A stretch of DNA of 64,000 nucleotides from Minisyncoccota bacterium. GTDB lineage: Bacteria > Patescibacteriota > Minisyncoccia > Phycocordibacterales > Phycocordibacteraceae. The stretch spans positions 208,351 through 272,350 of the forward strand of contig DASWXP010000002.1 of the NCBI GenBank assembly GCA_036405415.1, read 5' to 3'. The number at the start of each line of letters is the position of its first letter. The first letter of the stretch is position 1. The translations under genes and the position numbers were made by a program. The notes under the pieces were generated by a model. That model was given only the letters and a program-made list of their open reading frames with translations. It ran no database searches and had not been told where the DNA came from. This document shows, one piece after another, positions 1-64,000 of the stretch.

Positions 1-93
1 CAGGGCGAAGATGATACCCGTTACGACGCGAAGCACGGTAGGAGCGAAGCCGCTCCAGCGATTAAGGTATGAACCAGTGATAAGGGTGTGCAT
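1..93 (-). CDS. partial CDS (N-terminal 31 aa) of a membrane protein, continues beyond window start
   Basis: Minus-strand ATG near 93 followed by a hydrophobic stretch (MHTLITGSYLNRWSGFAPTVLRVVTGIIFAL) running off the window edge. Confidence 0.25.
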   Translation of the reverse strand, partial: MHTLITGSYLNRWSGFAPTVLRVVTGIIFAL

Positions 94-167
94 AGGTGAT
101 AGTGATGCTGCTAACCCCTAAATTGTATCCCTTTCCCGTGAAGCATTCATGGAGGCTATGCACAGTC

Positions 168-413
168 CTAAAAAAGGGTCTGTTTCTCTGCCCTCGAGAG
201 CTTCTTTATTGCGGCTTCACGCGCGCACGCTTCGCTCCTTGAAGTAAAGGTCTCTTTATGCACGAGCGACACCGGGCGCCGGGCACGCGTGTATTTCGCT
301 CCCTCAGGGGCTTCGTTGTGTTCCCGTACCCTGCGCGTAAGGTCTGTAGTTACGCCGGTATAGAGCGTCCCGTCCGCGCACCTGAGCATGTAGACATACC
401 AGGCGTCTTTCAT
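168..413 (-). CDS. GIY-YIG nuclease superfamily protein (UPF0213/YhbQ-like)
   Basis: 81 aa; the 'YVYMLRCADGTLYTGVTTDLTRRVREHN' block is a GIY-YIG motif. Confidence 0.7.
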   Translation of the reverse strand: MKDAWYVYMLRCADGTLYTGVTTDLTRRVREHNEAPEGAKYTRARRPVSLVHKETFTSRSEACAREAAIKKLSRAEKQTLF

Positions 414-418
414 GGAAA

Positions 419-1894
419 TTATTTCTCGAGGTCCAAGACCTCGTCGATGCGGATCTGCGCCACGAACTCCGGTACGTGCGACACAAGCACCATCGCGCCC
501 TCGTACTCGTCCAAGGCCTTCGCGATAACCGGGATGTGGCGGAAGTTGATATGATTGGTCGGCTCATCGAGGATCAGGAGTCCCGGCTCTTCGAGCACGA
601 GGCGCGCGAACGCGACGAGCCCCTTCTGTCCCTCGGATAAGGAACCGATCTGCTTGTTCATGGTCTCCGCATAGAGGAGGAACCCTGCAGCAATCTTGCG
701 CATCTTCTCCTCTTCCGGCTTTTTCATGGCTGAGAGGAGCGACTCGCGGACCGTATGCTCGAAGTTGAGCGTCGAGAAGTCCTGCCGGTAGTAGCCGACC
801 TTCACGCCGCGCGTGATCTTCGCGCCATCAGCAGTTCCCTTCGCGAGCGCTTCGAGCAGCGTAGTCTTGCCGATGCCGTTCGGGCCCTTGAGCTGCAGGT
901 GCTGCTTCTTGCGGAGCGCGATGTTCGCCTTCTTCGTTACCGGCACGTGCTTCTTCGGGTCCATGATAGAAAGGGACTCGATGACAAGATAGTCGCCGAG
1001 AATGTCGGTCTGCGCCGGGATGTGGAACGGGCGGATGGTCTTGTCCTCGCGGCGCACCTCCACCTTGTCCTCCTCCATCTCCTCGATCTCCTCGCGCATC
1101 TTCTTCGCGACGAGACGCATCTTGCCTCCCTTCTGCGCGAAGAAGTTCGCCTTGTCCTTGTTGTCCTGGATCTTCTTGGCAAGCTGCGCGTTCTTGCGGT
1201 TCTCGCGCTCGATGCGGGCCGTGATGTCCTTCAGCACGTCGAAGTAGTTGCCCACGTACTGCTCGAGCTTCCGGGTGTTGCTATCAAGGTACAACACGCC
1301 GTCCGAGAACGAGTTCAAGAACTCCGCGTCATGCGAGATGACGAGACAGGTCTTCTCGTATTCCTTGAGGAACTTTGTAAGGTGCTCGATGCCGGCATGG
1401 TCGAGGTTGTTCGTCGGCTCGTCGAGCAAAAGAAGATCCGGGTCTTGGATGAGTGCCGACGCGAGGAGAAGGCGTGCCTGCTGACCGCCTGAGAAGGATT
1501 TCACTTCCCGATCGTGATCCGCCCTGAGGTTCACTACCGCGAGCACCTTGTCGATCTTCGGATCGATGTCGTACACCTTCTCCTTGAAACGCTTCTGGAA
1601 GAACTCGCGCACCGAAAGCTCGCGCTCTTCAGGAAGCACTACCTGATGCGCGAGCGCGATCGTAAGGCCGTTCGGGGTTAGAATCCGGCCATCGATAGGC
1701 TCGAGCTGGTTCGTGATCAGCTTGAAGATGGTCGACTTGCCGGCGCCGTTCTGGCCCATGAGGGTAACCTTCATGCCCTTCCTTAGAGAGAAGTTTGTTT
1801 CGGTGAGGATCGGGTAATTCACGCCGTAATTGAACGTGACGTCCTCAAAGCGGAGGACCGCTTCTTGCGGTCCGTTGGTGCCGTTTGCAGCCAT
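419..1894 (-). CDS. ABC-F family ATPase (tandem ABC domains, EttA/Uup-like)
   Basis: Two Walker A motifs (GQNGAGKST, GPNGIGKTT) and ABC signatures (LSGGQQARLLLA, LSEGQKGLVAFA). Start moved to MAANGTNG (ATG 1894) with an upstream AGGAAG. Confidence 0.85.
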   Translation of the reverse strand: MAANGTNGPQEAVLRFEDVTFNYGVNYPILTETNFSLRKGMKVTLMGQNGAGKSTIFKLITNQLEPIDGRILTPNGLTIALAHQVVLPEERELSVREFFQKRFKEKVYDIDPKIDKVLAVVNLRADHDREVKSFSGGQQARLLLASALIQDPDLLLLDEPTNNLDHAGIEHLTKFLKEYEKTCLVISHDAEFLNSFSDGVLYLDSNTRKLEQYVGNYFDVLKDITARIERENRKNAQLAKKIQDNKDKANFFAQKGGKMRLVAKKMREEIEEMEEDKVEVRREDKTIRPFHIPAQTDILGDYLVIESLSIMDPKKHVPVTKKANIALRKKQHLQLKGPNGIGKTTLLEALAKGTADGAKITRGVKVGYYRQDFSTLNFEHTVRESLLSAMKKPEEEKMRKIAAGFLLYAETMNKQIGSLSEGQKGLVAFARLVLEEPGLLILDEPTNHINFRHIPVIAKALDEYEGAMVLVSHVPEFVAQIRIDEVLDLEK

Positions 1895-1962
1895 GATTCT
1901 TCCTTTATAACAGATTTGTGTCGTATTGATAAGCCATGCTCCTCTGCGTGTATTATGTACGC

Positions 1963-2268
1963 ATGAATGCAATCTCCGGCGGCACAGCACACAAGCTACC
2001 TGCAGACATGCAGAAAGCGCTCACCAAAAGCAAAGCGTCACTCGCTGCATGGGAGACCCTTACACCGCTTTCGCGCAACGAATGGATCTGCTGGTGCATC
2101 TCCGTAAAGAAGGAAGAGACACGCTTAGAACACACCGAACGCATGATTGCTCAGCTCAAGGAAGGAAAGCGCCGCCCGTGCTGCTGGATCGGGTGCATCC
2201 ACCGGAAGGACAAGGAACTCAGTCCTTCTATTAAGGGAGTTCTTGAGAAGCGCTCTAAGAAGCGTTAG
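1963..2268 (+). CDS. YdeI/OmpD-associated family protein
   Basis: The 'TLTPLSRNEWICWCISVKKEETRLEHTERMIAQLKEGKRRP' block is typical of the YdeI/OmpD-associated family. The start is ambiguous (1936 or 1963). Confidence 0.55.
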   Translation: MNAISGGTAHKLPADMQKALTKSKASLAAWETLTPLSRNEWICWCISVKKEETRLEHTERMIAQLKEGKRRPCCWIGCIHRKDKELSPSIKGVLEKRSKKR

Positions 2269-3496
2269 CGCCTGCTACGTATCCCGTTGTCCAGCACAGC
2301 TGGAGCGAATAGCCTCCTGTTGGTCTCCGGATATTCAAGAGATCCCCGATTATATAGAGGTTCGGACACCTCTTCGAGCGCATGGTCTTCATATCTACCT
2401 CGGACAGGTTGACGCCTCCATCGGCCACGACCGCCCTGTTGAGTCCCATGAGTCCGGAGACGATCAGCGGGAGCGTCTTCAGTATTTCTGCGAGCCTCCT
2501 GCGCTCCTCCTTGGTTACGCTATGCACCTTCTTCTCCGGGTCTATGTCAGGAAGCAGCGAGAGTATCGCGTCTGCGGTTCCTTCTGGAGCGATGCTGCGG
2601 AACGCGTTCCGTAGGTTCCGGTTTCTTCCTGCATCAAACGCTGCCGCGATCTCCTTATCAAGCACCCCGAGATCCGTTTGCGGCCGCGTATCGATGCTAA
2701 GCGTAACGTCCCCTTCATGCAGATAGTCTGCGATCTTTCCTGCGGCATTCAGCACGAGCGGTCCTGACACGCCGAAGTGCGTGAGAAGCACGTCGCCAGC
2801 GAGCTTCAGACGCTTCGCGCCGTTCACGAATACCGTCATGCGCATGTCCTTGAGCGTGGTCCCCGCGAGCGCCTTGGACCATGCTTCCTTCGTTCGGAGC
2901 GGCACGATGGTAGGCGTCGGGTCGGTAACGGTGTGTCCCGCGTCCTTGAGCCAGCGGAACCCGTCTCCGGTTGATCCGGTCTCAGGATGCGACACGCCGC
3001 CGGTAGCGAATATATAGGAATCAGCCGTAAGCTCCTTTCCGCCCACGAGCACGCTCTCGATACCGTCCTTCCCGACATACACCTTCGCGACCGGAAGCCC
3101 GACGCGCATCTCGACGCCCTGCGCCTTCACGTACGCGAACAGCTTTGCCGTTACGTCTTCGGCGCTCTGGGATGCTGGGAACATGCGCTTCCTGCCTTCG
3201 GTAACGGTCGGTACGCCTATCGACTCGAAGAACGCGATCGACTCTTCAAGCCCGAACTGCGCGAACGGGGAGCGGAGGAACTCCGCAGAGTCTCCGAAGT
3301 GCGACAAGAGTGCACGCACATCCTTCTCATCGTTCATAATATTGCACCGGCCGCCTCCGGTTATGGAAAGCTTCTCGCCGAGCTTCCGGTTCTTCTCAAT
3401 GAGAAGAACCTTCTTCCCGCGGGACGCAGCGATGCCTGCAGCCATCATGCCTGCAGCTCCGCCACCCACCACGATCACGCCGTACCGATCCTTCAT
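2255..3496 (-). CDS. HI0933-like NAD(P)/FAD-dependent flavoprotein (BaiN/aminoacetone oxidase family)
   Basis: N-terminal Rossmann 'VIVVGGGAAGMMAAGIAASRGKKVLLIEKNRKLGEKLSITGGGRCN', a family hallmark. Confidence 0.8.
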   Translation of the reverse strand: MKDRYGVIVVGGGAAGMMAAGIAASRGKKVLLIEKNRKLGEKLSITGGGRCNIMNDEKDVRALLSHFGDSAEFLRSPFAQFGLEESIAFFESIGVPTVTEGRKRMFPASQSAEDVTAKLFAYVKAQGVEMRVGLPVAKVYVGKDGIESVLVGGKELTADSYIFATGGVSHPETGSTGDGFRWLKDAGHTVTDPTPTIVPLRTKEAWSKALAGTTLKDMRMTVFVNGAKRLKLAGDVLLTHFGVSGPLVLNAAGKIADYLHEGDVTLSIDTRPQTDLGVLDKEIAAAFDAGRNRNLRNAFRSIAPEGTADAILSLLPDIDPEKKVHSVTKEERRRLAEILKTLPLIVSGLMGLNRAVVADGGVNLSEVDMKTMRSKRCPNLYIIGDLLNIRRPTGGYSLQLCWTTGYVAGANAS

Positions 3497-3533
3497 ACGG
3501 GCACCGTACCGCATCCGAGGCGGTTTGTCTTTC

Positions 3534-4805
3534 CTATATATGGTCTTCCGACAGTATTGCGAGCAAGCCTGCCGCGCTCCATGCCTGGGTCTTGCAGGCT
3601 TTCTGTCCTGAGGCGCTTTCGTATTCCTCTATTGATTTGCTGAACACGAAGAGTTCTGCCGGTCCCTGCAGCTGTTCGTATGCCGTAAGAAGCGCTTCAC
3701 GTACTTGCACGGCTTCCTTCTCGAATCCCGCGTCACGCATGCCAAGCGCGATGAGGGCGGTATCGTGCGGCCAGATGGAACCGTTGTGATAGCTATTCGC
3801 TTCGAAATGCGCGGAGTCGCTCGAAAGCGTACGGATACCGGCACCAGGCACGAAGAGGTCAGGCTCCATGAGCCGCTCAGTGACCCTGACTACGTCTTCC
3901 GGAGCGAGTATCGAATAGAACACACCTTCATCTCTTGCACCTGCCCACAGAAGGTGTCCCATGGAAGAGCGGGCGGAGGTGAGCATGCGGCCTTGTCCGT
4001 CGAGCGCGAACGCAGGCGTGCCGTTTGGGAGCATGAAGTGCTCGTAAAAGTGTTCGCGCAGCTCGCGCGCACGCATGAGGAGCATCTCTGCTCGTTCTTC
4101 GTCTACATCCTTTAGGAGCAGATGCCATGCAGACAGTGCTCGGTACGCATATCCCTGCACTTCTACGGGCGCGATGGAATATGCAGGCTCCTCGTCCCGA
4201 TCTTCGAAGAACACGGACTCGGAGCTATCCATCCAGCTCTGTACTCTAAGTCCCCCGTGCACGCGCTCAGGGTGCATCTGGTACGAGACGAATCCGTTCG
4301 GGTGCGCGTCCATCGCTTCGAGGAGCCACCTGAGCGCGTCGTCCGTGTTCGCCCTGAGTAGCTCGAGCAGGTCGTCATCGTTGGTAAGGCGATAGTAGCG
4401 CTCAACCGCCATAAGGAAGAGCGGCGTCGCATCGACCGTGTCGTAATTGCGCATCACGCCGTCCGGATACAAAAACCACGGATGCTCCAGGTTCTGCGTG
4501 AGGTGCTCGTGATTGTCAGGACGGAACTCGTGGATGATCTTCCCGCGCTCCTCGCCGCTCTCGATATTCGTCTCGCGTCCCTGGAGCTTCGCGAGGTTGA
4601 TAAGCACGTTCCGTACGAGCGGAAGGTACCTCGTATCGCGAGTATTCTGTGCTATACGAAGCAGCAAGAGGCTCGTTATGAGTGAGTCTCTCCCGAAGAT
4701 GCACCCGTAGAGTTCTTCCTTGCCGGAAGCGAGTATGCCGTTCTCTACAACAAGAGAATCGATCGCATCAGCGCCTATCTTCAAGAGTTCCTCGCGTGTG
4801 GCCAT
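3534..4805 (-). CDS. glycogen-debranching-enzyme-like (amylo-alpha-1,6-glucosidase / six-hairpin glycosidase) protein
   Basis: 423 aa; 'YHNGSIWPHDTALIALGMRDAGF' and 'GRDSLITSLLL' are typical of GDE_C-type (alpha/alpha)6 glycosidases. Confidence 0.6.
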   Translation of the reverse strand: MATREELLKIGADAIDSLVVENGILASGKEELYGCIFGRDSLITSLLLLRIAQNTRDTRYLPLVRNVLINLAKLQGRETNIESGEERGKIIHEFRPDNHEHLTQNLEHPWFLYPDGVMRNYDTVDATPLFLMAVERYYRLTNDDDLLELLRANTDDALRWLLEAMDAHPNGFVSYQMHPERVHGGLRVQSWMDSSESVFFEDRDEEPAYSIAPVEVQGYAYRALSAWHLLLKDVDEERAEMLLMRARELREHFYEHFMLPNGTPAFALDGQGRMLTSARSSMGHLLWAGARDEGVFYSILAPEDVVRVTERLMEPDLFVPGAGIRTLSSDSAHFEANSYHNGSIWPHDTALIALGMRDAGFEKEAVQVREALLTAYEQLQGPAELFVFSKSIEEYESASGQKACKTQAWSAAGLLAILSEDHI

Positions 4806-4848
4806 GCCGCTAACGATACGGCTTTTCCCTATCGAGTTGATGAAGATG

Positions 4849-5292
4849 CTAGGCCTTCTTCTCTGCGCAATTGATCATCCACTGCACCTTGAAGCGATCC
4901 CTTACGCTTCCGAAATAATCGCCCCAGAACATGTCCTGCATCTCCATCTCAACCGTGCCGCCCTCAGAGAGCGCCTTAAAGAGACGGTCCGCCTCTTCGC
5001 GCGTATCCGGCTCGAGGTTTATGTATACGTTGTTGCCGTAGTTCATGGTGAAACCCATGCTCTCAGGCGCGTCCGTGCCGTAAAGCACGTGGCCGCCGAG
5101 AAGCGGAAGTCCTACGTGCATCACGAGCTCCTTGTCCTCATCCGAAAGCTCGGGCTGTCCCTCGTACGGAGGTACGTCCTTCATGCGCATGATGCCCTGG
5201 CCTTCGAACTCTCCGCCGAACACCGACTTGTAGAACGTGAAAGCCGCTTCGGTCTCGCGGGCAAAGTTGAGATAGGTAGATACGCGTGCCAT
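4849..5292 (-). CDS. PhnB-like VOC (glyoxalase/bleomycin-resistance fold) protein
   Basis: 147 aa; the 'FYKSVFGGEFEG...MHVGLPLLGGHVLYGTD...GGTVEMEMQDMFWGDYFGSVRDRFKVQWMIN' pattern matches PhnB/3-demethylubiquinone-9 methyltransferase-like VOC proteins. Confidence 0.6.
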   Translation of the reverse strand: MARVSTYLNFARETEAAFTFYKSVFGGEFEGQGIMRMKDVPPYEGQPELSDEDKELVMHVGLPLLGGHVLYGTDAPESMGFTMNYGNNVYINLEPDTREEADRLFKALSEGGTVEMEMQDMFWGDYFGSVRDRFKVQWMINCAEKKA

Positions 5293-5595
5293 AGGACGTC
5301 AATGATTAGAAATAACTCTATTCAATATAACCTGCTGAAAGAATCGATCTTTCCAAATCTGCTGGCTGTCTGGGACGATGTTGGAACCTGTATTCTCGAA
5401 TGGTAAGGTTCGCTTGGCGGGAACACTCTGAGGAGTGGTCCTCTACTGGGAAGCTAGTTGGTGCGGTAATAGCGTCACCAAGGCACACAGACCCAGTTTG
5501 CGGAGTCGGATCAGCACATACTCGATGGGTTCGCCCACTCGAAGCTGGTTCGGCTCCGTTTTCTGTTGCTGAGGACCTGGGACGATGTTGGAACT

Positions 5596-6429
5596 TCAGC
5601 TTTGCCCAGTCTTGTCCGCAGATAGCATGGTCCTCTCCCGCGCATTACTGCTAAGAAGCTGTATAAGCTCTTTAGTTTTCGGGAACATATTAATATTAAT
5701 ACTCATCTCTGTGGTTCCTTCATTTGTACGAAATAGAGATTGAGCGAGCAATCGATACATTTTCTCGGGGTCCGAGAGCAAACTGGTCGCAAGCCCATTC
5801 TTATGAGACTCCTGGCCTACTATTAATTCAATTTCCTTCTCGATCTCTTGGGCAAGGTCTTCAATAGGACGACTCGCAAGTCCGGCCTCAATCACGGTCT
5901 CTATCTTGTTCAGCTTCTTATACTTCTTGTTTGCGAAGGAGCTTCCTCCAAACAATGCGTCTGTATACTTGTTAGCAAACATCTTGATCACGTAATCAAA
6001 GGGCGAAAGGAAGAAGTACTCTTTATCTAAGACTTTTCCCGAGAGAATCGTAGAGCCCTGCGCAAGAGTGAAGTGATCTTCGACGAGCTGGTTGTCTTCA
6101 CGCACCTTTCTCGGTGAACTAATGTCTATATCTGAGGGGAGACCGAACTTATCCGCATTGGCTTTGAGGTGTGCCTGAGTTCTGTATAGGTCAGGCAATT
6201 CTGTGTCTACTAACTCACCATCGTCATTTATAAGTAAGTGGGCCTTTAGTTCTGTGGCGTTAGTGAACAGCAGGATCGCGCCAGAACCCGCAACAGCGTA
6301 TCTAAGCTTCCCATCTTCTATTTGGGCGTTATGCTCGGCAAATGAAAATATTGGCTGCAATGCACTCTCTGGAGATCTCTCGTGCGTGCGCGCAGCAACA
6401 GGACTGCTTTGCATCCTTTCGATACTCAT
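5596..6429 (-). CDS. hypothetical protein (island-associated)
   Basis: 277-aa ORF in AT-richer DNA with no recognisable motifs. Confidence 0.4.
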   Translation of the reverse strand: MSIERMQSSPVAARTHERSPESALQPIFSFAEHNAQIEDGKLRYAVAGSGAILLFTNATELKAHLLINDDGELVDTELPDLYRTQAHLKANADKFGLPSDIDISSPRKVREDNQLVEDHFTLAQGSTILSGKVLDKEYFFLSPFDYVIKMFANKYTDALFGGSSFANKKYKKLNKIETVIEAGLASRPIEDLAQEIEKEIELIVGQESHKNGLATSLLSDPEKMYRLLAQSLFRTNEGTTEMSININMFPKTKELIQLLSSNARERTMLSADKTGQS

Positions 6430-6452
6430 AGGATGAGTATCTCATAAAATAC

Positions 6453-6478
6453 TTGGCTGGCCGACTCGGATTCGAACC
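6453..6478 (-). other. tRNA 3'-end fragment (T-loop GGTTCGAATCC + acceptor 3' strand + G + CCA), Gln-type-like; putative att-site remnant
   Basis: The minus-sense read is GGTTCGAATCCGAGTCGGCCAGCCA. No complementary 5' acceptor strand or D/anticodon arms lie upstream, so this is not a full tRNA. It shares ...CCAGCCAA with the 3' end of tRNA-Gln at 19503. Confidence 0.4.
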
Positions 6479-6633
6479 TTGGTCGGTTAAGCCCGGGCTA
6501 GTCGGTTTAGGTCTTCTCGGGCTTCGCTAAACGACGCGTCTCGGGCGCTTCAAAAAAGTGACAAAAGTGACAGCCCTACGGATCTAATCTCATGAGTGAA
6601 CAAAGTCTTAAATGCTTTCATTATCGTGTTTCA

Positions 6634-6929
6634 ATATATCTATAGCCGCCCCCATGGCCGGGGACGACTACGGGTTGCGCTAGATAGGAATCTTGCGCTC
6701 CTCACGTACGGTGTACTGAGGGTAACGAGCAGCGTAAGCCGCTGTTACGATCTGTCCAGTGCGTACGTCACGATAAATGATTACCGTGCGGTAGCGAGGT
6801 TTAGTTTTCATTACTGAAGACCTTAGAGCTAATAATCGAACGACGCTGCCCCACAGAGGCAGCGTCTCTCATTTCTACGTGCGGGACGTCGTTCGATTAC
6901 CCCCTTAATGAGGACGGCTATAGATATAT
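6634..6929. repeat. 296-bp segment bounded by a 15-bp perfect (about 26-bp imperfect) inverted repeat ATATATCTATAGCCG / CGGCTATAGATATAT
   Basis: The left arm at 6634-6648 is the exact reverse complement of the right arm at 6915-6929, and flanking bases extend the imperfect match. The interior holds a 43-aa ORF and a nested 12-bp/9-bp stem structure (6836-6900). Confidence 0.6.
6680..6811 (-). CDS. small hypothetical protein (43 aa) inside the inverted-repeat-bounded segment
   Basis: MKTKPRYRTVIIYRDVRTGQIVTAAYAARYPQYTVREERKIPI; AAGG sits 8 nt upstream of the ATG. It was absent from the ORF track because it is under 60 aa. Confidence 0.3.
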   Translation of the reverse strand: MKTKPRYRTVIIYRDVRTGQIVTAAYAARYPQYTVREERKIPI

Positions 6930-6993
6930 AGAATCAAGGTGCTTCTACCGCTATCAATAGACTAGCATTTTCATAGAAACCGCTCCCTGTGCA

Positions 6994-7881
6994 CTAGTTA
7001 CTCCCTTTAGTTGTGGTAGAGGTCAGATTCGTAAAGTCTTGAAGTCCATGGATCTTTGCAATGGTAGCGAGATACTTCACGTAGCTAATGTCTGCTTGCT
7101 TAATTAGATAGGTTCCACCATCAATGAGAATCAGTACAGAATTTTCGGATTCATAGACCATGATTGCGTTGAAAGGACTCTGTACTCCAATTTCCTCACC
7201 ATTGAAATTTGAGTTTAGTCCGATACTTACAGCAACAGGTTTAGCGCCGCCAAGATATCTAGGGACAGATGAATACACAAAGAATGAGAACATGAAAAGT
7301 AAAATTGGCAGCGCAATGAGGAAGTACAGCAGACGATAGTAGGCGCCAAAGTAGATCACGATATTCTTCAAGGTAATCCGCATGGAATGCGCCTGCGCAA
7401 TCTCTTTATGAGATTTTTTTGCTACTGAGACACCAAAGAAAATCATTGCGACCCAGACGAAACCAAGAAAGTATATGAAGGACGGTGGGTTAATTGTTCT
7501 GCCAAGTAGAAGCGGAAATACAAAGAGCACAAAACTCAACGAGGAAGCCAGGCCAAATAATATGACTTTTAGTACGGAGATAAATATTGTCCTTAAGGCA
7601 CCCTTATTCTCTTTCAAATACTTATTTAGTACTTCTACTGCCTTAAGAAAACCGTAGAAGAAAGTTGATGGTAGAGCGACAAAAAAGAGAAATAGGCTGC
7701 CTGCGGTAAAGTACTGAACTTTCAAGAAGTTGAAGTCCCAGAAGCCGTAAAGCGCTAGATAGCTGTTCACGACAAGGAAGCCGAAAAAGGTCGAGCTGAC
7801 AGCAAACAAACTCACCCACTGAAGAGTGTTTGAAAGCCTGCTTTCTTGACGTGTGAACGGATTCATTTCGATAGTAAACAC
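6994..7881 (-). CDS. polytopic membrane protein, last gene of the LexA-headed defence-like operon
   Basis: 295 aa with at least 6 hydrophobic helices, on the same strand and 24 nt downstream of the Zn-ribbon gene. Confidence 0.5.
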   Translation of the reverse strand: MFTIEMNPFTRQESRLSNTLQWVSLFAVSSTFFGFLVVNSYLALYGFWDFNFLKVQYFTAGSLFLFFVALPSTFFYGFLKAVEVLNKYLKENKGALRTIFISVLKVILFGLASSLSFVLFVFPLLLGRTINPPSFIYFLGFVWVAMIFFGVSVAKKSHKEIAQAHSMRITLKNIVIYFGAYYRLLYFLIALPILLFMFSFFVYSSVPRYLGGAKPVAVSIGLNSNFNGEEIGVQSPFNAIMVYESENSVLILIDGGTYLIKQADISYVKYLATIAKIHGLQDFTNLTSTTTKGSN

Positions 7882-7905
7882 CTGATTCTTTCTGATTGCA
7901 AAAAC

Positions 7906-8991
7906 CTATTTGGACTTAACTAGCTTCAGTAAATCCTCCTCCCTTTCATATCCGTGCAGACGACCTTCCAGCATACCTAAACGATAACTAATACCATCGG
8001 TCATAAGTCGCCAGTTGGTATCCTGGAGCGTCTTTTTGATAAGCTTTTCCAGATCCTTGGAGCTGGCATACCCCTCCCTATCAGGCCGCTTTTCATACAC
8101 CACGAATGGAACGACGACATCCTTGGAAATCTCCGGGTTCTTGAATTGGAGCTTTATGTAGTCCGCCTTTTCGAGAACGGGAACGAGCAACTCTTCGAGT
8201 TCTATAATCTTCAGCTTCTTGAGCTTTGCGATTTTCTCGTACGATTCCTTGTTCTTCTCTTTCTCCTTTATCTCGTCCATAAGCCGCCCGATCCCCTCAA
8301 GGTTCGCCTTGGCTGCCATGAACTCCTGACCCTCTTTCTCGCTCAGGCAGAATCGCTCGCGATCCTTTTCAAAGTCTGGGTCTGACCTATCGACCATGCG
8401 CTCAATTTCTGAGATATCGGTATAGTCGCAATTCGGGCAGGTAACGACCGTAAACCATTTCTCGTCAGTAGACCTATCTTCCTCCACGACCTCTGCCTTA
8501 CATTTCGGACAGGTAGACTTCTCTCGCCTGAATTCTTCCCCATCGTCATAGAACGCACGACGCGGCATATGCTCCTGAGCACAGTCGTAGAAGAATAGGA
8601 CGCGATCCTTTCCGTCGAGTCCTGCCGAGTGATGGATCTTCGAGCTTACAAACATTAGACGTCCGCAAGTAAGGCAGCTTATGTCTTCAGGAGCTACGGC
8701 TGATTCGTAGAACTTATCGCTACGCTCGTCCCTTTGCATCCACTCCCTAATCGTCGCTTCTTTCTTCAGATATCTATTGCCCTTTATGAAATAGAGACTT
8801 ATACGCGTCACCGCATTGGATGTGCGTATCAGTTCATTCTCATCCACCTCTTTCTCAGGGTGCTTGTCCTTATACGTCTGCTTCAGTCCCTCAATGTCCG
8901 GCGTATGCTTCTCCCACGAACGGCATTTCTCGACAGTGTGCTTGTCGTAGAGGTCTGAGTAATATTGATGTGGTTTTAGACGAGGCTCCAT
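7906..8991 (-). CDS. Zn-ribbon-rich (three CxxC pairs) hypothetical protein, co-operonic with the CBASS-like genes
   Basis: 361 aa with CLTCG, CPKCK and CPNCD motifs; its start lies 1 nt after the E2-like gene stop. Confidence 0.5.
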   Translation of the reverse strand: MEPRLKPHQYYSDLYDKHTVEKCRSWEKHTPDIEGLKQTYKDKHPEKEVDENELIRTSNAVTRISLYFIKGNRYLKKEATIREWMQRDERSDKFYESAVAPEDISCLTCGRLMFVSSKIHHSAGLDGKDRVLFFYDCAQEHMPRRAFYDDGEEFRREKSTCPKCKAEVVEEDRSTDEKWFTVVTCPNCDYTDISEIERMVDRSDPDFEKDRERFCLSEKEGQEFMAAKANLEGIGRLMDEIKEKEKNKESYEKIAKLKKLKIIELEELLVPVLEKADYIKLQFKNPEISKDVVVPFVVYEKRPDREGYASSKDLEKLIKKTLQDTNWRLMTDGISYRLGMLEGRLHGYEREEDLLKLVKSK

Positions 8992-8992
8992 G

Positions 8993-9694
8993 TTATGGAC
9001 TTAGACGAATACTGTGCCTCTGAATCACGGAACGCAATTTTAATAAGGCAATCCATGCAGTGGGATGGCACTGCCTGATTTTTCCAGGACTAGTACAAAA
9101 GCACTTGCTCATTTCCGTTACCCGCTCTCTTCCCGAAAGAACCGCGCGTATGCGATCCCATTTTTTGTCCTTGCGCAGTTGACGGAGACACACCTGAACG
9201 TCCTCAACAGTTCCATTACCACTAGCGAAGGACTGGAAGACACCAGCTGCGCCATGCGCGTATTCTCCCCACGGCCACTTATGGTATTTGTCGAAATAAG
9301 TCTGCTCGTACAGGAAAGGGACTACGAGCTGATCGAGATACTTTATAAAAGAATAGCCTGTCCTTAGGAATTCTTGTTTCTCGACCGGTCCGCACAAGCA
9401 AGCATTACCACTCGTATAAAAGTGCCGATCTAGGACTTTTTCTATCGTGTCATCTTCCACTGTGAGGATAGGAATATCGTCAGCTTCCTTTCCTGGCTTA
9501 ATACGTATCTTATATGTCGCAGTAAGCACCTCACCTGGCGCAACCTGTCCGGACTGAATTAACCATGTAAAACCTGTCTTTGAATCGTACGCGGCAGTAA
9601 AAGTGAGACTGCCACTCACCTCACTACCGTCGGGACTAACGCTTAAGGTCGGGAGCTTTTCTTTAAGCCACTGCTTCTCACTTTCCGGAATCAT
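8993..9694 (-). CDS. prokaryotic E2 (UBC-fold)-like protein, candidate CBASS Cap2-short/E2-only component
   Basis: 'HFYTSGNACLCGP' resembles the E2 HPN..G.ICL active-site region. The start was set at MIPESEK (9694), overlapping the upstream stop by 17 nt. Confidence 0.4.
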   Translation of the reverse strand: MIPESEKQWLKEKLPTLSVSPDGSEVSGSLTFTAAYDSKTGFTWLIQSGQVAPGEVLTATYKIRIKPGKEADDIPILTVEDDTIEKVLDRHFYTSGNACLCGPVEKQEFLRTGYSFIKYLDQLVVPFLYEQTYFDKYHKWPWGEYAHGAAGVFQSFASGNGTVEDVQVCLRQLRKDKKWDRIRAVLSGRERVTEMSKCFCTSPGKIRQCHPTAWIALLKLRSVIQRHSIRLSP

Positions 9695-10592
9695 AGCCAC
9701 CCCAAGGTCGGTTTGGCGTGAAAGTATTCCCCGCCGTATATGCAACCGATGCTGCTGCCGCAGTGCGTACTGACTTCGAGGTTTCGCCTGTGTCCACAAA
9801 GGCCTCCTGCCAGTCTTCGACCTCATCCGAATCCTTGATTCTCTCAAGAACTACTTCAGCTGCCTGAGAAATAGCTCTCTTATCTGAATCTTCAACCAGC
9901 TGAGAAACAATGTTGTTTGTGTTCGCCGGATCAACAAGCTGCATAGAAGCAAAGTCATCCTTGAAAGACTCCATTACTTTAAGGAATGCCTTTCGAAGAT
10001 CACCCTTACTCTGATAACCAGAGAGAGCTTCTACAACGAACAGTTCCAGTACGAACGTCTTGATCTTCAAGTTATTACGATAAGCCCAGAGCTTGACCAG
10101 TCGAATCATCGGAACGCAGCCACTGTTCACGATATAATCAATATGTACTTTCAGATTCGTTTGCATTCTCTGCTTATCGCCGTTTACCAGATGGATGAAG
10201 ACGTCTTTGGTGTCTGTGATGAAACGTCCTGGAACCACGTCGATGTGGAAGTCGCCGGGAGCATCCGAGCCTTTCAGATCCAAGATACGTTCTGCCGATG
10301 CTTTGTGCGTAAGCAAATACTTCTCAGCAAGACGACTCGCCACGTCTTCGCGAATCTCCTTCAGAGAGCGTTCGTCTGAGCTTGGAAAATAGCAAACGAT
10401 GTCGAGGTCGTACCGATCACAAATCATTGTGCCCTTTCCCCTTGATCCGGCATATTTTATTACTGGATCATCACCAAATTCTTCACGAAGAAACTCGGTC
10501 ACTTCCTTCTTGTGCGCCTGCAAAGCTTCCTCCTGAGAATCCGAGAGATTCTGCGAAGCAAGCAGGTCATCCAAATATTCGTTAGGTGTCAT
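9678..10592 (-). CDS. cGAS/DncV-like nucleotidyltransferase (CD-NTase/SMODS-type Pol-beta NTase)
   Basis: 'IKYAGSRGKGTMICDRYDLDIV' is a GS-x9-DxD Pol-beta NTase motif very close to the CD-NTase 'GSyarGTaik.SDvDl' pattern. A third acidic residue lies in 'HIDVVPG'. The protein is 304 aa. Confidence 0.55.
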   Translation of the reverse strand: MTPNEYLDDLLASQNLSDSQEEALQAHKKEVTEFLREEFGDDPVIKYAGSRGKGTMICDRYDLDIVCYFPSSDERSLKEIREDVASRLAEKYLLTHKASAERILDLKGSDAPGDFHIDVVPGRFITDTKDVFIHLVNGDKQRMQTNLKVHIDYIVNSGCVPMIRLVKLWAYRNNLKIKTFVLELFVVEALSGYQSKGDLRKAFLKVMESFKDDFASMQLVDPANTNNIVSQLVEDSDKRAISQAAEVVLERIKDSDEVEDWQEAFVDTGETSKSVRTAAAASVAYTAGNTFTPNRPWGGYDSGK

Positions 10593-10601
10593 ACGATTCT
10601 T

Positions 10602-11771
10602 TTAGTTAATTGTTAATGCTAATTCGTACCCCTCTTCGATACGGTCATACACATGCAATTGAGGGCTTACATCTTTAAGTAATTCCCGTCCGCAAATTAC
10701 CGCAACAGGTGCAGGAACTGCAGCAAAGAGATGAAGCTTACTTTTTGCTCCGTGTTCGTTTTCAATTGCCCTGAGTGCGGACTGATATGTCCGCTGGAAA
10801 GCGTGCAAGGTCTCCTTGGTGGTCACAATCGAACGTCCTGGCTCTCTATCAACGGGAGCTATTTCATAAATGGTGAATTCAGCATCAATACTATTGGGCA
10901 ATGTGTCCGTCCCTATCTTGCCGCTCAACGATAGGAGTAGGGCGACTTTCTCCCGATCTGTACCCTGCTGAATTTGTTTACACTCAAACTGTACGGGATC
11001 TTCACTGCGCCACCGCCAGCCAGCCGGTTCATCTCTATGGTGCTGATAGAAATCTGACGCAATTTTATCACCCAAAGCGTTACCGAGGTGAACAAGAACT
11101 GGTATCCGGGCAAGAGGAAATACCGAAAGATGTCCGACTTGACGGCGTTCTATAGCGGGAGAAATCTGCCGTTCTACAACTTCATTCACTTTCGCGACAG
11201 CTGCAGTCCAGTAACTACCATCGACTTCCTGAGGCAAGGACTGCAAGTCAATCTCGATTGCTCGGTCATCACCCAGGTAACGAGGGTACCTACCTGCATC
11301 CAGAACAGCAGTTCGCACTTCCTCATTTGAGATAGAGACTGCGTCTCCTCGAATATTACCCATTATTCGAAGAACTACGGTCTCATGCTCGACACCCAAA
11401 CCTGTGAGGTACCTAATACGTGATTCGTGCTCGTGCTTATACTTGAGCAGAAGATCTTTCGGATACTGATCCACCTTATCGATAACTGCATGGCACTTGG
11501 TGCAAAGGAGCATGAGATTTGAAATCTGATTCCTTTCTGCAATTGGCATAGGATCATTACCCCGAGGACCACCCTTTGATCGCGCCACTATATGGGCGAT
11601 ATTAGAAAGCCTTACCTCATTGGTGGTCAGTTCATCTTCAAGCAGATACGCATTACATCCGTGAAATTCGCATCTACCACCTGCACGCGTCCACAGCTCA
11701 AAAACCACCGCGTCAGTGGCCTTAATCTTTGGAGCCTCTGTTGGCTCTGCTGCTGTGGCTGAGGTAGGCAT
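10602..11771 (-). CDS. Cap5-like effector: N-terminal HNH endonuclease + C-terminal ~280-aa sensor (SAVED-like) domain
   Basis: HNH motif: RCEFHGCNAYL...AHIVARSKGGPRGNDPMPIAERNQISNLMLLCTKCHAV. A large C-terminal domain follows with no obvious catalytic motif. Start set at MPTSATAAEP, 1 nt after the upstream stop. Confidence 0.5.
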   Translation of the reverse strand: MPTSATAAEPTEAPKIKATDAVVFELWTRAGGRCEFHGCNAYLLEDELTTNEVRLSNIAHIVARSKGGPRGNDPMPIAERNQISNLMLLCTKCHAVIDKVDQYPKDLLLKYKHEHESRIRYLTGLGVEHETVVLRIMGNIRGDAVSISNEEVRTAVLDAGRYPRYLGDDRAIEIDLQSLPQEVDGSYWTAAVAKVNEVVERQISPAIERRQVGHLSVFPLARIPVLVHLGNALGDKIASDFYQHHRDEPAGWRWRSEDPVQFECKQIQQGTDREKVALLLSLSGKIGTDTLPNSIDAEFTIYEIAPVDREPGRSIVTTKETLHAFQRTYQSALRAIENEHGAKSKLHLFAAVPAPVAVICGRELLKDVSPQLHVYDRIEEGYELALTIN

Positions 11772-11772
11772 A

Positions 11773-11982
11773 CTATTTCTTTCTACGGTTGTATGGCGAC
11801 TGATTTGGCGGCGCAAGCTTAATCTTCTTTTCAGAAGCCTTCGCACGTACTCCTGCTTCAGGCCTACCGAGCTTAAGCCCAATCACGCGCGTTGGCGTAT
11901 TACCCTTTGCGAGCTCTTTGAGCTGCTTCACCTCTTCGGGGTTCCACTTCTTACCTGCATTTTTAATGTACTTCTTCGTCAT
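11773..11982 (-). CDS. small basic protein (69 aa), possible DNA-binding/regulatory component
   Basis: Tightly coupled between the LexA-like and Cap5-like genes; 'WNPEEVKQLKELAKGNTPTRVIGLKLGR' is helix-turn-helix-like. Confidence 0.4.
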   Translation of the reverse strand: MTKKYIKNAGKKWNPEEVKQLKELAKGNTPTRVIGLKLGRPEAGVRAKASEKKIKLAPPNQSPYNRRKK

Positions 11983-11984
11983 AC

Positions 11985-12632
11985 CTAAAATTGATTCTTA
12001 ATAATTCCCACTACTTTCCCGCTCAAGAGGAATTCATCGCCCTCATGAATGAAGATTGGTAGGTATTTCTCCGTTGAATCTGCCTCCAGTACGATGCGGT
12101 TGTGCGCCTTATCCTCGCGGTAACGCTTAATTGTGGCGAGTCCGTCGATCACCGCCACGACAATGTCCCCATTTCGGTATGTCTTCTGTTCGCTATCAAC
12201 CAACACGAAGTCACCACTTTCAATGGTCTTACCTGCTTCCACTTCCGCCTTGTTCATCGAATCGCCGTCAGCAATAAGAGCATAGAGACCCTTCTTGTTG
12301 CGCGGAAGAAGCGAAGAGGAAATCTTGAGATACTGATCCACGTTCTCCTCGGCAAAGATGGCTGCGGGACCGCAGTTCGCTGCACCAACCACAGGCAGAG
12401 AGTAGATTGGGCTCGGACTTGCCTTGCTGTACCCCTTGTTTACGAGACGAATTATCCCCTCTTCCAGATTCATCTGAATTAGTCCCGCCTTCTCAAGCTG
12501 CTGAAGGTGGTACTTGGCGGTCTGGGGCTTTCCTGCCGCGCCAAGCATGTCCGCGATCTTGCGCAGGCTGTAGGAACCGAAGTCCTTGTGGGTCGCAATG
12601 AGGTCTAGAAGCTGCTTTTGTATTCGATGCAT
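11985..12632 (-). CDS. LexA-family repressor (wHTH + S24 peptidase), first gene of the operon
   Basis: N-terminal wHTH, Ala-Ala/Gly cleavage-region analogue 'VVGAANCGPAAIF', Ser nucleophile 'GDSM', and Lys in 'TIKRY'. Confidence 0.8.
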   Translation of the reverse strand: MHRIQKQLLDLIATHKDFGSYSLRKIADMLGAAGKPQTAKYHLQQLEKAGLIQMNLEEGIIRLVNKGYSKASPSPIYSLPVVGAANCGPAAIFAEENVDQYLKISSSLLPRNKKGLYALIADGDSMNKAEVEAGKTIESGDFVLVDSEQKTYRNGDIVVAVIDGLATIKRYREDKAHNRIVLEADSTEKYLPIFIHEGDEFLLSGKVVGIIKNQF

Positions 12633-12654
12633 ACCCCTATTATAGCAAATCTCA

Positions 12655-12705
12655 GAGTAAAATGCAAATATTTATTTGACATTTTACACTCTTAGCAATT
12701 ATACT
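12655..12705. promoter_or_regulatory. divergent promoter region with dyad GAGTAAAATG-N15-CATTTTACACTC overlapping a TTGACA-18-TATACT promoter
   Basis: Inverted repeat 12655-12664 / 12681-12692; plus-strand -35 TTGACA at 12676-12681 and -10 TATACT at 12700-12705. The region is a candidate LexA-like operator between the repressor operon and the ParB-MTase gene. Confidence 0.4.
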
Positions 12706-12756
12706 TGAGACACAGAAAGAGGCATCTAGTTAAAAGCCTGCGATACTAGCTCCCGA

Positions 12757-14091
12757 TTGAGGAGACGTTCCCTTGAAAGAGGCGCGGTTGACCTTACAAC
12801 TAGATGTCACTGCCGTATGCAAAGACTCTCTTGGACTACGGTCCAGAAGCGAGTGAACGACCTCGTTCCCCAAGATGTGAATCCTCGTTCTATAACCGAC
12901 CATCAGATGGCGGATCTTAAGCGCAGTCTTAAGAAGTACAACTTGGTAGAGATTCCAGCCATCGATACCAATGGAAATATTCTCGCAGGTCATCAACGTA
13001 TCAAAGCGCTTCAGCTTCTTGGCCGAGGCGATGAACTAATAGATGTACGCTTCCCTTCTCGGAAGCTCACCGAGCAAGAGTCAAAAGAATATCTCATAGC
13101 CTCCAACAAGCTTGGCGGTGATTGGGACTTTGATCTTCTGAAATCGTTCGACCTAACCACGCTTGAATTCGCGGGCTTCGATGAGATAGAGATCGGAGAG
13201 ATATGGGACAAGGATAAGGAAGTAGCAGACGACGAGTTCGATGTTGAAAATGAGCTGAAACAAATTAAGAAACCCAAGACTAAGCTTGGAGACGTAATCA
13301 CTCTAGGCCACCATAGAATCCTCTGCGGAGACTCGACCAAATCTGAGAACCTTAAGCGGCTCCTGGGCAATCAGAAGGCTTCAATGATTTACTCCGACCC
13401 TGTCTATAATCTCGACATCAATTATGACGGTGGGGTTAGCGGGAATAAGGAGTACGGTGGCAAGGTAAACGATTCTCGCTCCTTCGAGGAATATCGAACC
13501 TTCCTGAGAGACAGTATGGAAGCGGCACTAGCCGTGTCCTCGAAAGATACCCATGTCTTCTACTGGTGCGATCAGGTATATATCGGCGTGGTTCAGGAGA
13601 TCTATAGAACGCTTGGCATAACCAATAAGCGCGTATGTCTCTGGCTTAAGAACAATCACAATCCAGTCCCTAGTGTGGCGTTCAACAAGGTATACGAGCC
13701 AGTAGTGTACGGAGTTCGTGGAAAGCCTTATTTAGCTGACACCATGCAGAATCTGAATGAGGTCATGAACAAGGAGATGAGCTCAGGGAATGACCTACTT
13801 GATGAAGTAGATGTCTGGACTGCAAAGCGTCTTTCAGCGAAAGACTATGAGCACGCCACCTCTAAGCCGCCTCAGCTCCACGAGCGAGCCATTAAGCGCT
13901 GCACGAAGCCAGGAGACATCATCCTTGATAGCTTCCTTGGATCAGGCAGTACGCTTATAGCCGGAGAGTCACTCGGTCGCAAGGTTTACGGCTGCGAGCT
14001 TGAACCGCAGTTCTGTGATCTTATCGTACGTAGGTACGAGAAGATGACAGGTAAGAAAGCAGTGTATGAAAAAGACCAAAGCACTGCTTGA
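12757..14091 (+). CDS. ParB-like nuclease domain fused to N6-adenine/N4-cytosine DNA methyltransferase
   Basis: ParBc motif 'ILAGHQRIKALQLLG', MTase motif IV 'DPVYN' and motif I 'FLGSGST'. The start is ambiguous (12757/12817/12907). Confidence 0.8.
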   Translation: MRRRSLERGAVDLTTRCHCRMQRLSWTTVQKRVNDLVPQDVNPRSITDHQMADLKRSLKKYNLVEIPAIDTNGNILAGHQRIKALQLLGRGDELIDVRFPSRKLTEQESKEYLIASNKLGGDWDFDLLKSFDLTTLEFAGFDEIEIGEIWDKDKEVADDEFDVENELKQIKKPKTKLGDVITLGHHRILCGDSTKSENLKRLLGNQKASMIYSDPVYNLDINYDGGVSGNKEYGGKVNDSRSFEEYRTFLRDSMEAALAVSSKDTHVFYWCDQVYIGVVQEIYRTLGITNKRVCLWLKNNHNPVPSVAFNKVYEPVVYGVRGKPYLADTMQNLNEVMNKEMSSGNDLLDEVDVWTAKRLSAKDYEHATSKPPQLHERAIKRCTKPGDIILDSFLGSGSTLIAGESLGRKVYGCELEPQFCDLIVRRYEKMTGKKAVYEKDQSTA

Positions 14092-14650
14092 TAGGCTTGT
14101 AGAAGAACTCGAGAAAACTCCACTGATCCAAATTGCTTGCGACAAAGTCGGTATTTCCAGAAACACCTTCTATCGCTGGATGAAGGAGGACGAGGACTTT
14201 CTCGCTCGTGTTAATGAAGCCGTATCACTAGGTACGGGTCTTGTTAGTGACGTGGCCATAAGCAACGTACTGGAAGGCATCAAGAAGAAAGATGCCATGT
14301 ATACGAAGTATTGGCTAAGCCACAAACATCCTGACTTCCGGCGACCATATGTTCATAGGATCGATGCAGATGATCTCCTTCTACACTCTCGCCTTCTTGC
14401 TGAAGGAGCTCAGAAACATAAGGTTGAGCAACAGATAGCGAATTCACGCGGGTACATCGATGAAGAGATGTCACGGAGACAGGAAGCAGAAGTCGATGAC
14501 TTTATGGAGAAGTGGGATCACATCGTAGCCAAGGGAGACGAAGAACGCGCCAAAGTCTTATTCGAGAAGTGGAAGAAGGAATACGAGACTCAAGTGCCAG
14601 ACACTCCTCCACCCGACAATAAGAAGCCTCGTAAGAAGAGCTGGCGGTAA
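14066..14650 (+). CDS. HTH protein, phage terminase small-subunit-like
   Basis: 'IACDKVGISRNTFYRWMKEDEDF' is an HTH typical of terminase small subunits; the C-terminus is acidic/basic. Confidence 0.45.
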   Translation: MKKTKALLDRLVEELEKTPLIQIACDKVGISRNTFYRWMKEDEDFLARVNEAVSLGTGLVSDVAISNVLEGIKKKDAMYTKYWLSHKHPDFRRPYVHRIDADDLLLHSRLLAEGAQKHKVEQQIANSRGYIDEEMSRRQEAEVDDFMEKWDHIVAKGDEERAKVLFEKWKKEYETQVPDTPPPDNKKPRKKSWR

Positions 14651-14893
14651 TTACTCTTTCCCTTGATCTGCAAGAAGCTTCTTCCCTACCGGAGAATCGA
14701 CTGGGATCATACCCGTTGATCCACACACTGGACATGCTTTATATCGAGAGGTTGATCGCCATATTGAGTAGATAACTCCCGGAATGATGAAGCAGAGGAA
14801 TAGAACTATCTCTATCAACATACTTCCCTTAATTGCCGTACGAGGACTACCTACGTGTCCGCATGACGCACATATCATTTCTTGCTTAGCCAT
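14651..14893 (-). CDS. small Zn-ribbon membrane protein
   Basis: 80 aa with two CxxC pairs (CASCGH, CPVCGS) flanking one TM helix. Confidence 0.45.
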   Translation of the reverse strand: MAKQEMICASCGHVGSPRTAIKGSMLIEIVLFLCFIIPGVIYSIWRSTSRYKACPVCGSTGMIPVDSPVGKKLLADQGKE

Positions 14894-14901
14894 TTTGTTG
14901 T

Positions 14902-15058
14902 TGGTTCGGTTTTGTAATTCCCGATGGCCAGATACACAAAAATCCCGCCACCAGGAGGACCCTTACGAGTATCCCTACCTAAGTTTCCCTAGGTAACCGA
15001 ACCAACGACCCTGATGACGGGGTTTTTACGTTGGTTCGGATTTTCGACCATATCCTTT
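14902..15058. repeat. three copies of GTTGGTTCGG(T/A)TTT (two direct, one inverted) upstream of the recombinase module
   Basis: Copies at 14902-14916 (+), 14995-15006 (reverse complement) and 15042-15058 (+). Confidence 0.35.
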
Positions 15059-15227
15059 GGAAACCAAAGGGGTTAGGCCATTTTTATTTAATTGTAGGCA
15101 GGTTCCCCTGCCGTCTTCTAATGGTATCGCAGTTCTTAGGGTTTGCTAAGCCTGTCCACGACCATGCGACGAATCCCTAGTTCTGCATAGACTATGCACC
15201 GGCCACCTGTCTGGCATCAATTACTAG

Positions 15228-15530
15228 GTGGAGGACAGGGACAAAATACTAGATAAAGCAGACCATTACCGTTTTACGAAAGAAGCCGACAGTGCCTACC
15301 TGAACCGTATTTCCTTTCTTCCCCACCCTAAGGAAGATCTGAAGCGGGCGATTATTGAACGGATTGAGGAGCTAATAGCCACCTACACCTCCCTGGCCAC
15401 CTACGTCCCTGATGAACTAATTGATTGGCTCAATACCCATCAAAGAACGAATAAAAATCGACGGGTCTACCTGAAAGTATTACGAGACATGGAGAGCCTC
15501 CGAAAGGAGGCTCTTACTAAATTGAAATAG
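15228..15530 (+). CDS. hypothetical protein immediately upstream of the serine recombinase (possible accessory/directionality factor)
   Basis: 100 aa, ending 6 nt before the recombinase ORF. Confidence 0.4.
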   Translation: MEDRDKILDKADHYRFTKEADSAYLNRISFLPHPKEDLKRAIIERIEELIATYTSLATYVPDELIDWLNTHQRTNKNRRVYLKVLRDMESLRKEALTKLK

Positions 15531-15536
15531 CGATAT

Positions 15537-16859
15537 ATGCAAACAGATCAATTTTCAGCCTTAATAGGCCAAGCAAACATACCCATAGCAGTTAAGGTTA
15601 AGTACGTCCTCTATGCCCGTAAATCTACCGAGTCCGACGAGAAGCAAGCACTGTCCATAGATTCTCAAGTGAAGGAGATGATGCAAATAGCCGAACGGGA
15701 GAATCTGGAAATCGTAGATATAAGACGAGAAGCCCATTCAGCCAAAGACTCAGGGCAAAGACCCGTATTCAAAGAAATTCTAGAAGACCTAAGAAGAGAA
15801 CGATTCAATGGAATCCTGGTCTGGCATCCCGACCGTTTAAGCAGAAACGCTGGTGATCTTGGGTCAGTCGTAGATCTAATGGATGAGAGACGGCTAGTCC
15901 AAATACGCACGTATGGACAGACATTTACGAATACACCGAGCGAGAAGTTTCTCCTGATGATTCTGTGTTCCCAAGCAAAACTAGAAAATGACAATAAAAG
16001 TATCAACGTAAAACGAGGACTGAAGACGAGAGTAGAAATGGGACTCTGGCCAGCTCCTGCCCCAACTGGATATCTCAAAGAAAAACGAATGGACCGAAAA
16101 TGCGAGACATTGATAGATCCAGAACGAGGACCGATTATAAAGAAAGTTTTCGAGAAAGTAGCGTATGAGAAGTGGAGTGGCAGGAAGATCTATAACTGGC
16201 TCAAGTTTGATCTGAACTTTAAGACCGCTGCGGGAAACAAGAATCTGAGTCTAAGTAACATTTTCACCATCCTTGAAAATCATTTCTATTACGGAGTATT
16301 TGAATATCCGAAGAACTCGGGAAACTGGTATCAGGGCAAACACGAGCCACTTGTTTCCAAAGAGCTGTTCGATCTAGTTCAGGAGCAGGTTAAGAGCCAG
16401 TTCGTTAGATCGGAGAATAAGGAGTTTGCGTTTACTCGACTAATTACCTGTGGCCTTTGTGGCTCGGGAATAACGGCTGACGAGAAGTTTAAGAAGCAGA
16501 AGAACGGGAATGTTCATCGCCACGTCTACTACGGATGTAACAAGTCAAAAGATAGAGCGTGCAAGAGCGGCTATATAAATGAGCCAGCACTTATAGATCA
16601 ATTCGTGGAACTTATGGATCGAATAGATATTAGCGAGATAGGAGTTAAGGAAAAGATAAAGTCTGAGGTTGAGCGACTGAGGAAATTCCAGCAGTCTTTT
16701 CTGGGCATTAAGAGTAAAACTGAGATCAGGGATATAGATATACGGAACTATGCAAAATACCTTCTGCGCGAAGGAGCTGATACTGAAAAACGAGAATTAC
16801 TCGGATGTTTAAGGAGCAAGATTCTTTTAAAGGAGAAAGTCATTACTTTATCTCCATAA
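15537..16859 (+). CDS. large serine recombinase (resolvase catalytic domain + recombinase domain + Zn ribbon)
   Basis: 'YARKSTESDEKQALSIDSQ' catalytic Ser region, 'VWHPDRLSRN', and a C-terminal 'CGLCGSGITADEK...YYGCN...C' zinc ribbon. Confidence 0.85.
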   Translation: MQTDQFSALIGQANIPIAVKVKYVLYARKSTESDEKQALSIDSQVKEMMQIAERENLEIVDIRREAHSAKDSGQRPVFKEILEDLRRERFNGILVWHPDRLSRNAGDLGSVVDLMDERRLVQIRTYGQTFTNTPSEKFLLMILCSQAKLENDNKSINVKRGLKTRVEMGLWPAPAPTGYLKEKRMDRKCETLIDPERGPIIKKVFEKVAYEKWSGRKIYNWLKFDLNFKTAAGNKNLSLSNIFTILENHFYYGVFEYPKNSGNWYQGKHEPLVSKELFDLVQEQVKSQFVRSENKEFAFTRLITCGLCGSGITADEKFKKQKNGNVHRHVYYGCNKSKDRACKSGYINEPALIDQFVELMDRIDISEIGVKEKIKSEVERLRKFQQSFLGIKSKTEIRDIDIRNYAKYLLREGADTEKRELLGCLRSKILLKEKVITLSP

Positions 16860-16860
16860 C

Positions 16861-16888
16861 AAAAAGAGGCCCATATGGGCCTCTTTTT
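16861..16888. terminator. bidirectional rho-independent terminator AAAAAGAGGCCCATATGGGCCTCTTTTT
   Basis: Perfect 9-bp GC-rich stem flanked by A5/T5, between convergent genes. Confidence 0.7.
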
Positions 16889-16904
16889 GTTAGCTCTATG
16901 CTGT

Positions 16905-17531
16905 CTAGATTAGAATCAATAACAGTCCTGCTAGTGCCGCCATTCCAAAGTCCTCAATGAGAGTAATCTTGGTAAGCGGTACTTTAAGGAACGTACCCAG
17001 ACACGCACACAAGAATTCTTCCTTGCGAGCAATCTTGATAGCGACTCCAAGGCCGCTGAATAGCATAACAAGAAGCTCTACCCAGAGCAGAGCTGGGTTA
17101 TGTATTCCAGCAAGCATGAGGAGACCGAATGCGAGTTCAAGGAATGGATAGATATATCCATATCCCATCCACTTCTGCGCCAATAGGTCATACGTTGAAT
17201 ACCCCTCAGCGAATCCCTTTAGATCTAGGAGCTTGAAGCCTGCAAAGACGATAAAGAATCCTGCCATGAAGTACCCGATGGTACTGGTGAGCGCAAAGGT
17301 ATCGTTGTAGTAGTCAGCTAGAGATACGGCAATGGTTGATGCCGTCAGGAGGCTGAAGATAACGATAAGCGGTATATAACTCTTCCAAGTTATTGGACCC
17401 AGTCCTCGATCTTCCATTACATGCTTGGGCGTTGCTTTTTCGCTACCTTCAGGCACGAGAACCATCCCACACTTAGGACACTTACCAGGACCTTCCTGGC
17501 GAATCTCTGGATGCATCGGACAGATATACAT
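16905..17531 (-). CDS. heavy-metal-binding domain (CPMHPE...CPKCGM) fused to DoxX/MauE-like membrane domain
   Basis: N-terminal 'YICPMHPEIRQEGPGKCPKCGM' is a Cu/metal-binding HMBD-type motif. The remainder is 4-TM DoxX-like. Confidence 0.55.
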   Translation of the reverse strand: MYICPMHPEIRQEGPGKCPKCGMVLVPEGSEKATPKHVMEDRGLGPITWKSYIPLIVIFSLLTASTIAVSLADYYNDTFALTSTIGYFMAGFFIVFAGFKLLDLKGFAEGYSTYDLLAQKWMGYGYIYPFLELAFGLLMLAGIHNPALLWVELLVMLFSGLGVAIKIARKEEFLCACLGTFLKVPLTKITLIEDFGMAALAGLLLILI

Positions 17532-17533
17532 AC

Positions 17534-18007
17534 TTAGATTGGTTCGTAGCTAATAACGATGTGTTCCCCATCTTTGAGTACAGTGTTTTCGTAGGTATCT
17601 ACCCCTGTACCATCTACGGTAATACGTATTCGATGTGTAGCATCTGCTTTGTAGCTGAGGATCTCATCTTTGCTGAATGGCTGATCCCATACCGCGAAGA
17701 AGTCTGAGAGCGTGAAGTCCCGTTTCTCAGGAGACTCGACATGGATGACTCCATCAGGCGTATGCGTGTGGAGTGCTGTCATGCACGTCTGCTGAACGCC
17801 AATATTTGATGGAACAGGGACGTTCTCTCCATTCGCCACGATTTCGAGCATTGGATGAATATGGAATCCTCCGGCCATTTCGTCATCGCACAGAAGTGCT
17901 AGCTCACGATTCGTAAGTTCCCCTATCGGCTTCTGTGGACTTTGGGAGAAATACAGCAATGCTCCTATTACTGCAATAAGAGAAACAATAATAATTGCGC
18001 TCTTCAT
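17534..18007 (-). CDS. membrane-anchored hypothetical protein (His-rich motifs)
   Basis: N-terminal TM helix; HIHPM and HTHTPDGVIH could bind metal. Confidence 0.4.
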   Translation of the reverse strand: MKSAIIIVSLIAVIGALLYFSQSPQKPIGELTNRELALLCDDEMAGGFHIHPMLEIVANGENVPVPSNIGVQQTCMTALHTHTPDGVIHVESPEKRDFTLSDFFAVWDQPFSKDEILSYKADATHRIRITVDGTGVDTYENTVLKDGEHIVISYEPI

Positions 18008-18008
18008 C

Positions 18009-18407
18009 TTACTGTCCGTACCAAGACGTTTTCCAATCCTGCATCTGCTTTATCTCAGTGTTCTGGGCAGTAATAATGTTCTGCGCCATATCCTTAATCT
18101 CTTGATGCTTCGCATTCTGGAGCGCGAGCTGTGCCATTTGTACCGCCCCCTGATGATGCATAATCATCTCGGTAAGGAAGGCCTGGTCGAAAGCATCTCC
18201 TGTCTTACCGTTAAGTGCCTGCATCATTGAATCCATTTCTCCCTGCATGCCACTGTTCGAACCGCCCATCATTGAGCCGTCAGGCATCATATGTCCACCA
18301 GTTGCCTGCTGCGGAGCTACCGGTGCCTTACTTGCGGCTAGTGCATAGCCACCTCCTGCACCGATAATGAGCGCAATAAGACCAACTACAATTACATTCT
18401 TTTCCAT
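18009..18407 (-). CDS. DUF305 family protein with Met-rich segment (copper-resistance associated)
   Basis: 'FLTEMIMHHQGAVQMA' is the DUF305 signature; the Met-rich 'GGHMMPDGSMMGGSNSGMQGEMDSMM' resembles CopC/PcoC-like Cu-binding tracts. Confidence 0.65.
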   Translation of the reverse strand: MEKNVIVVGLIALIIGAGGGYALAASKAPVAPQQATGGHMMPDGSMMGGSNSGMQGEMDSMMQALNGKTGDAFDQAFLTEMIMHHQGAVQMAQLALQNAKHQEIKDMAQNIITAQNTEIKQMQDWKTSWYGQ

Positions 18408-18444
18408 AAGATTTAGTTAGATTGAGTAAGAAGAAAGTAGTCGC

Positions 18445-18813
18445 TTATGGAGCTTTTGGATTAAGAATGCCGCTGGAGAAAAGTTCTTGTAGAAGCGGTG
18501 TAGCAGGATAGAAGCGCCTACGATACCCGGGCGGGCGCTCAGGCTTCGGGACGGCAAGCCAAAACCATGCGAGCGCAAGAACCGGCACTATAAAAGTAGG
18601 AATTTCTAGAGGGAGAGCTGTAAACGTAGACTGCCAACTACTAAGATGATCAAAAATTGACATAGGACACATAGAAGTCTCGCCCTGCATGAATGGGCAA
18701 CCGCCCATACTGTGATCCATAGGCATAGCCATGAAAACCAACATAAAAAGTGGCACAAGCCCGACAAGTACAATTGACGTCCAGGACAGGAGCTTTTTAG
18801 CACTTATAGACAT
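18445..18813 (-). CDS. membrane protein with Met/Cys-rich motif, hypothetical
   Basis: 'MAMPMDHSMGGCPFMQGETSMCPMS' lies between TM helices. Confidence 0.4.
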   Translation of the reverse strand: MSISAKKLLSWTSIVLVGLVPLFMLVFMAMPMDHSMGGCPFMQGETSMCPMSIFDHLSSWQSTFTALPLEIPTFIVPVLALAWFWLAVPKPERPPGYRRRFYPATPLLQELFSSGILNPKAP

Positions 18814-18865
18814 ATGTCTCTAGTATACCGCTTCTGGTTCTAGCATAGAGCTATACTTTATTTAT

Positions 18866-19315
18866 ATGAAAATGACCAATATGTATGCTCGGTTCGGACT
18901 CATGATACTCATCTCCTTTGCTGCCATGTACATTTTGATGTACGCCATGGTGAATGTGCTTGGAAATGCGCTTCCGAACTGGAATCAGTTTTATATGGCA
19001 GGACTCATGACTTCCCCGATGATAGTGCTTGAAATGCTCTTCATGGGAACGATGTATGGGAATAAGAAATTGAATATAGGAATTATTGTTGGAGGTTTGG
19101 TTTTGCTTGTTATTTTTTGGATAAGTATTAGGCAGCAAGTCGGTATATCTGATGAGCAATTTCTGAAGTCCATGATTCCGCATCACGCCGGAGCAATCTT
19201 GATGTGCAGTAAGACTAAGCTTCAAGACCCAGAGCTGAAAGCACTCTGTACTGGCATTACATCAGGTCAGCAGGGTGAGATCGAGTTTATGAAATCAAAA
19301 CTAAATGGAATGTAG
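18866..19315 (+). CDS. DUF305 domain membrane protein
   Basis: 'MIPHHAGAILMC' DUF305 motif following three TM helices. Confidence 0.6.
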   Translation: MKMTNMYARFGLMILISFAAMYILMYAMVNVLGNALPNWNQFYMAGLMTSPMIVLEMLFMGTMYGNKKLNIGIIVGGLVLLVIFWISIRQQVGISDEQFLKSMIPHHAGAILMCSKTKLQDPELKALCTGITSGQQGEIEFMKSKLNGM

Positions 19316-19502
19316 GCGGACCTCGTGGCTACAGATTTAAAGCCAACTGCCCTCTGCTAAAATCCTCAACCATACTGAATAAGGTCTTTTGTTAGAGGGG
19401 TTCGAATCTTAACTACTTCGCACGGGATTAGGACTCGAATTTCGAGCTTCAAAATGCCTTTTGTTTATTGACGCGTCTCGAGCGCGATAACCTAGCACGA
19501 GT

Positions 19503-19576
19503 TGGCTGGGAGACTAGGGATCGAACCTAGATTGACGGGACCAAAACCCGGTGTCCTACCATTAGACGATCTCCCA
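19503..19576 (-). tRNA. tRNA-Gln (anticodon UUG)
   Basis: The cloverleaf was folded by hand. Acceptor is TGGGAGA/TCTCCCA, anticodon loop UUUUGGU, T-loop GGTTCGATCCC, with G73 and an encoded CCA. It aligns with E. coli tRNA-Gln. Confidence 0.85.
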
Positions 19577-19614
19577 ATACGGATATCCTGCCCGCAAACG
19601 ACGCTCCTCGCAAG

Positions 19615-20505
19615 CTAGGATGCGCACGCTTCTCTAAGCGCAGCCAGGTCCTCTTCGGTGAGCGAAACCGAGATACCGAAGTTGTACGGATACATCAAAG
19701 ACTCTGGATCTTCGGTGTGCCCGATCCCGAGCGCGTGTCCGAACTCATGCGCGAGCACACGCACCAGCTCCTCACGGCTCTCGAACGTATATACCGTAAT
19801 CTGTTCAGAATCCCCGTCTGCGGTGTAGTGTCCTTGGTCGAAATCGTGCCCGAGCGTCTCGTTGAATATCTCTGCGTTCTGGTTCAGCCGCTCCACGAGA
19901 CCGTTCAAGGACCCGACGCGAACGTTAATATCCCTTCCTAAGGATTCGATACGTGCCGCCTCGCTCCCAAGGCTCGCCTGCTGCCTCTCGAGCGTCGCCT
20001 TGCGCACCGCGAACTGCGCGTACACGGACGGCGGCGCGCCCCCGCGATCGTTCCAGGACGCTACATCGCGCTCGTACTGGGCGACATCCGCTTCGTACTT
20101 CGATACTGCTCGTTCGTAAGATGTCTTTAGTTCTTCGTATCGAGTCCTAAGATTATCTATCTCCTCCTTCATGGCGCGGTACTCCTGCTGCCCCGCTTCG
20201 ATGGAATCCCCGAGCGCGAGCGCTTCCTGCCGCTCGTCGTACACGAGCGATATGCCTATGCCAGTATCGCCCCTTCGGAATAGTTCCTTGCCCGCGGCCT
20301 CGTTCCAGACCTGAGCCGCCTCTTCAGCTGCAGTTATAAACGCCTCCTGAGAGAGCTCGAACCGAGGATCAGGAGAAAGCACGGTGTATGCGATAGGCTC
20401 TGCGCATCGCGGCGGATCCTTGATGTCCGAGAGCGCGTAGTGCGCGACTAAGCCGACGAGCGCCACCGGAAGCAGGTAGCGGAAAATGGGCGCGAGCATA
20501 CGCAT
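19615..20505 (-). CDS. matrixin-like zinc metalloprotease (metzincin)
   Basis: 'HEFGHALGIGHTEDPESLMYP' gives HExxHxxGxxH plus a Met-turn; a long coiled-coil linker; N-terminal TM helix. Confidence 0.7.
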   Translation of the reverse strand: MRMLAPIFRYLLPVALVGLVAHYALSDIKDPPRCAEPIAYTVLSPDPRFELSQEAFITAAEEAAQVWNEAAGKELFRRGDTGIGISLVYDERQEALALGDSIEAGQQEYRAMKEEIDNLRTRYEELKTSYERAVSKYEADVAQYERDVASWNDRGGAPPSVYAQFAVRKATLERQQASLGSEAARIESLGRDINVRVGSLNGLVERLNQNAEIFNETLGHDFDQGHYTADGDSEQITVYTFESREELVRVLAHEFGHALGIGHTEDPESLMYPYNFGISVSLTEEDLAALREACAS

Positions 20506-20508
20506 AGG

Positions 20509-21537
20509 CTAGGAAGAGAGATCGAGCACCGCAAGCTCAAGCGGGAGCTCCGGTACCGGCGCGAACCGGATGCGAGCGGACGCATCGAGGAACGCGCGAA
20601 GCGTCTCGTGCGTGAGCTTCGATTCCTTCGCCTCAGCGAGCGTAAGCGCTTCCTGATACGCGTCCTCTCCGAGCTCTTCAGCTATCTCCTTGCGAAGCTC
20701 TGACGCATGGCGCATAAGAAGGACTTGGCGAAGATACTCGAGCACCAGCGAAAGGTAAAGCGGGATATCTACACCCTGCGCTGACGCGGTCCGTATGGTC
20801 TCAAGCGCCTTGTCCGCGCTTCCTTCTGACAGCGCTGCCGCAAGCGCATGCACGAGCGCATGGCGCGGAGCGCCTGTAGCTTTCTCGGCGTCCTCACGCG
20901 AAAGCTTCTTGTCGGTTGCAGATGCGAGCGCCTTCTCGAGCACCGAGAGCGCGTCGCGATACGAGCCGTCTCCCAAATGCGCGATGAGGTCTGCGGCAGC
21001 GGGCTCAATCGCATAGCCTTCTTTCTTTGATACCGCCGTGACGAGCATCGCAAGCCCTGCACGCGTCGGCTTCTTGAACTGGAATACCTGGCAACGGGAA
21101 CGAACGGTTTCTGGAACCTTCTCAATCTCAGTGGTAGCGAGGATAAGCACTACGTGCGCAGGCGGTTCCTCGAGCGTCTTTAGAAGGGCGTTCCATGCGG
21201 ACTTCGAGAGCATGTGCGCCTCGTCAAGGATATACACCTTCCGTTCTGAGTTGTACGGGAGCGTATGCACGCTCTCGTTAAGCGCACGTACCTCGTCCAC
21301 GCCGTTGTTCGATGCGGCATCGAGCTCGAAGATATCGCGCTCATCGGTCTTGAGCTCGCGCGCAAAGATGCGCGCGATGGAAGTCTTCCCAAGGCCGCGC
21401 GATCCCGCAAAGAGATACGCATGCCCTACTTTCCCGCTTGCAATCTGCTCCTCAAGCGGCTTCACCACCTGATCCTGCCCCGCGACGTCCTTGAAGGACT
21501 GCGGCCTATAGGCCCTGTAGAGCGATTGATGCGCCAT
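20509..21537 (-). CDS. dnaX: DNA polymerase III subunit gamma/tau, short form
   Basis: 'YRPQSFKDVAGQDQV', 'GSRGLGKTS', 'YILDEAHMLS', 'SRCQVFQFK'. Confidence 0.85.
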   Translation of the reverse strand: MAHQSLYRAYRPQSFKDVAGQDQVVKPLEEQIASGKVGHAYLFAGSRGLGKTSIARIFARELKTDERDIFELDAASNNGVDEVRALNESVHTLPYNSERKVYILDEAHMLSKSAWNALLKTLEEPPAHVVLILATTEIEKVPETVRSRCQVFQFKKPTRAGLAMLVTAVSKKEGYAIEPAAADLIAHLGDGSYRDALSVLEKALASATDKKLSREDAEKATGAPRHALVHALAAALSEGSADKALETIRTASAQGVDIPLYLSLVLEYLRQVLLMRHASELRKEIAEELGEDAYQEALTLAEAKESKLTHETLRAFLDASARIRFAPVPELPLELAVLDLSS

Positions 21538-21549
21538 GCGGGAAGTATA

Positions 21550-22515
21550 CTACGCCGCTTCCTTGATCACGCGCTCCATGTCGTCAGCGCCCTGCGTCTC
21601 CATAAGCGCGGCACGCAGCTGCGCGGAACCCTCGAACCCTGCCGTGAATGCCTTCACGTGCTTACGCACCAGATGGAACGACTTTGCAGGCTGGAGCTTC
21701 TCGAAATCGCGCGCGAGCGAGAGGAGCGCCGCGAGCTTCTCGTCCCGCTGCGTATCTTCCTTGGCGCGTCCCGCGAACACCCACGGGTTCCCGAAGATGC
21801 CGCGCCCGATCATAACGCCGTCGCATCCGGTGTCGTGCGCTTTCTGTCGCGCTTCTGCGATCGTCTCGACATCGCCGTTTCCGATGATTTTGGTATCTGG
21901 AGCGATGCGGTCCCTGAGCGCTACAATATGCGGCATGAGGTCCCAGTGCGCCGGAACTTTGGACATTTCCTTGCGCGTGCGCAGGTGGACCGTAAGCGCA
22001 GGAAGATTCTCCTCCAGCAGGTTCGGCAGCCATTCGTCGATGGCTTCCTGGTTGTAGCCGATGCGCGTCTTCACGGACACCGGGATTCCAGCGGTGCGCG
22101 CTGCACGGATGATCTCCTTCGCTTTCTCGGGGTTCTTGATCATCGCGGCCCCTGCGCCCTGCTTTTCGATGGACTTGTCCGGGCAGCCCATGTTGATGTC
22201 GATACCGTCATAGCCGAGCTCTGCGCAGAGCTGCGCGGCATACGCCATGGATTCCGGGTTGCTCGAGAAGAGCTGCGCGACGATAGGACGCTCTTCGCTT
22301 GAAAACTGGAGGTCGCGCATTAGCGGGTTCTCATCGTCCGGAATGCCCTTCCTGTCGCGCATGTGATAGAGCCCGTCTGCGGACACGAACTCGGTCCAGG
22401 TTACGTCCGGCTTCCCAACAGACGCGATGAGCGAGCGGTACGCAGGATCAGTCACGTCCGCCATAGGCGCAAGGACGAAGAAGGGCTTTGGGAGCGTGTT
22501 CCAGAACGATTCCAT
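21550..22515 (-). CDS. dus: tRNA-dihydrouridine synthase
   Basis: 'VLAPMADVTDPAYRSL' and TIM-barrel Dus motifs. Confidence 0.85.
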   Translation of the reverse strand: MESFWNTLPKPFFVLAPMADVTDPAYRSLIASVGKPDVTWTEFVSADGLYHMRDRKGIPDDENPLMRDLQFSSEERPIVAQLFSSNPESMAYAAQLCAELGYDGIDINMGCPDKSIEKQGAGAAMIKNPEKAKEIIRAARTAGIPVSVKTRIGYNQEAIDEWLPNLLEENLPALTVHLRTRKEMSKVPAHWDLMPHIVALRDRIAPDTKIIGNGDVETIAEARQKAHDTGCDGVMIGRGIFGNPWVFAGRAKEDTQRDEKLAALLSLARDFEKLQPAKSFHLVRKHVKAFTAGFEGSAQLRAALMETQGADDMERVIKEAA

Positions 22516-22606
22516 AGCGGCATCCTACCGGCAGAAGCGTTATTCGACAATGCGGACCGCTTCGCGTAAAGTGCGTGCGGACACCCCTCAAACCACGGAG
22601 GTACAC

Positions 22607-23083
22607 ATGTATAAGGATTGGTCCTCGTACGTCTTCGTGACGCACGAGGGAGAGCAAGGAGGCGCCAAAGTCCTTTGCATCCGTAACAGTGACGGACCAG
22701 GAACTCGCCAGTGGAGGCTTCCCGGCGGTCCTAAAATGGAACAAGAACAGGACAGCCTGGATACTGCTCGTCGCACGACGACCAGACAGACCGGAATAAA
22801 CATCTACGGCCTAAACCTGAGACGTATCGGCGATTCAATAAAAAAGGAAGTCCGCACGCGCCGCAATCACCACTCACATAAGCTGAACAAGCACGCGATC
22901 CGCTTCTACCGAGCTTCCTTGCCCATCGACAGGCTTCTACGCAGAAGCAATCCTGCGGATGGGCTCGAGTCTGACTTCCTGCCCCTAAGCATTCTGCGAA
23001 GCAAAGAGGACTTCCTCGACTCGCATCGAAGGTTCCTCCTTGAAAACCGCCTTCTTGGCGAAACGGGTCCCGAAGGGGACTAA
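22607..23083 (+). CDS. degenerate NUDIX-fold protein
   Basis: 'WRLPGGPKMEQEQDSLDTARRTTTRQTGI' gives a partial Nudix box (G-x5-E-x7-R...G). Start set at MYKDW (22607) with an upstream GGAGG. Confidence 0.4.
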   Translation: MYKDWSSYVFVTHEGEQGGAKVLCIRNSDGPGTRQWRLPGGPKMEQEQDSLDTARRTTTRQTGINIYGLNLRRIGDSIKKEVRTRRNHHSHKLNKHAIRFYRASLPIDRLLRRSNPADGLESDFLPLSILRSKEDFLDSHRRFLLENRLLGETGPEGD

Positions 23084-23117
23084 GGGCCGGGCGCAGCACG
23101 CTGCACCCGGCCTTTTG

Positions 23118-24131
23118 CTATTCCTCTATCTGCACTTCCCCTCTTCGCTTGAAATACGCCTTCCCGGGGAACCTTAGGTCCACGTACTGGATAGATCCGT
23201 CGTTCAGAGAGAGCTGCGGGAACGCGCTCGCTGCGATGCCTGCTGCCTGCTCCTCGCGTCCGAGCACGTACGTGATGCGGGTGCCTGCCTCCGTATAAAG
23301 GTCTGCCTCGTCCGCACGGAACGCGAGCGCCGTGACATCGGCGCCGAGCGTGCGCATAGCCTTCACGAACAACAGCACGCCCGGGATGCGGTCCGCGCTC
23401 TCGATACGCGCGCGAACCGGAGACTCTCCCTGTTGCCCTGCGATAGGCGCGTAGATGCGCAACGCCGCCGAGGTCGACGCGACTTCCGGAGGAACCGGCG
23501 CAAAGATGAGCCCCTCGGCGTTCGCGCTGAAACAGGTGCCGAACGTGACTTCCGTTGAGGTGCCGCACCATACGTACGCTTCGGCGCGCGCGGTTGTTGA
23601 TACCGAAAGCGTCGTAAGGCCTTCGGCGCGGATAGAGACCGCCTCGATGTCCGGATGCGCATCAAGGATACGTGCGCGGATATCCTCTTCCGGGATGAAG
23701 AAGAGCGAGTTGCGCGGGAGCACGAACGCGTGCGTTCCTTGGAGACCCGTTTCTACCAACCGCTTCACCGCTTCAGCGTGCGGACCGTCTGCTTGAACGG
23801 CAGACACGCGAAGCGCCGGAAGCCATGAAAGATATATGAGGAGCGCGAGGAAAAGCACCGTGACGATGCCGAGCGCTATGAGGAGCGCCTTCCTCGCTTT
23901 CTTACGCCGCTTCTTGAGTGGCTCTTTCGGCTCGACTTTCGCCGTCTTCTTGCGCGAAATGGTGACGTTCTTCTTTGAGGCCGGGACCGCTACGGGAGCA
24001 GGTGCTGCAGCAGGCTTTCGAGCAGACGCGCGCATGTCCATAGAGCGCTTCGGGCGTGCTGCGGGCGTGGGCGCAGGAGCCTGCGCCTTCTTCGCCTTAG
24101 GCTGTATGTCCCAGGACCTCCTTTCCGACAT
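23118..24131 (-). CDS. FtsQ/DivIB-like cell-division protein (basic N-terminus, TM, POTRA)
   Basis: Lys/Arg/Pro-rich N-terminus, a single TM helix 'ALLIALGIVTVLFLALLIYL', then a POTRA-like domain. The start is uncertain and overlaps the serS 3' end. Confidence 0.5.
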   Translation of the reverse strand: MSERRSWDIQPKAKKAQAPAPTPAARPKRSMDMRASARKPAAAPAPVAVPASKKNVTISRKKTAKVEPKEPLKKRRKKARKALLIALGIVTVLFLALLIYLSWLPALRVSAVQADGPHAEAVKRLVETGLQGTHAFVLPRNSLFFIPEEDIRARILDAHPDIEAVSIRAEGLTTLSVSTTARAEAYVWCGTSTEVTFGTCFSANAEGLIFAPVPPEVASTSAALRIYAPIAGQQGESPVRARIESADRIPGVLLFVKAMRTLGADVTALAFRADEADLYTEAGTRITYVLGREEQAAGIAASAFPQLSLNDGSIQYVDLRFPGKAYFKRRGEVQIEE

Positions 24132-25365
24132 ACGGTACGAGCGCGTCGGGGACGCGGACGGTGCCATCCTCCTGCTGGAAGTTCTCGACGATCATCGTGA
24201 GTACGCGCGGCATGGCAACCGCGGTGTTGTTCAAGGAGTGCGCGAACTTGAGCGATCCGTCCTCGTCGCGGTACCTGAGGTTCAGGCGGCGCGTCTGGAA
24301 ATCATGGAAATAGGAAGAGGAATGCGTCTCCCGATATGTGTCCTGCGACGGCATCCACGCCTCGATGTCGTACTTCTTGACCTGCCCGAGGCCGAGGTCT
24401 CCGCCGCAATTCACGACGACGCGGTACGGGAGCCCAAGCTTCTCGAGGAACTCCTCGGCATTGCGCGTGAGTTCCTCATGGAGCGCCACTGACGTCTCGT
24501 GCGACGCCTCGCACAAGACGACCTGCTCCCACTTGAAGAACTCGTGCACGCGGATGAGCCCCTTCGTGTCCTTGCTGTGACTTCCCGCCTCGCGACGGAA
24601 GCACGGAGAGTACGAGAGGAACTTCGCCGGAAGCTGGCTCTTCTCGAGGGTCTCGTCCATGTAGTACCCCATGGTTGCCACCTCGCCCGTTCCTGCGAGG
24701 TACTCGCCGTCCTGGGTCCTGTAGAGATCCTCTTCGCCCTGCGGCAGGTATCCGGTTCCCATGAACGTCTCGCGACGCACCAAGGACGGCACAATCATGG
24801 GCATGAAGCCCTTCCCTGAAAAATGCGAAAGCGCGAGGTTCGATACCGCATTCGCAAGCAGGACGCCGTCGCCTTTGAGGAAGTACCCGCGGAACCCTGC
24901 GACCTTGGCGCCACGCTCGAAGTCTGCCATGCCGTTCTTTGTCATGAGCTCGACATGGTCCTTCGGAGCGAATGCGAACGTCGGGCGCTCGCCCCACTGC
25001 TTCACCTCGACGTTGTCCGCATCGCTCTCTCCTTCGGGAACCGTCATGTCCGGAAGGTTCGGCACTGAAAGCATGAGGGTCTGCCACTCCTCCATCACCG
25101 CTTTGTACTTCTCCTCAATCTCAGCCATTCCCTCCTTCACGTGGCGCATCGCCTCGAGCAGCTTCTCCTTCTCCTCGCCCTTAGCGAGCGCGATGGTCTG
25201 GCTCGCGCGGTTCTGCTCGGCGCGGCGGCTATCGAGCTCCTGGCGCAGGCGCTTGCGTTCGTCGTCAGCCTGAAGGAGGCGGTCGATGTCGACCTCGATG
25301 TGCTTTTTCAGGGCGCCCGCCTTGATGAGGTCCGCGTTCTCGCGGATGAAATGGATATCGAGCAT
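24097..25365 (-). CDS. serS: seryl-tRNA synthetase
   Basis: N-terminal coiled coil and class II motifs ('GYYMDETLEKSQLP', 'FRREAGS'). Confidence 0.9.
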   Translation of the reverse strand: MLDIHFIRENADLIKAGALKKHIEVDIDRLLQADDERKRLRQELDSRRAEQNRASQTIALAKGEEKEKLLEAMRHVKEGMAEIEEKYKAVMEEWQTLMLSVPNLPDMTVPEGESDADNVEVKQWGERPTFAFAPKDHVELMTKNGMADFERGAKVAGFRGYFLKGDGVLLANAVSNLALSHFSGKGFMPMIVPSLVRRETFMGTGYLPQGEEDLYRTQDGEYLAGTGEVATMGYYMDETLEKSQLPAKFLSYSPCFRREAGSHSKDTKGLIRVHEFFKWEQVVLCEASHETSVALHEELTRNAEEFLEKLGLPYRVVVNCGGDLGLGQVKKYDIEAWMPSQDTYRETHSSSYFHDFQTRRLNLRYRDEDGSLKFAHSLNNTAVAMPRVLTMIVENFQQEDGTVRVPDALVPYVGKEVLGHTA

Positions 25366-25452
25366 GTTCCCGCCATTGTACGGCAGGACCGCGGCTACGA
25401 AAAGCTGAGGATTTTATATTTTCTTTATCTCCCTTCGGTATGCTTCCCGGGT

Positions 25453-26316
25453 ATGGCGGATATCGAGGAGATCCTGAAGGAGGAATACGAGGAACGCGGC
25501 ATCGGATCGCTCCTTGAGATACCGCAACCTCCGGAAAAGCTCTGGCTGCGCGGGTCCCTTCCAGGAAGGGACGTGAAGCGGCTTGCGGTAGTGGGATCGA
25601 GGGCGCTCTCTCCGTACGGCGAAGCGGCCTGCCGGTATCTCCTGTCCGGACTCGCCGGCTACCCGATCTCGATTGTCTCGGGGCTCGCGCTCGGCGCTGA
25701 CGCGTGCGCGCACCGCGCCGCGCTCGAAGCGGGACTCCATACCATCGCGATCCCTGGTTCTGGGCTCGCGAACAAGACTATCGCGCCGCGCACGAACTAC
25801 GCGCTTGCGATGTACATACTCGCGTCAGGCGGCGCGCTGCTTGCGGAGCATCCGCCGGAAGAAGGAGCGCGCCCGTACTATTTCCCTTCACGCAACCGCA
25901 TCATGGTAGGACTCGCAGACGCGGTGCTTGTGATCGAAGCGGCCGAGAAATCGGGCACGCTCATAACGGCGCGCATGGCCGCAGACTATAACCGCGACCT
26001 CCTGTGCATCCCGCACCGCATCCTAGACGAGAACGGGCACGGCAACCACCTCTTCCTGCGGCTGGGTGCGGGTCTCATCACCGAGCCAGAGCATATCCTC
26101 GAAGCACTGGGGATTGCTGCTGAAGAGAAGCAGCAATCGCTTCCGCTCTTGTCTCCTGCCGAAGAACAGCTCTATGACGTGCTCGCTACCCCCATGCCGC
26201 GCAACGAGCTCATCCGCCGCTCGGGACTCCTTCCGGACGAAGCCTTGGTGGCGCTTCTGGCGCTTGATCTCAAGGGTCTGGTGAAAGAAACGTACGGCGC
26301 GTGGCGCAGGATCTAG
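25453..26316 (+). CDS. dprA: DNA processing protein DprA (Smf)
   Basis: 'VVGSRALSPYGEAACRYL...GLALGADACAHRAAL'. Start set at MADIEE; the longer in-frame ORF from a GTG at 25141 overlaps serS and is rejected. Confidence 0.85.
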   Translation: MADIEEILKEEYEERGIGSLLEIPQPPEKLWLRGSLPGRDVKRLAVVGSRALSPYGEAACRYLLSGLAGYPISIVSGLALGADACAHRAALEAGLHTIAIPGSGLANKTIAPRTNYALAMYILASGGALLAEHPPEEGARPYYFPSRNRIMVGLADAVLVIEAAEKSGTLITARMAADYNRDLLCIPHRILDENGHGNHLFLRLGAGLITEPEHILEALGIAAEEKQQSLPLLSPAEEQLYDVLATPMPRNELIRRSGLLPDEALVALLALDLKGLVKETYGAWRRI

Positions 26317-26379
26317 ACTCTTCACGCAGCCTCCACGCTTGACCATATATAGGTATGCGGGGTATCTGTGGGTACACAC

Positions 26380-28752
26380 ATGGCTAAACGGCTTCTTATC
26401 GTAGAGTCGCCTGCAAAGGCGCGCACCATCCAGCAATACCTCGGCAAGGAGTACGAGGTGCTTGCGTCCGTGGGTCACGTCCGCGACCTCCCGAAATCGA
26501 ATAAGGACGCCGTGGATATCGAGGATGGCTTCGTCCCGAAGTACGTGATATCCGCTGACAAGCGCGAGGTTATCGAGAAGATCGCGAAGGCCGCAGAGAA
26601 GGCCGAGGAGATATATCTTGCGACTGACCCCGACCGCGAAGGCGAGGCTATCGCCTGGCACGTGAAGGAAGCGGCGAAACTGAAGAAGCCGCAGCGCGTA
26701 GTCTTCCACGAAATCACAAAGGCTGCTGTCGAAGAAGCGCTCGCGCATCCGCGCGCAATCGACGAACACCTGCGCCGCGCGCAGGAAGCGCGCCGCGTGC
26801 TCGACCGCCTCGTGGGCTACGACCTCTCCGGCCTCATATGGAAGAAGGTGCGCTACGGGCTTTCCGCAGGACGCGTGCAGTCTCCCGCGCTCCGCATCCT
26901 CGCTGAGCGCGAGCGCGAGATCCAGGCGTTCGTGCCTGAGACGTACTACACGCTGGACGCCGTGTTCAAGGGGAAGAGCGAATTCCCTGCCGCGTGCGTC
27001 AAGGAGCCTACCGACCCGAAGGAAGCGGAACGCATCGTGAACGAAGGACGCGCTGCGTCCTGGACCGTTGCGGAAGTGAAGGAGCGCTCCGAAGAACGTC
27101 AGCCGCGCCCGCCGTTCACCACCTCAACCCTTCAGCAGGCAGCCTCAACCCGCCTCGGCTTCTCTCCTTCGCGCACCATGCGCGCCGCGCAGAAGCTATA
27201 CGAGGCCGGACACATCTCGTACATGCGTACCGACTCCGTGAATCTCGGAGCCGACGCCAAGGCGGCGCTCGCCCGCGCGGTGGAGGGTCAGTTCGGCAAG
27301 GATTATGTCGAGGTGCGCGCGTACCAGACTAAGAGCAAGAACGCGCAGGAAGCGCACGAAGCGGTGCGTCCTACGGACCCGAGCCGCGAGAATGCGGGCG
27401 CTACCGGCGACGAGCAGGCGCTCTATACCCTGATCCGCACCCGCGCTATGGCAAGCCAGATGGCATCCGCGAAACTTCAGCGCACGAGCGTGAAGGCGAA
27501 GGCAAACTGCGATATCCCGCTCTTCTCCGCTACGGGTTCCCGCGTCACGTTCCCAGGATGGCTTGCGCTTGATACGAGGGCGCGTGGCGAAGACGTCGAG
27601 CTTCCGAAACTCGTTGAAGGCGAACCGCTCACGCTCATCTCCCTCGGCTCTCTTGAGAAGCAGACCGAGCCGCCGAATCGCTACACCGAAGCGGGGCTCG
27701 TGAAGGAGCTCGAGAAGCGCGGCATCGGCCGCCCGTCTACCTACGCGTCCATCATGAAGACTATCCAGGACCGCGGCTACGTTGAGAAGACCGGACGCAC
27801 CCTCACCCCCACTGCTACCGGCATGGTCGTCTCCGGATGGCTCGAAGAGCATTTCGCGGACTACATATCTGATTCGTTCACGGCAGAGATGGAGGACGAA
27901 CTCGACGAGATCGCGCGCGGCGAGCGCGGGTACGAGGCAACCCTCTCCGAGTTCTACGGTCCGTTCTCGAAGGCCGTGAAGGCCAAGGATTCGCTCCCGA
28001 AAGCTACCTCACTCGGCGCGGTTCCTGAAGAATTTACCTGCCCGCTCTGCGGAAGCCCCATGGAGTTCAAGCTCGGACGCGGCGGCGTATTCATGAGCTG
28101 CACCCGCTACCCGGAATGCGAAGGCGCGCGCCAGGAGGACGGGACGGAACTCAAGGGCGACGAGCCTATCGGGAACGATCCTGCTACCGGCGCCCCTATC
28201 TTCGTTAAGACCGGACGCTACGGCCCGTACGTAGAGATGGAGCTTCCTGAAGAGGAGAAGCCGGTTGAGCTCACGAAGGCCGGGAAGCCGAAGAAAAGCC
28301 GCGGACGCCCGAAGAAGGCACTCAAGCGCGCAAGCATCCCGCCTGGTACCGACCTCTCGTCAGTGACGCTCGCCGACGCGCTCCACTACCTCTCGCTGCC
28401 GCGCGAGCTCGGGAACCATCCCTCGACCGGAAAGCCGGTTATGGCGAATGTGGGCCGCTTCGGTCCGTACGTGGGACACGACGGCGAGTTCCGTTCACTC
28501 AAGGGCGCGGACGATCCGTACACGATCACGCTTGATCGCGCAGTAGAGATCCTCGCGGAACCGAAGCGTCCGCCGAAGGGTGTCGACATCGTGCGGGAGG
28601 TCGGCAAGCACCCGAAGACCGGAAAGTCGATCGTGCTGTACAAGTCGAAAGCCGGGCTCTTCTTGAAGAAAGGCCTCCGCCGCATCTATCTCCCTGAAAG
28701 CCAAGATGCGGACAAGCTCTCACCCGAAGAGGCATCAGAATACTTAAAATAG
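26380..28752 (+). CDS. topA: DNA topoisomerase I
   Basis: Toprim 'LLIVESPAKARTIQQYLG', active-site Tyr region 'GHISYMRTDS', and C-terminal Zn ribbons 'CPLCGSPMEF'. Confidence 0.9.
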   Translation: MAKRLLIVESPAKARTIQQYLGKEYEVLASVGHVRDLPKSNKDAVDIEDGFVPKYVISADKREVIEKIAKAAEKAEEIYLATDPDREGEAIAWHVKEAAKLKKPQRVVFHEITKAAVEEALAHPRAIDEHLRRAQEARRVLDRLVGYDLSGLIWKKVRYGLSAGRVQSPALRILAEREREIQAFVPETYYTLDAVFKGKSEFPAACVKEPTDPKEAERIVNEGRAASWTVAEVKERSEERQPRPPFTTSTLQQAASTRLGFSPSRTMRAAQKLYEAGHISYMRTDSVNLGADAKAALARAVEGQFGKDYVEVRAYQTKSKNAQEAHEAVRPTDPSRENAGATGDEQALYTLIRTRAMASQMASAKLQRTSVKAKANCDIPLFSATGSRVTFPGWLALDTRARGEDVELPKLVEGEPLTLISLGSLEKQTEPPNRYTEAGLVKELEKRGIGRPSTYASIMKTIQDRGYVEKTGRTLTPTATGMVVSGWLEEHFADYISDSFTAEMEDELDEIARGERGYEATLSEFYGPFSKAVKAKDSLPKATSLGAVPEEFTCPLCGSPMEFKLGRGGVFMSCTRYPECEGARQEDGTELKGDEPIGNDPATGAPIFVKTGRYGPYVEMELPEEEKPVELTKAGKPKKSRGRPKKALKRASIPPGTDLSSVTLADALHYLSLPRELGNHPSTGKPVMANVGRFGPYVGHDGEFRSLKGADDPYTITLDRAVEILAEPKRPPKGVDIVREVGKHPKTGKSIVLYKSKAGLFLKKGLRRIYLPESQDADKLSPEEASEYLK

Positions 28753-28755
28753 AGA

Positions 28756-28784
28756 GCGGCCCCGGAATCGGGGCCGCTTCTGTA
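28756..28784 (+). terminator. rho-independent terminator after topA (GCGGCCCCGGAATCGGGGCCGC+TTCTGT)
   Basis: 9-bp GC stem immediately after the topA stop. Confidence 0.5.
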
Positions 28785-28991
28785 CGCGTTACGCGCAGAG
28801 TCGTTCAGGAGCTGCAGGAACACCGGCAGGTTGCCGGGGCTTGAGCTCGAGCGGATGCTGGCAGCGGTCGGTATTGATTGAACGACCGCGCCTATGAAAA
28901 ACCCTGCAGAAAGGACACGGGGATACAAAAGGCAGTACCATCTACTTGCTCCCTCCGTTGCGTGAATCTCATCAAACAGTATCCTTACGTT

Positions 28992-30584
28992 ATGACCACC
29001 GTCAAGGAAATCCTAGCGCAGACGAGCGGTCTCTCGCCTGAGGACGAGGCGCTCGTAGAAAAGGCATACGCTTTCGCGGAGAACGCGCACAAGGACCACA
29101 AGCGGTATTCAGGAGAGCCCTACTTCACGCACCCGGCCGCAGTAGCCAAGCAGCTTGCCGAGTTCGGCATGGACGCGCCCACCATCGCCGCAGCCTTGCT
29201 CCATGACTCTATCGAAGACGTAGGCGTCACCCCGGAAGAGATAGACCGGGAATTCGGCCCCGAGGTCCTTTTCCTCGTCGAAGGCGTCACCAAGCTCGGA
29301 AAGCATAAGTATCAGGGCGGAGAGCGCCACGCAGAGAGCCTGAGACGCCTTCTGGTTGCGACCGCGAGCGACGTGCGCGTGCTCATCGTGAAGCTCGCGG
29401 ACCGGCATCACAACATGACCACCCTCGTGCATGTGCCTGAGGAGAAGCGGCGACGCATCGCGCTCGAGACCTTGGAGATCTACGCGCCGATCGCAGACCG
29501 GCTTGGAATGGGAGCGCTCAAGAAGGAGCTCGAGGACCTCGCGTTCCCTGCCATAGACCCGGACGCGCACCAGCACGCGATCGAAGTCCGCAAGCTCAAG
29601 AATAAGGAGACCGAGCAGGGACTCGCGCGCGCCCAGAAGAACCTCCAGCACGCGCTCGTGAAGAAGGGACTCACCGACTTTTCCACGTCTGTCCGTATGA
29701 AGGGGCTTTGGAGCCTCCACCAGAAACTGAAGCGCAAAGGCGACGACATCACGCGCATCTATGACATCGCGGCGCTCCGCGTAATCGTACCGACCGTAGA
29801 CGACTGCTACACCGCACTTGGCGTGATTCATGCGCTCTGGAAGCCGCTTCCGGGCGAGTTCAAGGACTACATCTCCTTCCCGAAACCGAACGGCTACCAG
29901 TCCCTCCATACCACGGTCATGACAGGCGAGGCTGGAATCGTTGAGATGCAGGTACGCACCCGCGACATGCATCAGCGCGCGCAGTTCGGTATCGCGTCCC
30001 ATATGTCATACAAGTCGCTCGAGAAGAGCGCCGGCAAGCGCGCCTTCCAGCGGCTCTCCTTCCCGTGGATCAGGGATCTCGTGCCGGCGCTCCTCAACAT
30101 GAAGAAGATCGCTCCACAGAACCATGACGCGCCTGACGTGCCGCGCTGGCTCACGGACCTCAAGGAGGCGCATGCCGAAGCGACCGAGACCGACGAGTTC
30201 GTAGAGGGGCTCAAGTCAGACTTCTTCTCGCACCGCATCTTCGTGTTCACCCCGAACGGCGACGTCATCGACCTCCCTACCGAATCCACGCCGATAGATT
30301 TCGCCTATGCCATCCACAGCGACCTCGGAGACCATATGCAGGGCGCGAAAGTGAACGGGAAGCTGGTATCCTTCGACACGAAGCTCAGGAACGGCGACGT
30401 CATCGAGGTATTGAAATCGAAGTCTGCGCACCCAACCGCAAAATGGCTCGACTACGCGCGCACGAGCATGGCACGCCGCCATATCCGGAACGCGCTCGAC
30501 ATCGAGGCCCGCGGCAGGCCGCATGCGGAGAGCGTAAAGCCAAAGCGCTCCCCGAAGGAGCGCAAGCAGAAGAAGGTGAAGTAG
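28992..30584 (+). CDS. rel: bifunctional (p)ppGpp synthetase/hydrolase, RelA/SpoT family (HD + RelA_SpoT + TGS)
   Basis: HD motif 'HDSIEDV', 'RHHNMTTL', synthetase region 'YDIAALRVIV', and a C-terminal TGS domain. Confidence 0.85.
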   Translation: MTTVKEILAQTSGLSPEDEALVEKAYAFAENAHKDHKRYSGEPYFTHPAAVAKQLAEFGMDAPTIAAALLHDSIEDVGVTPEEIDREFGPEVLFLVEGVTKLGKHKYQGGERHAESLRRLLVATASDVRVLIVKLADRHHNMTTLVHVPEEKRRRIALETLEIYAPIADRLGMGALKKELEDLAFPAIDPDAHQHAIEVRKLKNKETEQGLARAQKNLQHALVKKGLTDFSTSVRMKGLWSLHQKLKRKGDDITRIYDIAALRVIVPTVDDCYTALGVIHALWKPLPGEFKDYISFPKPNGYQSLHTTVMTGEAGIVEMQVRTRDMHQRAQFGIASHMSYKSLEKSAGKRAFQRLSFPWIRDLVPALLNMKKIAPQNHDAPDVPRWLTDLKEAHAEATETDEFVEGLKSDFFSHRIFVFTPNGDVIDLPTESTPIDFAYAIHSDLGDHMQGAKVNGKLVSFDTKLRNGDVIEVLKSKSAHPTAKWLDYARTSMARRHIRNALDIEARGRPHAESVKPKRSPKERKQKKVK

Positions 30585-31607
30585 TTAGACCGTGAAGTTG
30601 CGGACCGAATAGAGATCCTCTTCGGGCTGCTGCGGAGGCTGCGGATTCTCCGCAGCGCTCGGAAGTATCGGCGCCTCTTCAACCGGCTCCGCTGGCGTCG
30701 GTTCTGTAGGATCCGCGATTGGCTGCTCTGCTTCAGCGAGAAGTGCCGCTTCGCGGGTCGCGAGCATCGCGGCGATATGCGAGAGGTCGTCCGGCGAGAA
30801 GAACTCGATCAAGAGACGTCCGCCGTTCGGACGATTCTCGATGAGGACGCGCGTTCCGAGCGTCTCCGTGAGGGACTTCTCAAGCGCCATCATCTCCGGC
30901 GTCTTGTCGTGCTTCCTGATCTTGTCCTGCGCGAGGCGGCGCGCCATCTGCTCAACCATGCGCACCGACGTCTTCTTGAGGACGATCTCCTTGAACAAGG
31001 TGTCCCGCTCTTCCGGCTTGTCGTTGAGCATGAGAAGCGCACGCGCGTGACCTTCGGAAAGCTCCTTGCCTACGACCGCCTGCTGGATGGCTTCCGGAAG
31101 GAGGAGGAGGCGGATGGAATTGGATACGTACTCGCGCGAGCGCCCGATCTTTGCGCCTACTTCCGCATGCGAGAGTCCGAAGGTCTCGACGAGCTGCGCG
31201 AGCGCCTTTGCGCGATCGATAGCGTTGAGATCCTCGCGCTGAAGGTTCTCGATGATGGCGAGCTCGAGCTTCATCTTGTCGCTCTGCTCGCCTGCACGGA
31301 TCACCACCGGCACCTCCTTGAGGCCAGCGAGCTTGGATGCGCGCAGACGGCGCTCTCCGGCGATAAGCTCGTACGCGGACTGGATGCCGCCGTCTGATTT
31401 CTCCACTTCCTTCCTCGTAACCACGAGTGGCTGGAGCACCCCGTACTGCCGAATGGATTCCGCGAGCGCCTTCAAGCGCTCCTCGTCGAACTCGAGGCGC
31501 GGCTGGTACGGGTTCGGCTCGATGCGATCAACCGCCACCCAGAAGATGGAGTCGTACTTCGTAGGCTCCGCGAACTTCTGCGGAGGATTCTGAGGATTCC
31601 CAAACAT
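30585..31607 (-). CDS. parB: chromosome partitioning protein ParB/Spo0J
   Basis: 'GVLQPLVVT', 'YELIAGERRLRASKLAGL' and an HTH region. Start set at MFGNPQ (31607) because the longer ORF would overlap the tRNA-Leu. Confidence 0.8.
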   Translation of the reverse strand: MFGNPQNPPQKFAEPTKYDSIFWVAVDRIEPNPYQPRLEFDEERLKALAESIRQYGVLQPLVVTRKEVEKSDGGIQSAYELIAGERRLRASKLAGLKEVPVVIRAGEQSDKMKLELAIIENLQREDLNAIDRAKALAQLVETFGLSHAEVGAKIGRSREYVSNSIRLLLLPEAIQQAVVGKELSEGHARALLMLNDKPEERDTLFKEIVLKKTSVRMVEQMARRLAQDKIRKHDKTPEMMALEKSLTETLGTRVLIENRPNGGRLLIEFFSPDDLSHIAAMLATREAALLAEAEQPIADPTEPTPAEPVEEAPILPSAAENPQPPQQPEEDLYSVRNFTV

Positions 31608-31754
31608 AGAGGCATTGTAGCATCGCCGCTTAACTTTGCAGGAGGCCATCCTGTGCAGTACGATACGCGAGTGTTGATACGTCGACACGCACACGCGCTC
31701 GTACGCGAGCGCGCTTCGTTCGGACAGGAGAGGCGCCTCTCTTTGTCCGGGCAT

Positions 31755-31836
31755 GCCGGGGTGGCGGAGTTGGTATACGCGGCGGATTCAAAACCCGCTT
31801 CCTTACGGATCGAGGGTTCGAGCCCCTCCCCCGGCA
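31755..31836 (+). tRNA. tRNA-Leu (anticodon CAA, long variable arm)
   Basis: Acceptor GCCGGGG/CCCCGGC, anticodon loop UUCAAAA, long variable arm, T-loop GGTTCGAGCCC; no CCA is encoded. Confidence 0.75.
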
Positions 31837-31881
31837 CAAAATTCTGTGGTACAGTGCGCCTGTTCGTAACAAGGGGGCGTT

Positions 31882-32049
31882 ATGCCGAATATTCCGCATC
31901 CGGAACTTCTGGTATTGACCATCGCAGCGCTGATGGTCGTTCTTTTTCTCTTCTTGAACAGGAAGGCGTTCTCGGGACCTAACCGGCTCGCCTCCTGCAC
32001 CAAGGAGCGCCTCGCGCAGATCCGGGCTTCCCGGACCGCGCAGGCCTAG
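31882..32049 (+). CDS. candidate small membrane protein (55 aa)
   Basis: AAGGGGG RBS 5 nt upstream; single TM helix 'LLVLTIAALMVVLFLFL'; a strong hairpin terminator follows. Confidence 0.3.
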   Translation: MPNIPHPELLVLTIAALMVVLFLFLNRKAFSGPNRLASCTKERLAQIRASRTAQA

Positions 32050-32063
32050 TTCGCAGAATGCGG

Positions 32064-32102
32064 AAAACCGCCCGGAACCACGCATGGTTCCGGGCGGTTG
32101 TT
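32064..32102. terminator. bidirectional hairpin terminator AAAACCGCCCGGAACC-ACGCAT-GGTTCCGGGCGGTTGTT
   Basis: 16-bp stem between the small ORF (+) and the peroxiredoxin gene (-). Confidence 0.55.
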
Positions 32103-32112
32103 GCGTCAGCCC

Positions 32113-32802
32113 CTAGATCTTGCCCACCAGATCCATCCCCGGCTCAAGCGTATCGTCTCCAGGCTCCCAGGATGCCGGGCATACCTGGCCCGCATGACTC
32201 TCCACGTACTGCGCGGCCTGGAGCTTGCGGAAGGTCTCCTTTGCCGCGCGGCCGATAGAGTTGTCATTCACCTCCATGGAGCGGAGCGTGCCCGAGGGGT
32301 CGATGATGAAGGTGCCGCGCAGCGCGAGACCCTCGTCAGGCGTGAGCTGGAGGTCGCCGCCCTCGATAAGCACGCCGAACGCGTCAGCGATCTTCCCGGT
32401 CGGATCAGCACCCATAGGGAACTCGATCTTCTTGATCGCAGGAGACGTATCGTGCCACGCCTTGTGCACGAACACGGTGTCGGTCGAGAAGGACACAACC
32501 TCTGCATTCACCGCCTGGAGCTTCGGGTAGAGAGCTGCCATCTCCTCGAGCTCGGTCGGGCACACGAACGTGAAGTCCGCCGGATAGAACATCATCACGA
32601 GCCACTTACCCCGGAAATCCGAGAGCTTCATGGGACGCATATCGCCCTTGTAGTACGCCTCGAACTCGTAGTCAGGAATCGTCTCACCTACGCGAACGCT
32701 GGTGCGGTATTCGCGATACGGATCATGGAAGTCGCCGCACTCGCTGCAATAGTTGCTTTTCTGTTCCTTATGCATAGTCCTATGGTCGTTTAGTAGGGGC
32801 AT
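32113..32802 (-). CDS. peroxiredoxin (AhpC/Tsa 2-Cys family) with short N-terminal Cys-containing extension
   Basis: 'FTFVCPTE' peroxidatic Cys motif and the resolving Cys region 'GQVCPASW'. Confidence 0.85.
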   Translation of the reverse strand: MPLLNDHRTMHKEQKSNYCSECGDFHDPYREYRTSVRVGETIPDYEFEAYYKGDMRPMKLSDFRGKWLVMMFYPADFTFVCPTELEEMAALYPKLQAVNAEVVSFSTDTVFVHKAWHDTSPAIKKIEFPMGADPTGKIADAFGVLIEGGDLQLTPDEGLALRGTFIIDPSGTLRSMEVNDNSIGRAAKETFRKLQAAQYVESHAGQVCPASWEPGDDTLEPGMDLVGKI

Positions 32803-32811
32803 GATACCATT

Positions 32812-33663
32812 TTGCCCACCATGAGTACTTCCGGGGACCCTTCCCCCATCATCTGCATCGCAGGCCCTACCGCGTCCGGGAAATCAAGGCGCGCCGTAGA
32901 GCTCGCCAAGGAACGGGACGGCGAGGTCATCTCCGTGGACTCGCGCCAGGTGTACCGGATGCTCGATATCGGTACGGAGAAGACCAGTAAAGAAGAGATG
33001 GATGGCATCCCGCACCACCTGATCGACATCATTGACCCCAAGGACACCTACAGCGCCGGTGATTTCGTGCGAGACGCGTCTCGGCTGATCGAGGAGATCC
33101 GGTCCCGCGGCAAGCAGCCAATCCTCGCTGGCGGAACCCATTTCTATTTCGATGCGCTCATATACGGACTGCCGGAAACCGCTCCTCAGAACCCAACATT
33201 GCGCGATGCGCTCGAGACGCGCTCCTGCGACTCGCTTATGGACGAACTGAGGACGCGAGATCCGCGACGCGCAGAACGTATCGATCCGAACAATAAGCGC
33301 CGCCTCATGCGCGCGCTTGAAATACTCGAGTCCCACGGACATGTCCCTGAACGCACTCTAGGGACGCCGAAGTATGAGATTGAATGGGTGCTCCTGAATC
33401 CTGAACGCGACGAGCTTAGAGCGCGCATTGCTGCGCGCCTCGAGAAGGCGCTTGAGAGCGGACTCATCGAGGAGACGAGACGCGTACGCGCATATGTAGG
33501 CGATACGCGCCTCAACGAGCTCGGGCTCGAATACAGGATCGTAGGCGAATACCTGCGCGAGGAACGCAGCGAGGAATCCCTTTTACCGTCCCTTTCTACC
33601 AAGGTCTGGCACTATGCGAGGCATCAGAAGGCATGGCTTCGTAAGATAGCCCAGGATTCCTAG
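32812..33663 (+). CDS. miaA: tRNA dimethylallyltransferase
   Basis: P-loop 'IAGPTASGKS' and 'DSRQVYR..DIGT'. Confidence 0.85.
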   Translation: MPTMSTSGDPSPIICIAGPTASGKSRRAVELAKERDGEVISVDSRQVYRMLDIGTEKTSKEEMDGIPHHLIDIIDPKDTYSAGDFVRDASRLIEEIRSRGKQPILAGGTHFYFDALIYGLPETAPQNPTLRDALETRSCDSLMDELRTRDPRRAERIDPNNKRRLMRALEILESHGHVPERTLGTPKYEIEWVLLNPERDELRARIAARLEKALESGLIEETRRVRAYVGDTRLNELGLEYRIVGEYLREERSEESLLPSLSTKVWHYARHQKAWLRKIAQDS

Positions 33664-34559
33664 CGTCCGCTTGGCGACCAGTGGACCGGATCGTCACGCA
33701 GCGTATTCCTAAAATTCCAGCGGTGGCCGTTATTCTTAAGCCAGTTGTACGTGCGCGTGTTACAGCTGCTGTTTCCGTTGCTGCACCCGACGTCAATATC
33801 TACCGCTTCGCCCGAATTATGGTTCGAGCCGTTGCCGCCGAGCGAGCATGGGCGCGCGACCGCGCCGATCTCGCTGCGCCTATTCCAGAGAGATACCTGG
33901 CTCGCTTCGGATCGGTAGGCACTCGTTACCTTGAGATCTATATTGTCTCTGGCTGCCGCTGCGCGCATCGCCATGAAATTGGTGACGGTCGCCTGCGTAG
34001 CTTTACCTGATCCACCAGCCACTGCAGCTGCCGGGAACGCAACCATAGTGGACTCATCCGCCGCAGGGCAGTTCGCGCCGGTACCCGTGACTACACGGTC
34101 ATCGACCTCGGCTCCCGGCGTCGCCGTTATGTTTCCGTCGAACAACGACTTGTTGTCCTTTGACTCGATGCATGAGGGACCTGACCCGTTAAGCAGGATC
34201 GTATTCCACGGACCGAACTGTCCTCCGTACAGCGTCTTCATCACGAAGTCCACAATGAGCCACGCGGAGAGGGTTATGAGAAGGCCCACGACGGCATTGA
34301 TGAGCATCTTGTTCGCGGTGCCGCGGTTCTCAGGATTCGTCGGCGACAGAACGTACAGGATGCCTCCCCACACGAGGATGATGGTCGCGAAGATGATCGC
34401 GATACCGATCGCGAAGTTCACTAAATTCTGAATGATGGCGAGCACCCCGCCGAATCCGCACGGACACTGGCGGCAGGCTTCCGGAACGATAGGACCGAAC
34501 TGCGCTTGCGCAGAAAGCGGCAGCAAGGCAAGAGCGATGAATAGCGCGGCGCGGGTCAT
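33660..34559 (-). CDS. secreted pilin-like (VirB2/TrbC-type 2-TM) N-terminal module fused to peptidase M15 (VanY/D-Ala-D-Ala carboxypeptidase-like) domain
   Basis: Signal peptide plus a two-TM module 'VLSPTNPENRGTANKMLINAVVGLLITLSAWLIVDFVMK'. The C-terminus has 'SAYRS', 'HNSGEAVDIDV' and 'DDPVHW', which form the M15 zinc-ligand pattern. Confidence 0.6.
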   Translation of the reverse strand: MTRAALFIALALLPLSAQAQFGPIVPEACRQCPCGFGGVLAIIQNLVNFAIGIAIIFATIILVWGGILYVLSPTNPENRGTANKMLINAVVGLLITLSAWLIVDFVMKTLYGGQFGPWNTILLNGSGPSCIESKDNKSLFDGNITATPGAEVDDRVVTGTGANCPAADESTMVAFPAAAVAGGSGKATQATVTNFMAMRAAAARDNIDLKVTSAYRSEASQVSLWNRRSEIGAVARPCSLGGNGSNHNSGEAVDIDVGCSNGNSSCNTRTYNWLKNNGHRWNFRNTLRDDPVHWSPSGR

Positions 34560-35107
34560 GGAAGTTCTACGGCGCCTTCACAGGAAGCGAACTCAAGATC
34601 GTAGTCAGGAGGATAGAGATCGTTCACGCCGGGACCTGCCACGACATTCGCATCGAGCTTGCAAAGGTCTGAGCGGGATATCTGCAATCTTTCAAGGAGC
34701 GCTTGTGCTGCCGCTTCGCGCGTCTCGCCGAGAGGTTCCGCCAGCAGCGTCACGAGGAACTCTCCTTGGGGCGAGTCCTGATCCGGCTCGATATACGTGA
34801 TGAGATAGGAATCCATCGGGCTTCCGGCAACCTGATACTCCTGCTGGCTTACCCAATCAGGCTGCGGAACGGCACTGAAGTCAGGGACACTGACCGTAGT
34901 GCCGTCGCTAAGCGCAAGGCTCCGCTCGCCACTCGCGATAGTGCCTGAGCCTATGCCGAGAAAAGGATTCTGACCTCCCGGCTGCTGAGACACTTCAGGA
35001 GACGCGTCTTTTGGAACGAGCACAACGTAGAGAATGCCGACCGCAAGCACCAGCAGGAGCAGGCCAGCTAGTATCATCCCTATTCCGAAGATTCTTGAGG
35101 AGTGCAT
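34556..35107 (-). CDS. membrane-anchored hypothetical protein between the two PG-hydrolase fusions
   Basis: N-terminal TM helix 'IFGIGMILAGLLLLVLAVGILYVVL'. Start set at MHSSRIF to avoid overlapping the upstream gene. Confidence 0.4.
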   Translation of the reverse strand: MHSSRIFGIGMILAGLLLLVLAVGILYVVLVPKDASPEVSQQPGGQNPFLGIGSGTIASGERSLALSDGTTVSVPDFSAVPQPDWVSQQEYQVAGSPMDSYLITYIEPDQDSPQGEFLVTLLAEPLGETREAAAQALLERLQISRSDLCKLDANVVAGPGVNDLYPPDYDLEFASCEGAVELP

Positions 35108-35126
35108 AGACGTATCGTACCACTTG

Positions 35127-36155
35127 CTATCGACCGAACTGGCAGCTCGGGTGGTCGACGCGCCGAGCATTCGGCACGCCGCAGCGCTGCGCGGAGCAGG
35201 CCCAGGCGCTCAGGTTAGAGGTATACAGGTTCTGCGCGGCGCGCGTATTCTTCGCCGGATTGAGCGCCGCGGCCGTACAACGATCGAAAAGTTCCTGATT
35301 CGTCACCCGCTGACTGCACCAGCCGACGCGACCCTGGTTGCGGATAGCATCTCCCGAGCACGGTCCGCTGAACGCAGCGCGGCAATCCATGCCCCAGCCA
35401 GCAGCCTCGGTGTCCGTAGTGGTGAGATTGATCTGCCACAGGCCCCAAGAATAGCTCGGTCCCCTGCCGCTATTGAGCTTGTCGGAACCGCTCGGCACCG
35501 AACGGCCGCCGCTCTCTTTGTTGCAGACGCGGGAGGCGTGCTCTCCGAGCGCTTCGAAGCGGGTGCCGCGCAGGCTCGCGAGGCTGCAAGGATGATTATC
35601 AATGACCGGCACGGAGCACTGGCCGCCGCCGGCCCTGCCGCCGCCCGGAAGCTGCATCGGGGTCCCCACGATGGTTCCCGAGAAGAGCGGCGTCGAGCTG
35701 GCTGCTACGACGCAGTAATCTCCGCCGGTTATGATCTCGTTCCATGGACCGAACCCGCCATTATCGTTGTAAAGAAGCTTCATCACGAAATCGACGATGA
35801 GCCACGCGGAGAGGATTATGAGGAGCCCTATCACGGCATTCGTGAGCACCTTCTTCGCCTGGGAATGATTCTCCGGATTCGTCGGCGTAAGGATCCAGAG
35901 CATGCCTGCGAACGCGATGATGAGCACGAAGATAACTATGCCAAAAGATATCGCGGCATTCATGCCGTTCTGAATGAGCTGCAGGAATCCTGCGAATCCG
36001 AGCGGAGCGCCTACGGGACAATCAGGATCAAGCTCATGCGCTTCAGGCACGAGCTGCCATTCCGGATCGAAGAGCGGCAGATTGGACTGCGCGCTTGCGA
36101 GCGCAGGTACGAGTAGAAGGAACGCGATAAGGAACGGAGCCCAGAGCCGCTTCAT
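35127..36155 (-). CDS. secreted pilin-like N-terminal module fused to lytic transglycosylase (SLT/GH23-like) domain
   Basis: The N-terminal module is nearly identical to that of 33660-34559 ('ILTPTNPENHSQAKKVLTNAVIGLLIILSAWLIVDFVMK'). The C-terminus has 'NKESGG...SYSWGLWQIN...AAQNLY', which is the ES...GLMQ...Y pattern of SLT. Confidence 0.6.
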   Translation of the reverse strand: MKRLWAPFLIAFLLLVPALASAQSNLPLFDPEWQLVPEAHELDPDCPVGAPLGFAGFLQLIQNGMNAAISFGIVIFVLIIAFAGMLWILTPTNPENHSQAKKVLTNAVIGLLIILSAWLIVDFVMKLLYNDNGGFGPWNEIITGGDYCVVAASSTPLFSGTIVGTPMQLPGGGRAGGGQCSVPVIDNHPCSLASLRGTRFEALGEHASRVCNKESGGRSVPSGSDKLNSGRGPSYSWGLWQINLTTTDTEAAGWGMDCRAAFSGPCSGDAIRNQGRVGWCSQRVTNQELFDRCTAAALNPAKNTRAAQNLYTSNLSAWACSAQRCGVPNARRVDHPSCQFGR

Positions 36156-36232
36156 ACGTGCATTCTATCTTGGAGAATCACTCAAACATCATCCTTTTCC
36201 CCGACACGAGAATCTGCTATCGTGCGCGTACA

Positions 36233-36303
36233 GGGTCCATAGTTTAGTGGTAGAACATCGGTCTCCAAAACCGATAGTGTAGGTTCGATTCCTACTGGGC
36301 CCG
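36233..36303 (+). tRNA. tRNA-Trp (anticodon CCA)
   Basis: Acceptor GGGTCCA/TGGGCCC with one G-U pair, anticodon loop CUCCAAA, T-loop GGTTCGATTCC. Confidence 0.8.
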
Positions 36304-36325
36304 CCTTATTGAAGCAAGAAGCTTC

Positions 36326-37117
36326 TTACACGCCTTTCGGTGGCAATGGAATAAACACGCTCGTCCGCTTCTTGTACGCCTCCCATTCCGGGTTGCCTGC
36401 GAATCGCGCTTCGAGCATCGGCACTCCCGATACCTTGAGAAGGAGGTAGGTGATAAGAATCGGGCTCACGAAGCCAGCAAGCGCGAGCGTAGCGCTCATG
36501 GATAGAAGCGCGGCGCACGACGCGATCGCGATACCCCACCACATAAGCGACTCGCCGAAATAGTTCGGATGTCTCGTATAGCGCCATAGTCCCTGGTCCA
36601 TGACCTTCCCCTTGTTCTCCGGCTTCCCGAGGAAGCGCGCGAGCTGATAGTCTCCTACTGCCTCGAAATAGAACCCGACCAACCAGGCGAAGATACCGAA
36701 TGCCGCAAGCGGCATGAGCGCCTCTGCAACCGAATCCGCAAAGAGGTTCGTAAGCGCAACCGGAAGCGATACCAGGAATATAACCAGGCCTTGGAGCATG
36801 TAGACCTGGAGGAAGCTTCGGAGCACGAAGGTCTTTCCCCACTCCTCTCGCCACTTCTTGTACCGGAAATCCTCAGGCTTCCCACGGTTGCGCAGATAGA
36901 TGCGGATTGAGAGCCGCGCGGCCCACACGGTCGCGATAGCGCTCAGAACGAACCCGAGCACGCTCTGGGTCCCGAGGAAGAACGTGACCCACGCGACAAG
37001 CGCGAACCCCCAACCGTACGCGATATCTGCCGTACCGTTGTCCTTGCGAACGAGCGACACAATGAACGCTATACACATGTAGACGAACAGGGTTCCCGCG
37101 GCGGTAAGTAGTTCCAT
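36326..37117 (-). CDS. DUF1295/steroid-5-alpha-reductase-like polytopic membrane protein
   Basis: 'RHPNYFGE' motif and multiple TM helices. Start set at MELLTAAG. Confidence 0.6.
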   Translation of the reverse strand: MELLTAAGTLFVYMCIAFIVSLVRKDNGTADIAYGWGFALVAWVTFFLGTQSVLGFVLSAIATVWAARLSIRIYLRNRGKPEDFRYKKWREEWGKTFVLRSFLQVYMLQGLVIFLVSLPVALTNLFADSVAEALMPLAAFGIFAWLVGFYFEAVGDYQLARFLGKPENKGKVMDQGLWRYTRHPNYFGESLMWWGIAIASCAALLSMSATLALAGFVSPILITYLLLKVSGVPMLEARFAGNPEWEAYKKRTSVFIPLPPKGV

Positions 37118-37234
37118 ATGAGCCCAGTATACCAACCCTTCCCGAGGGTATTGACAGGAAAAACGCCCGGGTGTAAGGTACTTGAACGTTCGCAAGTTCG
37201 CCGGCCTCGGCCAGCAGACTCGCGGACGTACCGG

Positions 37235-37310
37235 AAAACCCGTCCTCGGACGGGTTTTCCGCTATCCATTTGCATACCTAAAGGAAAAACCGCCCGGAGG
37301 GGCGGTTTTT
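37235..37310 (-). terminator. two tandem hairpin terminators downstream of rpmG (AAAACCCGTCC-TCG-GACGGGTTTT and AAAAACCGCCC-GGAG-GGGCGGTTTTT)
   Basis: Hairpin stems at 37235-37258 and 37285-37310, each flanked by A/T runs. Confidence 0.55.
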
Positions 37311-37311
37311 C

Positions 37312-37464
37312 CTACTTCTTAACTTCCTTGTAGATCTCGCGGGAGCGCGTATTTGGATCAAACTTCTTCAGCTCGATCTTACGCTCTACCTTCTTCTTAT
37401 TCTTGCGGGAAAAGCGTACGTGGCCGGAAGCCGACTTAAGCTTGATGAGACGATCCTGGGACAT
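37312..37464 (-). CDS. rpmG: 50S ribosomal protein L33
   Basis: MSQDRLIKLKSASGHVRFSRKNKKKVERKIELKKFDPNTRSREIYKEVKK (50 aa) carries the L33 signature 'LELKKFDP..R.H..YKE.K'. It was absent from the ORF track because it is under 60 aa. Confidence 0.75.
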   Translation of the reverse strand: MSQDRLIKLKSASGHVRFSRKNKKKVERKIELKKFDPNTRSREIYKEVKK

Positions 37465-37492
37465 AGATAGGAGGACTATACCAGGGGCCTAG

Positions 37493-40171
37493 TTACTTCG
37501 CAACGGCCTTTGGCTTCCTGGAAGCGCGCCGCGGGGACTTCCGGACCTCGAAATGCGGCTCCCCGTTCTTCATGGATACGGTTACGGAACCGCCCTCCAT
37601 GATGCCCTGACCCACCATAAGGGACGCGATCGGGGTGAGAATATGGTCCTGCACCGCACGCTTCAGGGGACGGGCGCCGTACTGCGGGTTGTATCCCTTC
37701 TCCGCGAGCCACTCCTTCACGCCCTGGTCGAGCGTAAGCGAGATGCGCTTCAGGGAAAGGCGCGCAAGCACTTCTTCTACCTGCGCGTCCACGATCTTCA
37801 TGAGCATTTCCTTCCCGAGCATGTCGAACATGACGATGTCGTCGAGACGGTTCAGGAACTCTGGACGGAAGTGATCCTTCAGGGCTCCCATAACCTTCTC
37901 CTTCATACGCTCCTGTGCCGCGGTCTCATCCGCCTCGCTCGTAGCGAATCCGATATTGGCCGCCTTGTCCATGAACTCAGCGCCGATGTTGGAGGTGAGG
38001 ACCACGATGGTGTTCTTGAAGTTTACCTTCCTGCCCTTGCCGTCAGTAAGGTGGCCGGAATCAAGTACCTGGAGGAGAATGTTGAATACCTCAGGATGCG
38101 CCTTCTCGATCTCGTCGAAGAGGACCACCGCGTACGGGCGATGACGGATGCGCTCGGTGAGCGACCCGGCTTCCTCGTGCCCCACGTAGCCCGGAGGCGC
38201 GCCGATAAGCTTCGACACCGAATGCTTCTCCATGAATTCGGACATGTCCACACGGACGAGCGACTCCTTGTCGTTGAACATGAACTCAGCAAGGCGCCGC
38301 GAAAGCTCCGTCTTACCCACGCCCGTAGGCCCGAGGAAGAGGAACGAGCCGATCGGACGGTTCGGGTCAGAGATGCCCACGCGCGAGCGCTTCACGGCGT
38401 CTGAGATAGCCTTCACCGCCCTGTCCTGACCAACCACCGCGTCCTTCAGCGCCGCTTCCATGCGCGCGAGCTTCGCTGCCTCTTCCTCGAGCATCTTTGC
38501 GACCGGGATGCCCGTCCAGCGGGCAACCACGCCCGCGATCTCCTGCTCCGTTACTTCCTCGTGGAGGATGCGGCGGGACTTCTGCAAGGTCTTCAAGCGC
38601 TTGGTCTTCGTCTCAAGATCCTTCTGGAGGCTCGGCATGCGGCCGTACCGGATCTCTGCGGCGGTACCGAGATCTGCCATGGCTTCCGCGTTCTCGGCCT
38701 CGACGCGTGCCTTCTCAAGCTCTGCCTTGAGCGAGCGGATGGATTCAAGCACCTCCTTCTCGTTCTTCCACTTGAGCTCGAGCTCGCTGGTCTTCTCGCG
38801 GAGGTCCGCGATCTCGGTATCGATCCCTGAGACGCGCTCGGCGATCTCCTTCGCGTTCTCGCTCTCCTCGTCCTTCTTGAGTGCTTCGCGCTCGATCTCA
38901 AGACGGCGGATGCGGCGATCCGTCTCCTCAAGCTGCGGCGGTTTGTTCTCAAGCGCGATGCGCAGGCCCGACGCGGCCTCGTCGATGAGGTCTACGGCCT
39001 TGTCCGGAAGGAACCGGTCCGTGATGTAGCGAGAGGAGAGCTCGACCGCCGAGACGATGGCGCCGTCCGTGATGCGCACGCCGTGGTAGAGCTCGTACTT
39101 GTCGCGCAGGCCGCGTAGGATCGCGGTCGCGTCCTCGATTGACGGCTCCTCGACGTACACCGGCTGGAAGCGTCGCGTGAGCGCGCCGTCCTTCTCGATG
39201 TGCTGCTGGTATTCCTTGAGGGTGGTGGCGCCGATCATGCGCATCTCGCCGCGCGCGAGCGCAGGCTTCAGCATGTTGGACGCATCGAGCGCGCCGTCAG
39301 CTGCGCCTGCGCCCACGATGGTATGAAGCTCGTCAACGAAGAGGATGACGCCGCCTTCTGACTTCTCCACCTCTTTCATCACCGCCTTCATGCGCTCCTC
39401 GAACTCGCCGCGGTACTTCGTGCCTGCGATCATGAGGCCGAGATCAAGGGAGAGAATCTCCTTGCCCTTCAAGGACTCGGGTACGTCGTTCTGCGCGATA
39501 CGGAGCGCGAGACCCTCGGCGATCGTAGTCTTTCCGGTTCCCGGCTCGCCGATCAATACCGGGTTGTTCTTCGTGCGACGCGAAAGGATCTGGATAACAC
39601 GGCCGATCTCCTGGTCGCGGCCGATAACCGGATCGAGCGCGTTCTCGCTCGCGAGCCTGGTTAGGTTGCGGGTGTACTTCGAAAGCGCGCGGAACTTCTT
39701 CGGCTCGGCGGAATCCCCATCCTTGTCCGCCTTCAGGTCCTTCAGGATCTGGAGCACGGTCTCCTCGTCGATGCGGAAGCGCGCGAGGATATCCTCAGCT
39801 GGTCCTGGGTGCTCGAGAATGGAGACGAAGAGGTGCTCACACCCCACGAACGCATCATCCATCTTCGCGGCGATCTTCGCGGCAGCCTCAAGAGCCTGCG
39901 CGAGGTCCGGCGTGAGATACAGGTTATAGGACGGCGAGAGCGTCGAGGACGCCTCCGGGATCTCGAGTGTCTCGAGAAGCGTATCTGAAAGCAGGATGGT
40001 ATCGATGTCCATCCGATCGAGCACCGAAAACACGAGGCTCTCTTCCTGATGTATGAGCGCCGTGAGGAGGTGCAGCGGGCTCACGTGATTCTGCCCGCGC
40101 TCGATGGCGAGCTCGTGCGCCTTCCTGATTGCCTCCTTGGCTTTTGTGGTGAAGTTACGAAATGGCTGCAT
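37493..40171 (-). CDS. clpB: ATP-dependent chaperone ClpB (two AAA+ modules + coiled-coil M-domain)
   Basis: Two Walker A motifs ([16 protein letters not shown]), a coiled-coil middle domain, and the N-domain 'LHLLTALI'. Confidence 0.9.
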
Positions 40172-40218
40172 GGGTACAGAATCTTACACTAGTAATGACG
40201 GGTCCGTGAACTCTACTC

Positions 40219-40962
40219 TTACGCGCCTTCCGCAAGGAGAACGTTAATACGTTCTGCCGGCGCGAAGAGGCCCGGGACGGAGGTCGCGATGCCGATGAGG
40301 TCGCCTTCTATGTTCACGGCGGCTGCCCCCGCCGGCACGCCGGTCACGTTCGCACGGATACCCGCTTCCTCGACGATGGAGATGATGCCGGAGACCGCAG
40401 CGCCTCCGCCCGTAAGCGACACGAGGGTCTGTCCCTGGCTCAGGTCCTTGGACGCGACGATGTCAGGTATCGCGACGTTCGGGAGGCCCGCCGTATCCGA
40501 GAAGCCGTAGATGGTGAGGGTCGCGCCGCCCTTGGACAAGGAAGCCTCGGCGCTCGCGCCGTTCGCGAACATGATCGTCGCCTCCTTAGGAAGCGCGGCA
40601 CCAGTCGCGGTAACGACCGCGCGCTTGTCAGGAAGGTAGGTCCCGATCGCGATCGCAGGCGTGGTGGTCGCGCCCTTATGGATCGTGACGCGGCGCGATA
40701 CGTCCGCACGGATCGCGCCTGAAAGAAGGTCCTCGTCGCGGATAACCACGGTCTCCTTCGGCGGAAGGATGTTCGGAAGCGGCGTGGTCTCGGCGGCCGT
40801 CTCGACGGTACGCTCGACGATGCGGTTCACGGTCTGCGTGACCGTAGGCGGCGCCTGATCCAAGAGCGACACGGTCATCACGGCAGTCGCGATCGCGGTC
40901 ACGAAATTCACCAGGATCGTGAGAAGCAGGAGCTGGGTCTTGTTGAGGTCCTCGATGTTCAT
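40219..40962 (-). CDS. membrane-anchored hypothetical protein (Ala/Gly-rich beta-rich C-terminal domain)
   Basis: N-terminal TM helix; 'TGGGAAVSGII' is faintly trypsin-like but has no catalytic Ser. Confidence 0.35.
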   Translation of the reverse strand: MNIEDLNKTQLLLLTILVNFVTAIATAVMTVSLLDQAPPTVTQTVNRIVERTVETAAETTPLPNILPPKETVVIRDEDLLSGAIRADVSRRVTIHKGATTTPAIAIGTYLPDKRAVVTATGAALPKEATIMFANGASAEASLSKGGATLTIYGFSDTAGLPNVAIPDIVASKDLSQGQTLVSLTGGGAAVSGIISIVEEAGIRANVTGVPAGAAAVNIEGDLIGIATSVPGLFAPAERINVLLAEGA

Positions 40963-40971
40963 ATGCGGAAA

Positions 40972-42126
40972 TTATACCGCGCCACGGTCTACGAAACGAA
41001 CGGCCCGGATGAGCGCTGCTGCGAAGCGTGCAAGGTCCCGAGAGGACGTATCCATGCCCCACGAGATACGCAGGGCTGCCGCTGCGCGCTCCGGGTCCCC
41101 CGTAAGCGCAAGGACCGCTTCCGAGCCCTCGGCGTCCGTCGCGCAGGCGCTCCTGGTCGAGACCGCGAACCCCGCTTCGTCCAGGAGCGCCTGGATATAA
41201 TCAGTATCGCGACCCAGAAGCGACAGGTTCAAGATGCGAGAAGCCTGTTCCTTCCCTTCGGTAAAGACGACATCAGGAATCTCATTCCGGAGGATTCCCT
41301 TCAGGACTTCGCGGTCCCGCAGCGCGCGCATGCCAAAAGCGTCTCGCGTTTCGTGCACTCGCTCAAGCGCGGCAGAAAGCGCAGCCGCGCCCGCGTGAGA
41401 CTCGGTTCCCGGACGAAGCCCGCGTTCCTGCCCTCCTGCGAGGATGAGCGGCTCGATAGGCTTGCCTCTTGGCACGATGAGCACGCCGGTGCCGCGCACG
41501 CCTCCCACCTTCTGCGCATCGAGCGAAAGCGTATCCGCGCCGAGGCGCGTGAGCTCAAACGGACCCGAGAGCGGAAGCTGGCTCGCATCCACATGGATGC
41601 GCACGCTCGCGGGAAGCGCTCTGCGGACGTCGCGGACCGGAAATACAGTCCCAGTCTCTCCGCACACCGCTTCAAGCGCGATAAGCGCGGTCTCAGGACG
41701 GATCTGATCCTTGAGCGCTAGGAGGTCGATAGTCCCGTCCTTGAGCGCAAGCGGCTCTACGGAGAATCCTTCTGCTTTGAGCGCCTCCATCGCGCCACGC
41801 GTGGACGCATGCGCGCTCGGAAGATAGAGGCAGTGCATGGACGAGGACGGACGGTCTTTCCTAAGTGCGCGCAGGTACCCGAGGATCGCAAGCGCGTTGG
41901 CTTCGGTTGCGCCTGAGGTAAAGATCACCGCATCGCTCTTAACGGACGCAAGCCGCGCGATCCGCACCCGAGCGTCTTTGAGGATCTCCCGAGCCGCTCT
42001 TCCTTCGGTATGCGGCGATGACGGATTGCCGTATACCCTGAGGGCTCTTTGGTACGCGCGAAGCGCCTCCTTCGATACGGGTGTCGCCGAGGCGTAGTCG
42101 AGATAGGTGCGTCTCATGCACTTCAT
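40972..42126 (-). CDS. cysteine desulfurase (class V aminotransferase, IscS/NifS-like)
   Basis: 'LDYASATPV' N-terminus, 'SLDAQKVGGVRGTGVL' PLP-Lys region, and 'STRSACAT' catalytic Cys loop. Start set at MKCMRRTYL. Confidence 0.8.
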   Translation of the reverse strand: MKCMRRTYLDYASATPVSKEALRAYQRALRVYGNPSSPHTEGRAAREILKDARVRIARLASVKSDAVIFTSGATEANALAILGYLRALRKDRPSSSMHCLYLPSAHASTRGAMEALKAEGFSVEPLALKDGTIDLLALKDQIRPETALIALEAVCGETGTVFPVRDVRRALPASVRIHVDASQLPLSGPFELTRLGADTLSLDAQKVGGVRGTGVLIVPRGKPIEPLILAGGQERGLRPGTESHAGAAALSAALERVHETRDAFGMRALRDREVLKGILRNEIPDVVFTEGKEQASRILNLSLLGRDTDYIQALLDEAGFAVSTRSACATDAEGSEAVLALTGDPERAAAALRISWGMDTSSRDLARFAAALIRAVRFVDRGAV

Positions 42127-42186
42127 GCTACGCCGAGTGCGCCCGTTTGTTAAAAGTGCCATTTCGTGAGATAATCCCTTGCAATT

Positions 42187-43677
42187 ATGGCGCGCAGCTC
42201 CCGACCACCAATCGTGGCCGTTATGGGTCACATCGATCACGGCAAGTCCTCCTTGCTGGACTACATCCGCAAGGCGAACGTGACCGCAGGCGAAGCAGGT
42301 GGCATCACCCAGCACGTATCCGCATACGAGGCGGAGCACGAGCACGAGGGGACCATCCGCAAAATAACGTTCCTCGATACCCCGGGCCATGAGGCGTTCC
42401 GTGCGCTCCGTGCGCGCGGCGCGCAGGCAGCTGATATCGCCATCCTCGTGATTGCCGCGGAAGAAGGCGTGAAGCCTCAGACCATGGAGGCGTTCGAGGC
42501 CATCACCGAGGCAGGCACCCCGCTCGTCGTCGCGTTCACGAAGATCGACAAGCCGGGCGCAGATGTCGAGAAGGCGAAGATCAGCGCGCTTGAGGCAGGC
42601 ATTTACCTCGAGGGCCTCGGGGGCTCGATCGCCTACACCGGCGTCTCCTCGAAGTCAGGCGAGGGTGTACCAGAGCTTCTCGATCTCGTGCTCCTTACCG
42701 CGGACCTCGCGGAACTTACTGCGGACCCGGAGCTTCCTGCTGAAGGCTTCGTGCTCGAGTCTTCCCAGGACCCCAAGCGCGGCATGTCCGCTACGCTCAT
42801 CATGAAGGACGGCACCCTTCCGGTAGGCGCGTTCGCGATCGCGGGCGCCGCCCTCGCTCCGGTCCGCTTCATCGAAGACTTCGCCGGCAAGCGCATCAGC
42901 GCTGCGCTCCCTTCTCAGCCGATCCGCATCTCCGGCTGGAACCAGCTTCCTCCGGCAGGTACGCCCTTCTCTTCCGCGAGCTCGAAGAAAGACGCGGAGA
43001 AGCTCGCGCTCGAAGGCGCAGCGGCTTCGGCAATACCGGCACGCGCTGCGGTTAAGCCTGCGAACGCGGAGCATGCGGTGCTTCCTATCGTACTCAAGGC
43101 AGACGTCACGGGCAGCATCCTCGCCATCAAGCACGAGCTCGCGAAGATCGCGCACGAGCGCGTGACCATAAGCATCATCCAGGAAGGCATCGGTGCCGTG
43201 TCCGAGGGCGACGTGAAGACCGCAGCGGCCGCGAACGGCCTCATCATCGGCTTCAACGTAGGCGTCGACAACGTCGCGCGCGACTCCGCTGAGCGCATGA
43301 ACGTATCGATCGATACCTACACCATCATCTACGAGCTCAAGGAGCGCGTAGAAGGGCTCGTGAAGGAGCGCGCACCGCGCGTGACCGTTGAAGAGATCCT
43401 CGGCGAAGCGAAGGTGCTTAAGGCGTTCAACACGGCAGGCACCAAGCAGGTGCTCGGTGCGCGTTGGAACTCAGGCGCGCTTTCCGTGGGAGACACCGTG
43501 AAGATAGACCGCCGCGGCCTCCACATCGGCAACGCGAAGCTCACGAACCTCCAGGTAGCGCGCGCGGACGTGAATGTCATCAAGGACGAGGGCGAGTTCG
43601 GCCTCCAGATCGAAGGCAAGTACGAGGCGGCTCCAGGAGATACGCTTATCGCCTTCCGCATGACCGAAACCCAATAA
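42187..43677 (+). CDS. infB: translation initiation factor IF-2, short form lacking N-terminal extension
   Basis: G1-G4 motifs ('[14 protein letters not shown]', 'DTPGHEAF', 'TKIDK') and C-terminal beta-barrels. Confidence 0.85.
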
Positions 43678-43678
43678 T

Positions 43679-44023
43679 ATGAGCGCACGAGACGAACGGG
43701 CTGTTTCCATACTTCTTGAGAACGCAGGGCGCTATATCGCCCGCGAGGCGGGGCGCTCCACGCTTATCACCCCCACGCGCGCTACCTTCTCCAAGGACCG
43801 CAAGAACGCCACGATCTACGTGAGCGTGTTCCCTGAGGGACAGGACGGCAAGGCGCTCGAGTTCTTGATGCGCCACAAGGATCTGTTCCGCAACGAGCTC
43901 AAGAAGACGACGCGCTTCGCCCGTCTCCCGTTCATACGTTTCGAGCTTGATAAGGGCGAGCGAGCGCGCCAGCACCTTGACGAGGTTACGCGGGACCTCG
44001 AGATCCCTGAGGAAGACGCGTAG
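43679..44023 (+). CDS. rbfA: ribosome-binding factor A
   Basis: 114 aa immediately after infB (the conserved infB-rbfA order); KH-like 'ATIYVSVFP' region. Confidence 0.7.
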   Translation: MSARDERAVSILLENAGRYIAREAGRSTLITPTRATFSKDRKNATIYVSVFPEGQDGKALEFLMRHKDLFRNELKKTTRFARLPFIRFELDKGERARQHLDEVTRDLEIPEEDA

Positions 44024-44057
44024 CGCGGAGGCGCTGCACGCGCTATTATCCTCTCTA

Positions 44058-44132
44058 GGGCCAGATGGCGAAGTGGTAACGCTGCGGATTGCAAACCCGC
44101 TATGCACGGGTTCGATTCCCGTTCTGGCCTCC
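44058..44132 (+). tRNA. tRNA-Cys (anticodon GCA)
   Basis: Acceptor GGCCAGA/TCTGGCC, anticodon loop UUGCAAA, T-loop GGTTCGATTCC, encoded CCA. Confidence 0.8.
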
Positions 44133-44136
44133 ATAC

Positions 44137-44219
44137 TGCCGGGGTGATGGAATGGTAGACATAGGGGTCTTAAACACCCCAGGCAGCAATGCCATGCGGG
44201 TTCGAGTCCCGCCCCCGGT
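44137..44219 (+). tRNA. tRNA-Leu (anticodon UAA, long variable arm)
   Basis: Anticodon stem GGGGU/ACCCC with loop CUUAAAC, long variable arm, T-loop GGTTCGAGTCC. Confidence 0.8.
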
Positions 44220-44273
44220 ACCCTGGGAATTGGTATTGAATTCAGGGCGCTTCTTATGTAGAATGCGCCTGTA

Positions 44274-44346
44274 TCCGCCTATAGCTCAGCTGGTAGAGCA
44301 CTCGCCTCTTAAGCGATTGGTCCTTGGTTCGAGTCCAAGTGGGCGG
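44274..44346 (+). tRNA. tRNA-Lys (anticodon CUU)
   Basis: Acceptor CCGCCUA/UGGGCGG, D-arm GCTCAGCTGGTAGAGC, anticodon loop CUCUUAA, T-loop GGTTCGAGTCC. Confidence 0.75.
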
Positions 44347-44357
44347 ACTAGAGAAAA

Positions 44358-44382
44358 GGAGAGGTCTTCGGATCTCTCTTTT
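44358..44382 (+). terminator. UUCG-tetraloop hairpin + T5 inside the tRNA array
   Basis: GAGAGGTC-TTCG-GATCTCTC followed by TTTTT, lying between tRNA-Lys and tRNA-Leu(UAG). Confidence 0.5.
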
Positions 44383-44400
44383 TCTGTTAGGATACGGAGA

Positions 44401-44481
44401 CGCTGGAGTGGCGAAATGGTATACGCGCCTGCCTTAGGAGCAGGTCCCTTCGGGGGTGGAGGTTCGAGTCCTCTCTCCAGC
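44401..44481 (+). tRNA. tRNA-Leu (anticodon UAG, long variable arm)
   Basis: Acceptor GCTGGAG/CTCCAGC, anticodon stem CCTGC/GCAGG with loop CUUAGGA, long variable arm. Confidence 0.8.
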
Positions 44482-44579
44482 ACACACTTGACTTTTTGTA
44501 CAAAATAGTGTTATTTTAGTCCCAGATTCCGTGATCCTTGAGAACACGGTGCAACCACACTCAGCCAAAGGAGCTGGAC

Positions 44580-45683
44580 ATGAATCAGTGCAAGTCAGAG
44601 CACGTGGCGGTGAATACCGCCCGTTACAAGAGGTGGGTCACCGGCATCCTCATGCCCGGCGCCCTACTCGCCCTGACCATGCTGGTTCAGGGCATCACGC
44701 CATGGTGGCAAGTCCCTCTCTGGGAGTACGCCCTGCTATTCCTGCTCGGTTCGTACTACGTCACCTCCCTGCAAAGGGTCGAGACCGGTATGATCGCCGG
44801 CATCACTCTTCTCGAAGAGCCGGTGCTCGAGGTGACCGCAGGTTGGTACTTCGTACCGCGGTTCCTCATGGAGATCGATTGGATGCCGGCACACACGCTC
44901 CAGGACCAGTTCCCGGGAAACCCGGAGCAGATCTCGAAGCGTGACGACAATCTCGGACTGCTTCCGAACGAGTTCCGGCCTATCCGCGCGATGACCGCTC
45001 CCGGCAAACCCGAAGACGGGGACGATCCGCTCAACACGCGGCTCGCGCTCGAGGTCATCTTCGCCGTTCGGTGGAAGGTCAAGCCTGGCGGCTTCTTCGA
45101 TGTGTATGTGAAGATCCCCGGCCGACGCTGGGAAGACAAGGTCGTGAACATCCGGCAACATATGCGGGATACCGGCGAGACGGAGCTGATCGAGGAAATC
45201 TCTGAGCGGTCGCCCTTCCGGGTGAACGCTGATATGCACCTTCTCAACGACCAGCTGAAGGAAGAACTTCAGACGGCAGTTGGCGACTGGGGCATCGAGA
45301 TCGAAGAGGCGCGCATGCAAGCGCCCGACTTCCCGCACAGCGTGAACACCTCGCTCGCCGACATCTCTACCGCGCTCGCGCAGCGTAAGGTGACCGAGAC
45401 AAAAGCTCATGCTGAGAAGCAGCGGCAGATACTGGTCAGCGAAGGCGAGTCGGCGGCGATCATCAACCTCGCCGAAGCGCGAAAGCGCGAAAGCATCGCC
45501 CGAGGCGAAGGAAGGAAGGAAGAAGCTGAACTAACGGGCATCAGCGGCGAGCAGCTCTATGCGGGCGAAATCGCCATTAAGACCGTAGGCGAGGGAGACC
45601 TCATCCTCGGCGAACCCGGCATCGCCCAAGCGTTGGGCATCGGAGGGTTCGTGCTCAAGCGTGCGAAGGATGCCGCGCCATGA
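44580..45683 (+). CDS. SPFH/band-7 (stomatin/HflK-like) membrane protein
   Basis: N-terminal TM helix, an SPFH core, and a C-terminal 'AEKQRQILVSEGESAAIINLAEARKRESIARGEGRKEEAE' coiled coil typical of Band 7. Confidence 0.8.
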   Translation: MNQCKSEHVAVNTARYKRWVTGILMPGALLALTMLVQGITPWWQVPLWEYALLFLLGSYYVTSLQRVETGMIAGITLLEEPVLEVTAGWYFVPRFLMEIDWMPAHTLQDQFPGNPEQISKRDDNLGLLPNEFRPIRAMTAPGKPEDGDDPLNTRLALEVIFAVRWKVKPGGFFDVYVKIPGRRWEDKVVNIRQHMRDTGETELIEEISERSPFRVNADMHLLNDQLKEELQTAVGDWGIEIEEARMQAPDFPHSVNTSLADISTALAQRKVTETKAHAEKQRQILVSEGESAAIINLAEARKRESIARGEGRKEEAELTGISGEQLYAGEIAIKTVGEGDLILGEPGIAQALGIGGFVLKRAKDAAP

Positions 45684-46339
45684 ACTGGCAGGGCATCCTC
45701 GTGTCGATCGTCTTCATTGCGATCGGCCTCGCGCTCATCCTCACCCGATTCAAGATGGGAAATCCCTTCCATAAGGACGCCCCTGACTCGGATCATGAGA
45801 CTGAGAAGCATGGACATGGCCACGGCAACCCGAGCGACTCGCATGGCAAAAAGTCACCCGGCCATCATGACGAACATAAGCACCACTCGGCACACGGTCA
45901 CGATGATCATCACGGCGGGAGCAATCCCTTCGTTCTGATGTTCATCGGCGCCGGCATCCTCGTGGTAATCGTCGTAATCGGCTGGTGGCTTTCCACCCGC
46001 GTGGCGCCTCCCAACGGGAAGCCTATCGCGGAACGAATCGCCATGGCGCCTCAAGGAACCCTTTCCGGGAACCAGGTGGCGCTGACTTCGTCGGTTCGCT
46101 GCGTGAGCATGGACGTCGTCGCTCGGGTGATTCCGCCCGGAGACGAGGTCGTGGTCGCGATTCCTGACGGCAGGAGCCTGGAGTTCGAGCCAGGCACTTC
46201 CGAAGGGACGCTGCGCGTCTGCGACGCGTTCAACCCTTCGGTCTGCGCAAACGGCCAGGGACTCAAGGGCGGCATACGGGCGGCCCGGATGGAGAACATC
46301 TCTTCCGATCCCGTCCATCTCCGCTGCAGGCTCTACTAA
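45680..46339 (+). CDS. NfeD-like membrane protein with His-rich loop, partner of the SPFH protein
   Basis: Its start overlaps the SPFH stop. A TM helix, a His-rich loop 'HETEKHGHGHGNPSDSHGKKSPGHHDEHKHHSAHGHDDHHG', a second TM helix, then a ~110-aa C-terminal domain. Confidence 0.5.
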   Translation: MNWQGILVSIVFIAIGLALILTRFKMGNPFHKDAPDSDHETEKHGHGHGNPSDSHGKKSPGHHDEHKHHSAHGHDDHHGGSNPFVLMFIGAGILVVIVVIGWWLSTRVAPPNGKPIAERIAMAPQGTLSGNQVALTSSVRCVSMDVVARVIPPGDEVVVAIPDGRSLEFEPGTSEGTLRVCDAFNPSVCANGQGLKGGIRAARMENISSDPVHLRCRLY

Positions 46340-46360
46340 GCACCGTGTTCGAACTACGCA

Positions 46361-46392
46361 AAGCCCGCGCCTTTCCCGGCGCGGGCTTTTTC
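46361..46392 (+). terminator. hairpin terminator AAGCCCGCGCC-TTTCC-GGCGCGGGCTTTTT
   Basis: 9-bp GC stem plus a T-run after the NfeD-like gene. Confidence 0.55.
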
Positions 46393-46399
46393 TTTGCCC

Positions 46400-46648
46400 T
46401 TAGTTCGCCCCTACGGTTGCCTTGAGGATGGAGACGATGGCGTTGGCCCCGAAGATGATGACGAGGCCGATGATGCCCCAGATCATGTGCTGCTGTCCGG
46501 TCCTGCGCTTTTCCTCGTCCTCCGCGCCCGCGATGAACTCCACGATACCCCACATGAAGACCACGAATGCGCCGAGCGCGAGCAGAGTGATAATCGGTGT
46601 GAGGATGGCGTCCTGCACCTTGGTGATGAATTGCTGGAAGGGGCTCAT
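46400..46648 (-). CDS. VirB2/TrbC-like pilin-family small membrane protein (paralog 1)
   Basis: 82 aa with TM1, a charged loop 'AGAEDEEKRRTGQQ', then TM2 'MIWGIIGLVIIFGANAIV'. Confidence 0.5.
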   Translation of the reverse strand: MSPFQQFITKVQDAILTPIITLLALGAFVVFMWGIVEFIAGAEDEEKRRTGQQHMIWGIIGLVIIFGANAIVSILKATVGAN

Positions 46649-46662
46649 GAGGAAAGTATAGC

Positions 46663-46690
46663 AAAAGCCCGCGCGTGCGCGCGGGCTTTT
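46663..46690. terminator. bidirectional hairpin AAAAGCCCGCGCG-TGCG-CGCGGGCTTTT between pilin paralogs
   Basis: Perfect 9-bp GC stem with A/T flanks. Confidence 0.45.
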
Positions 46691-46707
46691 GTGCTGCCGA
46701 TGGAGGA

Positions 46708-47073
46708 TTAGTTAACGATGACCGACGGGGTCACGTCGCCTACCGGAGGCGCGGTGTTGGTGGTCTGGAAGGTGCCGCGAAGGATGTTCACGAGACCCCA
46801 GACGGATACCATCACGAAGAAGCCGATGATGCCCCAGAGCATGAGGCTCTTGCCGTTCTCGCGCTTCTCTTCGTCCGCACCGCCCATAATGAAGTACTGG
46901 AACACGCCCCAGATGAACACGATGAAAGCGATAGCGAACACGAGCGGCACGAGCACGTTGTTGATGAGGCTGATGATGCCCTGGCCGATAGAGCCAGCGT
47001 TCGTTGCCGTGACCTGAGCGGACACGAAGAACGGGAACGCGAGAGCGGCAGCAAGATAACCGAGTTTCTTCAT
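46708..47073 (-). CDS. VirB2/TrbC-like pilin-family small membrane protein (paralog 2)
   Basis: Signal peptide, TM1, 'GGADEEKRENGK', then TM2 'LMLWGIIGFFVMVSVWGLVNIL'. Confidence 0.55.
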   Translation of the reverse strand: MKKLGYLAAALAFPFFVSAQVTATNAGSIGQGIISLINNVLVPLVFAIAFIVFIWGVFQYFIMGGADEEKRENGKSLMLWGIIGFFVMVSVWGLVNILRGTFQTTNTAPPVGDVTPSVIVN

Positions 47074-47165
47074 AGGTAATGATTACGTGTAAACCGTATT
47101 TCTTAAGGATAGACCGGAATGATGAAGCGTCAATAGAGCCCTGAAATCCGTGTGGACAGCGGCTT

Positions 47166-47582
47166 CTAGAGGAATGTGTCGTCGTCGTTGAGGTTTGGGG
47201 TCTGGGAACCACCGGTGCCCGGCGTGAATCCTGGAAGGTTCGGGACCTGGTTATCAAGCCTGAACGTTCCCCTCACGATGTTCACGAGGCCCCAGACAGA
47301 TACCATCACGAAGAAGCCGACCACGCCCCAGATCGCCAGCTGCTTTCCCTGCGCGCGCTTCTCTTCGTCTGCGCCTCCGGCGATGAAGTAGAGGAAGAGG
47401 CCCCAGATGAACGCGAGGAACGCGAGCGCGAACACCAGCGGGATCAGCACGCCGCCTATGAAGCGCGTGATGCTCTGGAGCATGGACGGGATGGTGTTCC
47501 CGGATATCTCGTACTGCGCGTACGCGGACGAGGCTGACAGCAGGAACAGGGCGAACGAGAAGAATGCGGTTCGGAGAATCAT
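47166..47582 (-). CDS. VirB2/TrbC-like pilin-family small membrane protein (paralog 3)
   Basis: Signal peptide, TM1, 'GGADEEKRAQGK', then TM2 'LAIWGVVGFFVMVSVWGLVNIV'; near-identical core to paralog 2. Confidence 0.55.
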   Translation of the reverse strand: MILRTAFFSFALFLLSASSAYAQYEISGNTIPSMLQSITRFIGGVLIPLVFALAFLAFIWGLFLYFIAGGADEEKRAQGKQLAIWGVVGFFVMVSVWGLVNIVRGTFRLDNQVPNLPGFTPGTGGSQTPNLNDDDTFL

Positions 47583-47621
47583 ATATATTTAGGATACCAA
47601 TATCTGTGCCTTGAAACAGGG

Positions 47622-47927
47622 TTATGCACTGAGGGCCCCCGGGATAAGGGTAAGAAAGAGCCGGACGATGCCCCAGACCGAGAACATCACCACCAGACCA
47701 ATGATGCCCCACAGCATGAGCGCCTTCCCTTTTTGGCGGTTCTCTTCTCCGCCCATGAAAAGGAACCGCGCCATGCCGATGAAGAAGAACAGCAGCGCGA
47801 GCGCGTACAGGAGCGGCATGACTGCCGTATTCACGATGCTCACGATGCTGGCCGTGAACTCCTTGAAGCTCGCGGCACGCGCGAGAGCCGGCGTGAGCAT
47901 TAGGAAGGCTGCGACAAGGTACCGCAT
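47622..47927 (-). CDS. VirB2/TrbC-like pilin-family small membrane protein (paralog 4)
   Basis: 'FMGGEENRQKGKALMLWGIIGLVVMFSVWGIV'. Start set at MRYLVAAF, 2 nt after the upstream stop. Confidence 0.5.
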   Translation of the reverse strand: MRYLVAAFLMLTPALARAASFKEFTASIVSIVNTAVMPLLYALALLFFFIGMARFLFMGGEENRQKGKALMLWGIIGLVVMFSVWGIVRLFLTLIPGALSA

Positions 47928-47929
47928 GA

Positions 47930-48310
47930 CTAGCGCAGAGAATTCACCGTACCTTCGATCACGAGCTGGATCGAGGTAGCGCCAAGGAGGATGAGACCGC
48001 CGATAACGGTCCACACCAGCGCGCTCTTAGCGCTCTGAAGCTTCTCGGCATTGCCTCTTGCAACCACGAACAGGAAGCCCACGTACACGAGCATCATGAT
48101 GAGGACTATGGTACCGATCTGTACGACGCCGCCGAGGATCGCCCGGAGAAACTCAGGGAGGGTTGAGACGCCGTTAAGCGGATTCACGAGCCCTCCTCCG
48201 GAGGTCGAGGTGCCGGTATTCGTTATAACCTCGGCGTGTGCCGCAAACGGCGCATACAGGAGCGTGAGGAGCACGGTATGCGAAAGAGAGCGAGTGAGTA
48301 TCCGGTTCAT
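47930..48310 (-). CDS. VirB2/TrbC-like pilin-family small membrane protein (paralog 5, divergent)
   Basis: Signal peptide, TM1 'ILGGVVQIGTIVLIMMLVYVGFLFVV', loop 'ARGNAEKLQSAKS', TM2 'ALVWTVIGGLILLGATSI'. Confidence 0.45.
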   Translation of the reverse strand: MNRILTRSLSHTVLLTLLYAPFAAHAEVITNTGTSTSGGGLVNPLNGVSTLPEFLRAILGGVVQIGTIVLIMMLVYVGFLFVVARGNAEKLQSAKSALVWTVIGGLILLGATSIQLVIEGTVNSLR

Positions 48311-48311
48311 G

Positions 48312-49613
48312 CTAGTAGGACGCGTTAATGGACTGGCTTGCGGTTGAGATCGCGTTATTCACCGATTCCCTGCCGCTCGCCACGTTACGAATCATGGTAG
48401 CAAAGATCGTGTCTGTGTCCGTCGGCGCTGGGGAGAGCCAGCCGCGCGCAACGAGCGCCTCAGGATAGAAGACCGGCTCGTAGAGGTCATCCTTCGACGG
48501 TGCAAGTGCTGCACGGACTGCCGGCGCCATGCCGAGCTTGCGCGCAAACGCCGCAACACTCTTGGCGTCCGAGAAAGAGCGCGCCACGCGCACCGCGCCC
48601 TCGGCGTTCGCGCTCGTGCGCGGCACCGCGAACGCGTACGCCTTCCCGTACGTGACGCGCGTCTGGCTCGTTCCCGGGGACGGGACCGGCGCCATATCGA
48701 AGTCGAGGTTCGGATTCGCAGCCGCAAGCGCCTTGCGCTCGGACGCGAACCCGAGGTACAGCGCGAGATCCCCCGCTACGAACGCGTCCCTGCTCTGCGG
48801 CAAGGAGCGATTCCAGGAGTACACCGTCTTCGTTGGGTTCGCGAACTCGGTATAGAAATTCAGCGCGCTCTCGGTAGGACGGATGCCGTAGTTCGTGCCC
48901 TTCATGGTGTCGAGATCCGATTCGATGCCGTTGGTAGTTCTCGTAGTGATCTGGTATCCCGCCTGCATGAATAGCAGCGAGATGATGGCACGCGCATGGT
49001 CGATATTCTCGTACGTACCGAGCGCGATCAGGCTTCGCGACACCACCTGACCTTCGCCTTCTCGGTTGACCGTTCCGGCAAGTCCCGAGACCGCCTCCCA
49101 GGTCGACGGCGGCTGCGTCACGCCTGCCGATGCGAGAATCGGGCGGTTGTAATAGAGGATGAGCGGATCGACCAGGAACGGGATGCCGTACGTGCCTCCG
49201 GTGGTAAGGAAGAGCTCGCCTATAGGGAGGAAGCTGCTCCTGAAGTCTCGTTCGGAGATGGTGCTCGACGGGATCATGCCGAGCTTCGATTGCGCGGACG
49301 CGAGGTCTTCCTGGGAGATGACGATGAGATCGGGACCGCGTCCGGATGCGATCGCTTCGGCAAGGTCCTGGTCGAAGGTCTCCTGCGGACGCTGGGTGTA
49401 GGAGACTTTCCCGTATTCTTGGTGCGCCTGCTTGTACTCGCCAAGCGCCATGTTCATCTCGTTTGCAGGCAAGGTTCCCCAGATGGTAACGGTTCCCACC
49501 TGCGGCACTCCCGAGGAGAATCCCTGGAAGCTCGCGAACAGCGCGATACCGACGAGCGCGATGACGCCGAATATCGCCATCACGATGATCTGGAACGGAC
49601 GGAGGTTTTGCAT
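48312..49613 (-). CDS. extracellular solute-binding protein (ABC transporter SBP family 1, MalE-like), membrane-anchored
   Basis: N-terminal TM anchor then a ~400-aa periplasmic-binding-protein-like domain ('TIWGTLPANEMN', 'YGIPFLVDPLILYYN'). Confidence 0.65.
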   Translation of the reverse strand: MQNLRPFQIIVMAIFGVIALVGIALFASFQGFSSGVPQVGTVTIWGTLPANEMNMALGEYKQAHQEYGKVSYTQRPQETFDQDLAEAIASGRGPDLIVISQEDLASAQSKLGMIPSSTISERDFRSSFLPIGELFLTTGGTYGIPFLVDPLILYYNRPILASAGVTQPPSTWEAVSGLAGTVNREGEGQVVSRSLIALGTYENIDHARAIISLLFMQAGYQITTRTTNGIESDLDTMKGTNYGIRPTESALNFYTEFANPTKTVYSWNRSLPQSRDAFVAGDLALYLGFASERKALAAANPNLDFDMAPVPSPGTSQTRVTYGKAYAFAVPRTSANAEGAVRVARSFSDAKSVAAFARKLGMAPAVRAALAPSKDDLYEPVFYPEALVARGWLSPAPTDTDTIFATMIRNVASGRESVNNAISTASQSINASY

Positions 49614-49616
49614 AAG

Positions 49617-50147
49617 CTACGGCGCAGTGAATACGATCGAGTAATGGTGCGGACCCGCCCTGAAATCCTTCACCTTATGGAAACCAGCACTTATGAAGAG
49701 CTCTTCGGCGACATGTTCGGTGACTACGCGGTGCGGAAGCGGGCCCATGCCCCCGTACGCGCCTGCCCAGTCAATGACGAGGAGCCGGCCTCCGGTCTTG
49801 AGGATGCGCTTGATCTCGGCTACGGCCCCCTCTCTGTGATCAAGCTGAAAGAGCGTGTTCGAAAGGATAACGGCGTCGAGCGACGCGTCGCGCAGCTTCG
49901 TGCCGCCGAGCTTCTCGAAGTTGCCCCATATAGTCTCGACATTGCGCAGGCCCTTCCCGGCTGCGTGATCCTTCACGTGCTTCAGGATATCCTCCTGTAT
50001 GTCTACCGCGTACACGCGGCCCTCAGGACCGACGATCGCCGCAGCGCTCGCCGCGTAGTGCCCTGAGCCGACGCCCAGGTCCCCAACCTTCATGCCTTCG
50101 CGGAGCCCGAGCTGGAGCACGTTGCTCTGCGGATTGCTGAAATTCAT
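49617..50147 (-). CDS. class I SAM-dependent methyltransferase
   Basis: Motif I 'VGDLGVGSGHYA' and motif II 'LDAVILSN'. Start set at MNFSNPQS. Confidence 0.75.
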   Translation of the reverse strand: MNFSNPQSNVLQLGLREGMKVGDLGVGSGHYAASAAAIVGPEGRVYAVDIQEDILKHVKDHAAGKGLRNVETIWGNFEKLGGTKLRDASLDAVILSNTLFQLDHREGAVAEIKRILKTGGRLLVIDWAGAYGGMGPLPHRVVTEHVAEELFISAGFHKVKDFRAGPHHYSIVFTAP

Positions 50148-50244
50148 ACGCAAAGTATAGCAAGCAGGCAGTTCTAGGTAGGTAGCAATCAACAAACACA
50201 AAGGGCGCGTCCGAGACGCGCCCTTTACCGGCGTACTGCCGTGT

Positions 50245-50418
50245 TCAGACGAAGGTGGTGCGATTGATGCCCTCGTGCCCGCGCTCGCGACGCTCCTCGG
50301 CGTCTCGCTCAGGGTTGTAGTCCACCCTGCACGGGACCGCGAATGCGCGACGGGGCTTCGCGGATTCTGGTGGCTGGGCCGAGACCGCAGGTTTCGGCCG
50401 AGGTGTGTTAACTCTCAT
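50245..50418 (-). CDS. candidate small basic protein (57 aa)
   Basis: AAAGAGG RBS 6 nt upstream of the internal ATG (MRVNTPRPKP...). The protein has low sequence complexity, which weakens the call. Confidence 0.25.
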   Translation of the reverse strand: MRVNTPRPKPAVSAQPPESAKPRRAFAVPCRVDYNPERDAEERRERGHEGINRTTFV

Positions 50419-50490
50419 CGTTGCCTCTTTGCTTGCTGCCCGAAATGTTCCGGCAGTCCGAGAGGATATTAACACGAAATGTATAAATGT

Positions 50491-50865
50491 CTATCTATCC
50501 TTGATCCTGAACCGGAGTATGCCTTCCCGCATGTCGCGATTAGCAACCACTTCAGCATCTTCCGGGAGGTCATGAGGACGGATGCCGACTGGCTCGTCGC
50601 TGATCTGGATGTCGTCGAGCGAGAATCCGAGCTCGCTTGCGATCTTCGGTGTACTAACCGCATTGAACGCATCGATAGCCGCACGCAGCTCGCTCAGCGA
50701 GTTTGCAAGTATCATCCTCTGGTACGCTTCTGACTCTTCGCCCGTTAGTGCCATCCGCTCGCCGAGCGACCGCTTCTCGAAGGCAGCAGGGTTGATGCCC
50801 TCAGCCTTGTCAGGAACCCTCCTGAGCGCATCTGGTCCGAACTGCTGCATGCCTTCAAGTCCCAT
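50491..50865 (-). CDS. hypothetical protein
   Basis: 124-aa ORF between the MTase and gyrA on the same strand. Confidence 0.35.
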   Translation of the reverse strand: MGLEGMQQFGPDALRRVPDKAEGINPAAFEKRSLGERMALTGEESEAYQRMILANSLSELRAAIDAFNAVSTPKIASELGFSLDDIQISDEPVGIRPHDLPEDAEVVANRDMREGILRFRIKDR

Positions 50866-50884
50866 ACTTGTTTCGGTTATGTGT

Positions 50885-53356
50885 CTAAAGCGCCACCATC
50901 GACGCGATGCTGTCTCCCTCGCGCATCTTCATGATGCGCACGCCCTGCGTCGCGCGTGAGAGGCTCGGAATCTCCCCTGCCGAACAGCGGATAACCTGGC
51001 CCTTCTTGGAGATGACGACGAGCTCGTCGTCCTTCTCGGCGTCGCCGATAAGCACCTTCGCGCCGATGATCTTACCCGTCTTCGCGGTCACGTCCGCAGT
51101 CTTGATGCCTGAGCCGCCGCGGCCTTGCACCTTGTACTCAGCGAGCGAGGTCTTCTTTCCGTACCCCTTGTCCATGATGACGAGCAGCGACGCGTTGTCG
51201 CCCGCCTCGCCCGGCACCACTTCCGCAGACACCACGCGGTCCCCCTTCTTCACGTTCATGCCGCGCACGCCCGCGGCCGTACGTCCCATGGCGCGCGTCT
51301 CCGCCTCGTCGAAGCGAATCGACTGACCTTCAGCGGTGACGATCGATACCGAATCGCCGGAAGCCGCAAGGTGCGCCGAGACGAGCCTGTCGCCGCCCTT
51401 GAGCGCGATCGCGATGATGCCAGAACGGCGCACGTCCGCGAACGACTTCGCCTCCACCTTCTTGATGGTGCCTGCTTCGGTCACGAGGAACACGGAGAGC
51501 CCATCGCGCTCCTTGCCCTTCGGGATCGCGAGTACGCTCGTCACGCGCTCTTCTCCCGCGAGCGGCAGGAAATTCATGATGCTCTTTCCCTTGGTAGCGC
51601 GCTTGCCTTCTGGAAGGTCGAACATGCGCAGCTGATATGCCTTGCCGAAGTCCGTGAAGAACAGCAGCTCTGCGTGCGCGCTCGCCTTCACGAAGTGCGT
51701 CACCACGTCCTCTTCCTTGGTGGACATATCAATCACGCCCACGCCGCCGCGCTTCTGCACCTTGTACTCGTCCGGGTTCGTGCGCTTCACATAGCCGCCT
51801 GCGGTTAGGACGAGTACGGACTCCTCGTCCGGGACGAGATCCTCGACGGAAATATTCTTCACACCGCCTTTCACAATCTTCGTGCGGCGATCATCGCCGT
51901 ATTTCTCGCCGATAGCCACGAGCTCTTCGCGCACAACCGCGAGGATGTTCTTCGCAGAAGAAAGAATCTTCTTGAGTCGCTTGATAAGCGCCTGGATCTC
52001 CGCGAGCTCGTCCTCGATCTTCTGGCGCTCGAGCGCTGCGAGCTTCTGGAGACGCATCTCGAGGATCGCTGCTGCCTGGATCTGAGAGAAGGCGAACTTC
52101 TTCTGAAGCGCTGCGGACGCGCTCGGGACGTCCTTGGATGCGCGGATGGTCTTGATGACCTCGTCGATGTGATCGAGCGCCTTGGAGAGGCCGAGCAGGA
52201 TGTGCTCGCGCTCTTCTGCCTTACGAAGCTCGTGCTCGGTACGACGCTTCACCACCTCCTCTCGATGGAGGATGAAGGACTCGAGCATGCCCTTCAAAGA
52301 AAGGGTCTGCGGCACGCCATCGACGAGCGCGAGCATGTTGTAGTGGAAGGTCGATTCGAGCTCGGTGTACTTGTAGAGATTATTCAAAACCGCCTGCGGA
52401 TGCGCGGTGCCCTTGAGCTCGACTACGACGCGGATATCCGCCGCGGACTCGTCGCGCAGGTCCTTCACGCCCTCGAGCTTCTTGTCGCGCACGAGGTCCG
52501 CGATGCGCGTGATGAGGTCCGCCTTGTTCACGCGGTACGGAATCGACGTTATGACGATGTTCGTTCCCTTCTTCTCCTCGACAATCTCAGCTTCGCCGCG
52601 CACCACCACGCCGCCGCGGCCTGAGGTGTAGGCGTGCTTGATATCTGTCTGGTTGAACGCGATAGCGCCGAGCGGGAAGTCCGGACCCTTCACGTGCTCG
52701 AGGAGGTCGTCCACGGACGCGTCCGGATTATCGATGAGGTGCGTGGTCGCGTTCACCACCTCGCGCAGGTTATGAGGCGGGATGTTCGTCGCCATACCAA
52801 CCGCGATGCCGAGCGTGCCGTTCAGAAGGAGGTTAGGGACGGCTGCCGGAAGGACGCTCGGCTCCTGCTTGCTTCCGTCGAAGTTCGGATTCCAGTCAAC
52901 GGTCTCCTTCTCGAGATCGCGGAGCATCTCATCGGCGAGGCGCGACATCTTCGCTTCGGTGTAGCGGTATGCTGCGGGCGGATCGCCGTCTACGGAACCG
53001 AAGTTACCCTGCCCCTGCACGAGGAGGTAGCGCGTCGCGAAGTCCTGCGCGAGCTTCACCATTGCGTCGTACACGGACGCGTCACCGTGCGGATGGTACG
53101 AACCGAGCACCTCTCCCACCACCGTCGCGGACTTCCGGAACTTCGCGGTCGGCGTGAGCCCGGTCTGACGCATAGCGTAGAGGATGCGGCGATGCACCGG
53201 CTTCAGTCCGTCGCGGACGTCCGGAAGGGCGCGGCTGGTGATGACGGACATCGCGTAATCGAGATACGACGTGCGCATCTCGCTCGTGATGGACTGATCC
53301 ACCACGTTCACGCGCGGCTCGATCGGTGCTTCTTCTTTTGCGGCTTTCTTCGGCAT
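50885..53356 (-). CDS. gyrA: DNA gyrase subunit A
   Basis: '[10 protein letters not shown]', '[21 protein letters not shown]' and C-terminal beta-pinwheel repeats. Confidence 0.9.
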
Positions 53357-53361
53357 GGAAA

Positions 53362-53733
53362 CTAGAACGGGATGACGGTCTTCTCGGTATCGTTCGCAGG
53401 CTGCGCGCGCCCCTCGAGCGTCGAGGAAGTGCGCGTCTCGATAACCTTGAGCGCAGCCTCGGTGCTCGTAGCATTGAATGCGGCGCCTGCCGCACCCATG
53501 AGGTTAGAGAACGCGCTCGCTGGCTCCTCGAACGATTCGGCGAATGTCTCGCGGTCTTCCGCAAGCTTCGGCTCGCTGAGCGCGAACGTTCCTGAGGTTC
53601 CGAGCGCAACCGCCCACCCGGCAGCGACAAGCGCCGTCACGCCGACCGCGACTCCCATCGCGATGTTGTGACGCACGTGCTCCGGCTTCTCCTGGAGGCG
53701 CTCGATGTGTCCCTTGAGGTTGTCTAGTGCCAT
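53362..53733 (-). CDS. hypothetical membrane protein
   Basis: 123 aa with one TM helix '[22 protein letters not shown]'. Confidence 0.4.
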
Positions 53734-53736
53734 AGG

Positions 53737-54378
53737 CTATGCGGTTATGACGATGATAGCACCGTCCTTGTCAGCGGCATCCTTCTTCTTAAGGGTGAGC
53801 TTGTCCACCTTCTCGCTCTCCTTGCCGCTCTCCTTGAGGAAGCTCTCGAGGGCCTTGGGCTCACCCATGCCGTCCCAGTGCATCGGGATGACCACCTTGG
53901 GCTCGAGCGTTACGGCGAGCTTCGCCGCTTCTGCGGCGTTCAATACGCCGTCCCCGCCGACCGGCACGAAGAGCACGTCAATATCGTCGATCGCCTCGCG
54001 CGCGTCATGCGAGAGCATGGGGTCCGAGAGCGCGCCCAGATGCACGAGGGTCATGCCTTCAAGGGAGACGGCATATACCGTGTTCACCGCATCGGTCTCG
54101 CCTTTCGGAAGGCCGTACTGGCTCTTCGTGAGGAATCCTTGAACCGTGACGCCTGCTACCTCGTACTCTCCCGGTCCATCGATAACGAACGGCTCGGTGC
54201 CCCCGAACGAGACCTCGGCCACGCCGTTCATGTCCTTGTGCTTTCTCGTGACGAGCGCGATATCGGCGCCGAAGCGTACCGCCGGAAGCGAGGCTCCCTT
54301 TGCGACCGGATCGAAGACCAGGGTGCGGTCTCCGAGCGTCACCTTGAAGCATTGCCCGCCGTGATGGGTGATAACCAT
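53737..54378 (-). CDS. MBL-fold metal-dependent hydrolase (UPF0173-like)
   Basis: 'ITHHGGQCF', 'DIALVTRKHKDMNG', 'VIPMHWD'. Confidence 0.7.
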   Translation of the reverse strand: MVITHHGGQCFKVTLGDRTLVFDPVAKGASLPAVRFGADIALVTRKHKDMNGVAEVSFGGTEPFVIDGPGEYEVAGVTVQGFLTKSQYGLPKGETDAVNTVYAVSLEGMTLVHLGALSDPMLSHDAREAIDDIDVLFVPVGGDGVLNAAEAAKLAVTLEPKVVIPMHWDGMGEPKALESFLKESGKESEKVDKLTLKKKDAADKDGAIIVITA

Positions 54379-54714
54379 GTTCTCTTCATTATACAGGAAT
54401 CGTAAGTCCTTTGATAGCAATCATGAGCCTATGCACAGGCCGCTTTGAGAAGATTTGATGTTAAGGCCGTACGATACCTGTGTGCGCGGTGATGCGCGGC
54501 ACGGGAGCTGGTCCGCAGGACCAAGTGCCGGGTTTTCTCCGGGTTACCGACCACCTGCGGTCCAGTTCCTTTACTGACCTGCCTCCTAGCAGGTCTTTCC
54601 TATTTCTCATTAGGACATATCCACAGAGGTATTGACAATAGATGAAGAGTGGGGTATCTTTTCGGAGCTAAGGGCCTGGACTGTCCAGGAAGCCAAAGCC
54701 GGAAAGGAAAGACC

Positions 54715-54813
54715 ATGAAGGTCAACACCTACAATCCGCCGGGCCTCATCGGCCTGGCTCAAGTGAAGAACGTCGCCAACGTCGCCCTGGCCGGCGCCGC
54801 CTCCGCCTGATCG
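54715..54813 (+). CDS. candidate 32-aa peptide ORF in the long leader upstream of rpsA
   Basis: MKVNTYNPPGLIGLAQVKNVANVALAGAASA with an AAGGAAAG RBS. A 15-nt perfect palindrome CCTGGACTGTCCAGG lies at 54677-54691 and a 7-bp hairpin follows the ORF. Confidence 0.3.
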
Positions 54814-55134
54814 GGCGCCGGCCGCACCGGAGGGTGTGGGGAGCTTCCCCACCGAACGCAACTCTGTTGGCGTGCGCGCCAGAAAGGATAACGCGACGAA
54901 CAACCCCTACCAGGGCTCGTAACAAAATTCTTTGGCGTAGGTAGCGAATGCCGCTGCCAATCTCACATATACAAGGTCCCGCCAGACTTCGGTCTGCGCG
55001 GGGCCTTCTCTTTTACCTATATATATGGTAGGTTTCTCGCATCGCGAGCGCGTATATAAGCCGTGCGCGGGCTATCCCTCAGCTACCCTAAGGCAACTGA
55101 GTACCCGCCACACAGGACGCCTCGTACATTTCTA

Positions 55135-56274
55135 ATGCCTGAAGAGATTCAGACGACTGAGGAGCGCAAGGCTCCCCCGGTTGTCTCGACTGTAGTAGTA
55201 GAACCTGGCCACCCGATGGCCGGGATGATTGACGATATCGCCGTGCCACCGCGCGCAGGCGACCTCGTCGAGGGAACCATTATCGAGCTCGTGCGCGGAC
55301 GTCTCTATGTAGACCTCCCGCCGTTCGGCACCGGTATCATCTACGGCCGCGAGTACCTCAACGCCGCAGATGTGCTTAGGAAGGCGAATCCGGGCGACAC
55401 CATCTCCGCGAAGGTCGTCGACGCCGCTGGCCTTGATGGCTACATCGAGCTCTCCCTCAAGGAGGCGCGCCAGGCCGCTATCTGGAGCGAGGCTGAGCAG
55501 GCTATCGCCGCGCAGACCATCTACACCCTTACCGTCGACGAGGCGAACAAGGGCGGTCTCATCCTTTCTTGGCAGGGCATCCAGGGCTTCCTCCCTGCTT
55601 CCCAGCTTACGAAGGAGCACTACCCGCGCGTTCCTGAGGGCGACAAGGACAAGATCTTCGGCGAGCTCCAGAAGCTCACCGGCACCGCGCTTTCGGTGCG
55701 AATCATTACGGCCGACGCGAAGGAGGGCAAGCTCATCTTCTCTGAGCGTGCAGGCGACGAGGAGAACGAGAAGGCGTCCCTCATCGACAAGTACCAGGTG
55801 GGCGACGTGGTAGAGGGCGAGGTCACCGGCGCCGTTGACTTCGGCGTGTTCGTGAAGCTCGAGCAGGGTCTCGAGGGTCTCGTGCACATCTCGGAGCTCG
55901 ACTGGGGCCTCGTGGAGGACCCGCGTGCCCTCTTCAAGGTTGGCGACCGCGTATCCGTAAAGGTTATCGAGGTGAAGGACGGCAAGGTTTCCCTTTCCGT
56001 GAAGGCCCTCAAGGAGAACCCGTGGAAGACCGCGCAGGACCGCTACAAGAAAGGTATGGAGGTATCCGGCGTTATCATCAAGTACAACAAGCACGGCGCG
56101 CTCGCGTCCATCGAGGAAGGCGTCGCCGGTCTCGTGCACATCTCGGAGTTCGCGTCTCCAGCGGAGCTCCGCGATACGCTCGAGCTTGGCCGCGCATACC
56201 CGTTCACCATCACCCTCTTCGAGCCGAAGGACCAGCGCATGACGCTCTCCTTCGCCGGCGCGAAGAAGAAGTAG
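55135..56274 (+). CDS. rpsA: 30S ribosomal protein S1 (four S1 domains, short form)
   Basis: Repeated S1 motifs ('GDLVEGTII', 'GDVVEGEVTGAVDFGVFVKL', 'GMEVSGVIIKYNKHGALASI'). Confidence 0.8.
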   Translation: MPEEIQTTEERKAPPVVSTVVVEPGHPMAGMIDDIAVPPRAGDLVEGTIIELVRGRLYVDLPPFGTGIIYGREYLNAADVLRKANPGDTISAKVVDAAGLDGYIELSLKEARQAAIWSEAEQAIAAQTIYTLTVDEANKGGLILSWQGIQGFLPASQLTKEHYPRVPEGDKDKIFGELQKLTGTALSVRIITADAKEGKLIFSERAGDEENEKASLIDKYQVGDVVEGEVTGAVDFGVFVKLEQGLEGLVHISELDWGLVEDPRALFKVGDRVSVKVIEVKDGKVSLSVKALKENPWKTAQDRYKKGMEVSGVIIKYNKHGALASIEEGVAGLVHISEFASPAELRDTLELGRAYPFTITLFEPKDQRMTLSFAGAKKK

Positions 56275-56325
56275 TTCCCTATCGGGAAATGAAGGCGCCC
56301 GGAGCTCTCGCTCCGGGCGTTTTCG

Positions 56326-56907
56326 TTACGCAGGCACCCAATCGAAACAGGTAGTCTTACGCTTCGGCTGATGCTCAACGTACCCTTCGGGATCGAAGTG
56401 CTCGATCGGCATGAGCCACCTGAAGCGGATCATGCGATTCTTCGCGATCAGGCCCGGATACGACTTGGACGACTTCGAGGAAGACCGGAATTCTCCCGGA
56501 ATCCGCTCGAGGACGCTCAGGTCCACGAGCGTGATGCCGAGTTCCTCCCTAATTCCTCGAGCCATCGCCGTGAGGGGACGTTCGCTCCGCTGACGCTTCT
56601 CGCTTACGCTGATGTCTTGCTTGCGGATGCGGCGCGTACCGTTGGCGAACACCTGCATGGATTCCCGCAGGAACAGGCGTCCTGTCGGTCCTTCGTGGTA
56701 GATGAGCGCTTGCGCACGCTCGACCAGACGCAGGAGCTTGCCGCGCTTGTTAACCGCAAGCTGCGACTCTCCGTTCCGGATCTCCTTCCAGAAATCCTCG
56801 ACGGTCTTCGTGGGGCCTTGGCCCCAGGTTTCGAAAGGAACCTCGTGCTGCTTCAATATTCTTTGAAGCGACGTGAGGCTCTGAACTTTTAGTATGCGAT
56901 ATGCCAT
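56326..56907 (-). CDS. hypothetical protein with partial NUDIX-box-like motif
   Basis: 'SERPLTAMARGIREELGI' approximates E-x7-R-E-U-x-E-E-x-G-U. Confidence 0.35.
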   Translation of the reverse strand: MAYRILKVQSLTSLQRILKQHEVPFETWGQGPTKTVEDFWKEIRNGESQLAVNKRGKLLRLVERAQALIYHEGPTGRLFLRESMQVFANGTRRIRKQDISVSEKRQRSERPLTAMARGIREELGITLVDLSVLERIPGEFRSSSKSSKSYPGLIAKNRMIRFRWLMPIEHFDPEGYVEHQPKRKTTCFDWVPA

Positions 56908-56959
56908 CTGGCACCTCCCTCCGCTTCCGGAGGGAATGTAGCATGCTTTCTCCTAAACG

Positions 56960-57721
56960 CTACTTCCCGAAGTGCCGTGACACGTGCTTCCAGATCAAAG
57001 GCTTCTTGATTGCGCTCGCGCCCATGTGCCCGTACTTCTGCAGCTCGACGTAGCGAGCGCCTATGTCCTTTGCGAGCTCCTCGGCAGGCTTTGCGTGCAC
57101 GATAAGGTCGTCCTTGGAGTGGATGAAGAGGAGCTTTTTTGCCTCAAGCTCCTCCTTCACCGCGACCGGATTATAGAAATCTCCTTTCGCGAGCTTCTTC
57201 CAGGCGTCCGGGTGCGTGCGGTATCCCATGCCGAACGCGTTCGGGACGTACTCGGCCATGGTTTTTAAGGGCTCGAGCGTCTCGTCCTGACGCGTCCAGT
57301 CTACGACGCCTGAGATGATAGCGGCCTTCTCTACGCGCGGGTCGCGCGATGCAAGGAGCGCCGCTGCGCCGCCGAAGCTCCCGCCGATGAGGAAGAACCG
57401 GGCATCGCGCATCTGGTGCTCAGTGCCGCTCCAGAGGTCGAAGAACCCGTTCTGTACGCCGTCCATGACGTCGATAAGGTCTTCGTGCGGGCTCTTCTCG
57501 AGGAACTCGCCCCGGCTCTCCCAGGTGCCGCGGTATATAGGCACAATGCTCCAGTAGCCGTTCCGCGCAAGGAGCTGCATCGCTTCCTGCTTGCCGCCCG
57601 GATATCCCGGACAGCCTGCAGCGAGAATCGCTACCTTATGCGAAGACGGACGCATTGCCGGCATGTATTCGGCAACGATGTCGTTCGCAAAGCGCGTGCG
57701 ATATATCTCGATTCCCTGCAT
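56960..57721 (-). CDS. alpha/beta-fold hydrolase (dienelactone hydrolase/esterase-like)
   Basis: Nucleophile elbow 'GGSFGG' and a C-terminal 'HMGA' His. Confidence 0.7.
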   Translation of the reverse strand: MQGIEIYRTRFANDIVAEYMPAMRPSSHKVAILAAGCPGYPGGKQEAMQLLARNGYWSIVPIYRGTWESRGEFLEKSPHEDLIDVMDGVQNGFFDLWSGTEHQMRDARFFLIGGSFGGAAALLASRDPRVEKAAIISGVVDWTRQDETLEPLKTMAEYVPNAFGMGYRTHPDAWKKLAKGDFYNPVAVKEELEAKKLLFIHSKDDLIVHAKPAEELAKDIGARYVELQKYGHMGASAIKKPLIWKHVSRHFGK

Positions 57722-57722
57722 G

Positions 57723-58322
57723 CTATTTCGTGTTCGCGTAGAGCATCGCGCGCTCGATGCCCTCTGAAACGAAGAGGCGCGAGGCTTCGGCTGCCCTCGT
57801 GAGGGCGCGCGTGAGTTCCGCGTCTTCTCCCGGCTTGAACTTTCCGAGGACGAGCTTCACCACGTCCTCTCCTGCCGCTGCCTTCTTCAGCTTTCCTTTC
57901 GGAGTATGCGCCGAGATGCCGATCTTGAGCTGCGCGAAGTCCTTGGTCTTGAGAGCGCGCGTGATGCTCTCGATGCCCTTGTGCCCGCCGCCGCCGCGAC
58001 CGAAGGTTGTCATCTTGATGGTGCCGATAGGGAGATCAAGATCGTCGCGTACCACGAGCAGTTTCTTCGCTGCCGGCTTGCTCTTTACGAGTCCCGCTGC
58101 AGTTTTGCCGGAATGATTCATATACACCTCAGGGAGCGCGAGCACGGTCTTGTTGCCGTCTATTGATCCTTCTGATACGAACGCTTCGGCGCTCTTCTTC
58201 AGCTTGAAGTCCGGAAAGCCCTCTTCCTGCGCAAGAAGTTCCACCACCATGCGTCCGGCATTGTGCCTCGTGCGCTCGTATTCGCCGCCCGGGTTCCCGA
58301 GGCCGATGATGACGTGTGCCAT
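57723..58322 (-). CDS. pth: peptidyl-tRNA hydrolase
   Basis: 'VIIGLGNPGGEYERTRHNAG'. Confidence 0.9.
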   Translation of the reverse strand: MAHVIIGLGNPGGEYERTRHNAGRMVVELLAQEEGFPDFKLKKSAEAFVSEGSIDGNKTVLALPEVYMNHSGKTAAGLVKSKPAAKKLLVVRDDLDLPIGTIKMTTFGRGGGGHKGIESITRALKTKDFAQLKIGISAHTPKGKLKKAAAGEDVVKLVLGKFKPGEDAELTRALTRAAEASRLFVSEGIERAMLYANTK

Positions 58323-58350
58323 TACGAACTATCCTAACATTTGAGATACG

Positions 58351-58380
58351 AAAAAGGCCCCGCGTTACCGCGGAGCCTTT
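58351..58380 (-). terminator. rho-independent terminator for the minus-strand gene ending at 58400
   Basis: AGGCUCCGCG-GUAA-CGCGGGGCCU followed by UUUUU in the minus-strand RNA sense. Confidence 0.5.
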
Positions 58381-58399
58381 CAGGTTCGCCCAAGAAGGA

Positions 58400-58900
58400 T
58401 CAGAGCTGGATCACGACTCCGCCGCTGCCGAACATCATGCCCATCAGTGCATCGGTGTCGCAGACCGTCGATGCCTTCCAGGCTTCCGAGATGACGACCT
58501 TCTCGTCAAGGGGCACATCGGGATAGGCGCGGGCGATCTCGGCCTTGCACAGAGCGCGAGTGACGCTCACGTCGTTGAACTGAACGTTCAGGGCCGCCTG
58601 ACGACGGTTGACCTCGGCCTCCTCGTCGTCATTGAGCTCGCGATTCTCAGTCTTGATCTTCGCGTCCAGCTCCTTGACCCAGGCGACCTCATCGGCGCGG
58701 AAGGCGTCGTAGGCGACCTTCTTGCGCTCATATAGGGAAACCCAGCGCTGCACGATCTCCGGCACGGGACCGAGGTCCTTGCTGTGCCTGCAGTGCTCGA
58801 CCTTGCCCTTCGGCGCGACGAATTCGTCGGGCGTCAGCGCGGCGGCTTCTGCAGCAAGCAGCGCCGCGATGGACTGTGAATTCTCGACAGTCGCGTTCAT
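58400..58900 (-). CDS. hypothetical protein
   Basis: 166 aa from MNATVENSQ; no recognised motifs. Confidence 0.4.
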   Translation of the reverse strand: MNATVENSQSIAALLAAEAAALTPDEFVAPKGKVEHCRHSKDLGPVPEIVQRWVSLYERKKVAYDAFRADEVAWVKELDAKIKTENRELNDDEEAEVNRRQAALNVQFNDVSVTRALCKAEIARAYPDVPLDEKVVISEAWKASTVCDTDALMGMMFGSGGVVIQL

Positions 58901-58988
58901 TTTCTTAAACCCCAGTTTTCTTGGACGACCTTGTCCAGAATAAATATGACACATTTATTGACAATATGCAAATAGAGTACGGGAGCGC

Positions 58989-59315
58989 ATGAGTGGTACG
59001 ATTATTTTAATGAAGGAATACCAGGAGGAAGTTGACGCGTGGTTCAAGGAAAAAGGCTGGGAATACTGGGAGCCGCTTGCCATAACCGCGCGGCTCTACG
59101 AGGAAGGCGGCGAGTTCGCACGCCTCGTGAATCACGTGTACGGCCCGAAGCGAAAGAAGCTCGACGAGCACGTGCAGGACATGGAGGAAGAGCTCGGCGA
59201 TATCATCTACACCCTTATCTGCTTCGCGAACTCGCACGGACTCTCGCTTGATTCGGCTATCAGAAAGAGCCTCGACAAGGTTGCAGGGCGAGACAAGGAT
59301 CGCTTCACTACGTAG
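58989..59315 (+). CDS. MazG-like nucleotide pyrophosphohydrolase (small single-domain)
   Basis: 'EEGGEFARLV...EEELGDIIYTLICFA' are the EExxE/D motifs of the MazG/NTP-PPase fold. Confidence 0.7.
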   Translation: MSGTIILMKEYQEEVDAWFKEKGWEYWEPLAITARLYEEGGEFARLVNHVYGPKRKKLDEHVQDMEEELGDIIYTLICFANSHGLSLDSAIRKSLDKVAGRDKDRFTT

Positions 59316-60039
59316 TCGTCCGTTTGATCCGGTATACCGTCTCTCGGTACGCGTTCCCAGCCTTTGCGTATTCTTCGATATCCTTAAGGAGCTTCTCTTC
59401 CCCGCCGAGTCCTGCCATCTGTGACTCGTATGCGCGGATCGCCTCGATCTTCTTGTGCAGGGCGTCTTCGGTCAGCGCTATTCGTTCGCGCTCGACATAT
59501 GTGTCACCTCCGAAGATCGTCTTGACGAGCGCATCCTCATCAAGACCCACGGCATACGGCAGGTCTGCATAGAAGAAGAATTCATTTTCTGACGTATCCC
59601 TTCTCTGAAGCTCCCGCAGCGCCTCGCCGACAAGCTCATGGTCCGGATGCTTCCGCAGTCCTGGGGCGTATACGGAAACAGGTCCTTCAAGAGAGCCTGT
59701 GTACGCCAAGACCTCAGCGACGATGGTCTCGATTATGTCCGTCCGGGACGCGAACGGATCGCGATACTGCCAATCAAGGAGCGGGAGATTGATGATCTGT
59801 GACTCAGGTACCAAAAGAATCGAGAGCGCAGTGCGATTCTCCTTAATTCGCGCGCGCATGGCTTCTGCGCTGTCCCGAAATCCCGTGAGCGCGTCCCAGG
59901 GCGTGCGCTGCACTGGATCCGGGGCGCCCGAGAAGCATGTCATAACCGCGCATGTGCTGCCCTCCGTTGCGAGCAGGCCTCCGAGCGAAAGCACCGCGTC
60001 GTCCAGATGCGGAGAAAGTATGAGATGCCGTACCTGCAT
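59308..60039 (-). CDS. PIG-L/LmbE family deacetylase
   Basis: 'LILSPHLDDAVLSLGG' plus a downstream 'HPDH'. Start set at MQVRHL. Confidence 0.75.
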   Translation of the reverse strand: MQVRHLILSPHLDDAVLSLGGLLATEGSTCAVMTCFSGAPDPVQRTPWDALTGFRDSAEAMRARIKENRTALSILLVPESQIINLPLLDWQYRDPFASRTDIIETIVAEVLAYTGSLEGPVSVYAPGLRKHPDHELVGEALRELQRRDTSENEFFFYADLPYAVGLDEDALVKTIFGGDTYVERERIALTEDALHKKIEAIRAYESQMAGLGGEEKLLKDIEEYAKAGNAYRETVYRIKRTTT

Positions 60040-60118
60040 GCGCCTATGGTACCTGATGCAGGCATTCGTCAAGATGCGAAAAAGTTGACGCGCAGATTCA
60101 GAGGAATACAATGCGCGC

Positions 60119-60670
60119 ATGAACGTTCTTGGGACTGCGTTTCGTGAGATATTCACCTTCGTTGTCCTTGCGGTTGTCATTGTCGTCCCGATCCGCCTCT
60201 TCGTGGCGCAGCCGTTCGTGGTCGAGGGCGAGAGCATGCATCCGACCTTCGAGTCTGGCGACTACCTGATCGTCGATCAGCTCTCCTACCATCTGGGCGA
60301 TCCTGACCGCGGCGACGTGGTGGTATTCCGCTACCCGAACGACGAGAAAGTCTTCTATATAAAGCGCATCATCGGCCTTCCGGGCGAAACGGTGCACATC
60401 GAAGGCGGCGAGACCCGCGTCACCAAAGCCGACGGCACCGAGATAACGCTCGACGAGACGTATGTCGTCGCCGAAGACGTAACCTATACCCTCTCCCGCA
60501 CGCTCGGCCCGGACCAGTACTTCGTTATGGGCGATAACCGCCCGAAGAGCTCGGACTCGCGCACCTGGGGCGCCTTGCCGGCGCATGACATCATGGGCCG
60601 CGCATACGTGCGCCTCCTTCCGTTCGATGAGATCGGCGTGCTCCCGGGTTCGGTAACCGTTCCTGAGTAG
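60119..60670 (+). CDS. lepB: signal peptidase I
   Basis: 'EGESMHPTF' Ser box, 'YIKRIIGLPGE' Lys box, 'FVMGDNRPKSSDSR'. Confidence 0.85.
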   Translation: MNVLGTAFREIFTFVVLAVVIVVPIRLFVAQPFVVEGESMHPTFESGDYLIVDQLSYHLGDPDRGDVVVFRYPNDEKVFYIKRIIGLPGETVHIEGGETRVTKADGTEITLDETYVVAEDVTYTLSRTLGPDQYFVMGDNRPKSSDSRTWGALPAHDIMGRAYVRLLPFDEIGVLPGSVTVPE

Positions 60671-60674
60671 ACCT

Positions 60675-61829
60675 ATGTCGCACACGCTTCAGCCTTCAGA
60701 CATCGTTAAGCGGGCGCATGCGGTCGGAAGCTATTACGGCTTCACCCCGCTCTCGACCTTAGCGGCAACCAAGAAGGGTCAGGGCGCGAAAGCGCCATAC
60801 CCGGACACGCTCGCGCTCGATACGCTCGATACGGCAGCCAAGGATGTCGCCGCGCTTTTGAAGCAGGTGCGCGACGCGGGACTCACCCCGTCCGCGCAGC
60901 AGCCACTCTTTTTCTGGCATACGAACGCCGCGCAGGGCCGCCCGGCGCCCAAGCAGATCGTGATTCAATTCCACGTGCTCGGTGTCGAGCATGCGATCGC
61001 GGACGCAGTGCTCATCCGTGCGGTGCGCTCCCTGATGCATGACCTCGGCAAGCAGGAGCCTACGCTTCGTCTTAATAGCATGGGAGATAAGGAGACCCGC
61101 GGCCGCCTCACCCGCGAGCTCACCCAGCTCGTGCGAAAGCACCAGCACCTCATCCCGCAGGAAGTAGCCGAGCACGTGCGCCAGGGACAGCCGGTCCGCG
61201 CCGCGCACCTCCTTGCACAGGACGAGAACCTGAAGCACTTCCTCCCGTCCCCTACCGATCACCTTTCCGAAGCGAGCCGCAAGCACTTCGAGGCGGTCCT
61301 CGAGTACCTCGAGTCTACAGATACCCCGTACGAGCTCTCGCCGCATCTCTACTCGCGCGCGAACGCCTGGACCGAGACCTGCTTCGAGCTCGCGCATGAC
61401 GCGGACGATAGCCTCCATGCCTGGGGATCCCGGTACAGCGAGCTCGCGCGTCCGTTCTTCAAGGGAACAGTGCATTCGGTCGGTGCCGTGGTGCGCGTGA
61501 ACGTACCGAGCCGCGATACGGTCGCGCCTATCAAGGAGCGCGGCAATCCTCGCTTCGTGTTTGTGCACATCGGCGATGAAGCGAAGCGCGAGAGCATGAA
61601 GATGGCGGATGAGCTCCGGAAAGCCCGTATCCCGCTTACCCAGGCCATGGGCGTGGCTTCTTTGACGGAGCAGATGCGCCTCGCCGAGACCATGAACCCG
61701 CCGTATCTCCTTATTATGGGCCGCAAGGAGGCGCTCGAGCGCTCCGTTATCCTCCGGGAGCGCGCTACCCACACGGAGACGTTCATCCCGCTTAATAGCC
61801 TCATAGAGCGCTTAAAGGCGGTTGCCTAG
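60675..61829 (+). CDS. histidyl-tRNA synthetase-like class II aaRS protein (divergent/short; HisS or HisZ-like)
   Basis: 'IQFHVLGVEHAIADAVLI' matches HisRS 'YRQFHQIGVE..G...DAEVI'. It also has a motif-3-like 'GSRYSEL...G' and a C-terminal anticodon-binding-like 'FVFVHIGDEAK...LLIMGRKE'. Confidence 0.5.
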   Translation: MSHTLQPSDIVKRAHAVGSYYGFTPLSTLAATKKGQGAKAPYPDTLALDTLDTAAKDVAALLKQVRDAGLTPSAQQPLFFWHTNAAQGRPAPKQIVIQFHVLGVEHAIADAVLIRAVRSLMHDLGKQEPTLRLNSMGDKETRGRLTRELTQLVRKHQHLIPQEVAEHVRQGQPVRAAHLLAQDENLKHFLPSPTDHLSEASRKHFEAVLEYLESTDTPYELSPHLYSRANAWTETCFELAHDADDSLHAWGSRYSELARPFFKGTVHSVGAVVRVNVPSRDTVAPIKERGNPRFVFVHIGDEAKRESMKMADELRKARIPLTQAMGVASLTEQMRLAETMNPPYLLIMGRKEALERSVILRERATHTETFIPLNSLIERLKAVA

Positions 61830-61868
61830 CAATTGCGCCCTTTTAGGCCCTATGGTATCTTTTCCTTC

Positions 61869-62129
61869 ATGCAAAACGCAGTACGCGTAGAGGTAAGCCG
61901 TGGCAAGAACGAGAGCTCGGCATCTCTTATTCGCCGCTTTTCCCGCCGTGGCCAGGGCCTCGGTCTCGTTCGTGCGCTCCGCAAGCGCCGTTACTACGCT
62001 CGCCAGAAGTCGAAGAACGTAGAGCACGCACGTGCCCTCATCCGCGGCGCTCGCATCATGGAGTACAACGAGCAGGTGAAGCTCGGAAAGATCGATCCGG
62101 CTGCCAAGAAGACTCGCGGCAAGAAGTAA
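61869..62129 (+). CDS. rpsU: 30S ribosomal protein S21
   Basis: 'VRVEVSRGKNESSASLIRRFSRRGQGLGLVRALRKRRYY' fits the S21 pattern (V.V..E....ALRRF.R...G....R.RR.Y). Start set at MQNAVRV and derived from ORF-track arithmetic. Confidence 0.6.
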   Translation: MQNAVRVEVSRGKNESSASLIRRFSRRGQGLGLVRALRKRRYYARQKSKNVEHARALIRGARIMEYNEQVKLGKIDPAAKKTRGKK

Positions 62130-62169
62130 GAGAAAGCGCCTCCGGGCGCTTTCTTGCTATCATTCCCTC

Positions 62170-62595
62170 ATGACCACACTCGATACGAGAAACTTCACGC
62201 GCCAGGCGCCTCCTGCGTTCCCTTTCAAGGACGCTCTTGCCGCAGCGCTTCCGGGCTGGGAGATGTCCTTGGTGTTCGCCGGAGAGACACGCGCACAGAA
62301 TATGAACATCGCGCTTCGCGGGAAGGACTATGTGCCGAACGTGCTGTCGTACGAATCCGGGAACAAGAGCGGCGAGATCGTGATCTGCCTTGCGGTTGCA
62401 AAGCGACAGGCACCCTCGTACGGACTCTCGTATCGCGATTTCGTAGGACTTTTGTTTATCCACGGATGCATGCATTTGAAGGGCATGCAGCACGGGGATA
62501 CAATGGATGAACGAGAACGCTCGCTTCTGCAGCGTTTTACTCGCGCTAACCTATCTCGCACCTCGAATGTCCCGACGCATCGCAACCGGCATTGA
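62170..62595 (+). CDS. ybeY: rRNA maturation endoribonuclease YbeY
   Basis: Zinc-binding 'HGCMHLKGMQHG' (HxxxHxxxxxH). Confidence 0.8.
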   Translation: MTTLDTRNFTRQAPPAFPFKDALAAALPGWEMSLVFAGETRAQNMNIALRGKDYVPNVLSYESGNKSGEIVICLAVAKRQAPSYGLSYRDFVGLLFIHGCMHLKGMQHGDTMDERERSLLQRFTRANLSRTSNVPTHRNRH

Positions 62596-63739
62596 TATCG
62601 GCACGCACCAGACGAAAGTCGTGGTGGTCGAAGAGGTGCAGGGCGAGAACGGCGCGGAACTCCATATCATCGGTACGGGCATCTCTGAGAGCCGTGGCAT
62701 GCGTCACGGCTACGTGGTTGACGCGGAGGACGCCGCAGAAAGCGTCCGGCTCGCCCGCATACAGGCGGAGCAGATCGCGCGCGTACCGATCCGGAAGGGC
62801 TTCCTCGCGATCGGGGGCGTATCGCTCGACGAAGTGCGCGCTTCCGGCGAAGCGATCATCTCGCGCGCAGACCAGGAGATAACGGACCTCGATCTCGAGA
62901 AAGTGCTCGAGACGGCGCGCGAAGCGGCGCGACCGAGCTTCTTGAATAGGACGGTGCTCCATGAGATCCCGATCGAGTACCGCGTGGACGGCGCCAAATC
63001 GCTCGGAGAGCCTATAGGCCTCAAGGGTACGCGCCTTACCGCGGACTACCTCTTCATTACCTGCCTCACGCAGCATGCGGAGGTTCTCACCGCCGCTACT
63101 GAAGCCGCTGACATCGAGGTTATCGACCGCATGGCGTCCCCGCTTGCCGGTTCCTATGTGACGCTTGCGAAGGATCAGAAGATGAAGGGCTGTGTGCTCG
63201 CGAACATCGGCGCCGAGACCGTCTCTATCGTGGTGTATGACGAAGGTCTTCCGATCTCCGTGAAGGTGTTCCCTATCGGCTCCACCAACATCACGGACGA
63301 TCTCGCGCTCGGGTTCAAGGTATCTATCGAAGACGCAGAGCGACTCAAGCTCGGTCGCCTCGGCGGCGCGATGTATCCGCGCAAGAAGGTGGAGGAGATC
63401 GTTACGGCGCGCTTCCGCACGATGTTCGAGCTCATCGACAAGCACCTGAAGCAGCTGGGACGCCGCGGTAACCTCCCTGCTGGCATCATCATCTCAGGAG
63501 GCGCCTCGGGACAGGGCTCTATCAGCGATATCGCGAAGGGCACCTTGAACCTTCCTACCCGCATCGCGGACCTGAAGCTCTCTTCGGATACGAAGGTGAA
63601 GGATGCTACCTGGGCCGTTGCGTACGGCCTTGCGCTCTGGGGTCTTACGGGAGACACGGAGACGCCGAAGAAGAAAGGCGTGCAGATGGGAGAGTTCGCT
63701 ACGACCCTACAGAAGTTCTTCAAGCAGTTTTTGCCATAG
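62567..63739 (+). CDS. ftsA: cell division protein FtsA (actin-like ATPase)
   Basis: 'GIDIGTHQTKVVV' phosphate-1 and 'IISGGASGQGS' adenosine motif. Start set at MSRRIATG, overlapping the ybeY end. Confidence 0.8.
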   Translation: MSRRIATGIDIGTHQTKVVVVEEVQGENGAELHIIGTGISESRGMRHGYVVDAEDAAESVRLARIQAEQIARVPIRKGFLAIGGVSLDEVRASGEAIISRADQEITDLDLEKVLETAREAARPSFLNRTVLHEIPIEYRVDGAKSLGEPIGLKGTRLTADYLFITCLTQHAEVLTAATEAADIEVIDRMASPLAGSYVTLAKDQKMKGCVLANIGAETVSIVVYDEGLPISVKVFPIGSTNITDDLALGFKVSIEDAERLKLGRLGGAMYPRKKVEEIVTARFRTMFELIDKHLKQLGRRGNLPAGIIISGGASGQGSISDIAKGTLNLPTRIADLKLSSDTKVKDATWAVAYGLALWGLTGDTETPKKKGVQMGEFATTLQKFFKQFLP

Positions 63740-64000
63740 ATATACGTTGACAGTTTTTTACGAAGGCCACAGTATCGATTGTGGACCGAGCAAGCTGCCG
63801 CACTGATGCGGTAAGAACGGATCCTTAGGGAGGCTCTGATGAGACGTCTGTTCGCCTCGTAGGTCCAGGCCGGCGAAGGGGCGAAAGACATGCCGCCCCT
63901 CAAACCCCGACTCCTGGGTCTGACCGAAATGGAGTGTGGCCCCGGCGAAGCGCCGGGGCCTTGCACGTTTGTGTATGAAAATAGCAGCACGATTCCCCTA

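Follow-up and report, generated by a model that had tools for sequence, protein, structure and literature searches.

A LexA-like repressor gene and a conserved, predicted composite operator between divergent promoters in a Patescibacteria mobile element with variable defence cargo

LexA/CI-type switches, SOS-inducible mobile elements and satellite defence hotspots are already known. Escherichia coli LexA (PDB 1JHH, 3JSO) combines a winged helix-turn-helix (HTH), a cleavage site in the linker and an S24 Ser-Lys peptidase, and its sites overlap its own promoter. In phage lambda (CI at OR/PRM-PR) and in the SXT/R391 ICEs (SetR), an S24 self-cleaving repressor operates between divergent promoters, and the mobilisation genes of such elements are SOS-inducible. 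Lambda cI-rexAB is, in addition, transcribed as a leaderless mRNA, with exclusion genes co-transcribed downstream. As a rule, LexA and CI family repressors control their own genes. A separate set of regulators, namely CapW, CapH plus CapP, and CapK plus CapS, governs immune operons, with DNA damage or ssDNA as the proposed signal (10.1101/2022.04.27.489752; PMC11662680; PMC13373217); here the repressor gene sits directly upstream of CBASS or other immune operons. Finally, the defence hotspots found in prophages and in phage satellites (P4/P2, PICI) have an integrative backbone, a packaging-related gene and a fixed slot in which anti-phage systems are swapped. The locus described below shares features with each of these systems.

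The window, by which we mean the whole 64-kb stretch of DNA that was analysed, comes from a Paceibacterota bacterium (GyrA 93% identical), and its region from ~6 kb to 20 kb has 45-49% G+C, against ~60% for the genome. A gene for a 215-aa LexA-like repressor occupies 11985..12632 on the minus strand, as the first gene of a defence operon. The original prediction had called the product LexA-like, and the likeness extends over the full length, and E. coli LexA structures (7B5G, 1JHH, 3JSO) can be aligned with the protein from one end to the other. In this register Cys87-Gly88 corresponds to the Ala84-Gly85 cleavage site, Ser125 to Ser119 and Lys169 to Lys156, and all of these residues are invariant in 18 homologues. 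The architecture is thus that of E. coli LexA, with the Ser-Lys dyad of an S24 peptidase and a scissile (Ala/Cys)-Gly bond, but the cleavage site is Cys-Gly (like UmuD) rather than Ala-Gly.

In domain searches, Pfam returns Peptidase_S24 (E 1.8e-19) beside weak LexA_DNA_bind/HTH_20 matches, and the N-terminal region aligns to residues 8-60 of E. coli LexA as a LexA-type winged HTH. An AlphaFold2 model on an 18-sequence alignment (mean pLDDT 54.9, with the N-domain alone usable) places three helices at 3-14, 23-29 and 36-48 and a beta-wing, with strands at 52-55 and 60-63, at pLDDT 74-87. No HTH_3 match of the XRE type was found in the repressor, its N-domain being LexA-like, and PHROG 4 'transcriptional repressor' (1.3e-23) covers the S24 part only. 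The lexA equivalog model TIGR00498 matches over its full length at 90.9 bits, under its cut-off of 110.95; chromosomal-type Patescibacteria relatives score lower still (77-84 bits), so the low score is a trait of the whole lineage and no means of telling the paralogues apart. The S24 domain and the winged helix are all that Pfam and PADLOC detect, with no WYL domain, M78-type metallopeptidase pair or kinase pair, and no PADLOC defence-regulator model matches. The recognition helix, KPQTAKYHLQQL, is invariant in the homologue alignment. Hundreds of relatives at 78-91% protein identity occur in Patescibacteria metagenomes, while DNA identity of the repressor gene is ~68-74% (blastn), a combination of high protein and low DNA identity that marks the protein as under strong purifying selection.

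The operon that the repressor heads is tightly packed. Two nucleotides past the repressor stop codon begins a gene for a 69-aa basic protein (11773..11982, minus strand; PHROG 323 'transcriptional regulator, D5-like', 2.2e-10), followed on the same strand by the CBASS cargo, which PADLOC, Pfam and gene calls place at 7906..11771. It comprises an HNH-SAVED effector (10602-11771; PADLOC 9.7e-119, Pfam SAVED 4.3e-36), a CD-NTase (9678-10592; PADLOC cyclase 2e-68), an E2-like protein (8993-9694; PADLOC E2 5e-31) and, after these CBASS genes, a 361-aa protein without assigned function (7906-8991; gene calls). The contiguous CD-NTase, SAVED-HNH and E2-like genes make this a type II CBASS (E2-only, with a Cap5 effector), and the gaps from the repressor through CBASS are 1-10 nt. 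Internal promoters for cargo genes may exist.

Related loci were collected from genomes (4), metagenomes (58) and viral sequences (4); a scan of genome contigs with a single protein gave 5 loci, and a metagenome scan with an alignment was far richer. Sequence features, conservation, operon structure and cargo variability were all observed directly. The repressor gene always leads a compact operon with variable cargo; with each type of cargo, the gap to the next gene is 1-17 nt at nearly every locus. The family of the 69-aa protein (C7) follows the repressor in 8 loci with different cargo. PADLOC identifies the cargo as CBASS (several cyclase clades), Pycsar (PycC plus PycTM), Thoeris (ThsB plus ThsA-macro), Shedu, TIR-like plus membrane proteins, a TIR fusion, a caspase-like protease, an MBL-fold PDC-M48B/LmuA-like protein and PDC-S54. 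The CBASS in the window is therefore one of the systems that occupy a hotspot within the operon of the repressor itself, a point that the original prediction had missed. The position of the repressor directly in front of immune genes recalls the Cap regulators, but the proteins are unrelated, the locus has no WYL protein, metallopeptidase partner or kinase, and the repressor would be co-transcribed with its cargo and not divergent from it. Sensing would also differ, in that it would proceed by RecA-stimulated self-cleavage. A term search of the CapK/CapS paper found no mention of LexA or S24.

On the other side of the repressor lie genes of phage character on the plus strand: a ParB-like/N6-N4 DNA methylase (12817-14091; Pfam N6_N4_Mtase 2.1e-31, PHROG 498 5e-90, ParB-like 2.5e-24), a terminase-small-subunit-like (TerS-like) HTH protein (14066-14650; Sf6_terminase 2.4e-6, PHROG TerS 4.6e-9) and, as a further block at 15228..16859, a 100-aa ORF and the element integrase, a large serine recombinase (15537-16859; Pfam Resolvase/Recombinase/Zn_ribbon_recom, PHROG 95 integrase 2.4e-62). 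The methylase and TerS-like genes are syntenic with the repressor in 24 loci. The repressor is divergent from the element's early/mobilisation operon, and the candidate operator lies over that operon's promoter. Gene clustering across all loci defines a backbone of serine recombinase, a TerL-like (PHROG 38, 1.9e-78) or small variable gene, TerS-like HTH protein and ParB-methylase, sometimes with a 137-aa protein, and on the other side the LexA-like gene, a small protein and the variable cargo. The repressor gene belongs to a small, phage-derived, Patescibacteria-wide integrative element. This organisation resembles the P4/P2 and PICI hotspots; the differences are the Patescibacteria host, the serine recombinase, the ParB-methylase and LOOT RNA in the backbone, and the placement of the slot inside the repressor's own operon. 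Our literature search found no account of this Patescibacteria element. A tRNA-Gln (19503-19576) lies near the island in the window, but integration next to a tRNA was rejected as a general property, no tRNA being found in 14 related loci.

Between the TerS-like gene and the recombinase block, on the minus strand, is a LOOT RNA (14956-15079; Rfam RF03000, 78.7 bits against a gathering threshold of 46.4, model positions 1-121 of 121), with an 80-aa zinc-ribbon/membrane ORF (14651-14893) downstream on the same strand. The best-conserved stretch in a DNA comparison with locus L024 is non-coding (14895-15221, 82.5%) and contains this RNA. LOOT scores above the gathering threshold in 15 related element loci, and was not found in the two chromosomal-clade loci searched. 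A variable gene, mostly for a secreted or membrane protein, always follows it at a distance of 18-70 nt. A conserved sequence resembling a promoter, TTAGCAAA-N15-TGCGATAnnAT, stands in front of the RNA, whose end forms a terminator-like hairpin. LOOT and its downstream ORF look like a second variable slot of the element; we know of no function for this RNA. Because this convergent LOOT/80-aa unit separates the recombinase gene from the methylase and TerS-like genes, the recombinase in the window is probably transcribed from a promoter of its own, apart from the methylase. In L001-type elements all backbone genes, including the recombinase, run in one direction.

The region between the repressor and methylase genes is 184 bp long (12633-12816) rather than the 124 bp given in the original prediction; the methylase ATG is at 12817, a start backed by independent gene calls (424 aa) and by homologue N-termini. 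An Rfam search of this intergenic region found no known RNA. The inverted repeat that had been noted there is present as described, with GAGTAAAATG at 12655-12664, 15 intervening nucleotides and CATTTTACACTC at 12680-12691 (10/12 over 12-nt arms); of its previously given limits, 12655-12692, the start stands and the end is one base too far, the true end being 12691. A repeat search returned 11-nt arms at 12654-12664 and 12680-12690, 91% complementary (10/11) with 15 nt between them. The repeat makes up the outer portions of a 37-bp palindrome that is almost unbroken, and as ssDNA the segment 12648-12696 folds at -9 kcal/mol (z -4.5), a value equalled in 0/200 shuffles. When the intergenic region is shuffled with its dinucleotides kept, 2.9% of the shuffles contain an inverted repeat of this quality (10 or more matches, no more than 1 mismatch, gap of 25 or less; P~0.03). 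By itself, then, the repeat is modestly unusual and suggestive only; what makes it convincing is its conservation among relatives. A second inverted repeat, in the 5' leader of the methylase gene (12718-12736 / 12793-12811), was rejected as an RNA structure because its fold is no better than that of shuffles (z -0.36), and the L024 upstream sequence is unalignable with this part of the window.

Two divergent promoters face outwards from the palindrome. The plus-strand TTGACA-18-TATACT promoter that had been predicted towards the methylase and TerS-like genes is found at 12676..12705, with TTGACA at 12676-12681 and TATACT at 12700-12705 (11/12 in the promoter scan). A layout of TTGACA-TTTTACAC-N8-10-TAnAnT, read from the sequences, is conserved upstream in relatives. 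The original prediction did not contain the minus-strand promoter of the repressor/defence operon at 12639..12668 (10/12 plus TG), which has a -35 box TTTGCA (12668..12663), 18 nt, and TATAAT (12644..12639) within an extended -10, TGcTATAAT (12647..12639). This -10 box ends 6 nt before the repressor ATG, so the repressor mRNA is probably leaderless, starting at ~12632; the distance is exactly 6 nt in 20 of the 31 non-redundant relatives that have a strong -10. A predicted leaderless mRNA that runs on into defence genes parallels lambda cI-rexAB.

Both promoters are overlapped by the putative operator, which half-site maps, together with the inverted repeat, the hairpin and column identity, resolve into a 35-bp composite (12655..12689) of four heptamers with two-fold symmetry: GAGTAAA (12655-61), ATGCAAA (12662-68), a 7-nt spacer (12669-75), TTGACAT (12676-82) and TTTACAC (12683-89). 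The inner pair coincides with the -35 boxes of both promoters and the outer pair with the first bases of each spacer; in the plus-strand promoter, operator half-sites make up the -35 box and the spacer's first 8 nt. Because the inner half-sites are -35 boxes, the symmetry of the operator would be present in part for promoter reasons alone. Since the complement of the half-site (TGTAAA/TGTCAA) is a -35-like hexamer, binding should compete directly with sigma-70. Within the 64-kb window the predicted repressor sites are at the repressor's own promoter and at no other place: no composite half-site arrangement was found elsewhere, and the exact core GTAAAATG-N10-20-CATTTTAC occurs once, with 0 occurrences expected.

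The half-sites of this operator are better conserved than its outer flank. GTGTAAA/TTTACAC is the top-enriched 7-mer, present in 34 of 44 non-redundant upstream regions where 0.4 would be expected, although the P-values for this enrichment are inflated by the relatedness of the sequences. The motif persists down to 52% protein identity, at which the remaining DNA is unalignable. Column identity in the window's clade is 0.99 for 12683-89, 0.97 for 12676-82 and 0.84 each for 12662-68 and 12655-61; the spacer stands at 0.77 and the outer flank at 0.60. Across the clade there is no variation in GTGTAAAATGTCAA, which comprises one arm and the -35 box, amid unalignable flanking DNA, and the second arm, TTTGCATTTTACT, is retained in 8-9 of 11 loci. 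In 11 loci, blastn homology extending from the repressor gene stops at 12689-12693, the edge of the operator, and homology with relatives resumes only at the start of the methylase gene. The expectation that the dyad would be conserved upstream of orthologous repressor genes is borne out in full at loci L024, L006, L008, L014 and L021 and nearly so at L013/L060. In IMG/VR, the 14-mer GTGTAAAATGTCAA has more than 120 scattered exact matches; this number is about that expected by chance for a 14-mer, by estimate and not computation, and the matches were discarded as evidence of a regulon.

What is conserved across the family is not a 10/12 dyad with a fixed N15, as had been supposed, but a heptamer half-site in clade-specific arrangements. 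The family-wide plan has two direct half-sites (period 7-9) and one inverted half-site five bases off; in the window's clade this plan is duplicated into the symmetric array GAGTAAA ATGCAAA - N7 - TTGACAT TTTACAC. The spacing between the outer arms varies by clade (N5, N12 and N21 in the half-site maps), and a single rigid dimer-on-dyad model would fail to account for all clades. There is weak covariation between protein and site, recognition helices in ..KYH going with GTGTAAA and those in ..KHH with variants that contain C, such as GTGTCAA, CCGTAAA and CCGTCAA. The motif is found whichever gene is the neighbour (methylase, family C4, AlkB-like or others), which argues that the repressor, as the constant partner, would be the binder. 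In comparison with E. coli LexA, the TGTA core is common to CTGTAT and GTGTAAA, but the operator consists of GTGTAAA heptamers in direct-plus-inverted arrays rather than CTGT-N8-ACAG; the gene is also borne by a mobile element and heads a defence operon, and no DNA-repair regulon was seen in the 64-kb window.

A neighbour-joining tree divides the repressor family into three clades, two tied to elements and one with a chromosomal context. The element-tied proteins have the recognition helices KPQTAKYH (the window's clade) and KPQIVKHH/KAQIAKHH; the third clade has KPQVVKYH, is encoded divergently from a 2OG-Fe(II) AlkB-like gene, and carries GTGGAAA-N5-TTKACAC-N2-TTTACAC over its own promoter, the arrangement expected of classical LexA autoregulation. 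The window's protein is 54% identical to this chromosomal-type clade (clade B), which would most simply be the chromosomal LexA of these bacteria. Sanchez-Osuna, Barbe and Erill (2017, Environ Microbiol 19:3465) reportedly described the LexA of Patescibacteria with its motif, as part of the host SOS network. A later paper that cites Sanchez-Osuna et al. 2017 (PMC7739468) describes the motif as a direct repeat in structure, which fits the direct half-site pairs seen here. The chromosomal LexA of Patescibacteria is of the same family and apparently uses the same half-site as the window's gene. The original proposal of a lineage-specific operator gains from this sharing of the half-site with the chromosomal-type clade; the window's gene, for its part, falls in a separate clade, one associated with a mobile element and with defence cargo.

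The account that we consider probable is that the LexA-family repressor of a phage-derived element controls both divergent units through the 35-bp operator and is released by damage. Repressor dimers would bind heptamer half-sites of consensus GTGTAAA, four of which make up the symmetric operator at 12655-12689, and occupancy would exclude RNA polymerase from both sigma-70 promoters. Repression of the methylase/TerS-like module, with its consensus, invariant half-sites, would be tight, while the repressor's own leaderless operon, which continues without gaps into the 69-aa protein and the type II CBASS, would be repressed more weakly through the degenerate GAGTAAA/ATGCAAA. DNA damage or phage replication would generate RecA-ssDNA filaments and stimulate self-cleavage at Cys87-Gly88 by Ser125/Lys169; both units would then be derepressed, the defence cargo rising above its basal autoregulated level and the phage-like genes being turned on. 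In this scheme we infer, from sequence, DNA binding by the repressor, its stoichiometry, the difference in site strength and the dependence on RecA. The arrangement is close to that of lambda CI and SetR, and SOS induction of the mobilisation genes would follow by analogy with those elements. The repressor, however, has a LexA-type winged helix and not an XRE-type HTH, its operator is one symmetric block of four half-sites and not three tandem 17-bp operators as in lambda, and the cargo slot is highly variable.

The co-regulation of the phage-like module and the CBASS that was originally suggested is architecturally plausible, with an operator over both -35 boxes and those short gaps. In the main rival reading for the cargo, the repressor would control the phage-like module only, in the manner of a lysogeny switch, and CBASS would be steadily co-expressed with the repressor, like rexAB with cI in lambda, with no damage induction and no true co-regulation. 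The repressor-proximal half-sites are indeed degenerate and less conserved (0.84 versus 0.97-0.99), the repressor promoter has a perfect extended -10 that should make it strong alone, and several sub-clades have no operator overlap on the repressor promoter: in those of L001 and L023, for example, the operator is just upstream of, rather than over, the repressor -35 box. Autorepression may accordingly be specific to the window's clade, and cargo induction along with it. Within that clade, however, the proximal pair covers the repressor -35 box and the start of the spacer, and 8-9 of 11 relatives retain the pair, as would hardly be expected of a sequence with no function; autoregulation is, besides, usual in the LexA/CI family. 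We regard steady co-expression as unlikely. It also seems quite unlikely that the sites are read mainly by the host chromosomal LexA, with the element's LexA-like protein redundant or directed at another target. Such a reading can draw on the sister clade, which is non-mobile, has an AlkB-like neighbour, uses GTGTAAA/GTGGAAA/TTTACAC half-sites and is 54% identical to the window protein, and on the Patescibacteria LexA motif of the literature (as cited in PMC7739468). Against it, the motif accompanies the element-borne gene at all loci, the recognition helix of the element-borne protein is under extreme constraint (KPQTAKYHLQQL invariant), and no host lexA was seen within the 64-kb window. Cross-talk with host LexA is plausible, and would be compatible with self-regulation without being a substitute for it.

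Two further readings dispense with the LexA-like proteins altogether. If the palindrome were a by-product of two back-to-back promoters, with no repressor bound, the coincidence of the inner half-sites with both -35 hexamers would follow, and the repeat by itself reaches just P~0.03. Sigma-70 promoter spacers, however, do not require a specific sequence, and the outer arms GAGTAAA/TTTACAC sit in the spacers and are nonetheless 84-99% conserved; moreover, clades as distant as 52% protein identity have the same heptamer, differently arranged and oriented. We consider this by-product explanation very improbable. It is likewise very improbable that another protein of the element recognises the repeat: the 69-aa HTH-like protein and the TerS-like HTH protein are both small, DNA-binding-like and encoded beside the site, but the motif persists in loci without them, the second gene varies (families C7, C5/DUF2188, C9, C13 and C10), and the chromosomal clade has neither. 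A role for the palindrome as an attP or pac site was also considered and rejected, since the element is already integrated and the motif occurs in the chromosomal clade without recombinase or terminase genes.

Returning to the damage-released repressor acting on both units, the locus bears on the question of how cells hold toxic abortive-infection systems in check while leaving them ready to act. The known regulators CapW, CapH/CapP and CapK/CapS respond to DNA damage, but none does so by the classical LexA/RecA route; here a LexA-type protein is fixed in front of at least eight kinds of defence system. A literature search found no S24/LexA-type protein among the described regulators of immune operons. 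The operator and repressor form a compact pair that is directly testable in E. coli. Patescibacteria have tiny genomes and, according to one report, an unusually high density of defence systems (PMC12259885), and this family of mobile elements may explain the movement of defence genes among CPR bacteria; it also provides a genomic context for the LOOT RNA. We suggest tentatively, and with rather less than even confidence, that these satellite-like elements form a widespread family in Patescibacteria, in which a captured LexA paralogue serves both as master switch and as leader gene of a swappable immune operon. If so, RecA-triggered self-cleavage would be a fourth, single-protein route from DNA damage to the expression of abortive infection, alongside CapW, CapH/CapP and CapK/CapS, and the orphan LOOT RNA would be given a genomic setting and, as the possible leader to a second cargo slot, a candidate role.

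The slot immediately 3' of the LexA-like repressor gene is a defence hotspot. It occupies 7906-11982 (minus strand) of the window, and the equivalent position is found in about 40 of the related loci that carry homologues of the repressor (L001-L060). The occupants include CBASS systems of several clades, Pycsar, Thoeris, a TIR plus TM combination, Shedu, a caspase-like protease, an MBL-fold PDC-M48B/LmuA-like protein and PDC-S54, and the first of the hotspot genes begins 1-17 nt beyond the repressor stop codon. Longest-ORF coordinates are misleading at two places in the window, 10602-11882 and 12757-12816. Translation of the HNH-SAVED effector begins at 11771 (389 aa) rather than at the TTG at 11882, and there is therefore space for a 69-aa gene at 11773-11982; the ParB-methylase starts at the ATG at 12817 rather than at the TTG at 12757.

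At the distal end of the cargo region, two protein families recur regardless of which defence system is present. One (C11) comprises the window's 361-aa protein with CxxC pairs (7906-8991, minus strand) and members in L002, L023, L024 and L035; the other (C8, about 190 aa) is encoded in L002, L014, L024, L035, L049 and L058. Neither family has a match in Pfam or PADLOC. The two proteins may be common accessories, or may indicate where the element ends on its right-hand side.

The LOOT RNA (Rfam RF03000) is a constant component of the mobile element. In the window it lies at 14956-15079 (minus strand) and is full-length, scoring 78.7 bits, well above the gathering score (46.4). It is also present in L001, L002, L003, L008, L009, L019, L020, L023, L024, L033, L035, L038, L052, L058 and L059, and in element loci it adjoins the serine recombinase/TerL block. 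In every case, a variable gene follows on the same strand 18-70 nt downstream, encoding a zinc-ribbon/TM protein, a secreted SNase, a tRNA_anti-like OB protein, DUF4268 or others. The RNA is preceded by a conserved promoter-like motif, TTAGCAAA-N15-TGCGATAnnAT, and has a hairpin resembling a terminator at its 3' end. These features and the fixed place 5' of a variable gene suggest that LOOT is either an sRNA or a leader acting in cis on a second cargo slot.

A second conserved palindrome, TGCATAG(N0-2)CTATGCA (window about 15183-15199; L019 855-869, L024 3373-3387, L058 2575-2588, L059 2756-2769), sits between the promoter of LOOT and the genes for a 100-aa ORF and the serine recombinase. It could have a regulatory role or be connected with the recombinase. 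The leader predicted for the methylase mRNA (105 nt) contains an imperfect 19-nt inverted repeat (12718-12736 / 12793-12811); this repeat folds no better than shuffled sequences (z -0.36), and it could not be aligned with the upstream sequence of L024.

The window contains a low-G+C island at about 6000-20000 (45-49%, versus about 60%), adjoined by a tRNA-Gln gene (19503-19576, minus strand). Past the recombinase, the island further contains small genes (16905-19225) that have no relation to the conserved element; a homologue of one of these genes (17534-18007) occurs in L037, a locus of the sister repressor clade. The host part of the window carries a four-tRNA cluster at 44059-44483 (Cys, Leu-TAA, Lys, Leu-TAG).

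The sister clade (L037, L044, L056 and L062, also L041, L042, L046-L048, L050 and L053) consists of repressors with 52-62% identity in ordinary chromosomal context, with a 2OG-Fe(II) AlkB-like gene divergent from the repressor gene. LOOT RNA was not found in L044 and L056, the two loci of this clade that were searched. The sequence GTGGAAA-N5-TTKACAC-N2-TTTACAC overlies the promoter of the sister-clade repressor. The chromosomal LexA of these Patescibacteria is probably represented by this clade, which shares its half-site with the element-borne repressor.

Follow-up and report, generated by a model that had tools for sequence, protein, structure and literature searches.

In the current study, we detected a three-gene operon in which two predicted peptidoglycan hydrolases, a lysozyme-like protein and a LAS-type zinc peptidase, each carry an N-terminal pilin module of the VirB2-like kind. 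The operon lies in a 64-kb window (i.e., the whole stretch of DNA analysed) of a Minisyncoccota bacterium and consists of gene B, a small middle gene and gene A (Table 1). The fusion of this pilin module with hydrolases is systematic; it is joined to at least 10 C-terminal domain classes in hundreds of proteins of the Patescibacteria, and the identifiable classes are all wall hydrolases. We tentatively propose, with a confidence that stays somewhat short of even, that the pilin modules bring this muralytic pair to a T4SS-pilus pathway, where it would cut the wall of the bacterium itself or that of a host.

Table 1. Genes and domains of the operon, and stand-alone pilin genes of the same window (positions counted from the first nucleotide of the window).
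Feature	Position	Strand	Description
Gene B	35127..36155	-	342 aa; signal peptide, T4SS_pilin module and lysozyme-like domain
B signal peptide	36090..36155	-	Residues 1-22, ..ALASA/QS; hydrophobic residues 4-22, then AxA; predicted cleavage site (slash)
B pilin module	35658..36089	-	Residues 23-166; ends ..PLFSGTIVGTP
B lysozyme-like domain	35130..35597	-	Residues 187-342; putative catalytic Glu214; GLWQIN; 10 Cys
Middle gene	34556..35107	-	183 aa; bitopic membrane protein; C-terminal end ..LP
Gene A	33660..34559	-	299 aa; signal peptide, T4SS_pilin module and predicted VanY/LdcB-type M15 zinc peptidase
A pilin module	34110..34502	-	Residues 20-150; ends ..LFDGNITATPG
A LAS/M15 peptidase domain	33663..34049	-	Residues 171-299; R216, H247, D254, D290-x-x-H293
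Five stand-alone T4SS_pilin genes	46400..48310	-	47930-48310, 47622-48014, 47166-47582, 46708-47073, 46400-46648; PF18895 E = 7e-8 to 2.4e-12

Organization of the operon

The initial annotation had reported open reading frames at the positions of genes A and B, and both are present there, on the minus strand and with the lengths given in Table 1. It did not include the middle gene, which overlaps the start codon of gene A and whose length is counted from the Met at 35107, the mechanical open reading frame reaching 35170. Identical NCBI entries exist for the products of gene B, named 'MAG TPA: pilin [Candidatus Paceibacterota bacterium]', and of gene A, named 'D-alanyl-D-alanine carboxypeptidase family protein'.

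The middle protein has one TM helix, an outside domain of ~140 aa and two invariant Cys. Only 11 homologues of its gene were found, and in eight related loci it sits between B-type and A-type genes, being homologous across all enzyme variants and not exchanged with either enzyme type. The protein gave no match in Pfam, NCBIfam, PHROG or PDB, and its assignment as a VirB8-like or other known protein was dropped for that reason.

The shared pilin module

The N-terminal modules of A and B share 47% identity over 160 aa (BLASTP, E = 6e-37), which is far beyond chance. By segment, the identity is 42% in the signal peptide, 57% in the N-terminal segment, 35% in TM1, 57% in the loop, 87% in TM2 and 40% in the juxtamembrane part, and 17% between the C-terminal domains. 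Within the PTNPEN..DFVMK..LY block, 30 of the 39 residues are identical (77%), with a nucleotide identity of 78%. The earlier description of the modules as almost identical is valid only for this quoted core; the modules overall are homologous. Nine synonymous differences among the 30 identical codons of the core block indicate that purifying selection has kept the core in A and B, and rule out recent gene conversion as its source.

The topology of both proteins was read from hydropathy and AlphaFold2 models. Hydropathy shows a cleavable-looking signal peptide and then two TM helices joined by a short loop bearing Arg/Lys, with signal-peptide sites predicted from hydropathy and the AxA motif at AQA/Q in A and ASA/Q in B. 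The module of B is ordered as N-terminal segment, TM1, PTNPEN loop, TM2 and FGPWN juxtamembrane motif. The AlphaFold2 models contain a long helical hairpin in both proteins (helices 54-89/94-128 in B and 36-71/76-111 in A), in agreement with the signal-peptide/TM1/short-loop/TM2 topology proposed in the initial annotation.

Both modules match the T4SS_pilin family PF18895 above its Pfam gathering cut-off of 26.6 bits (A, 44.4 bits, E = 1.8e-11; B, 36.3 bits, E = 6.1e-9), and the 142 diverse module-bearing representatives that were scanned all match PF18895 too. These above-threshold matches in A and B support that the module is of the VirB2-like pilin kind, as had been suggested, and not a generic signal anchor. 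Against PF04956 (TrbC/VirB2; cut-off 27.9 bits), A and B are sub-threshold with 17.6 and 13.8 bits, and homologues of the A and B families reach 20-26 bits, all under the cut-off; judged from these profile scores, the relationship to TrbC/VirB2 is remote. A sub-threshold match was also obtained with NCBIfam NF045849, a 'pilin-like conjugal transfer protein' of Mycoplasma ICE. In structure comparison, the hairpin was indistinguishable from other helical hairpins, and T-pilus VirB2 (8exh) was matched only at E = 5.2. TM2 is the most conserved segment, with a mean pairwise identity of 69-77% (77% in the B family), compared to 41% and 61% for the enzyme domains of the B and A families, respectively.

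Predicted catalytic domains

Gene A matches PF02557 VanY with 47.9 bits (E = 1.5e-12; cut-off 25), and its enzyme domain retrieved LdcB, VanY and Ply500 structures in PDB profile searches (E 7e-8 to 4.5e-7) and BaLdcB (4mph) with Foldseek (E = 2.7e-6). The zinc-ligand pattern H-x(6)-D ... H is present; across 74 homologues, R216, H247 and D254 do not vary, and conservation is at least 90% at D290 and H293. These results bear out the M15-like assignment with SAYRS, HNSGEAVD and DPVHW ligands made previously, and the C-terminus of A is a predicted VanY/LdcB-type LAS zinc peptidase. Asp, not Glu, is the acidic residue three positions ahead of the final His. The motif at this place is DxxH in Ply500-type enzymes and ExxH in VanY and LdcB, so that A, with D290, would be Ply500-like and unlike VanY/LdcB in this respect; with LdcB and VanY (MEROPS M15B) and the Ply500 endolysin domain (M15C) it shares the fold and the H-x6-D...H ligands. 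The N-terminal pilin module of A is new to the LAS zinc peptidase family.

In the C-terminal domain of B, E214, G238 and Q241 of the ES and GLWQ motifs are invariant in 77 homologues, as would suit the SLT-like pattern noted in the initial annotation. The identity as a canonical SLT did not hold, since B has no match to PF01464, nor was an AYNxG-type motif found in it, and the domain was reclassified as divergent lysozyme-like. B scores only 12.8 bits against PF18896 SLT_3 (cut-off 27), and its full-length homologues P0114, P0041 and P0016 score 28.9, 25.4 and 22.6 bits. The PDB profile search, which supported the C-terminal half of A, gave nothing significant for B, and Foldseek found nothing in the PDB at E <= 0.001, nor a lysozyme among the weaker matches listed. 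The hhalign alignment to hen lysozyme was confined to the GLxQIN strand and had a low probability; in this low-confidence alignment the position of HEWL Asp52 is taken by Ser, so that B may be a single-carboxylate enzyme like the lytic transglycosylases or g-type lysozymes. We therefore describe the C-terminus of B as a divergent lysozyme-like/SLT_3-type domain and putative enzyme, with C-type lysozyme as its putative best structural neighbour; within the lysozyme superfamily (PF18896 SLT_3, C-type lysozyme GH22, lytic transglycosylases GH23) it stays sub-threshold and without PF01464. Overall, the evidence supports that both C-termini are predicted peptidoglycan-hydrolase folds with conserved catalytic residues.

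Exchange of the enzyme half among relatives

In many Paceibacterota, the cassette is found at the same syntenic position, clpB…miaA-parB, with the housekeeping neighbours clpB, miaA, prx, parB, relA and topA around it in every genome examined. Two related loci (L012 and L013) have kept gene A only. In close relatives, the enzyme half of A is replaced by other LAS or by cysteine peptidases, the pilin module being conserved. Compared with the window, the loci L004 and L007 have B enzyme domains that are 83-88% identical and A modules that are 82-84% identical, and their A enzyme domains are unrelated. DNA similarity to L004 and L007 ends at 34109 and 34164, respectively, and returns at 33641 and 33646 in miaA, which places the breakpoint in A at codon ~150 (L004) or ~132 (L007), within about 20 codons of the junction between module and enzyme. 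The end of DNA similarity marks the recombination boundary between the two, and the enzyme half of A is an exchangeable cassette. L004 alone contains an extra small secreted gene (142 aa) after its cysteine-peptidase variant; no gene follows A in the window.

Among the 142 representatives, the C-terminal domains recognized by Pfam were VanY (9), SLT_3 (6), CHAP (5) and canonical SLT (3). P0320 is an example of a pilin fusion with a true SLT.

Pilin genes and T4SS context

Some 10 kb from the cassette, tblastn searches using the modules of A and B recovered an array of five stand-alone pilin genes (Table 1), which are candidate major pilins of the same system. In the related loci L011-L013, stand-alone pilin genes occupy the upstream end, at a distance of about 9-10 kb from the cassette. 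No genes for VirB4, VirB6, VirD4, VirB11 or a type IV pilus ATPase were found in the 64-kb window, where the open reading frames of at least 500 aa are all housekeeping genes, and no T4SS core genes (VirB4, VirB6) were found within 10 kb of the cassette in 11 related loci. The search for a pilus apparatus suggested in the initial annotation thus returned pilins, but none of the VirB4, VirB11, VirD4 or type IV pilus ATPases.

Table S1 of PMC12102498 scores Parcubacteria C7867-004 (P0144), a related genome that has the cassette, as positive for VirB4. VirB2-like pilins are widespread in Patescibacteria. In the one species tested, S. epibionticum (Saccharibacteria), epibiotic growth strictly requires T4SS and pilin genes (PMC10633639, PMC12102498, PMC12857230). 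In parasitic Paceibacteria, genes for T4SS pilins rank near the top in expression among those of unknown function (PMC10936435).

Proposed role of the fusions

Based on these observations, the operon would provide B as a lysozyme-like cutter of glycan, A as a LAS/M15 cutter of stem peptides, and a small bitopic partner. Both enzymes would be exported by Sec and lose their signal peptides, after which the VirB2-type pilin hairpin would hold each enzyme in the membrane with both ends outside, and a Gly/Ser-rich linker of about 20-40 residues would give the catalytic domain access to the wall. The hairpin would mix with the other T4SS pilins and be used at their assembly site (VirB4/VirB6, elsewhere in the genome), and peptidoglycan would be cut where the pilus must pass, a VirB1-like job that would be split over two pilin-tethered enzymes. 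From the kinship of the hairpin with the five stand-alone pilins and the conservation of TM2 we infer that it is not a passive anchor; the constraint on TM2 relative to the enzyme domains (69-77% versus 41% and 61%), under purifying selection, exceeds what an anchor needs.

Further support for coupling to a T4SS pilus comes from the above-threshold PF18895 matches in A and B and the sub-threshold ones to TrbC/VirB2 and NF045849, from a C-terminal repertoire that is the same as that of monoderm VirB1-like enzymes (SLT, CHAP), from the stand-alone pilins in the window and upstream in L011-L013, and from the VirB4-positive C7867-004 and the widespread VirB2-like pilins, essential in S. epibionticum. 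Against it stand the absence of VirB4, VirB6 and VirD4 from the 64-kb window, the location of the cassette among housekeeping genes in every genome examined, the unspecific hairpin fold in structure comparison and the putative nature of polymerisation by the 'T4SS pilins' of CPR. The peptidase type also counts against it, as LdcB/VanY enzymes are typically stem-peptide-trimming carboxypeptidases and not wall-opening endopeptidases. Moreover, Paceibacteria, unlike other classes, have conventional VirB1 homologues associated with virB4 according to PMC12102498, which makes the gap of a missing VirB1 less compelling for this group.

The genes could instead encode housekeeping autolysins that act on the cell's own wall in growth and division, with the pilin-derived module as a passive anchor, the middle protein as a regulator and no link to a T4SS. 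A locus that keeps its place between core genes across widely diverged genomes, a 64-kb window free of T4SS genes, an LdcB/VanY fold typical of wall maturation enzymes and the retention of gene A alone in some genomes (L012, L013) are all consistent with this. However, a passive anchor would not usually have a TM2 whose conservation exceeds that of both catalytic domains. A core maturation enzyme would also be an odd candidate for exchange with unrelated peptidase folds, as seen for the A enzyme between relatives that share 83-88% identity in the B enzyme domain; different folds may cut different bonds. Moreover, the module occurs on at least 10 C-terminal classes, each identifiable one a wall hydrolase. 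We consider autolysins of this kind somewhat unlikely. The phage lysis cassette, with endolysins and a holin-like two-TM segment of which the operon would be a remnant, is extremely improbable. The A peptidase domain does match phage endolysins in PHROGs weakly (E about 1e-5), and two hydrolases with a small membrane protein would suit such a cassette, but there is no PHROG match for B, the middle gene or the N-terminal modules, which match a pilin family. The GC content of the cassette agrees with the host genome, its synteny extends among core genes through 11 related loci, and the real mobile island of the window lies away from it at about 5.4-19.5 kb; this origin was rejected on the PHROG results and the synteny.

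Effectors directed at a host appear unlikely as well, with the module co-polymerising as a minor subunit and the outward termini carrying the enzymes to the host wall. It is equally doubtful that the C-terminal swaps match host wall chemistry, in the manner of polymorphic toxin systems, and that the adjacent small proteins are inhibitors or immunity factors. The in-situ replacement of C-termini with breakpoints within about 20 codons of the junction, the variety of hydrolase classes found on a single conserved module, the extra secreted gene after the cysteine-peptidase variant of L004, the essentiality of T4SS and pilin genes for epibiotic growth of Saccharibacteria and the high expression of T4SS pilins in parasitic Paceibacteria (PMC10936435) point in this direction. 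On the other hand, the middle gene is not co-exchanged with the enzyme type, unlike classical immunity genes, and the window has no gene after A. A domain of ~150 aa may be hard to fit in a pilus polymer, and some Paceibacteria have archaea as hosts, which lack murein. We give little credence to the fusions being minor subunits of a muralytic VirB2-like pilus that digests the host wall, with the cassette as determinant of host range.

Relation to known systems and implications

With the VirB2/TrbC-type pilins (PF18895), A and B share the signal peptide, the two-TM hairpin, the Arg/Lys loop and nearby stand-alone paralogues. Known pilins are about 70-130 aa and have no enzymatic domain, whereas A and B add a linker and a hydrolase of 130-160 aa, as well as a conserved juxtamembrane FGPWN..C..PLFxGxIxxxPG motif absent from the stand-alone pilins of the window. 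With VirB1-like hydrolases of the TraG (pIP501) and PrgK (pCF10) type, they would share glycosidase and peptidase activities, which in those systems are associated with a T4SS (PMC12102498). TraG and PrgK are membrane-anchored as well, by an N-terminal TM segment. The two predicted activities of A and B are on separate proteins, each with a pilin module instead of a plain TM helix. The peptidase is LAS/M15, the glycosidase a divergent lysozyme-like domain, and the genes lie outside any T4SS operon in every locus examined. SLT and CHAP domains, which monoderm VirB1-like proteins combine according to PMC12102498, also occur in related pilin fusions. The constant N-terminal module and the exchange of C-termini in situ between close relatives are shared with polymorphic toxin/effector systems; unlike these, the identifiable C-termini are all wall hydrolases, no immunity gene is clearly co-exchanged, and the locus is chromosomal, core and syntenic.

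Proteins A and B are already annotated in databases. We found no description of a pilin-hydrolase fusion in the open-access literature, which is not proof of absence and suggests that the fusion itself is so far without a published description. PF18895 proteins are scored as VirB2 in PMC12102498, and no mention of hydrolase fusions was found in its available sections; counts of 'VirB2 pilins' based on PF18895 should be read with the caution that they include enzymes.

The welding of a pilin module to predicted glycan and peptide cutters in a widespread family offers a concrete, testable link between a pilus and the breaching of a wall, either the symbiont's own or that of the host, and bears on the function of the T4SS and on how a VirB2-type pilus crosses the monoderm wall, topics of PMC10633639, PMC12102498 and PMC12857230. 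The swapping of the enzyme half in situ is a candidate determinant of host specificity. Under the unlikely reading in which the fusions are built into the pilus as minor subunits, the pilus would be an armed one, with a swappable cassette that tracks the peptidoglycan chemistry of the host and sets the host range of the episymbiosis.

Gene organization and genomic context

The two open reading frames reported in the initial annotation, here genes A and B, are both present on the minus strand. Between them is a third gene on this strand, whose stop codon overlaps the ATG of A, and on this ground B, the middle gene and A look like one operon, which is bounded downstream by the convergent miaA. 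NCBI holds identical sequences for both genes, named 'D-alanyl-D-alanine carboxypeptidase family protein' (A) and 'pilin' (B), from a Candidatus Paceibacterota MAG on a 622-kb contig. The middle gene encodes a bitopic protein with two invariant Cys and evolves fast (11 homologues were found); a relative of known function was not detected for it. The plus-strand ORF antisense to B (35034-36116, 360 aa) has no independent support and was rejected as a shadow of B, a gene of high GC content.

Coordinates of the features discussed, in nucleotides of the window
Feature	Position	Strand	Remarks
Low-GC island	5400-19576		GC 45-49% vs ~60%; ends at tRNA-Gln
SMODS gene	9678-10592		CBASS-like pair
HNH-SAVED gene	10602-11882		CBASS-like pair
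Large serine recombinase	15537-16859		within island
tRNA-Gln	19503-19576	-	
Protein with matrixin-type (M10) zinc metallopeptidase domain	19615-20505	-	hydrophobic N-terminus; just outside island boundary
Gene A	33660-34559	-	ORF, 299 aa
Middle gene	34556-35107	-	183 aa; likely start Met at 35107
Gene B	35127-36155	-	ORF, 342 aa
tRNA-Trp	36233-36305	+	upstream bound of B, middle gene and A
Protein with N-terminal TM segment	40219-40962	-	247 aa; no Pfam match
Stand-alone PF18895 pilin genes (five)	46400-48310		

No gene for VirB4, VirD4, VirB11 or a type IV pilus ATPase was found within the 64-kb window, where all ORFs of at least 500 aa are housekeeping genes (ABC-F, TopA, RelA/SpoT, ClpB, GyrA). 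Elsewhere in the window, the low-GC island also holds a LexA/S24-like repressor, an N6/N4 DNA methylase, a small-terminase-like HTH protein and an HMBD/MauE membrane protein, and is probably an integrated mobile element with anti-phage defence in a CPR genome.

The shared pilin module

In both A and B, hydropathy and the AlphaFold2 models place a helix-loop-helix hairpin behind the signal peptide, followed by a disordered linker and then by a globular domain that is modelled with confidence. The proposal that the N-terminal modules are pilin-like is supported by Pfam PF18895 (T4SS_pilin), for which A and B both score above the gathering threshold; PF04956 (TrbC/VirB2) is matched below threshold only, and structure searches could not separate the A/B hairpin from other hairpins. 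The modules had also been described as near-identical, which holds for the quoted core (30/39 residues) but not for the module as a whole (BLASTP, 47% identity over 160 residues, E = 6e-37). Identity between A and B varies along the proteins, from 42% in the signal peptide, 57% in the N-terminal segment, 35% in TM1 and 57% in the loop to 87% in TM2, 40% in the juxtamembrane segment (FGPWN..C..PLFxGxIxxxPG) and 17% in the C-terminal domains. TM2 is likewise the most conserved segment within both the A and the B families (69-77% mean pairwise identity), exceeding either catalytic domain. Between A and B the core shows nine synonymous changes, which rule out recent gene conversion as the source of the likeness; the core has therefore been kept by selection.

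Fused and stand-alone modules (33660-36155 and 46400-48310) also match, below the cut-off (E = 6e-10 to 2e-5), NCBIfam NF045849, the Mbov_0395 family of pilin-like conjugal transfer proteins of Mycoplasma ICEs. This match independently connects, by sequence, the pilins of CPR bacteria with the T4SS of monoderms that have no wall, and for the A/B modules it agrees with the published view of the Patescibacteria T4SS as a relative of the monoderm MPF-FATA class (PMC12102498).

Enzyme domains and their exchange between loci

The C-terminus of A matches PF02557 (VanY), resembles the solved LdcB, VanY and Ply500 structures by sequence profile (E about 1e-7) and shares the fold of BaLdcB (Foldseek E = 2.7e-6). 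Across 74 homologues there is no variation at R216, H247 or D254 and almost none at D290 or H293; these residues make up the LAS zinc site, and the M15-type zinc ligands of the initial annotation correspond to H247, D254 and H293. The site reads DxxH where VanY/LdcB have ExxH.

Eight related loci from other genomes (L001-L007, L011) have the middle gene set between a B-type and an A-type gene, at a common site flanked by clpB and miaA-prx-parB-relA-topA. In the more distant L012 and L013 the site and gene A are retained without a recognisable gene B, whose slot contains two small unannotated ORFs in L012 (8761-9811) and nothing in L013 (9280-10000); A therefore need not be paired with B. In L011-L013, stand-alone pilin genes are found some 9-10 kb upstream of the cassette. 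In the related loci that span the position next to clpB (L003, L005, L006 and L011-L013), it is taken by a 240-250-aa protein without a Pfam match, a counterpart in position and size to the 247-aa protein of the window.

In L004 and L007, the closest relatives, the B enzyme domains (83-88% identity) and the A modules (82-84%) resemble those of the window, but the A enzyme domains are unrelated to VanY, being a Cys...His peptidase-like domain in L004 and a different His/Asp/His domain in L007. For L004, DNA similarity to the window ends at 34109 (codon 150) and returns inside miaA at 33641; for L007 the corresponding positions are 34164 (about codon 132) and 33646. With breakpoints near the module/enzyme junction and unrelated enzyme domains, the enzyme half of gene A is an exchangeable cassette. 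The middle gene is homologous in every variant, and thus was not swapped along with the enzymes. Directly after the Cys-peptidase-like variant, L004 encodes an extra 142-aa secreted protein with an N-terminal hydrophobic segment (6867-7295), absent from the VanY and other variants and a candidate inhibitor or immunity partner.

Distribution of the module in Patescibacteria

More than 200 homologues each were found for A and B at E <= 0.001; their available source names and record titles point to Patescibacteria, with a single exception labelled 'Rectinemataceae' (P0069). Their C-termini cluster into seven classes, and into at least 10 once diverse representatives are added. An HMM of the module retrieved 23,512 cluster representatives (50% identity) at E <= 1e-3, of which 103 reach E <= 1e-30; the best 150 of the 23,512 are nearly all 300-450 aa long with the module N-terminal. 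PF18895 was present in all 142 of these 150 that were scanned with Pfam, and was accompanied by VanY (9), SLT_3 (6), CHAP (5), canonical SLT (3) or DUF4329 (1), the remaining C-termini being unrecognised by Pfam. A and B are members of this large and polymorphic family of Patescibacteria proteins.

The search also yielded single ORFs with 5-17 tandem T4SS_pilin hairpins (P0271, 583 aa; P0353, 552 aa; also P0274, P0334, P0360, P0365, P0376 and P0381). The sequences of P0271 and P0353 contain no gaps or stops, and such poly-pilins could be processed polyproteins or covalently concatenated pilins.

Possible function of the fusions

A survey of 3,035 Patescibacteria genomes relied on PF18895 to identify VirB2 and noted pilin arrays; most of its VirB2-positive genomes are without VirB1, although Paceibacteria do carry VirB1 near virB4 (PMC12102498). 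S. epibionticum depends on its pilin arrays, which are essential (PMC10633639, PMC12857230), and parasitic Paceibacteria express T4SS pilins at high levels (PMC10936435). Parcubacteria C7867-004, VirB4-positive in Table S1 of PMC12102498, bears a gene A orthologue. We found no description of pilin-hydrolase fusions in the open-access full texts searched.

The initial annotation had taken the fusions to fit a surface apparatus that must breach peptidoglycan; its anatomy is largely upheld, and its function is unproven. With high confidence, A and B are both exported peptidoglycan hydrolases, each tethered by a hairpin of the pilin family. What the tether does admits several readings. A and B might be housekeeping autolysins, their anchor being pilin-derived but passive, which we regard as unlikely. 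That they are host-directed effectors displayed on the pilus, the swapping of cassettes being part of that role, seems more doubtful still, and an origin as a phage lysis remnant is highly improbable.

We tentatively favour, at somewhat short of even chances, a coupling of A and B through the hairpin to the T4SS-pilin pathway. The hairpin would bring the enzymes into that pathway, and the wall would then be cut at the point of pilus passage. Compared with the VirB1-like enzymes of monoderm T4SS, which combine SLT and CHAP, A and B may be read as a split, pilin-anchored analogue.

Follow-up and report, generated by a model that had tools for sequence, protein, structure and literature searches.

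Tandem arrays of 2 to 11 VirB2-like pilin genes have been described in Patescibacteria (441 arrays in 383 assemblies, published in 2025), in which the average mutual identity of the pilins is ca. 25% (PMC12102498). Relaxases are missing from most of the type IV secretion systems (T4SS) of these bacteria (PMC12102498). In Southlakia epibionticum, a 6-pilin array located inside the T4SS cluster is essential (PMC12102498, PMC10633639, PMC12857230), and T4SS pilins were in the top five by expression level of the signal-peptide genes in Paceibacteria co-cultures (PMC10936435). A filament has been seen in no Patescibacterium and has been called a possibility (PMC12857230). An earlier note on the DNA studied here had regarded pilin arrays as typical of CPR bacteria, and their function as unresolved, and the literature on Patescibacteria says the same on both points (PMC12102498, PMC12857230, PMC11665869).

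We analyzed one such array in a “Candidatus Paceibacterota” MAG, within a window of 64 kb (the whole stretch of DNA that was analyzed, part of a 622-kb contig). It fits the published definition, i.e., 2 to 11 pilins of low identity in tandem (or with one gene between) in a Patescibacteria genome (PMC12102498). Five consecutive genes on the minus strand, coding for proteins of 82 to 138 aa and transcribed in the order A-B-C-D-E, were found exactly where the earlier note had placed them (46400 to 48310) and, as it had also stated, downstream of a gene for a solute-binding protein (SBP):

46400..46648, minus strand: paralog E, 82 aa; hairpin only, without signal peptide
46708..47073, minus strand: paralog D, 121 aa; signal peptide (VSA↓Q), hairpin and short Pro-rich tail
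47166..47582, minus strand: paralog C, 138 aa; signal peptide, hairpin and variable Pro-rich C-terminal tail
47622..47927, minus strand: paralog B, 101 aa; signal peptide and hairpin, tail absent
47930..48310, minus strand: paralog A, 126 aa; signal peptide, Gly/Thr/Ser-rich linker, “GLVNPL” motif and helical hairpin
48312..49613, minus strand: orphan, membrane-anchored SBP of the MalE/oligosaccharide type, 433 aa; PF01547 SBP_bac_1, 57.6 bits
49617..50147, minus strand: SAM-dependent methyltransferase, 176 aa; opens the closely spaced block

The start of B was taken as the ATG of “MRYLVAAF,” with which the public gene calls agree; a 130-aa version of B starting at a GTG, present in the ORF listing, overlaps A and is not used in those calls. 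The ORF of E cannot be extended upstream. The methyltransferase stop is 3 nt ahead of the SBP start, the ATG of A is 1 nt past the SBP stop, and the ATG of B is 2 nt past the stop of A; the SBP and the array adjoin with gene spacing of 1 to 5 nt, both here and in the annotated related loci. Across species, the SBP gene is followed by the pilin array in all 74 informative loci (those with enough downstream sequence), the methyltransferase immediately precedes the SBP, in the same orientation, in 72 of the 74, and the order A-B-C-D-E is fixed in 47 of the 51 five-gene loci. The gene family itself had already been catalogued; what is new is the conserved methyltransferase-SBP-A-B-C-D-E unit, with the same order of the five pilin-like genes behind the SBP across dozens of related species. 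The context of the array is chromosomal and housekeeping: its GC content (59 to 61%) is that of the surrounding genome, and it is flanked by gyrA and IF-2/ClpB, with the synteny kept across species. gyrA is likewise adjacent in 53 of 61 loci and, since synteny is generally high in these small genomes, adjacency alone is weak evidence of function.

Like the S. epibionticum ML1 cluster (SEML1_0006-0019) and the arrays of N. lyticus TM7x, this one consists of tandem, divergent and structurally alike paralogs of Pfam family PF18895, and it shares with the published Patescibacteria arrays (PMC12102498) a monoderm host and the lack of a relaxase. Unlike the T4SS-cluster array of S. epibionticum, it does not adjoin virB4 and is joined to an orphan SBP and a methyltransferase. 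It is found in Paceibacteria, whereas the published arrays are commonest in Microgenomatia and Saccharimonadia (PMC12102498), and it has five fixed orthologous positions and, inside the array, promoters and terminators that are conserved, features that, together with the SBP link, are unmentioned in PMC12102498.

All five proteins belong to PF18895 (“Type IV secretion system pilin”). Their scores (A, 32.9; B, 38.2; C, 46.6; D, 46.7; and E, 47.2 bits, with E values from 7e-8 to 2e-12) are all above the gathering cutoff of 26.6 bits, which excludes chance. The same family, which has 13,293 cluster representatives at an E value of ≤1e-3, is precomputed on the public gene calls, and NCBI names the proteins “pilin” (the exact protein of D is “pilin [Candidatus Paceibacterota bacterium]”). 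The earlier note had called them VirB2/TrbC-like and proposed a check against the Pfam TrbC/VirB2 profile. Membership in the T4SS pilin family holds, but the VirB2/TrbC likeness is weakly supported. Against PF04956 (cutoff, 27.9 bits), A, C, and E scored 19.8, 17.1, and 23.1 bits, and B and D had no match. When the pilin HMM profile was compared with all PDB sequences, no VirB2, TraA, or other pilin was retrieved (the best E value, 0.24, is noise). Foldseek with the D model gave nothing significant (best E value, 0.9), a helical hairpin being too generic to discriminate. The probability by hhalign was 0.2% against a single VirB2 sequence and 7.4% against a 20-sequence VirB2 profile (E value, 0.0048; 80 co-linear columns), which is not significant. 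Without a pilin match in the PDB and with hhalign values of this kind, we do not claim proven homology to true VirB2, which the sequences suggest weakly. The best NCBIfam match for all five was NF045849 (Mbov_0395 pilin-like conjugal transfer protein), yet at 22.7 to 38.6 bits, below its curated cutoff of 40.

The resemblance to VirB2 of A. tumefaciens, TrbC of RP4, and TraA of F lies in the size (ca. 70 to 120 aa), the Sec signal peptide with its A-x-A↓Q context, the two hydrophobic helices with a short loop, and a full-length co-linear alignment. In contrast, similarity to them at the sequence or profile level is not significant, the host is monoderm, the loop between helices is acidic or mixed (EEK), unlike the basic one (“GRAS”) of the VirB2 sequence used for comparison, and VirB5, a cyclase or acetylase partner, and an adjacent T4SS are all lacking. 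Known pili bind lipid. Judged by inspection, the leaders follow the usual Sec pattern (AHA↓E, ARA↓A, AYA↓Q, and VSA↓Q). Type IV pilins, in which a short basic leader (class III signal peptide) ends in G and the hydrophobic N terminus has Glu at +5, were considered and rejected, with no G↓F..E motif seen by inspection in the five sequences.

Each protein is a helical hairpin made up of two hydrophobic helices and a short charged loop, preceded by a Sec-type signal peptide in A to D and without it in E. The conserved core that the earlier note had recognized, i.e., a helix, the charged loop (GGADEEKR..GK), and a second helix (WGIIGFFVMVSVWG), could be aligned in all five, clearly in B, C, and D, partially in E, and weakly in A. 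The AF2 model of D (pLDDT 75.9), with helices at residues 3-17, 27-63, and 68-101, predicts a signal helix and then the two-helix hairpin. Length variation is restricted to the N-terminal linker of A and the C-terminal tail of C. The N-terminal part of A is type specific (median, 69 aa; up to 268), and nothing in the array varies more than the tail of C (median, 38 aa; range, 5 to 123), e.g., a Cys-rich tail in the 226-aa protein of locus L008. Position-E orthologs have 80 to 85 aa and likewise lack a signal peptide. Two more pilin-domain genes are found 11 kb from the array, one coding for a fusion to a VanY peptidoglycan peptidase and the other for a 342-aa fusion. Both carry C-terminal domains of the extracellular type, which suggests that the C terminus is outside, and the topology of the hairpin is probably with both the N terminus and the C terminus out. 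The C-terminal domain of the 342-aa fusion had no sequence match in the PDB; an “ES...GLWQI” motif, recognized by eye, is all that brings a lytic transglycosylase to mind.

According to the earlier note, strong hairpin terminators separated the genes. We found only two strong hairpins, after D and after E, along with several predicted promoter elements:

47591..47599, minus strand: predicted extended −10 element before C (TGgTATCCT), 8 nt upstream of its ATG
47106..47133, minus strand: predicted sigma-70-type promoter before D (TTGACG-N16-TATCCT), leader of ca. 25 to 30 nt
46662..46691, minus strand: strong GC-rich hairpin after D (13 bp, terminator scan), terminator or attenuator
46655..46663, minus strand: predicted extended −10 element before E (TGcTATACT), abutting the hairpin and 6 nt upstream of the ATG of E
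46360..46389, no strand assigned: hairpin terminator after E (scan), common to E (minus strand) and the convergent gene at 45680-46339 (plus strand)

In 47 related loci, the mean folding energy of the 50 nt past the stop was −24.8 kcal/mol for D and −20.8 for E, versus −8.6, −5.8, and −8.1 for A, B, and C; the B-C and C-D spacers have no hairpin, and SBP-A and A-B are only 1 to 2 nt apart. The post-D hairpin is kept in 98% of 47 loci, and the one after E in 86% of 44 loci. In the post-D hairpin, 8 of 9 consensus pairs are maintained by at least one species through two-sided changes. Promoters and leaderless transcripts were predicted here from consensus matches backed by conservation. The D promoter was the sole promoter-like site in a scan of positions 46200 to 49800; its sequence occurs once in the 64-kb window (0.03 matches expected), and its two hexamers hardly vary in the C-D spacer among ca. 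30 aligned species. In the relatives, this spacer also has a T(T/G)TCC(A/C)CA box upstream of the D promoter; their TYTCCACA box is not matched exactly anywhere in this window, where the sequence is TGTCCACA. A TGnTAnnCT box 6 to 8 nt before the ATG of C is kept in the B-C spacer of ca. 45 related loci, and the arrangement “hairpin-TGC-TATNAT-6..8 nt-ATG” before E in ca. 38, so that the C and E transcripts are predicted to be leaderless. These internal signals (the putative D promoter, the covarying terminator, and the −10 boxes of C and E) are conserved and new for the array.

The reading that we favor, with a probability of roughly 0.55, is that the five gene products are T4SS-type pilin subunits that make up a fixed heteromeric set, with D as the major one, and that this set would work with a VirB4-type system encoded elsewhere in the genome. 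The five proteins would co-assemble into a single heteromeric structure of the envelope, either a pilus-like filament or its membrane base. Side-by-side assembly is suggested by single polypeptides with two to three tandem pilin domains (“polypilins,” with four to six TM helices) that occur in the database in other lineages. The structure would belong to a conjugation-independent secretion system used for life on the host cell. D probably acts as the major subunit, since a conserved sigma-70 promoter of its own, a leader, and a conserved terminator that is strong all serve this gene, and its sequence is the most constrained of the five (58 to 71% identity between genomes; dN and dS both lowest). 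A and B would be made in fixed proportion to the SBP, from a translationally coupled methyltransferase-SBP-A-B block, and C, with its variable outward tail, and E, without a signal peptide, would use their own predicted leaderless promoters. Most plausibly, the SBP would sense or capture a host-derived glycan beside the structure. The cognate secretion ATPase that the earlier note had proposed to look for was not found among the window ORFs. The scan covered every ORF of at least 500 aa and most of those of at least 150 aa, and neither VirB4 nor any other T4SS core gene appeared in the 64 kb, the large ORFs being TopA, RelA/SpoT, ClpB, GyrA, IF-2, an ABC-F-like ATPase, and similar. In five related loci with annotation, VirB4, VirB6, and VirB3 were also absent within ±10 kb of the array. 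The locus is shared by four relatives, C7867-001, -004, -007, and -008 (our loci L053, L024, L037, and L049), that are VirB4 positive in Table S1 of PMC12102498, and their VirB4 lies elsewhere in the genome.

The SBP itself is of the sugar type. Its profile matched sugar SBPs in the PDB with E values down to 4e-10, and the top Foldseek matches were SBPs for oligosaccharides, manno-oligosaccharides, and maltodextrin (E value, ca. 1e-16). The AF2 model is of no more than moderate quality (pLDDT 62.7, poor in region 184-271), so that no ligand-level inference was drawn from it. PilW, also among the Foldseek matches, was discarded as an artifact of MBP fusions. In 77 sequences, the N-terminal TM helix is conserved as strongly as the globular part, and conservation runs along one face (F7, Q8, F15, G22, and F26 at ≥95%). 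No permease or ATPase gene (BPD_transp/ABC_tran) was found within ±10 kb of the SBP in six annotated loci, and the only ABC ATPase of the window (419-1990), a two-domain soluble type, is 46 kb away. The methyltransferase matched Methyltransf_31/11/25 and Ubie_methyltran and, in NCBIfam, generic methyltransferases only. SBPs are known as sensors for type IV secretion, the examples being the pheromone-binding proteins PrgZ/TraC, from conjugative plasmids of enterococci, and ChvE-VirA of Agrobacterium. Of these, PrgZ belongs to the peptide-binding OppA family, and ChvE is a periplasmic binder of monosaccharides. The likeness is that of an SBP without transporter genes of its own, tied to a T4SS and reading a signal of the partner cell. 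Unlike PrgZ and ChvE, the SBP described here is of the MalE/oligosaccharide type, TM anchored, and cotranscribed with pilin-like genes.

These features also fit an alternative in which “pilin” is a misnomer for this clade, and the five two-helix proteins and the TM-anchored SBP form a T4SS-independent membrane complex of ca. 10 to 11 helices, acting as an uptake port or a signaling device for a host-derived oligosaccharide. The invariable and tight adjacency of SBP and array, the orphan state of the SBP and its one-faced anchor, the absence of T4SS genes nearby, the 1:1 retention of five distinct paralogs across species, the missing signal peptide of E, and the existence of polypilins all speak for such a complex. 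We nevertheless consider it rather unlikely. The separate strong promoter and terminator of D imply a nonstoichiometric excess, typical of the major subunit of a polymer and not of a 1:1 complex, and the outward tails of C, which vary, and the linkers of A resemble surface-exposed parts. Besides, in Saccharibacteria the T4SS cluster itself contains family members, which are essential, the array has no linked component for energy coupling, and we know of no transporter of such a build.

The array could instead be a cassette of interchangeable major pilins that diversify to match hosts or evade recognition, as proposed for the tandem virB2 arrays of Bartonella and Anaplasma phagocytophilum, which resemble this one in having several virB2-type genes in a host-dependent bacterium. 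The earlier note had leaned in this direction (diversification, possibly antigenic or host specific), and array variation has been suggested for Patescibacteria too (PMC12102498). Pairwise identity between paralogs is indeed low (17 to 52%, the maximum being C versus D), in line with the published average; the tail of C and the linker of A differ in length and composition; and copy number varies, with an extra D-like gene in ca. 9 loci and three copies of C in L058. However, each position has its own ortholog in the other species, with 43 to 74% identity in the A-A, B-B, D-D, and E-E comparisons (43 to 65% for B and 55 to 74% for E). Even A, the most divergent copy (17 to 23% to the other four), is 50 to 55% identical to its position-A orthologs. 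The order is fixed, the type-specific architectures (signal peptide or none, tail or none) are kept, each gene has distinct conserved expression signals, and no repeats or recombination cassettes were seen. dN/dS was 0.16 to 0.38 (ca. 0.3) for all five, with no pair above 0.9; as dS is near saturation (0.5 to 1.6), only the direction, well below 1, was used. Contrary to the reading as variable antigens, the five paralogs thus appear old, non-interchangeable, and under purifying selection, ancient 1:1 orthologs unlike the case made for Bartonella and Anaplasma, and we regard a variation cassette as improbable.

The Mbov_0395/MMCAP2_0565 protein of Mycoplasma ICEs (80 aa) is likewise a two-helix protein, from a monoderm MPF-FATA-type system, but it belongs to an ICE, whereas the array does not sit in one and scores below the NF045849 cutoff. 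A conjugative pilus that belongs to an integrated mobile element and serves DNA transfer, which the PF18895 family name and the subthreshold NF045849 matches might suggest, is hardly credible, since GC content and synteny speak against a mobile-element origin, relaxase, coupling protein, VirB4, and integrase are all absent nearby, most Patescibacteria T4SS have no relaxase (PMC12102498), and the real mobile island of the window (5.6 to 19.5 kb) has no pilin.

The locus brings no new kind of gene. In one large clade, however, the array is a stable, internally regulated set of five subunits and not a diversifying cassette, and a binding protein of the sugar type, anchored in the membrane, is encoded with it in every case (74/74 informative loci). 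The predictions that follow are that D is the major subunit, that the C and E transcripts are leaderless, that the SBP and the pilins are physical partners, and that there is a glycan ligand. A bolder version, to which we give little credence for now, is that the SBP and the five pilin-like proteins are a single pilus or port for sensing or harvesting glycans, built as a fixed heteromeric set and possibly including the methyltransferase. In that case, the T4SS_pilin hairpin may be a general membrane or filament scaffold for the display of extracellular functions, as is suggested by the fusion of a pilin to VanY, by the second long pilin fusion at a distance of 11 kb, and by the two- to three-domain polypilins of other lineages. 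The role of the T4SS and pilin arrays of Patescibacteria has been described as completely unknown, although they are essential in the one species tested; if true, this SBP-pilin machine would be the first concrete handle on that essential system.

Five minus-strand ORFs lie back to back at 46400-48310, as an earlier note on this DNA had claimed, downstream of the solute-binding protein (SBP) gene that it had also named (SBP_bac_1, 48312-49613, minus strand), whose stop codon is 1 nt from the ATG of the first. In transcription order, they are:

48310-47930, minus strand: pilin-like gene A, 126 aa
47927-47622, minus strand: pilin-like gene B, 101 aa, ATG start at 47927
47582-47166, minus strand: pilin-like gene C, 138 aa
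47073-46708, minus strand: pilin-like gene D, 121 aa
46648-46400, minus strand: pilin-like gene E, 82 aa

A mechanical ORF list gave B as a 130-aa version (47622-48014) from a GTG inside A, overlapping it by 85 nt, which explains the size range first reported; public gene calls (four independent contigs with an identical locus) use the 101-aa form, whose ATG at 47927 is the real start. Sequencing runs SRR11449182-88 also contain the locus. The alignment shows a common layout of two hydrophobic helices joined by a short charged loop (GGADEEKR..GK in C and D), and an AF2 model of D (pLDDT 75.9) has a signal helix, a two-helix hairpin and a disordered tail. Classical Sec-type leaders are found on A to D (AHA/E, ARA/A, AYA/Q and VSA/Q); E lacks one, and upstream extension of its ORF is impossible. 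Pairwise identity is 17-23% between A and the other four and is highest between C and D (52%).

All five proteins score above the Pfam curated cut-off of 26.6 bits for PF18895, “Type IV secretion system pilin” (32.9-47.2 bits), and the family claim is borne out at this level. NCBI has a protein identical to D at every residue under the name “MAG TPA: pilin [Candidatus Paceibacterota bacterium]”; its 622-kb contig also encodes the SBP, and the naming as pilins had already been done by NCBI’s pipeline. The family is large: a profile built around D retrieved 13,293 representatives of 50%-identity clusters (E<=1e-3). The description as VirB2/TrbC-like holds as PF18895 membership and not as demonstrated homology to real VirB2, the link to which is weak. 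A Pfam scan gave 17-23 bits for TrbC/VirB2 (PF04956, threshold 27.9), and matches to the Mycoplasma ICE pilin-like family NF045849 were likewise all below cut-off (22.7-38.6 bits versus 40). Nothing specific was found among PDB structures with the D model (signal helix plus hairpin), and the family profile matched no pilin among PDB sequences. We also took the true Agrobacterium tumefaciens VirB2 sequence from PDB entry 8cue, collected its homologs and compared profile with profile. The two are co-linear over 80 columns, from the A-x-A/Q cleavage site through both helices, with a probability of only 7.4%. On these results, A to E were filed under PF18895 and the published Patescibacteria arrays, and not as demonstrated VirB2 homologs.

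With those arrays and the NCBI naming, this type of feature is not new. In a search of 3,035 Patescibacteria genomes by means of PF18895 and PF04956, Quinonero-Coronel et al. 2025 (PMC12102498) counted 441 “VirB2 arrays” in 383 assemblies. The arrays have 2-11 pilin genes, which are on average 25% identical, and the authors suggested versatility towards different hosts; no SBP is mentioned there. A predicted pilin gene series in the T4SS cluster of Southlakia epibionticum is essential (Wang et al. 2023, PMC10633639), and in two Paceibacteria in co-culture with methanogens, T4SS pilins were within the top five most highly expressed signal-peptide genes of both (Kuroda et al. 2024, PMC10936435). 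A 2024 perspective (PMC11665869) calls the T4SS role “completely unknown”, and in a 2025 review (PMC12857230), a pilus is described as an “intriguing possibility” for these monoderms.

Five other genomes, with D orthologs 63-86% identical, share the locus, in the order gyrA, methyltransferase, SBP, five pilins, convergent unknown gene and Band_7 gene (L006, L009 and L011 are further copies of loci L005, L008 and L010). Through an alignment of SBP orthologs, we retrieved one locus each from 80 of 227 confirmed species-representative genomes (SBP identity 38-70%). All are Paceibacterota/Parcubacteria, the more distant ones labelled Adlerbacteria or Nomurabacteria. Wherever the downstream sequence is long enough, home-made HMMs detected a co-oriented pilin array directly 3' of the SBP: 74 loci have 4-7 pilin genes, 3 break off behind the first one and 3 lack downstream DNA. 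The same HMMs gave no further pilin matches in the ±10-kb flanks. A methyltransferase gene lies directly 5' of the SBP in 72 of 74 loci, gyrA lies upstream in 53 of 61, and Band_7 is downstream in 16 of 51; by these adjacency counts, SBP-pilin is the tightest link of the neighbourhood. As a binder, the SBP is distantly related to the MalE/oligosaccharide type, and no permease or ATPase gene was found near it in the annotated loci. Its N-terminal transmembrane helix is conserved as much as the globular part (F7, Q8, F15, G22 and F26 at least 95%), which suggests a retained anchor packing against a membrane partner; the ectodomain would comprise residues ca. 36-433. A membrane complex linked to the SBP and independent of any T4SS is a rival reading that we hold to be unlikely.

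In the window, the gene convergent with E (45680-46339, plus strand) codes for a His-rich two-TM protein of 219 aa (HGHGHG...HHDEHKHH), poorly conserved (30% identity to the closest relative). It is preceded by an SPFH/Band_7 gene (44580-45683, plus strand), and the pair is found 3' of the array in close relatives. Between rbfA/IF-2 and Band_7 there is a tight cluster of four tRNAs (44059-44483, plus strand: Cys-GCA, Leu-TAA, Lys-CTT and Leu-TAG), a spot occupied in relatives by an alanine racemase or LAGLIDADG gene.

The earlier note suggested diversification of the paralogs, possibly antigenic. We compared the pilins of four related genomes and the window all against all. A, B, D and E each match best at their own position in every other genome, with same-position identities of 50-55% (A), 43-65% (B), 58-71% (D) and 55-74% (E), versus 20-45% between different positions; C is the least conserved of the five. 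Against the closest relative (L012), NG86 dN/dS values, read for direction only because dS is close to saturation, were 0.33, 0.28, 0.32, 0.19 and 0.16 for A to E, versus 0.17 for the SBP and 0.07-0.10 for ClpB and IF-2. The median values of the pilins over 46 genome pairs were 0.28-0.38, and no single value reached 0.9. Architectures are also kept by type: A has a long N-terminal linker, B neither tail, C a C-terminal tail that is long and variable (5-123 aa), D a tail of ca. 20 aa and E no signal peptide. The A-B-C-D-E order is kept in 47 of 51 five-gene loci. In some species, a further D-like gene lies between D and E, or C is present three times, and the sets are rearranged in the most distant species. 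Position-specific orthology, dN/dS well below 1 and fixed architectures contradict antigenic diversification of the whole array; only the C tail and the A linker may have a diversifying role, and a variation cassette is improbable.

The genes were also said to be separated by strong hairpin terminators, which is wrong: in the window, strong hairpins follow D and E only. Over the related loci, <=-15 kcal/mol is reached in the 50 nt next to the stop in 98% for D and 86% for E, versus 2-9% for A, B or C. In 8 of the 9 consensus pairs of the D hairpin, compensatory changes preserve the pairing. The sole sigma-70-like site of the region, TTGACG-N16-TATCCT, lies 5' of D; it occurs once in the window (0.03 matches expected) and is near-invariant in an alignment of ca. 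30 species, where a T(T/G)TCC(A/C)CA box accompanies it upstream. This box, ca. 20 nt 5' of the D -35 hexamer in the C-D spacers of related loci (L013-L077), may serve as a regulator site or as a signal for processing. A similar TTCTCCAC stands just ahead of the D-E hairpin in related loci; the window has TGTCCACA before D (47140-47160), and the exact consensus is absent from its 64 kb. The D-E spacer has a conserved layout (hairpin-TGC-TATNAT-6..8 nt-ATG), as does the B-C spacer (TGnTAnnCT-6..8 nt-ATG). These boxes are predicted extended -10 elements, whose placement would make C and E leaderless. The methyltransferase, SBP, A and B genes are spaced by 1-5 nt or overlap. From these signals, we infer a transcription layout of methyltransferase-SBP-A-B, C, D with its terminator and E with its terminator. 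D, with its own predicted promoter and terminator and the highest conservation, is probably the major structural subunit, of which such features are expected.

As to the cognate secretion ATPase that the earlier note wanted found, the window contains no VirB4, and VirD4, VirB6 and relaxase genes were also absent from it, as all four were from ±10 kb of the annotated related loci. Table S1 of PMC12102498 gives four relatives with this module as VirB4-positive Paceibacteria (C7867-004, -001, -007 and -008, our loci L024, L053, L037 and L049), and in that study, pilin genes lay away from virB4 in 813 of 1,948 assemblies. A conjugative pilus of a mobile element, which the T4SS family name might bring to mind, is highly improbable beside a window free of relaxase.

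Our own pilin HMM found two more pilin-domain genes 11 kb from the array, so that the window has seven and not five. They form a second pilin-related cluster (33660-36155, minus strand):

35127-36155, minus strand: pilin fusion, 342 aa, PF18895 domain plus Cys-rich C-terminal domain of ca. 200 aa
34556-35077, minus strand: membrane protein between the two fusions, 173 aa, without known family
33660-34559, minus strand: pilin-VanY fusion, 299 aa, PF18895 domain plus VanY D-Ala-D-Ala carboxypeptidase domain

As a peptidoglycan peptidase has to work on the outer side of the membrane, the VanY fusion supports both a C-terminus-out topology and a cell-wall-related role for the family. The 342-aa fusion has a motif (NKESGG...SWGLWQINL) that is lysozyme- or transglycosylase-like by eye only. 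In other lineages, tandem pilin genes are fused into one protein of 4-6 helices (“polypilins”), since single database polypeptides (P0361, P0362 and P0366, 231-336 aa) hold two or three complete pilin domains in tandem, which argues for paralogs that may work side by side.

Elsewhere in the window, a low-GC island (ca. 5600-19500, 45-48% versus ca. 60%) ending at a tRNA-Gln (19503-19576) resembles a mobile or defence element that has integrated into a CPR genome. Encoded on it are a CBASS-like set (E2-like, 8993-9847; oligonucleotide cyclase, 9678-10592; SAVED-HNH effector, 10602-11882), a LexA/S24 repressor, a type II DNA methyltransferase, a small-terminase-like HTH protein, a LOOT RNA (RF03000, 14956-15079, 78.7 bits) and a large serine recombinase (15537-16859). 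Beside topA are genes for DprA (natural-competence DNA processing; 25141-26316, plus strand) and a RelA/SpoT-type (p)ppGpp enzyme (28878-30584, plus strand), which bear on the DNA-uptake lifestyle discussed for these bacteria.

Altogether, we give a probability of about 0.55 to the reading that A to E would be the subunits of a fixed, heteromeric T4SS-type pilin set, D being the major subunit, and would be made together with a membrane-anchored glycan-type binding protein to interact with a host. To the known type of array, the conserved operon architecture adds something useful and testable.
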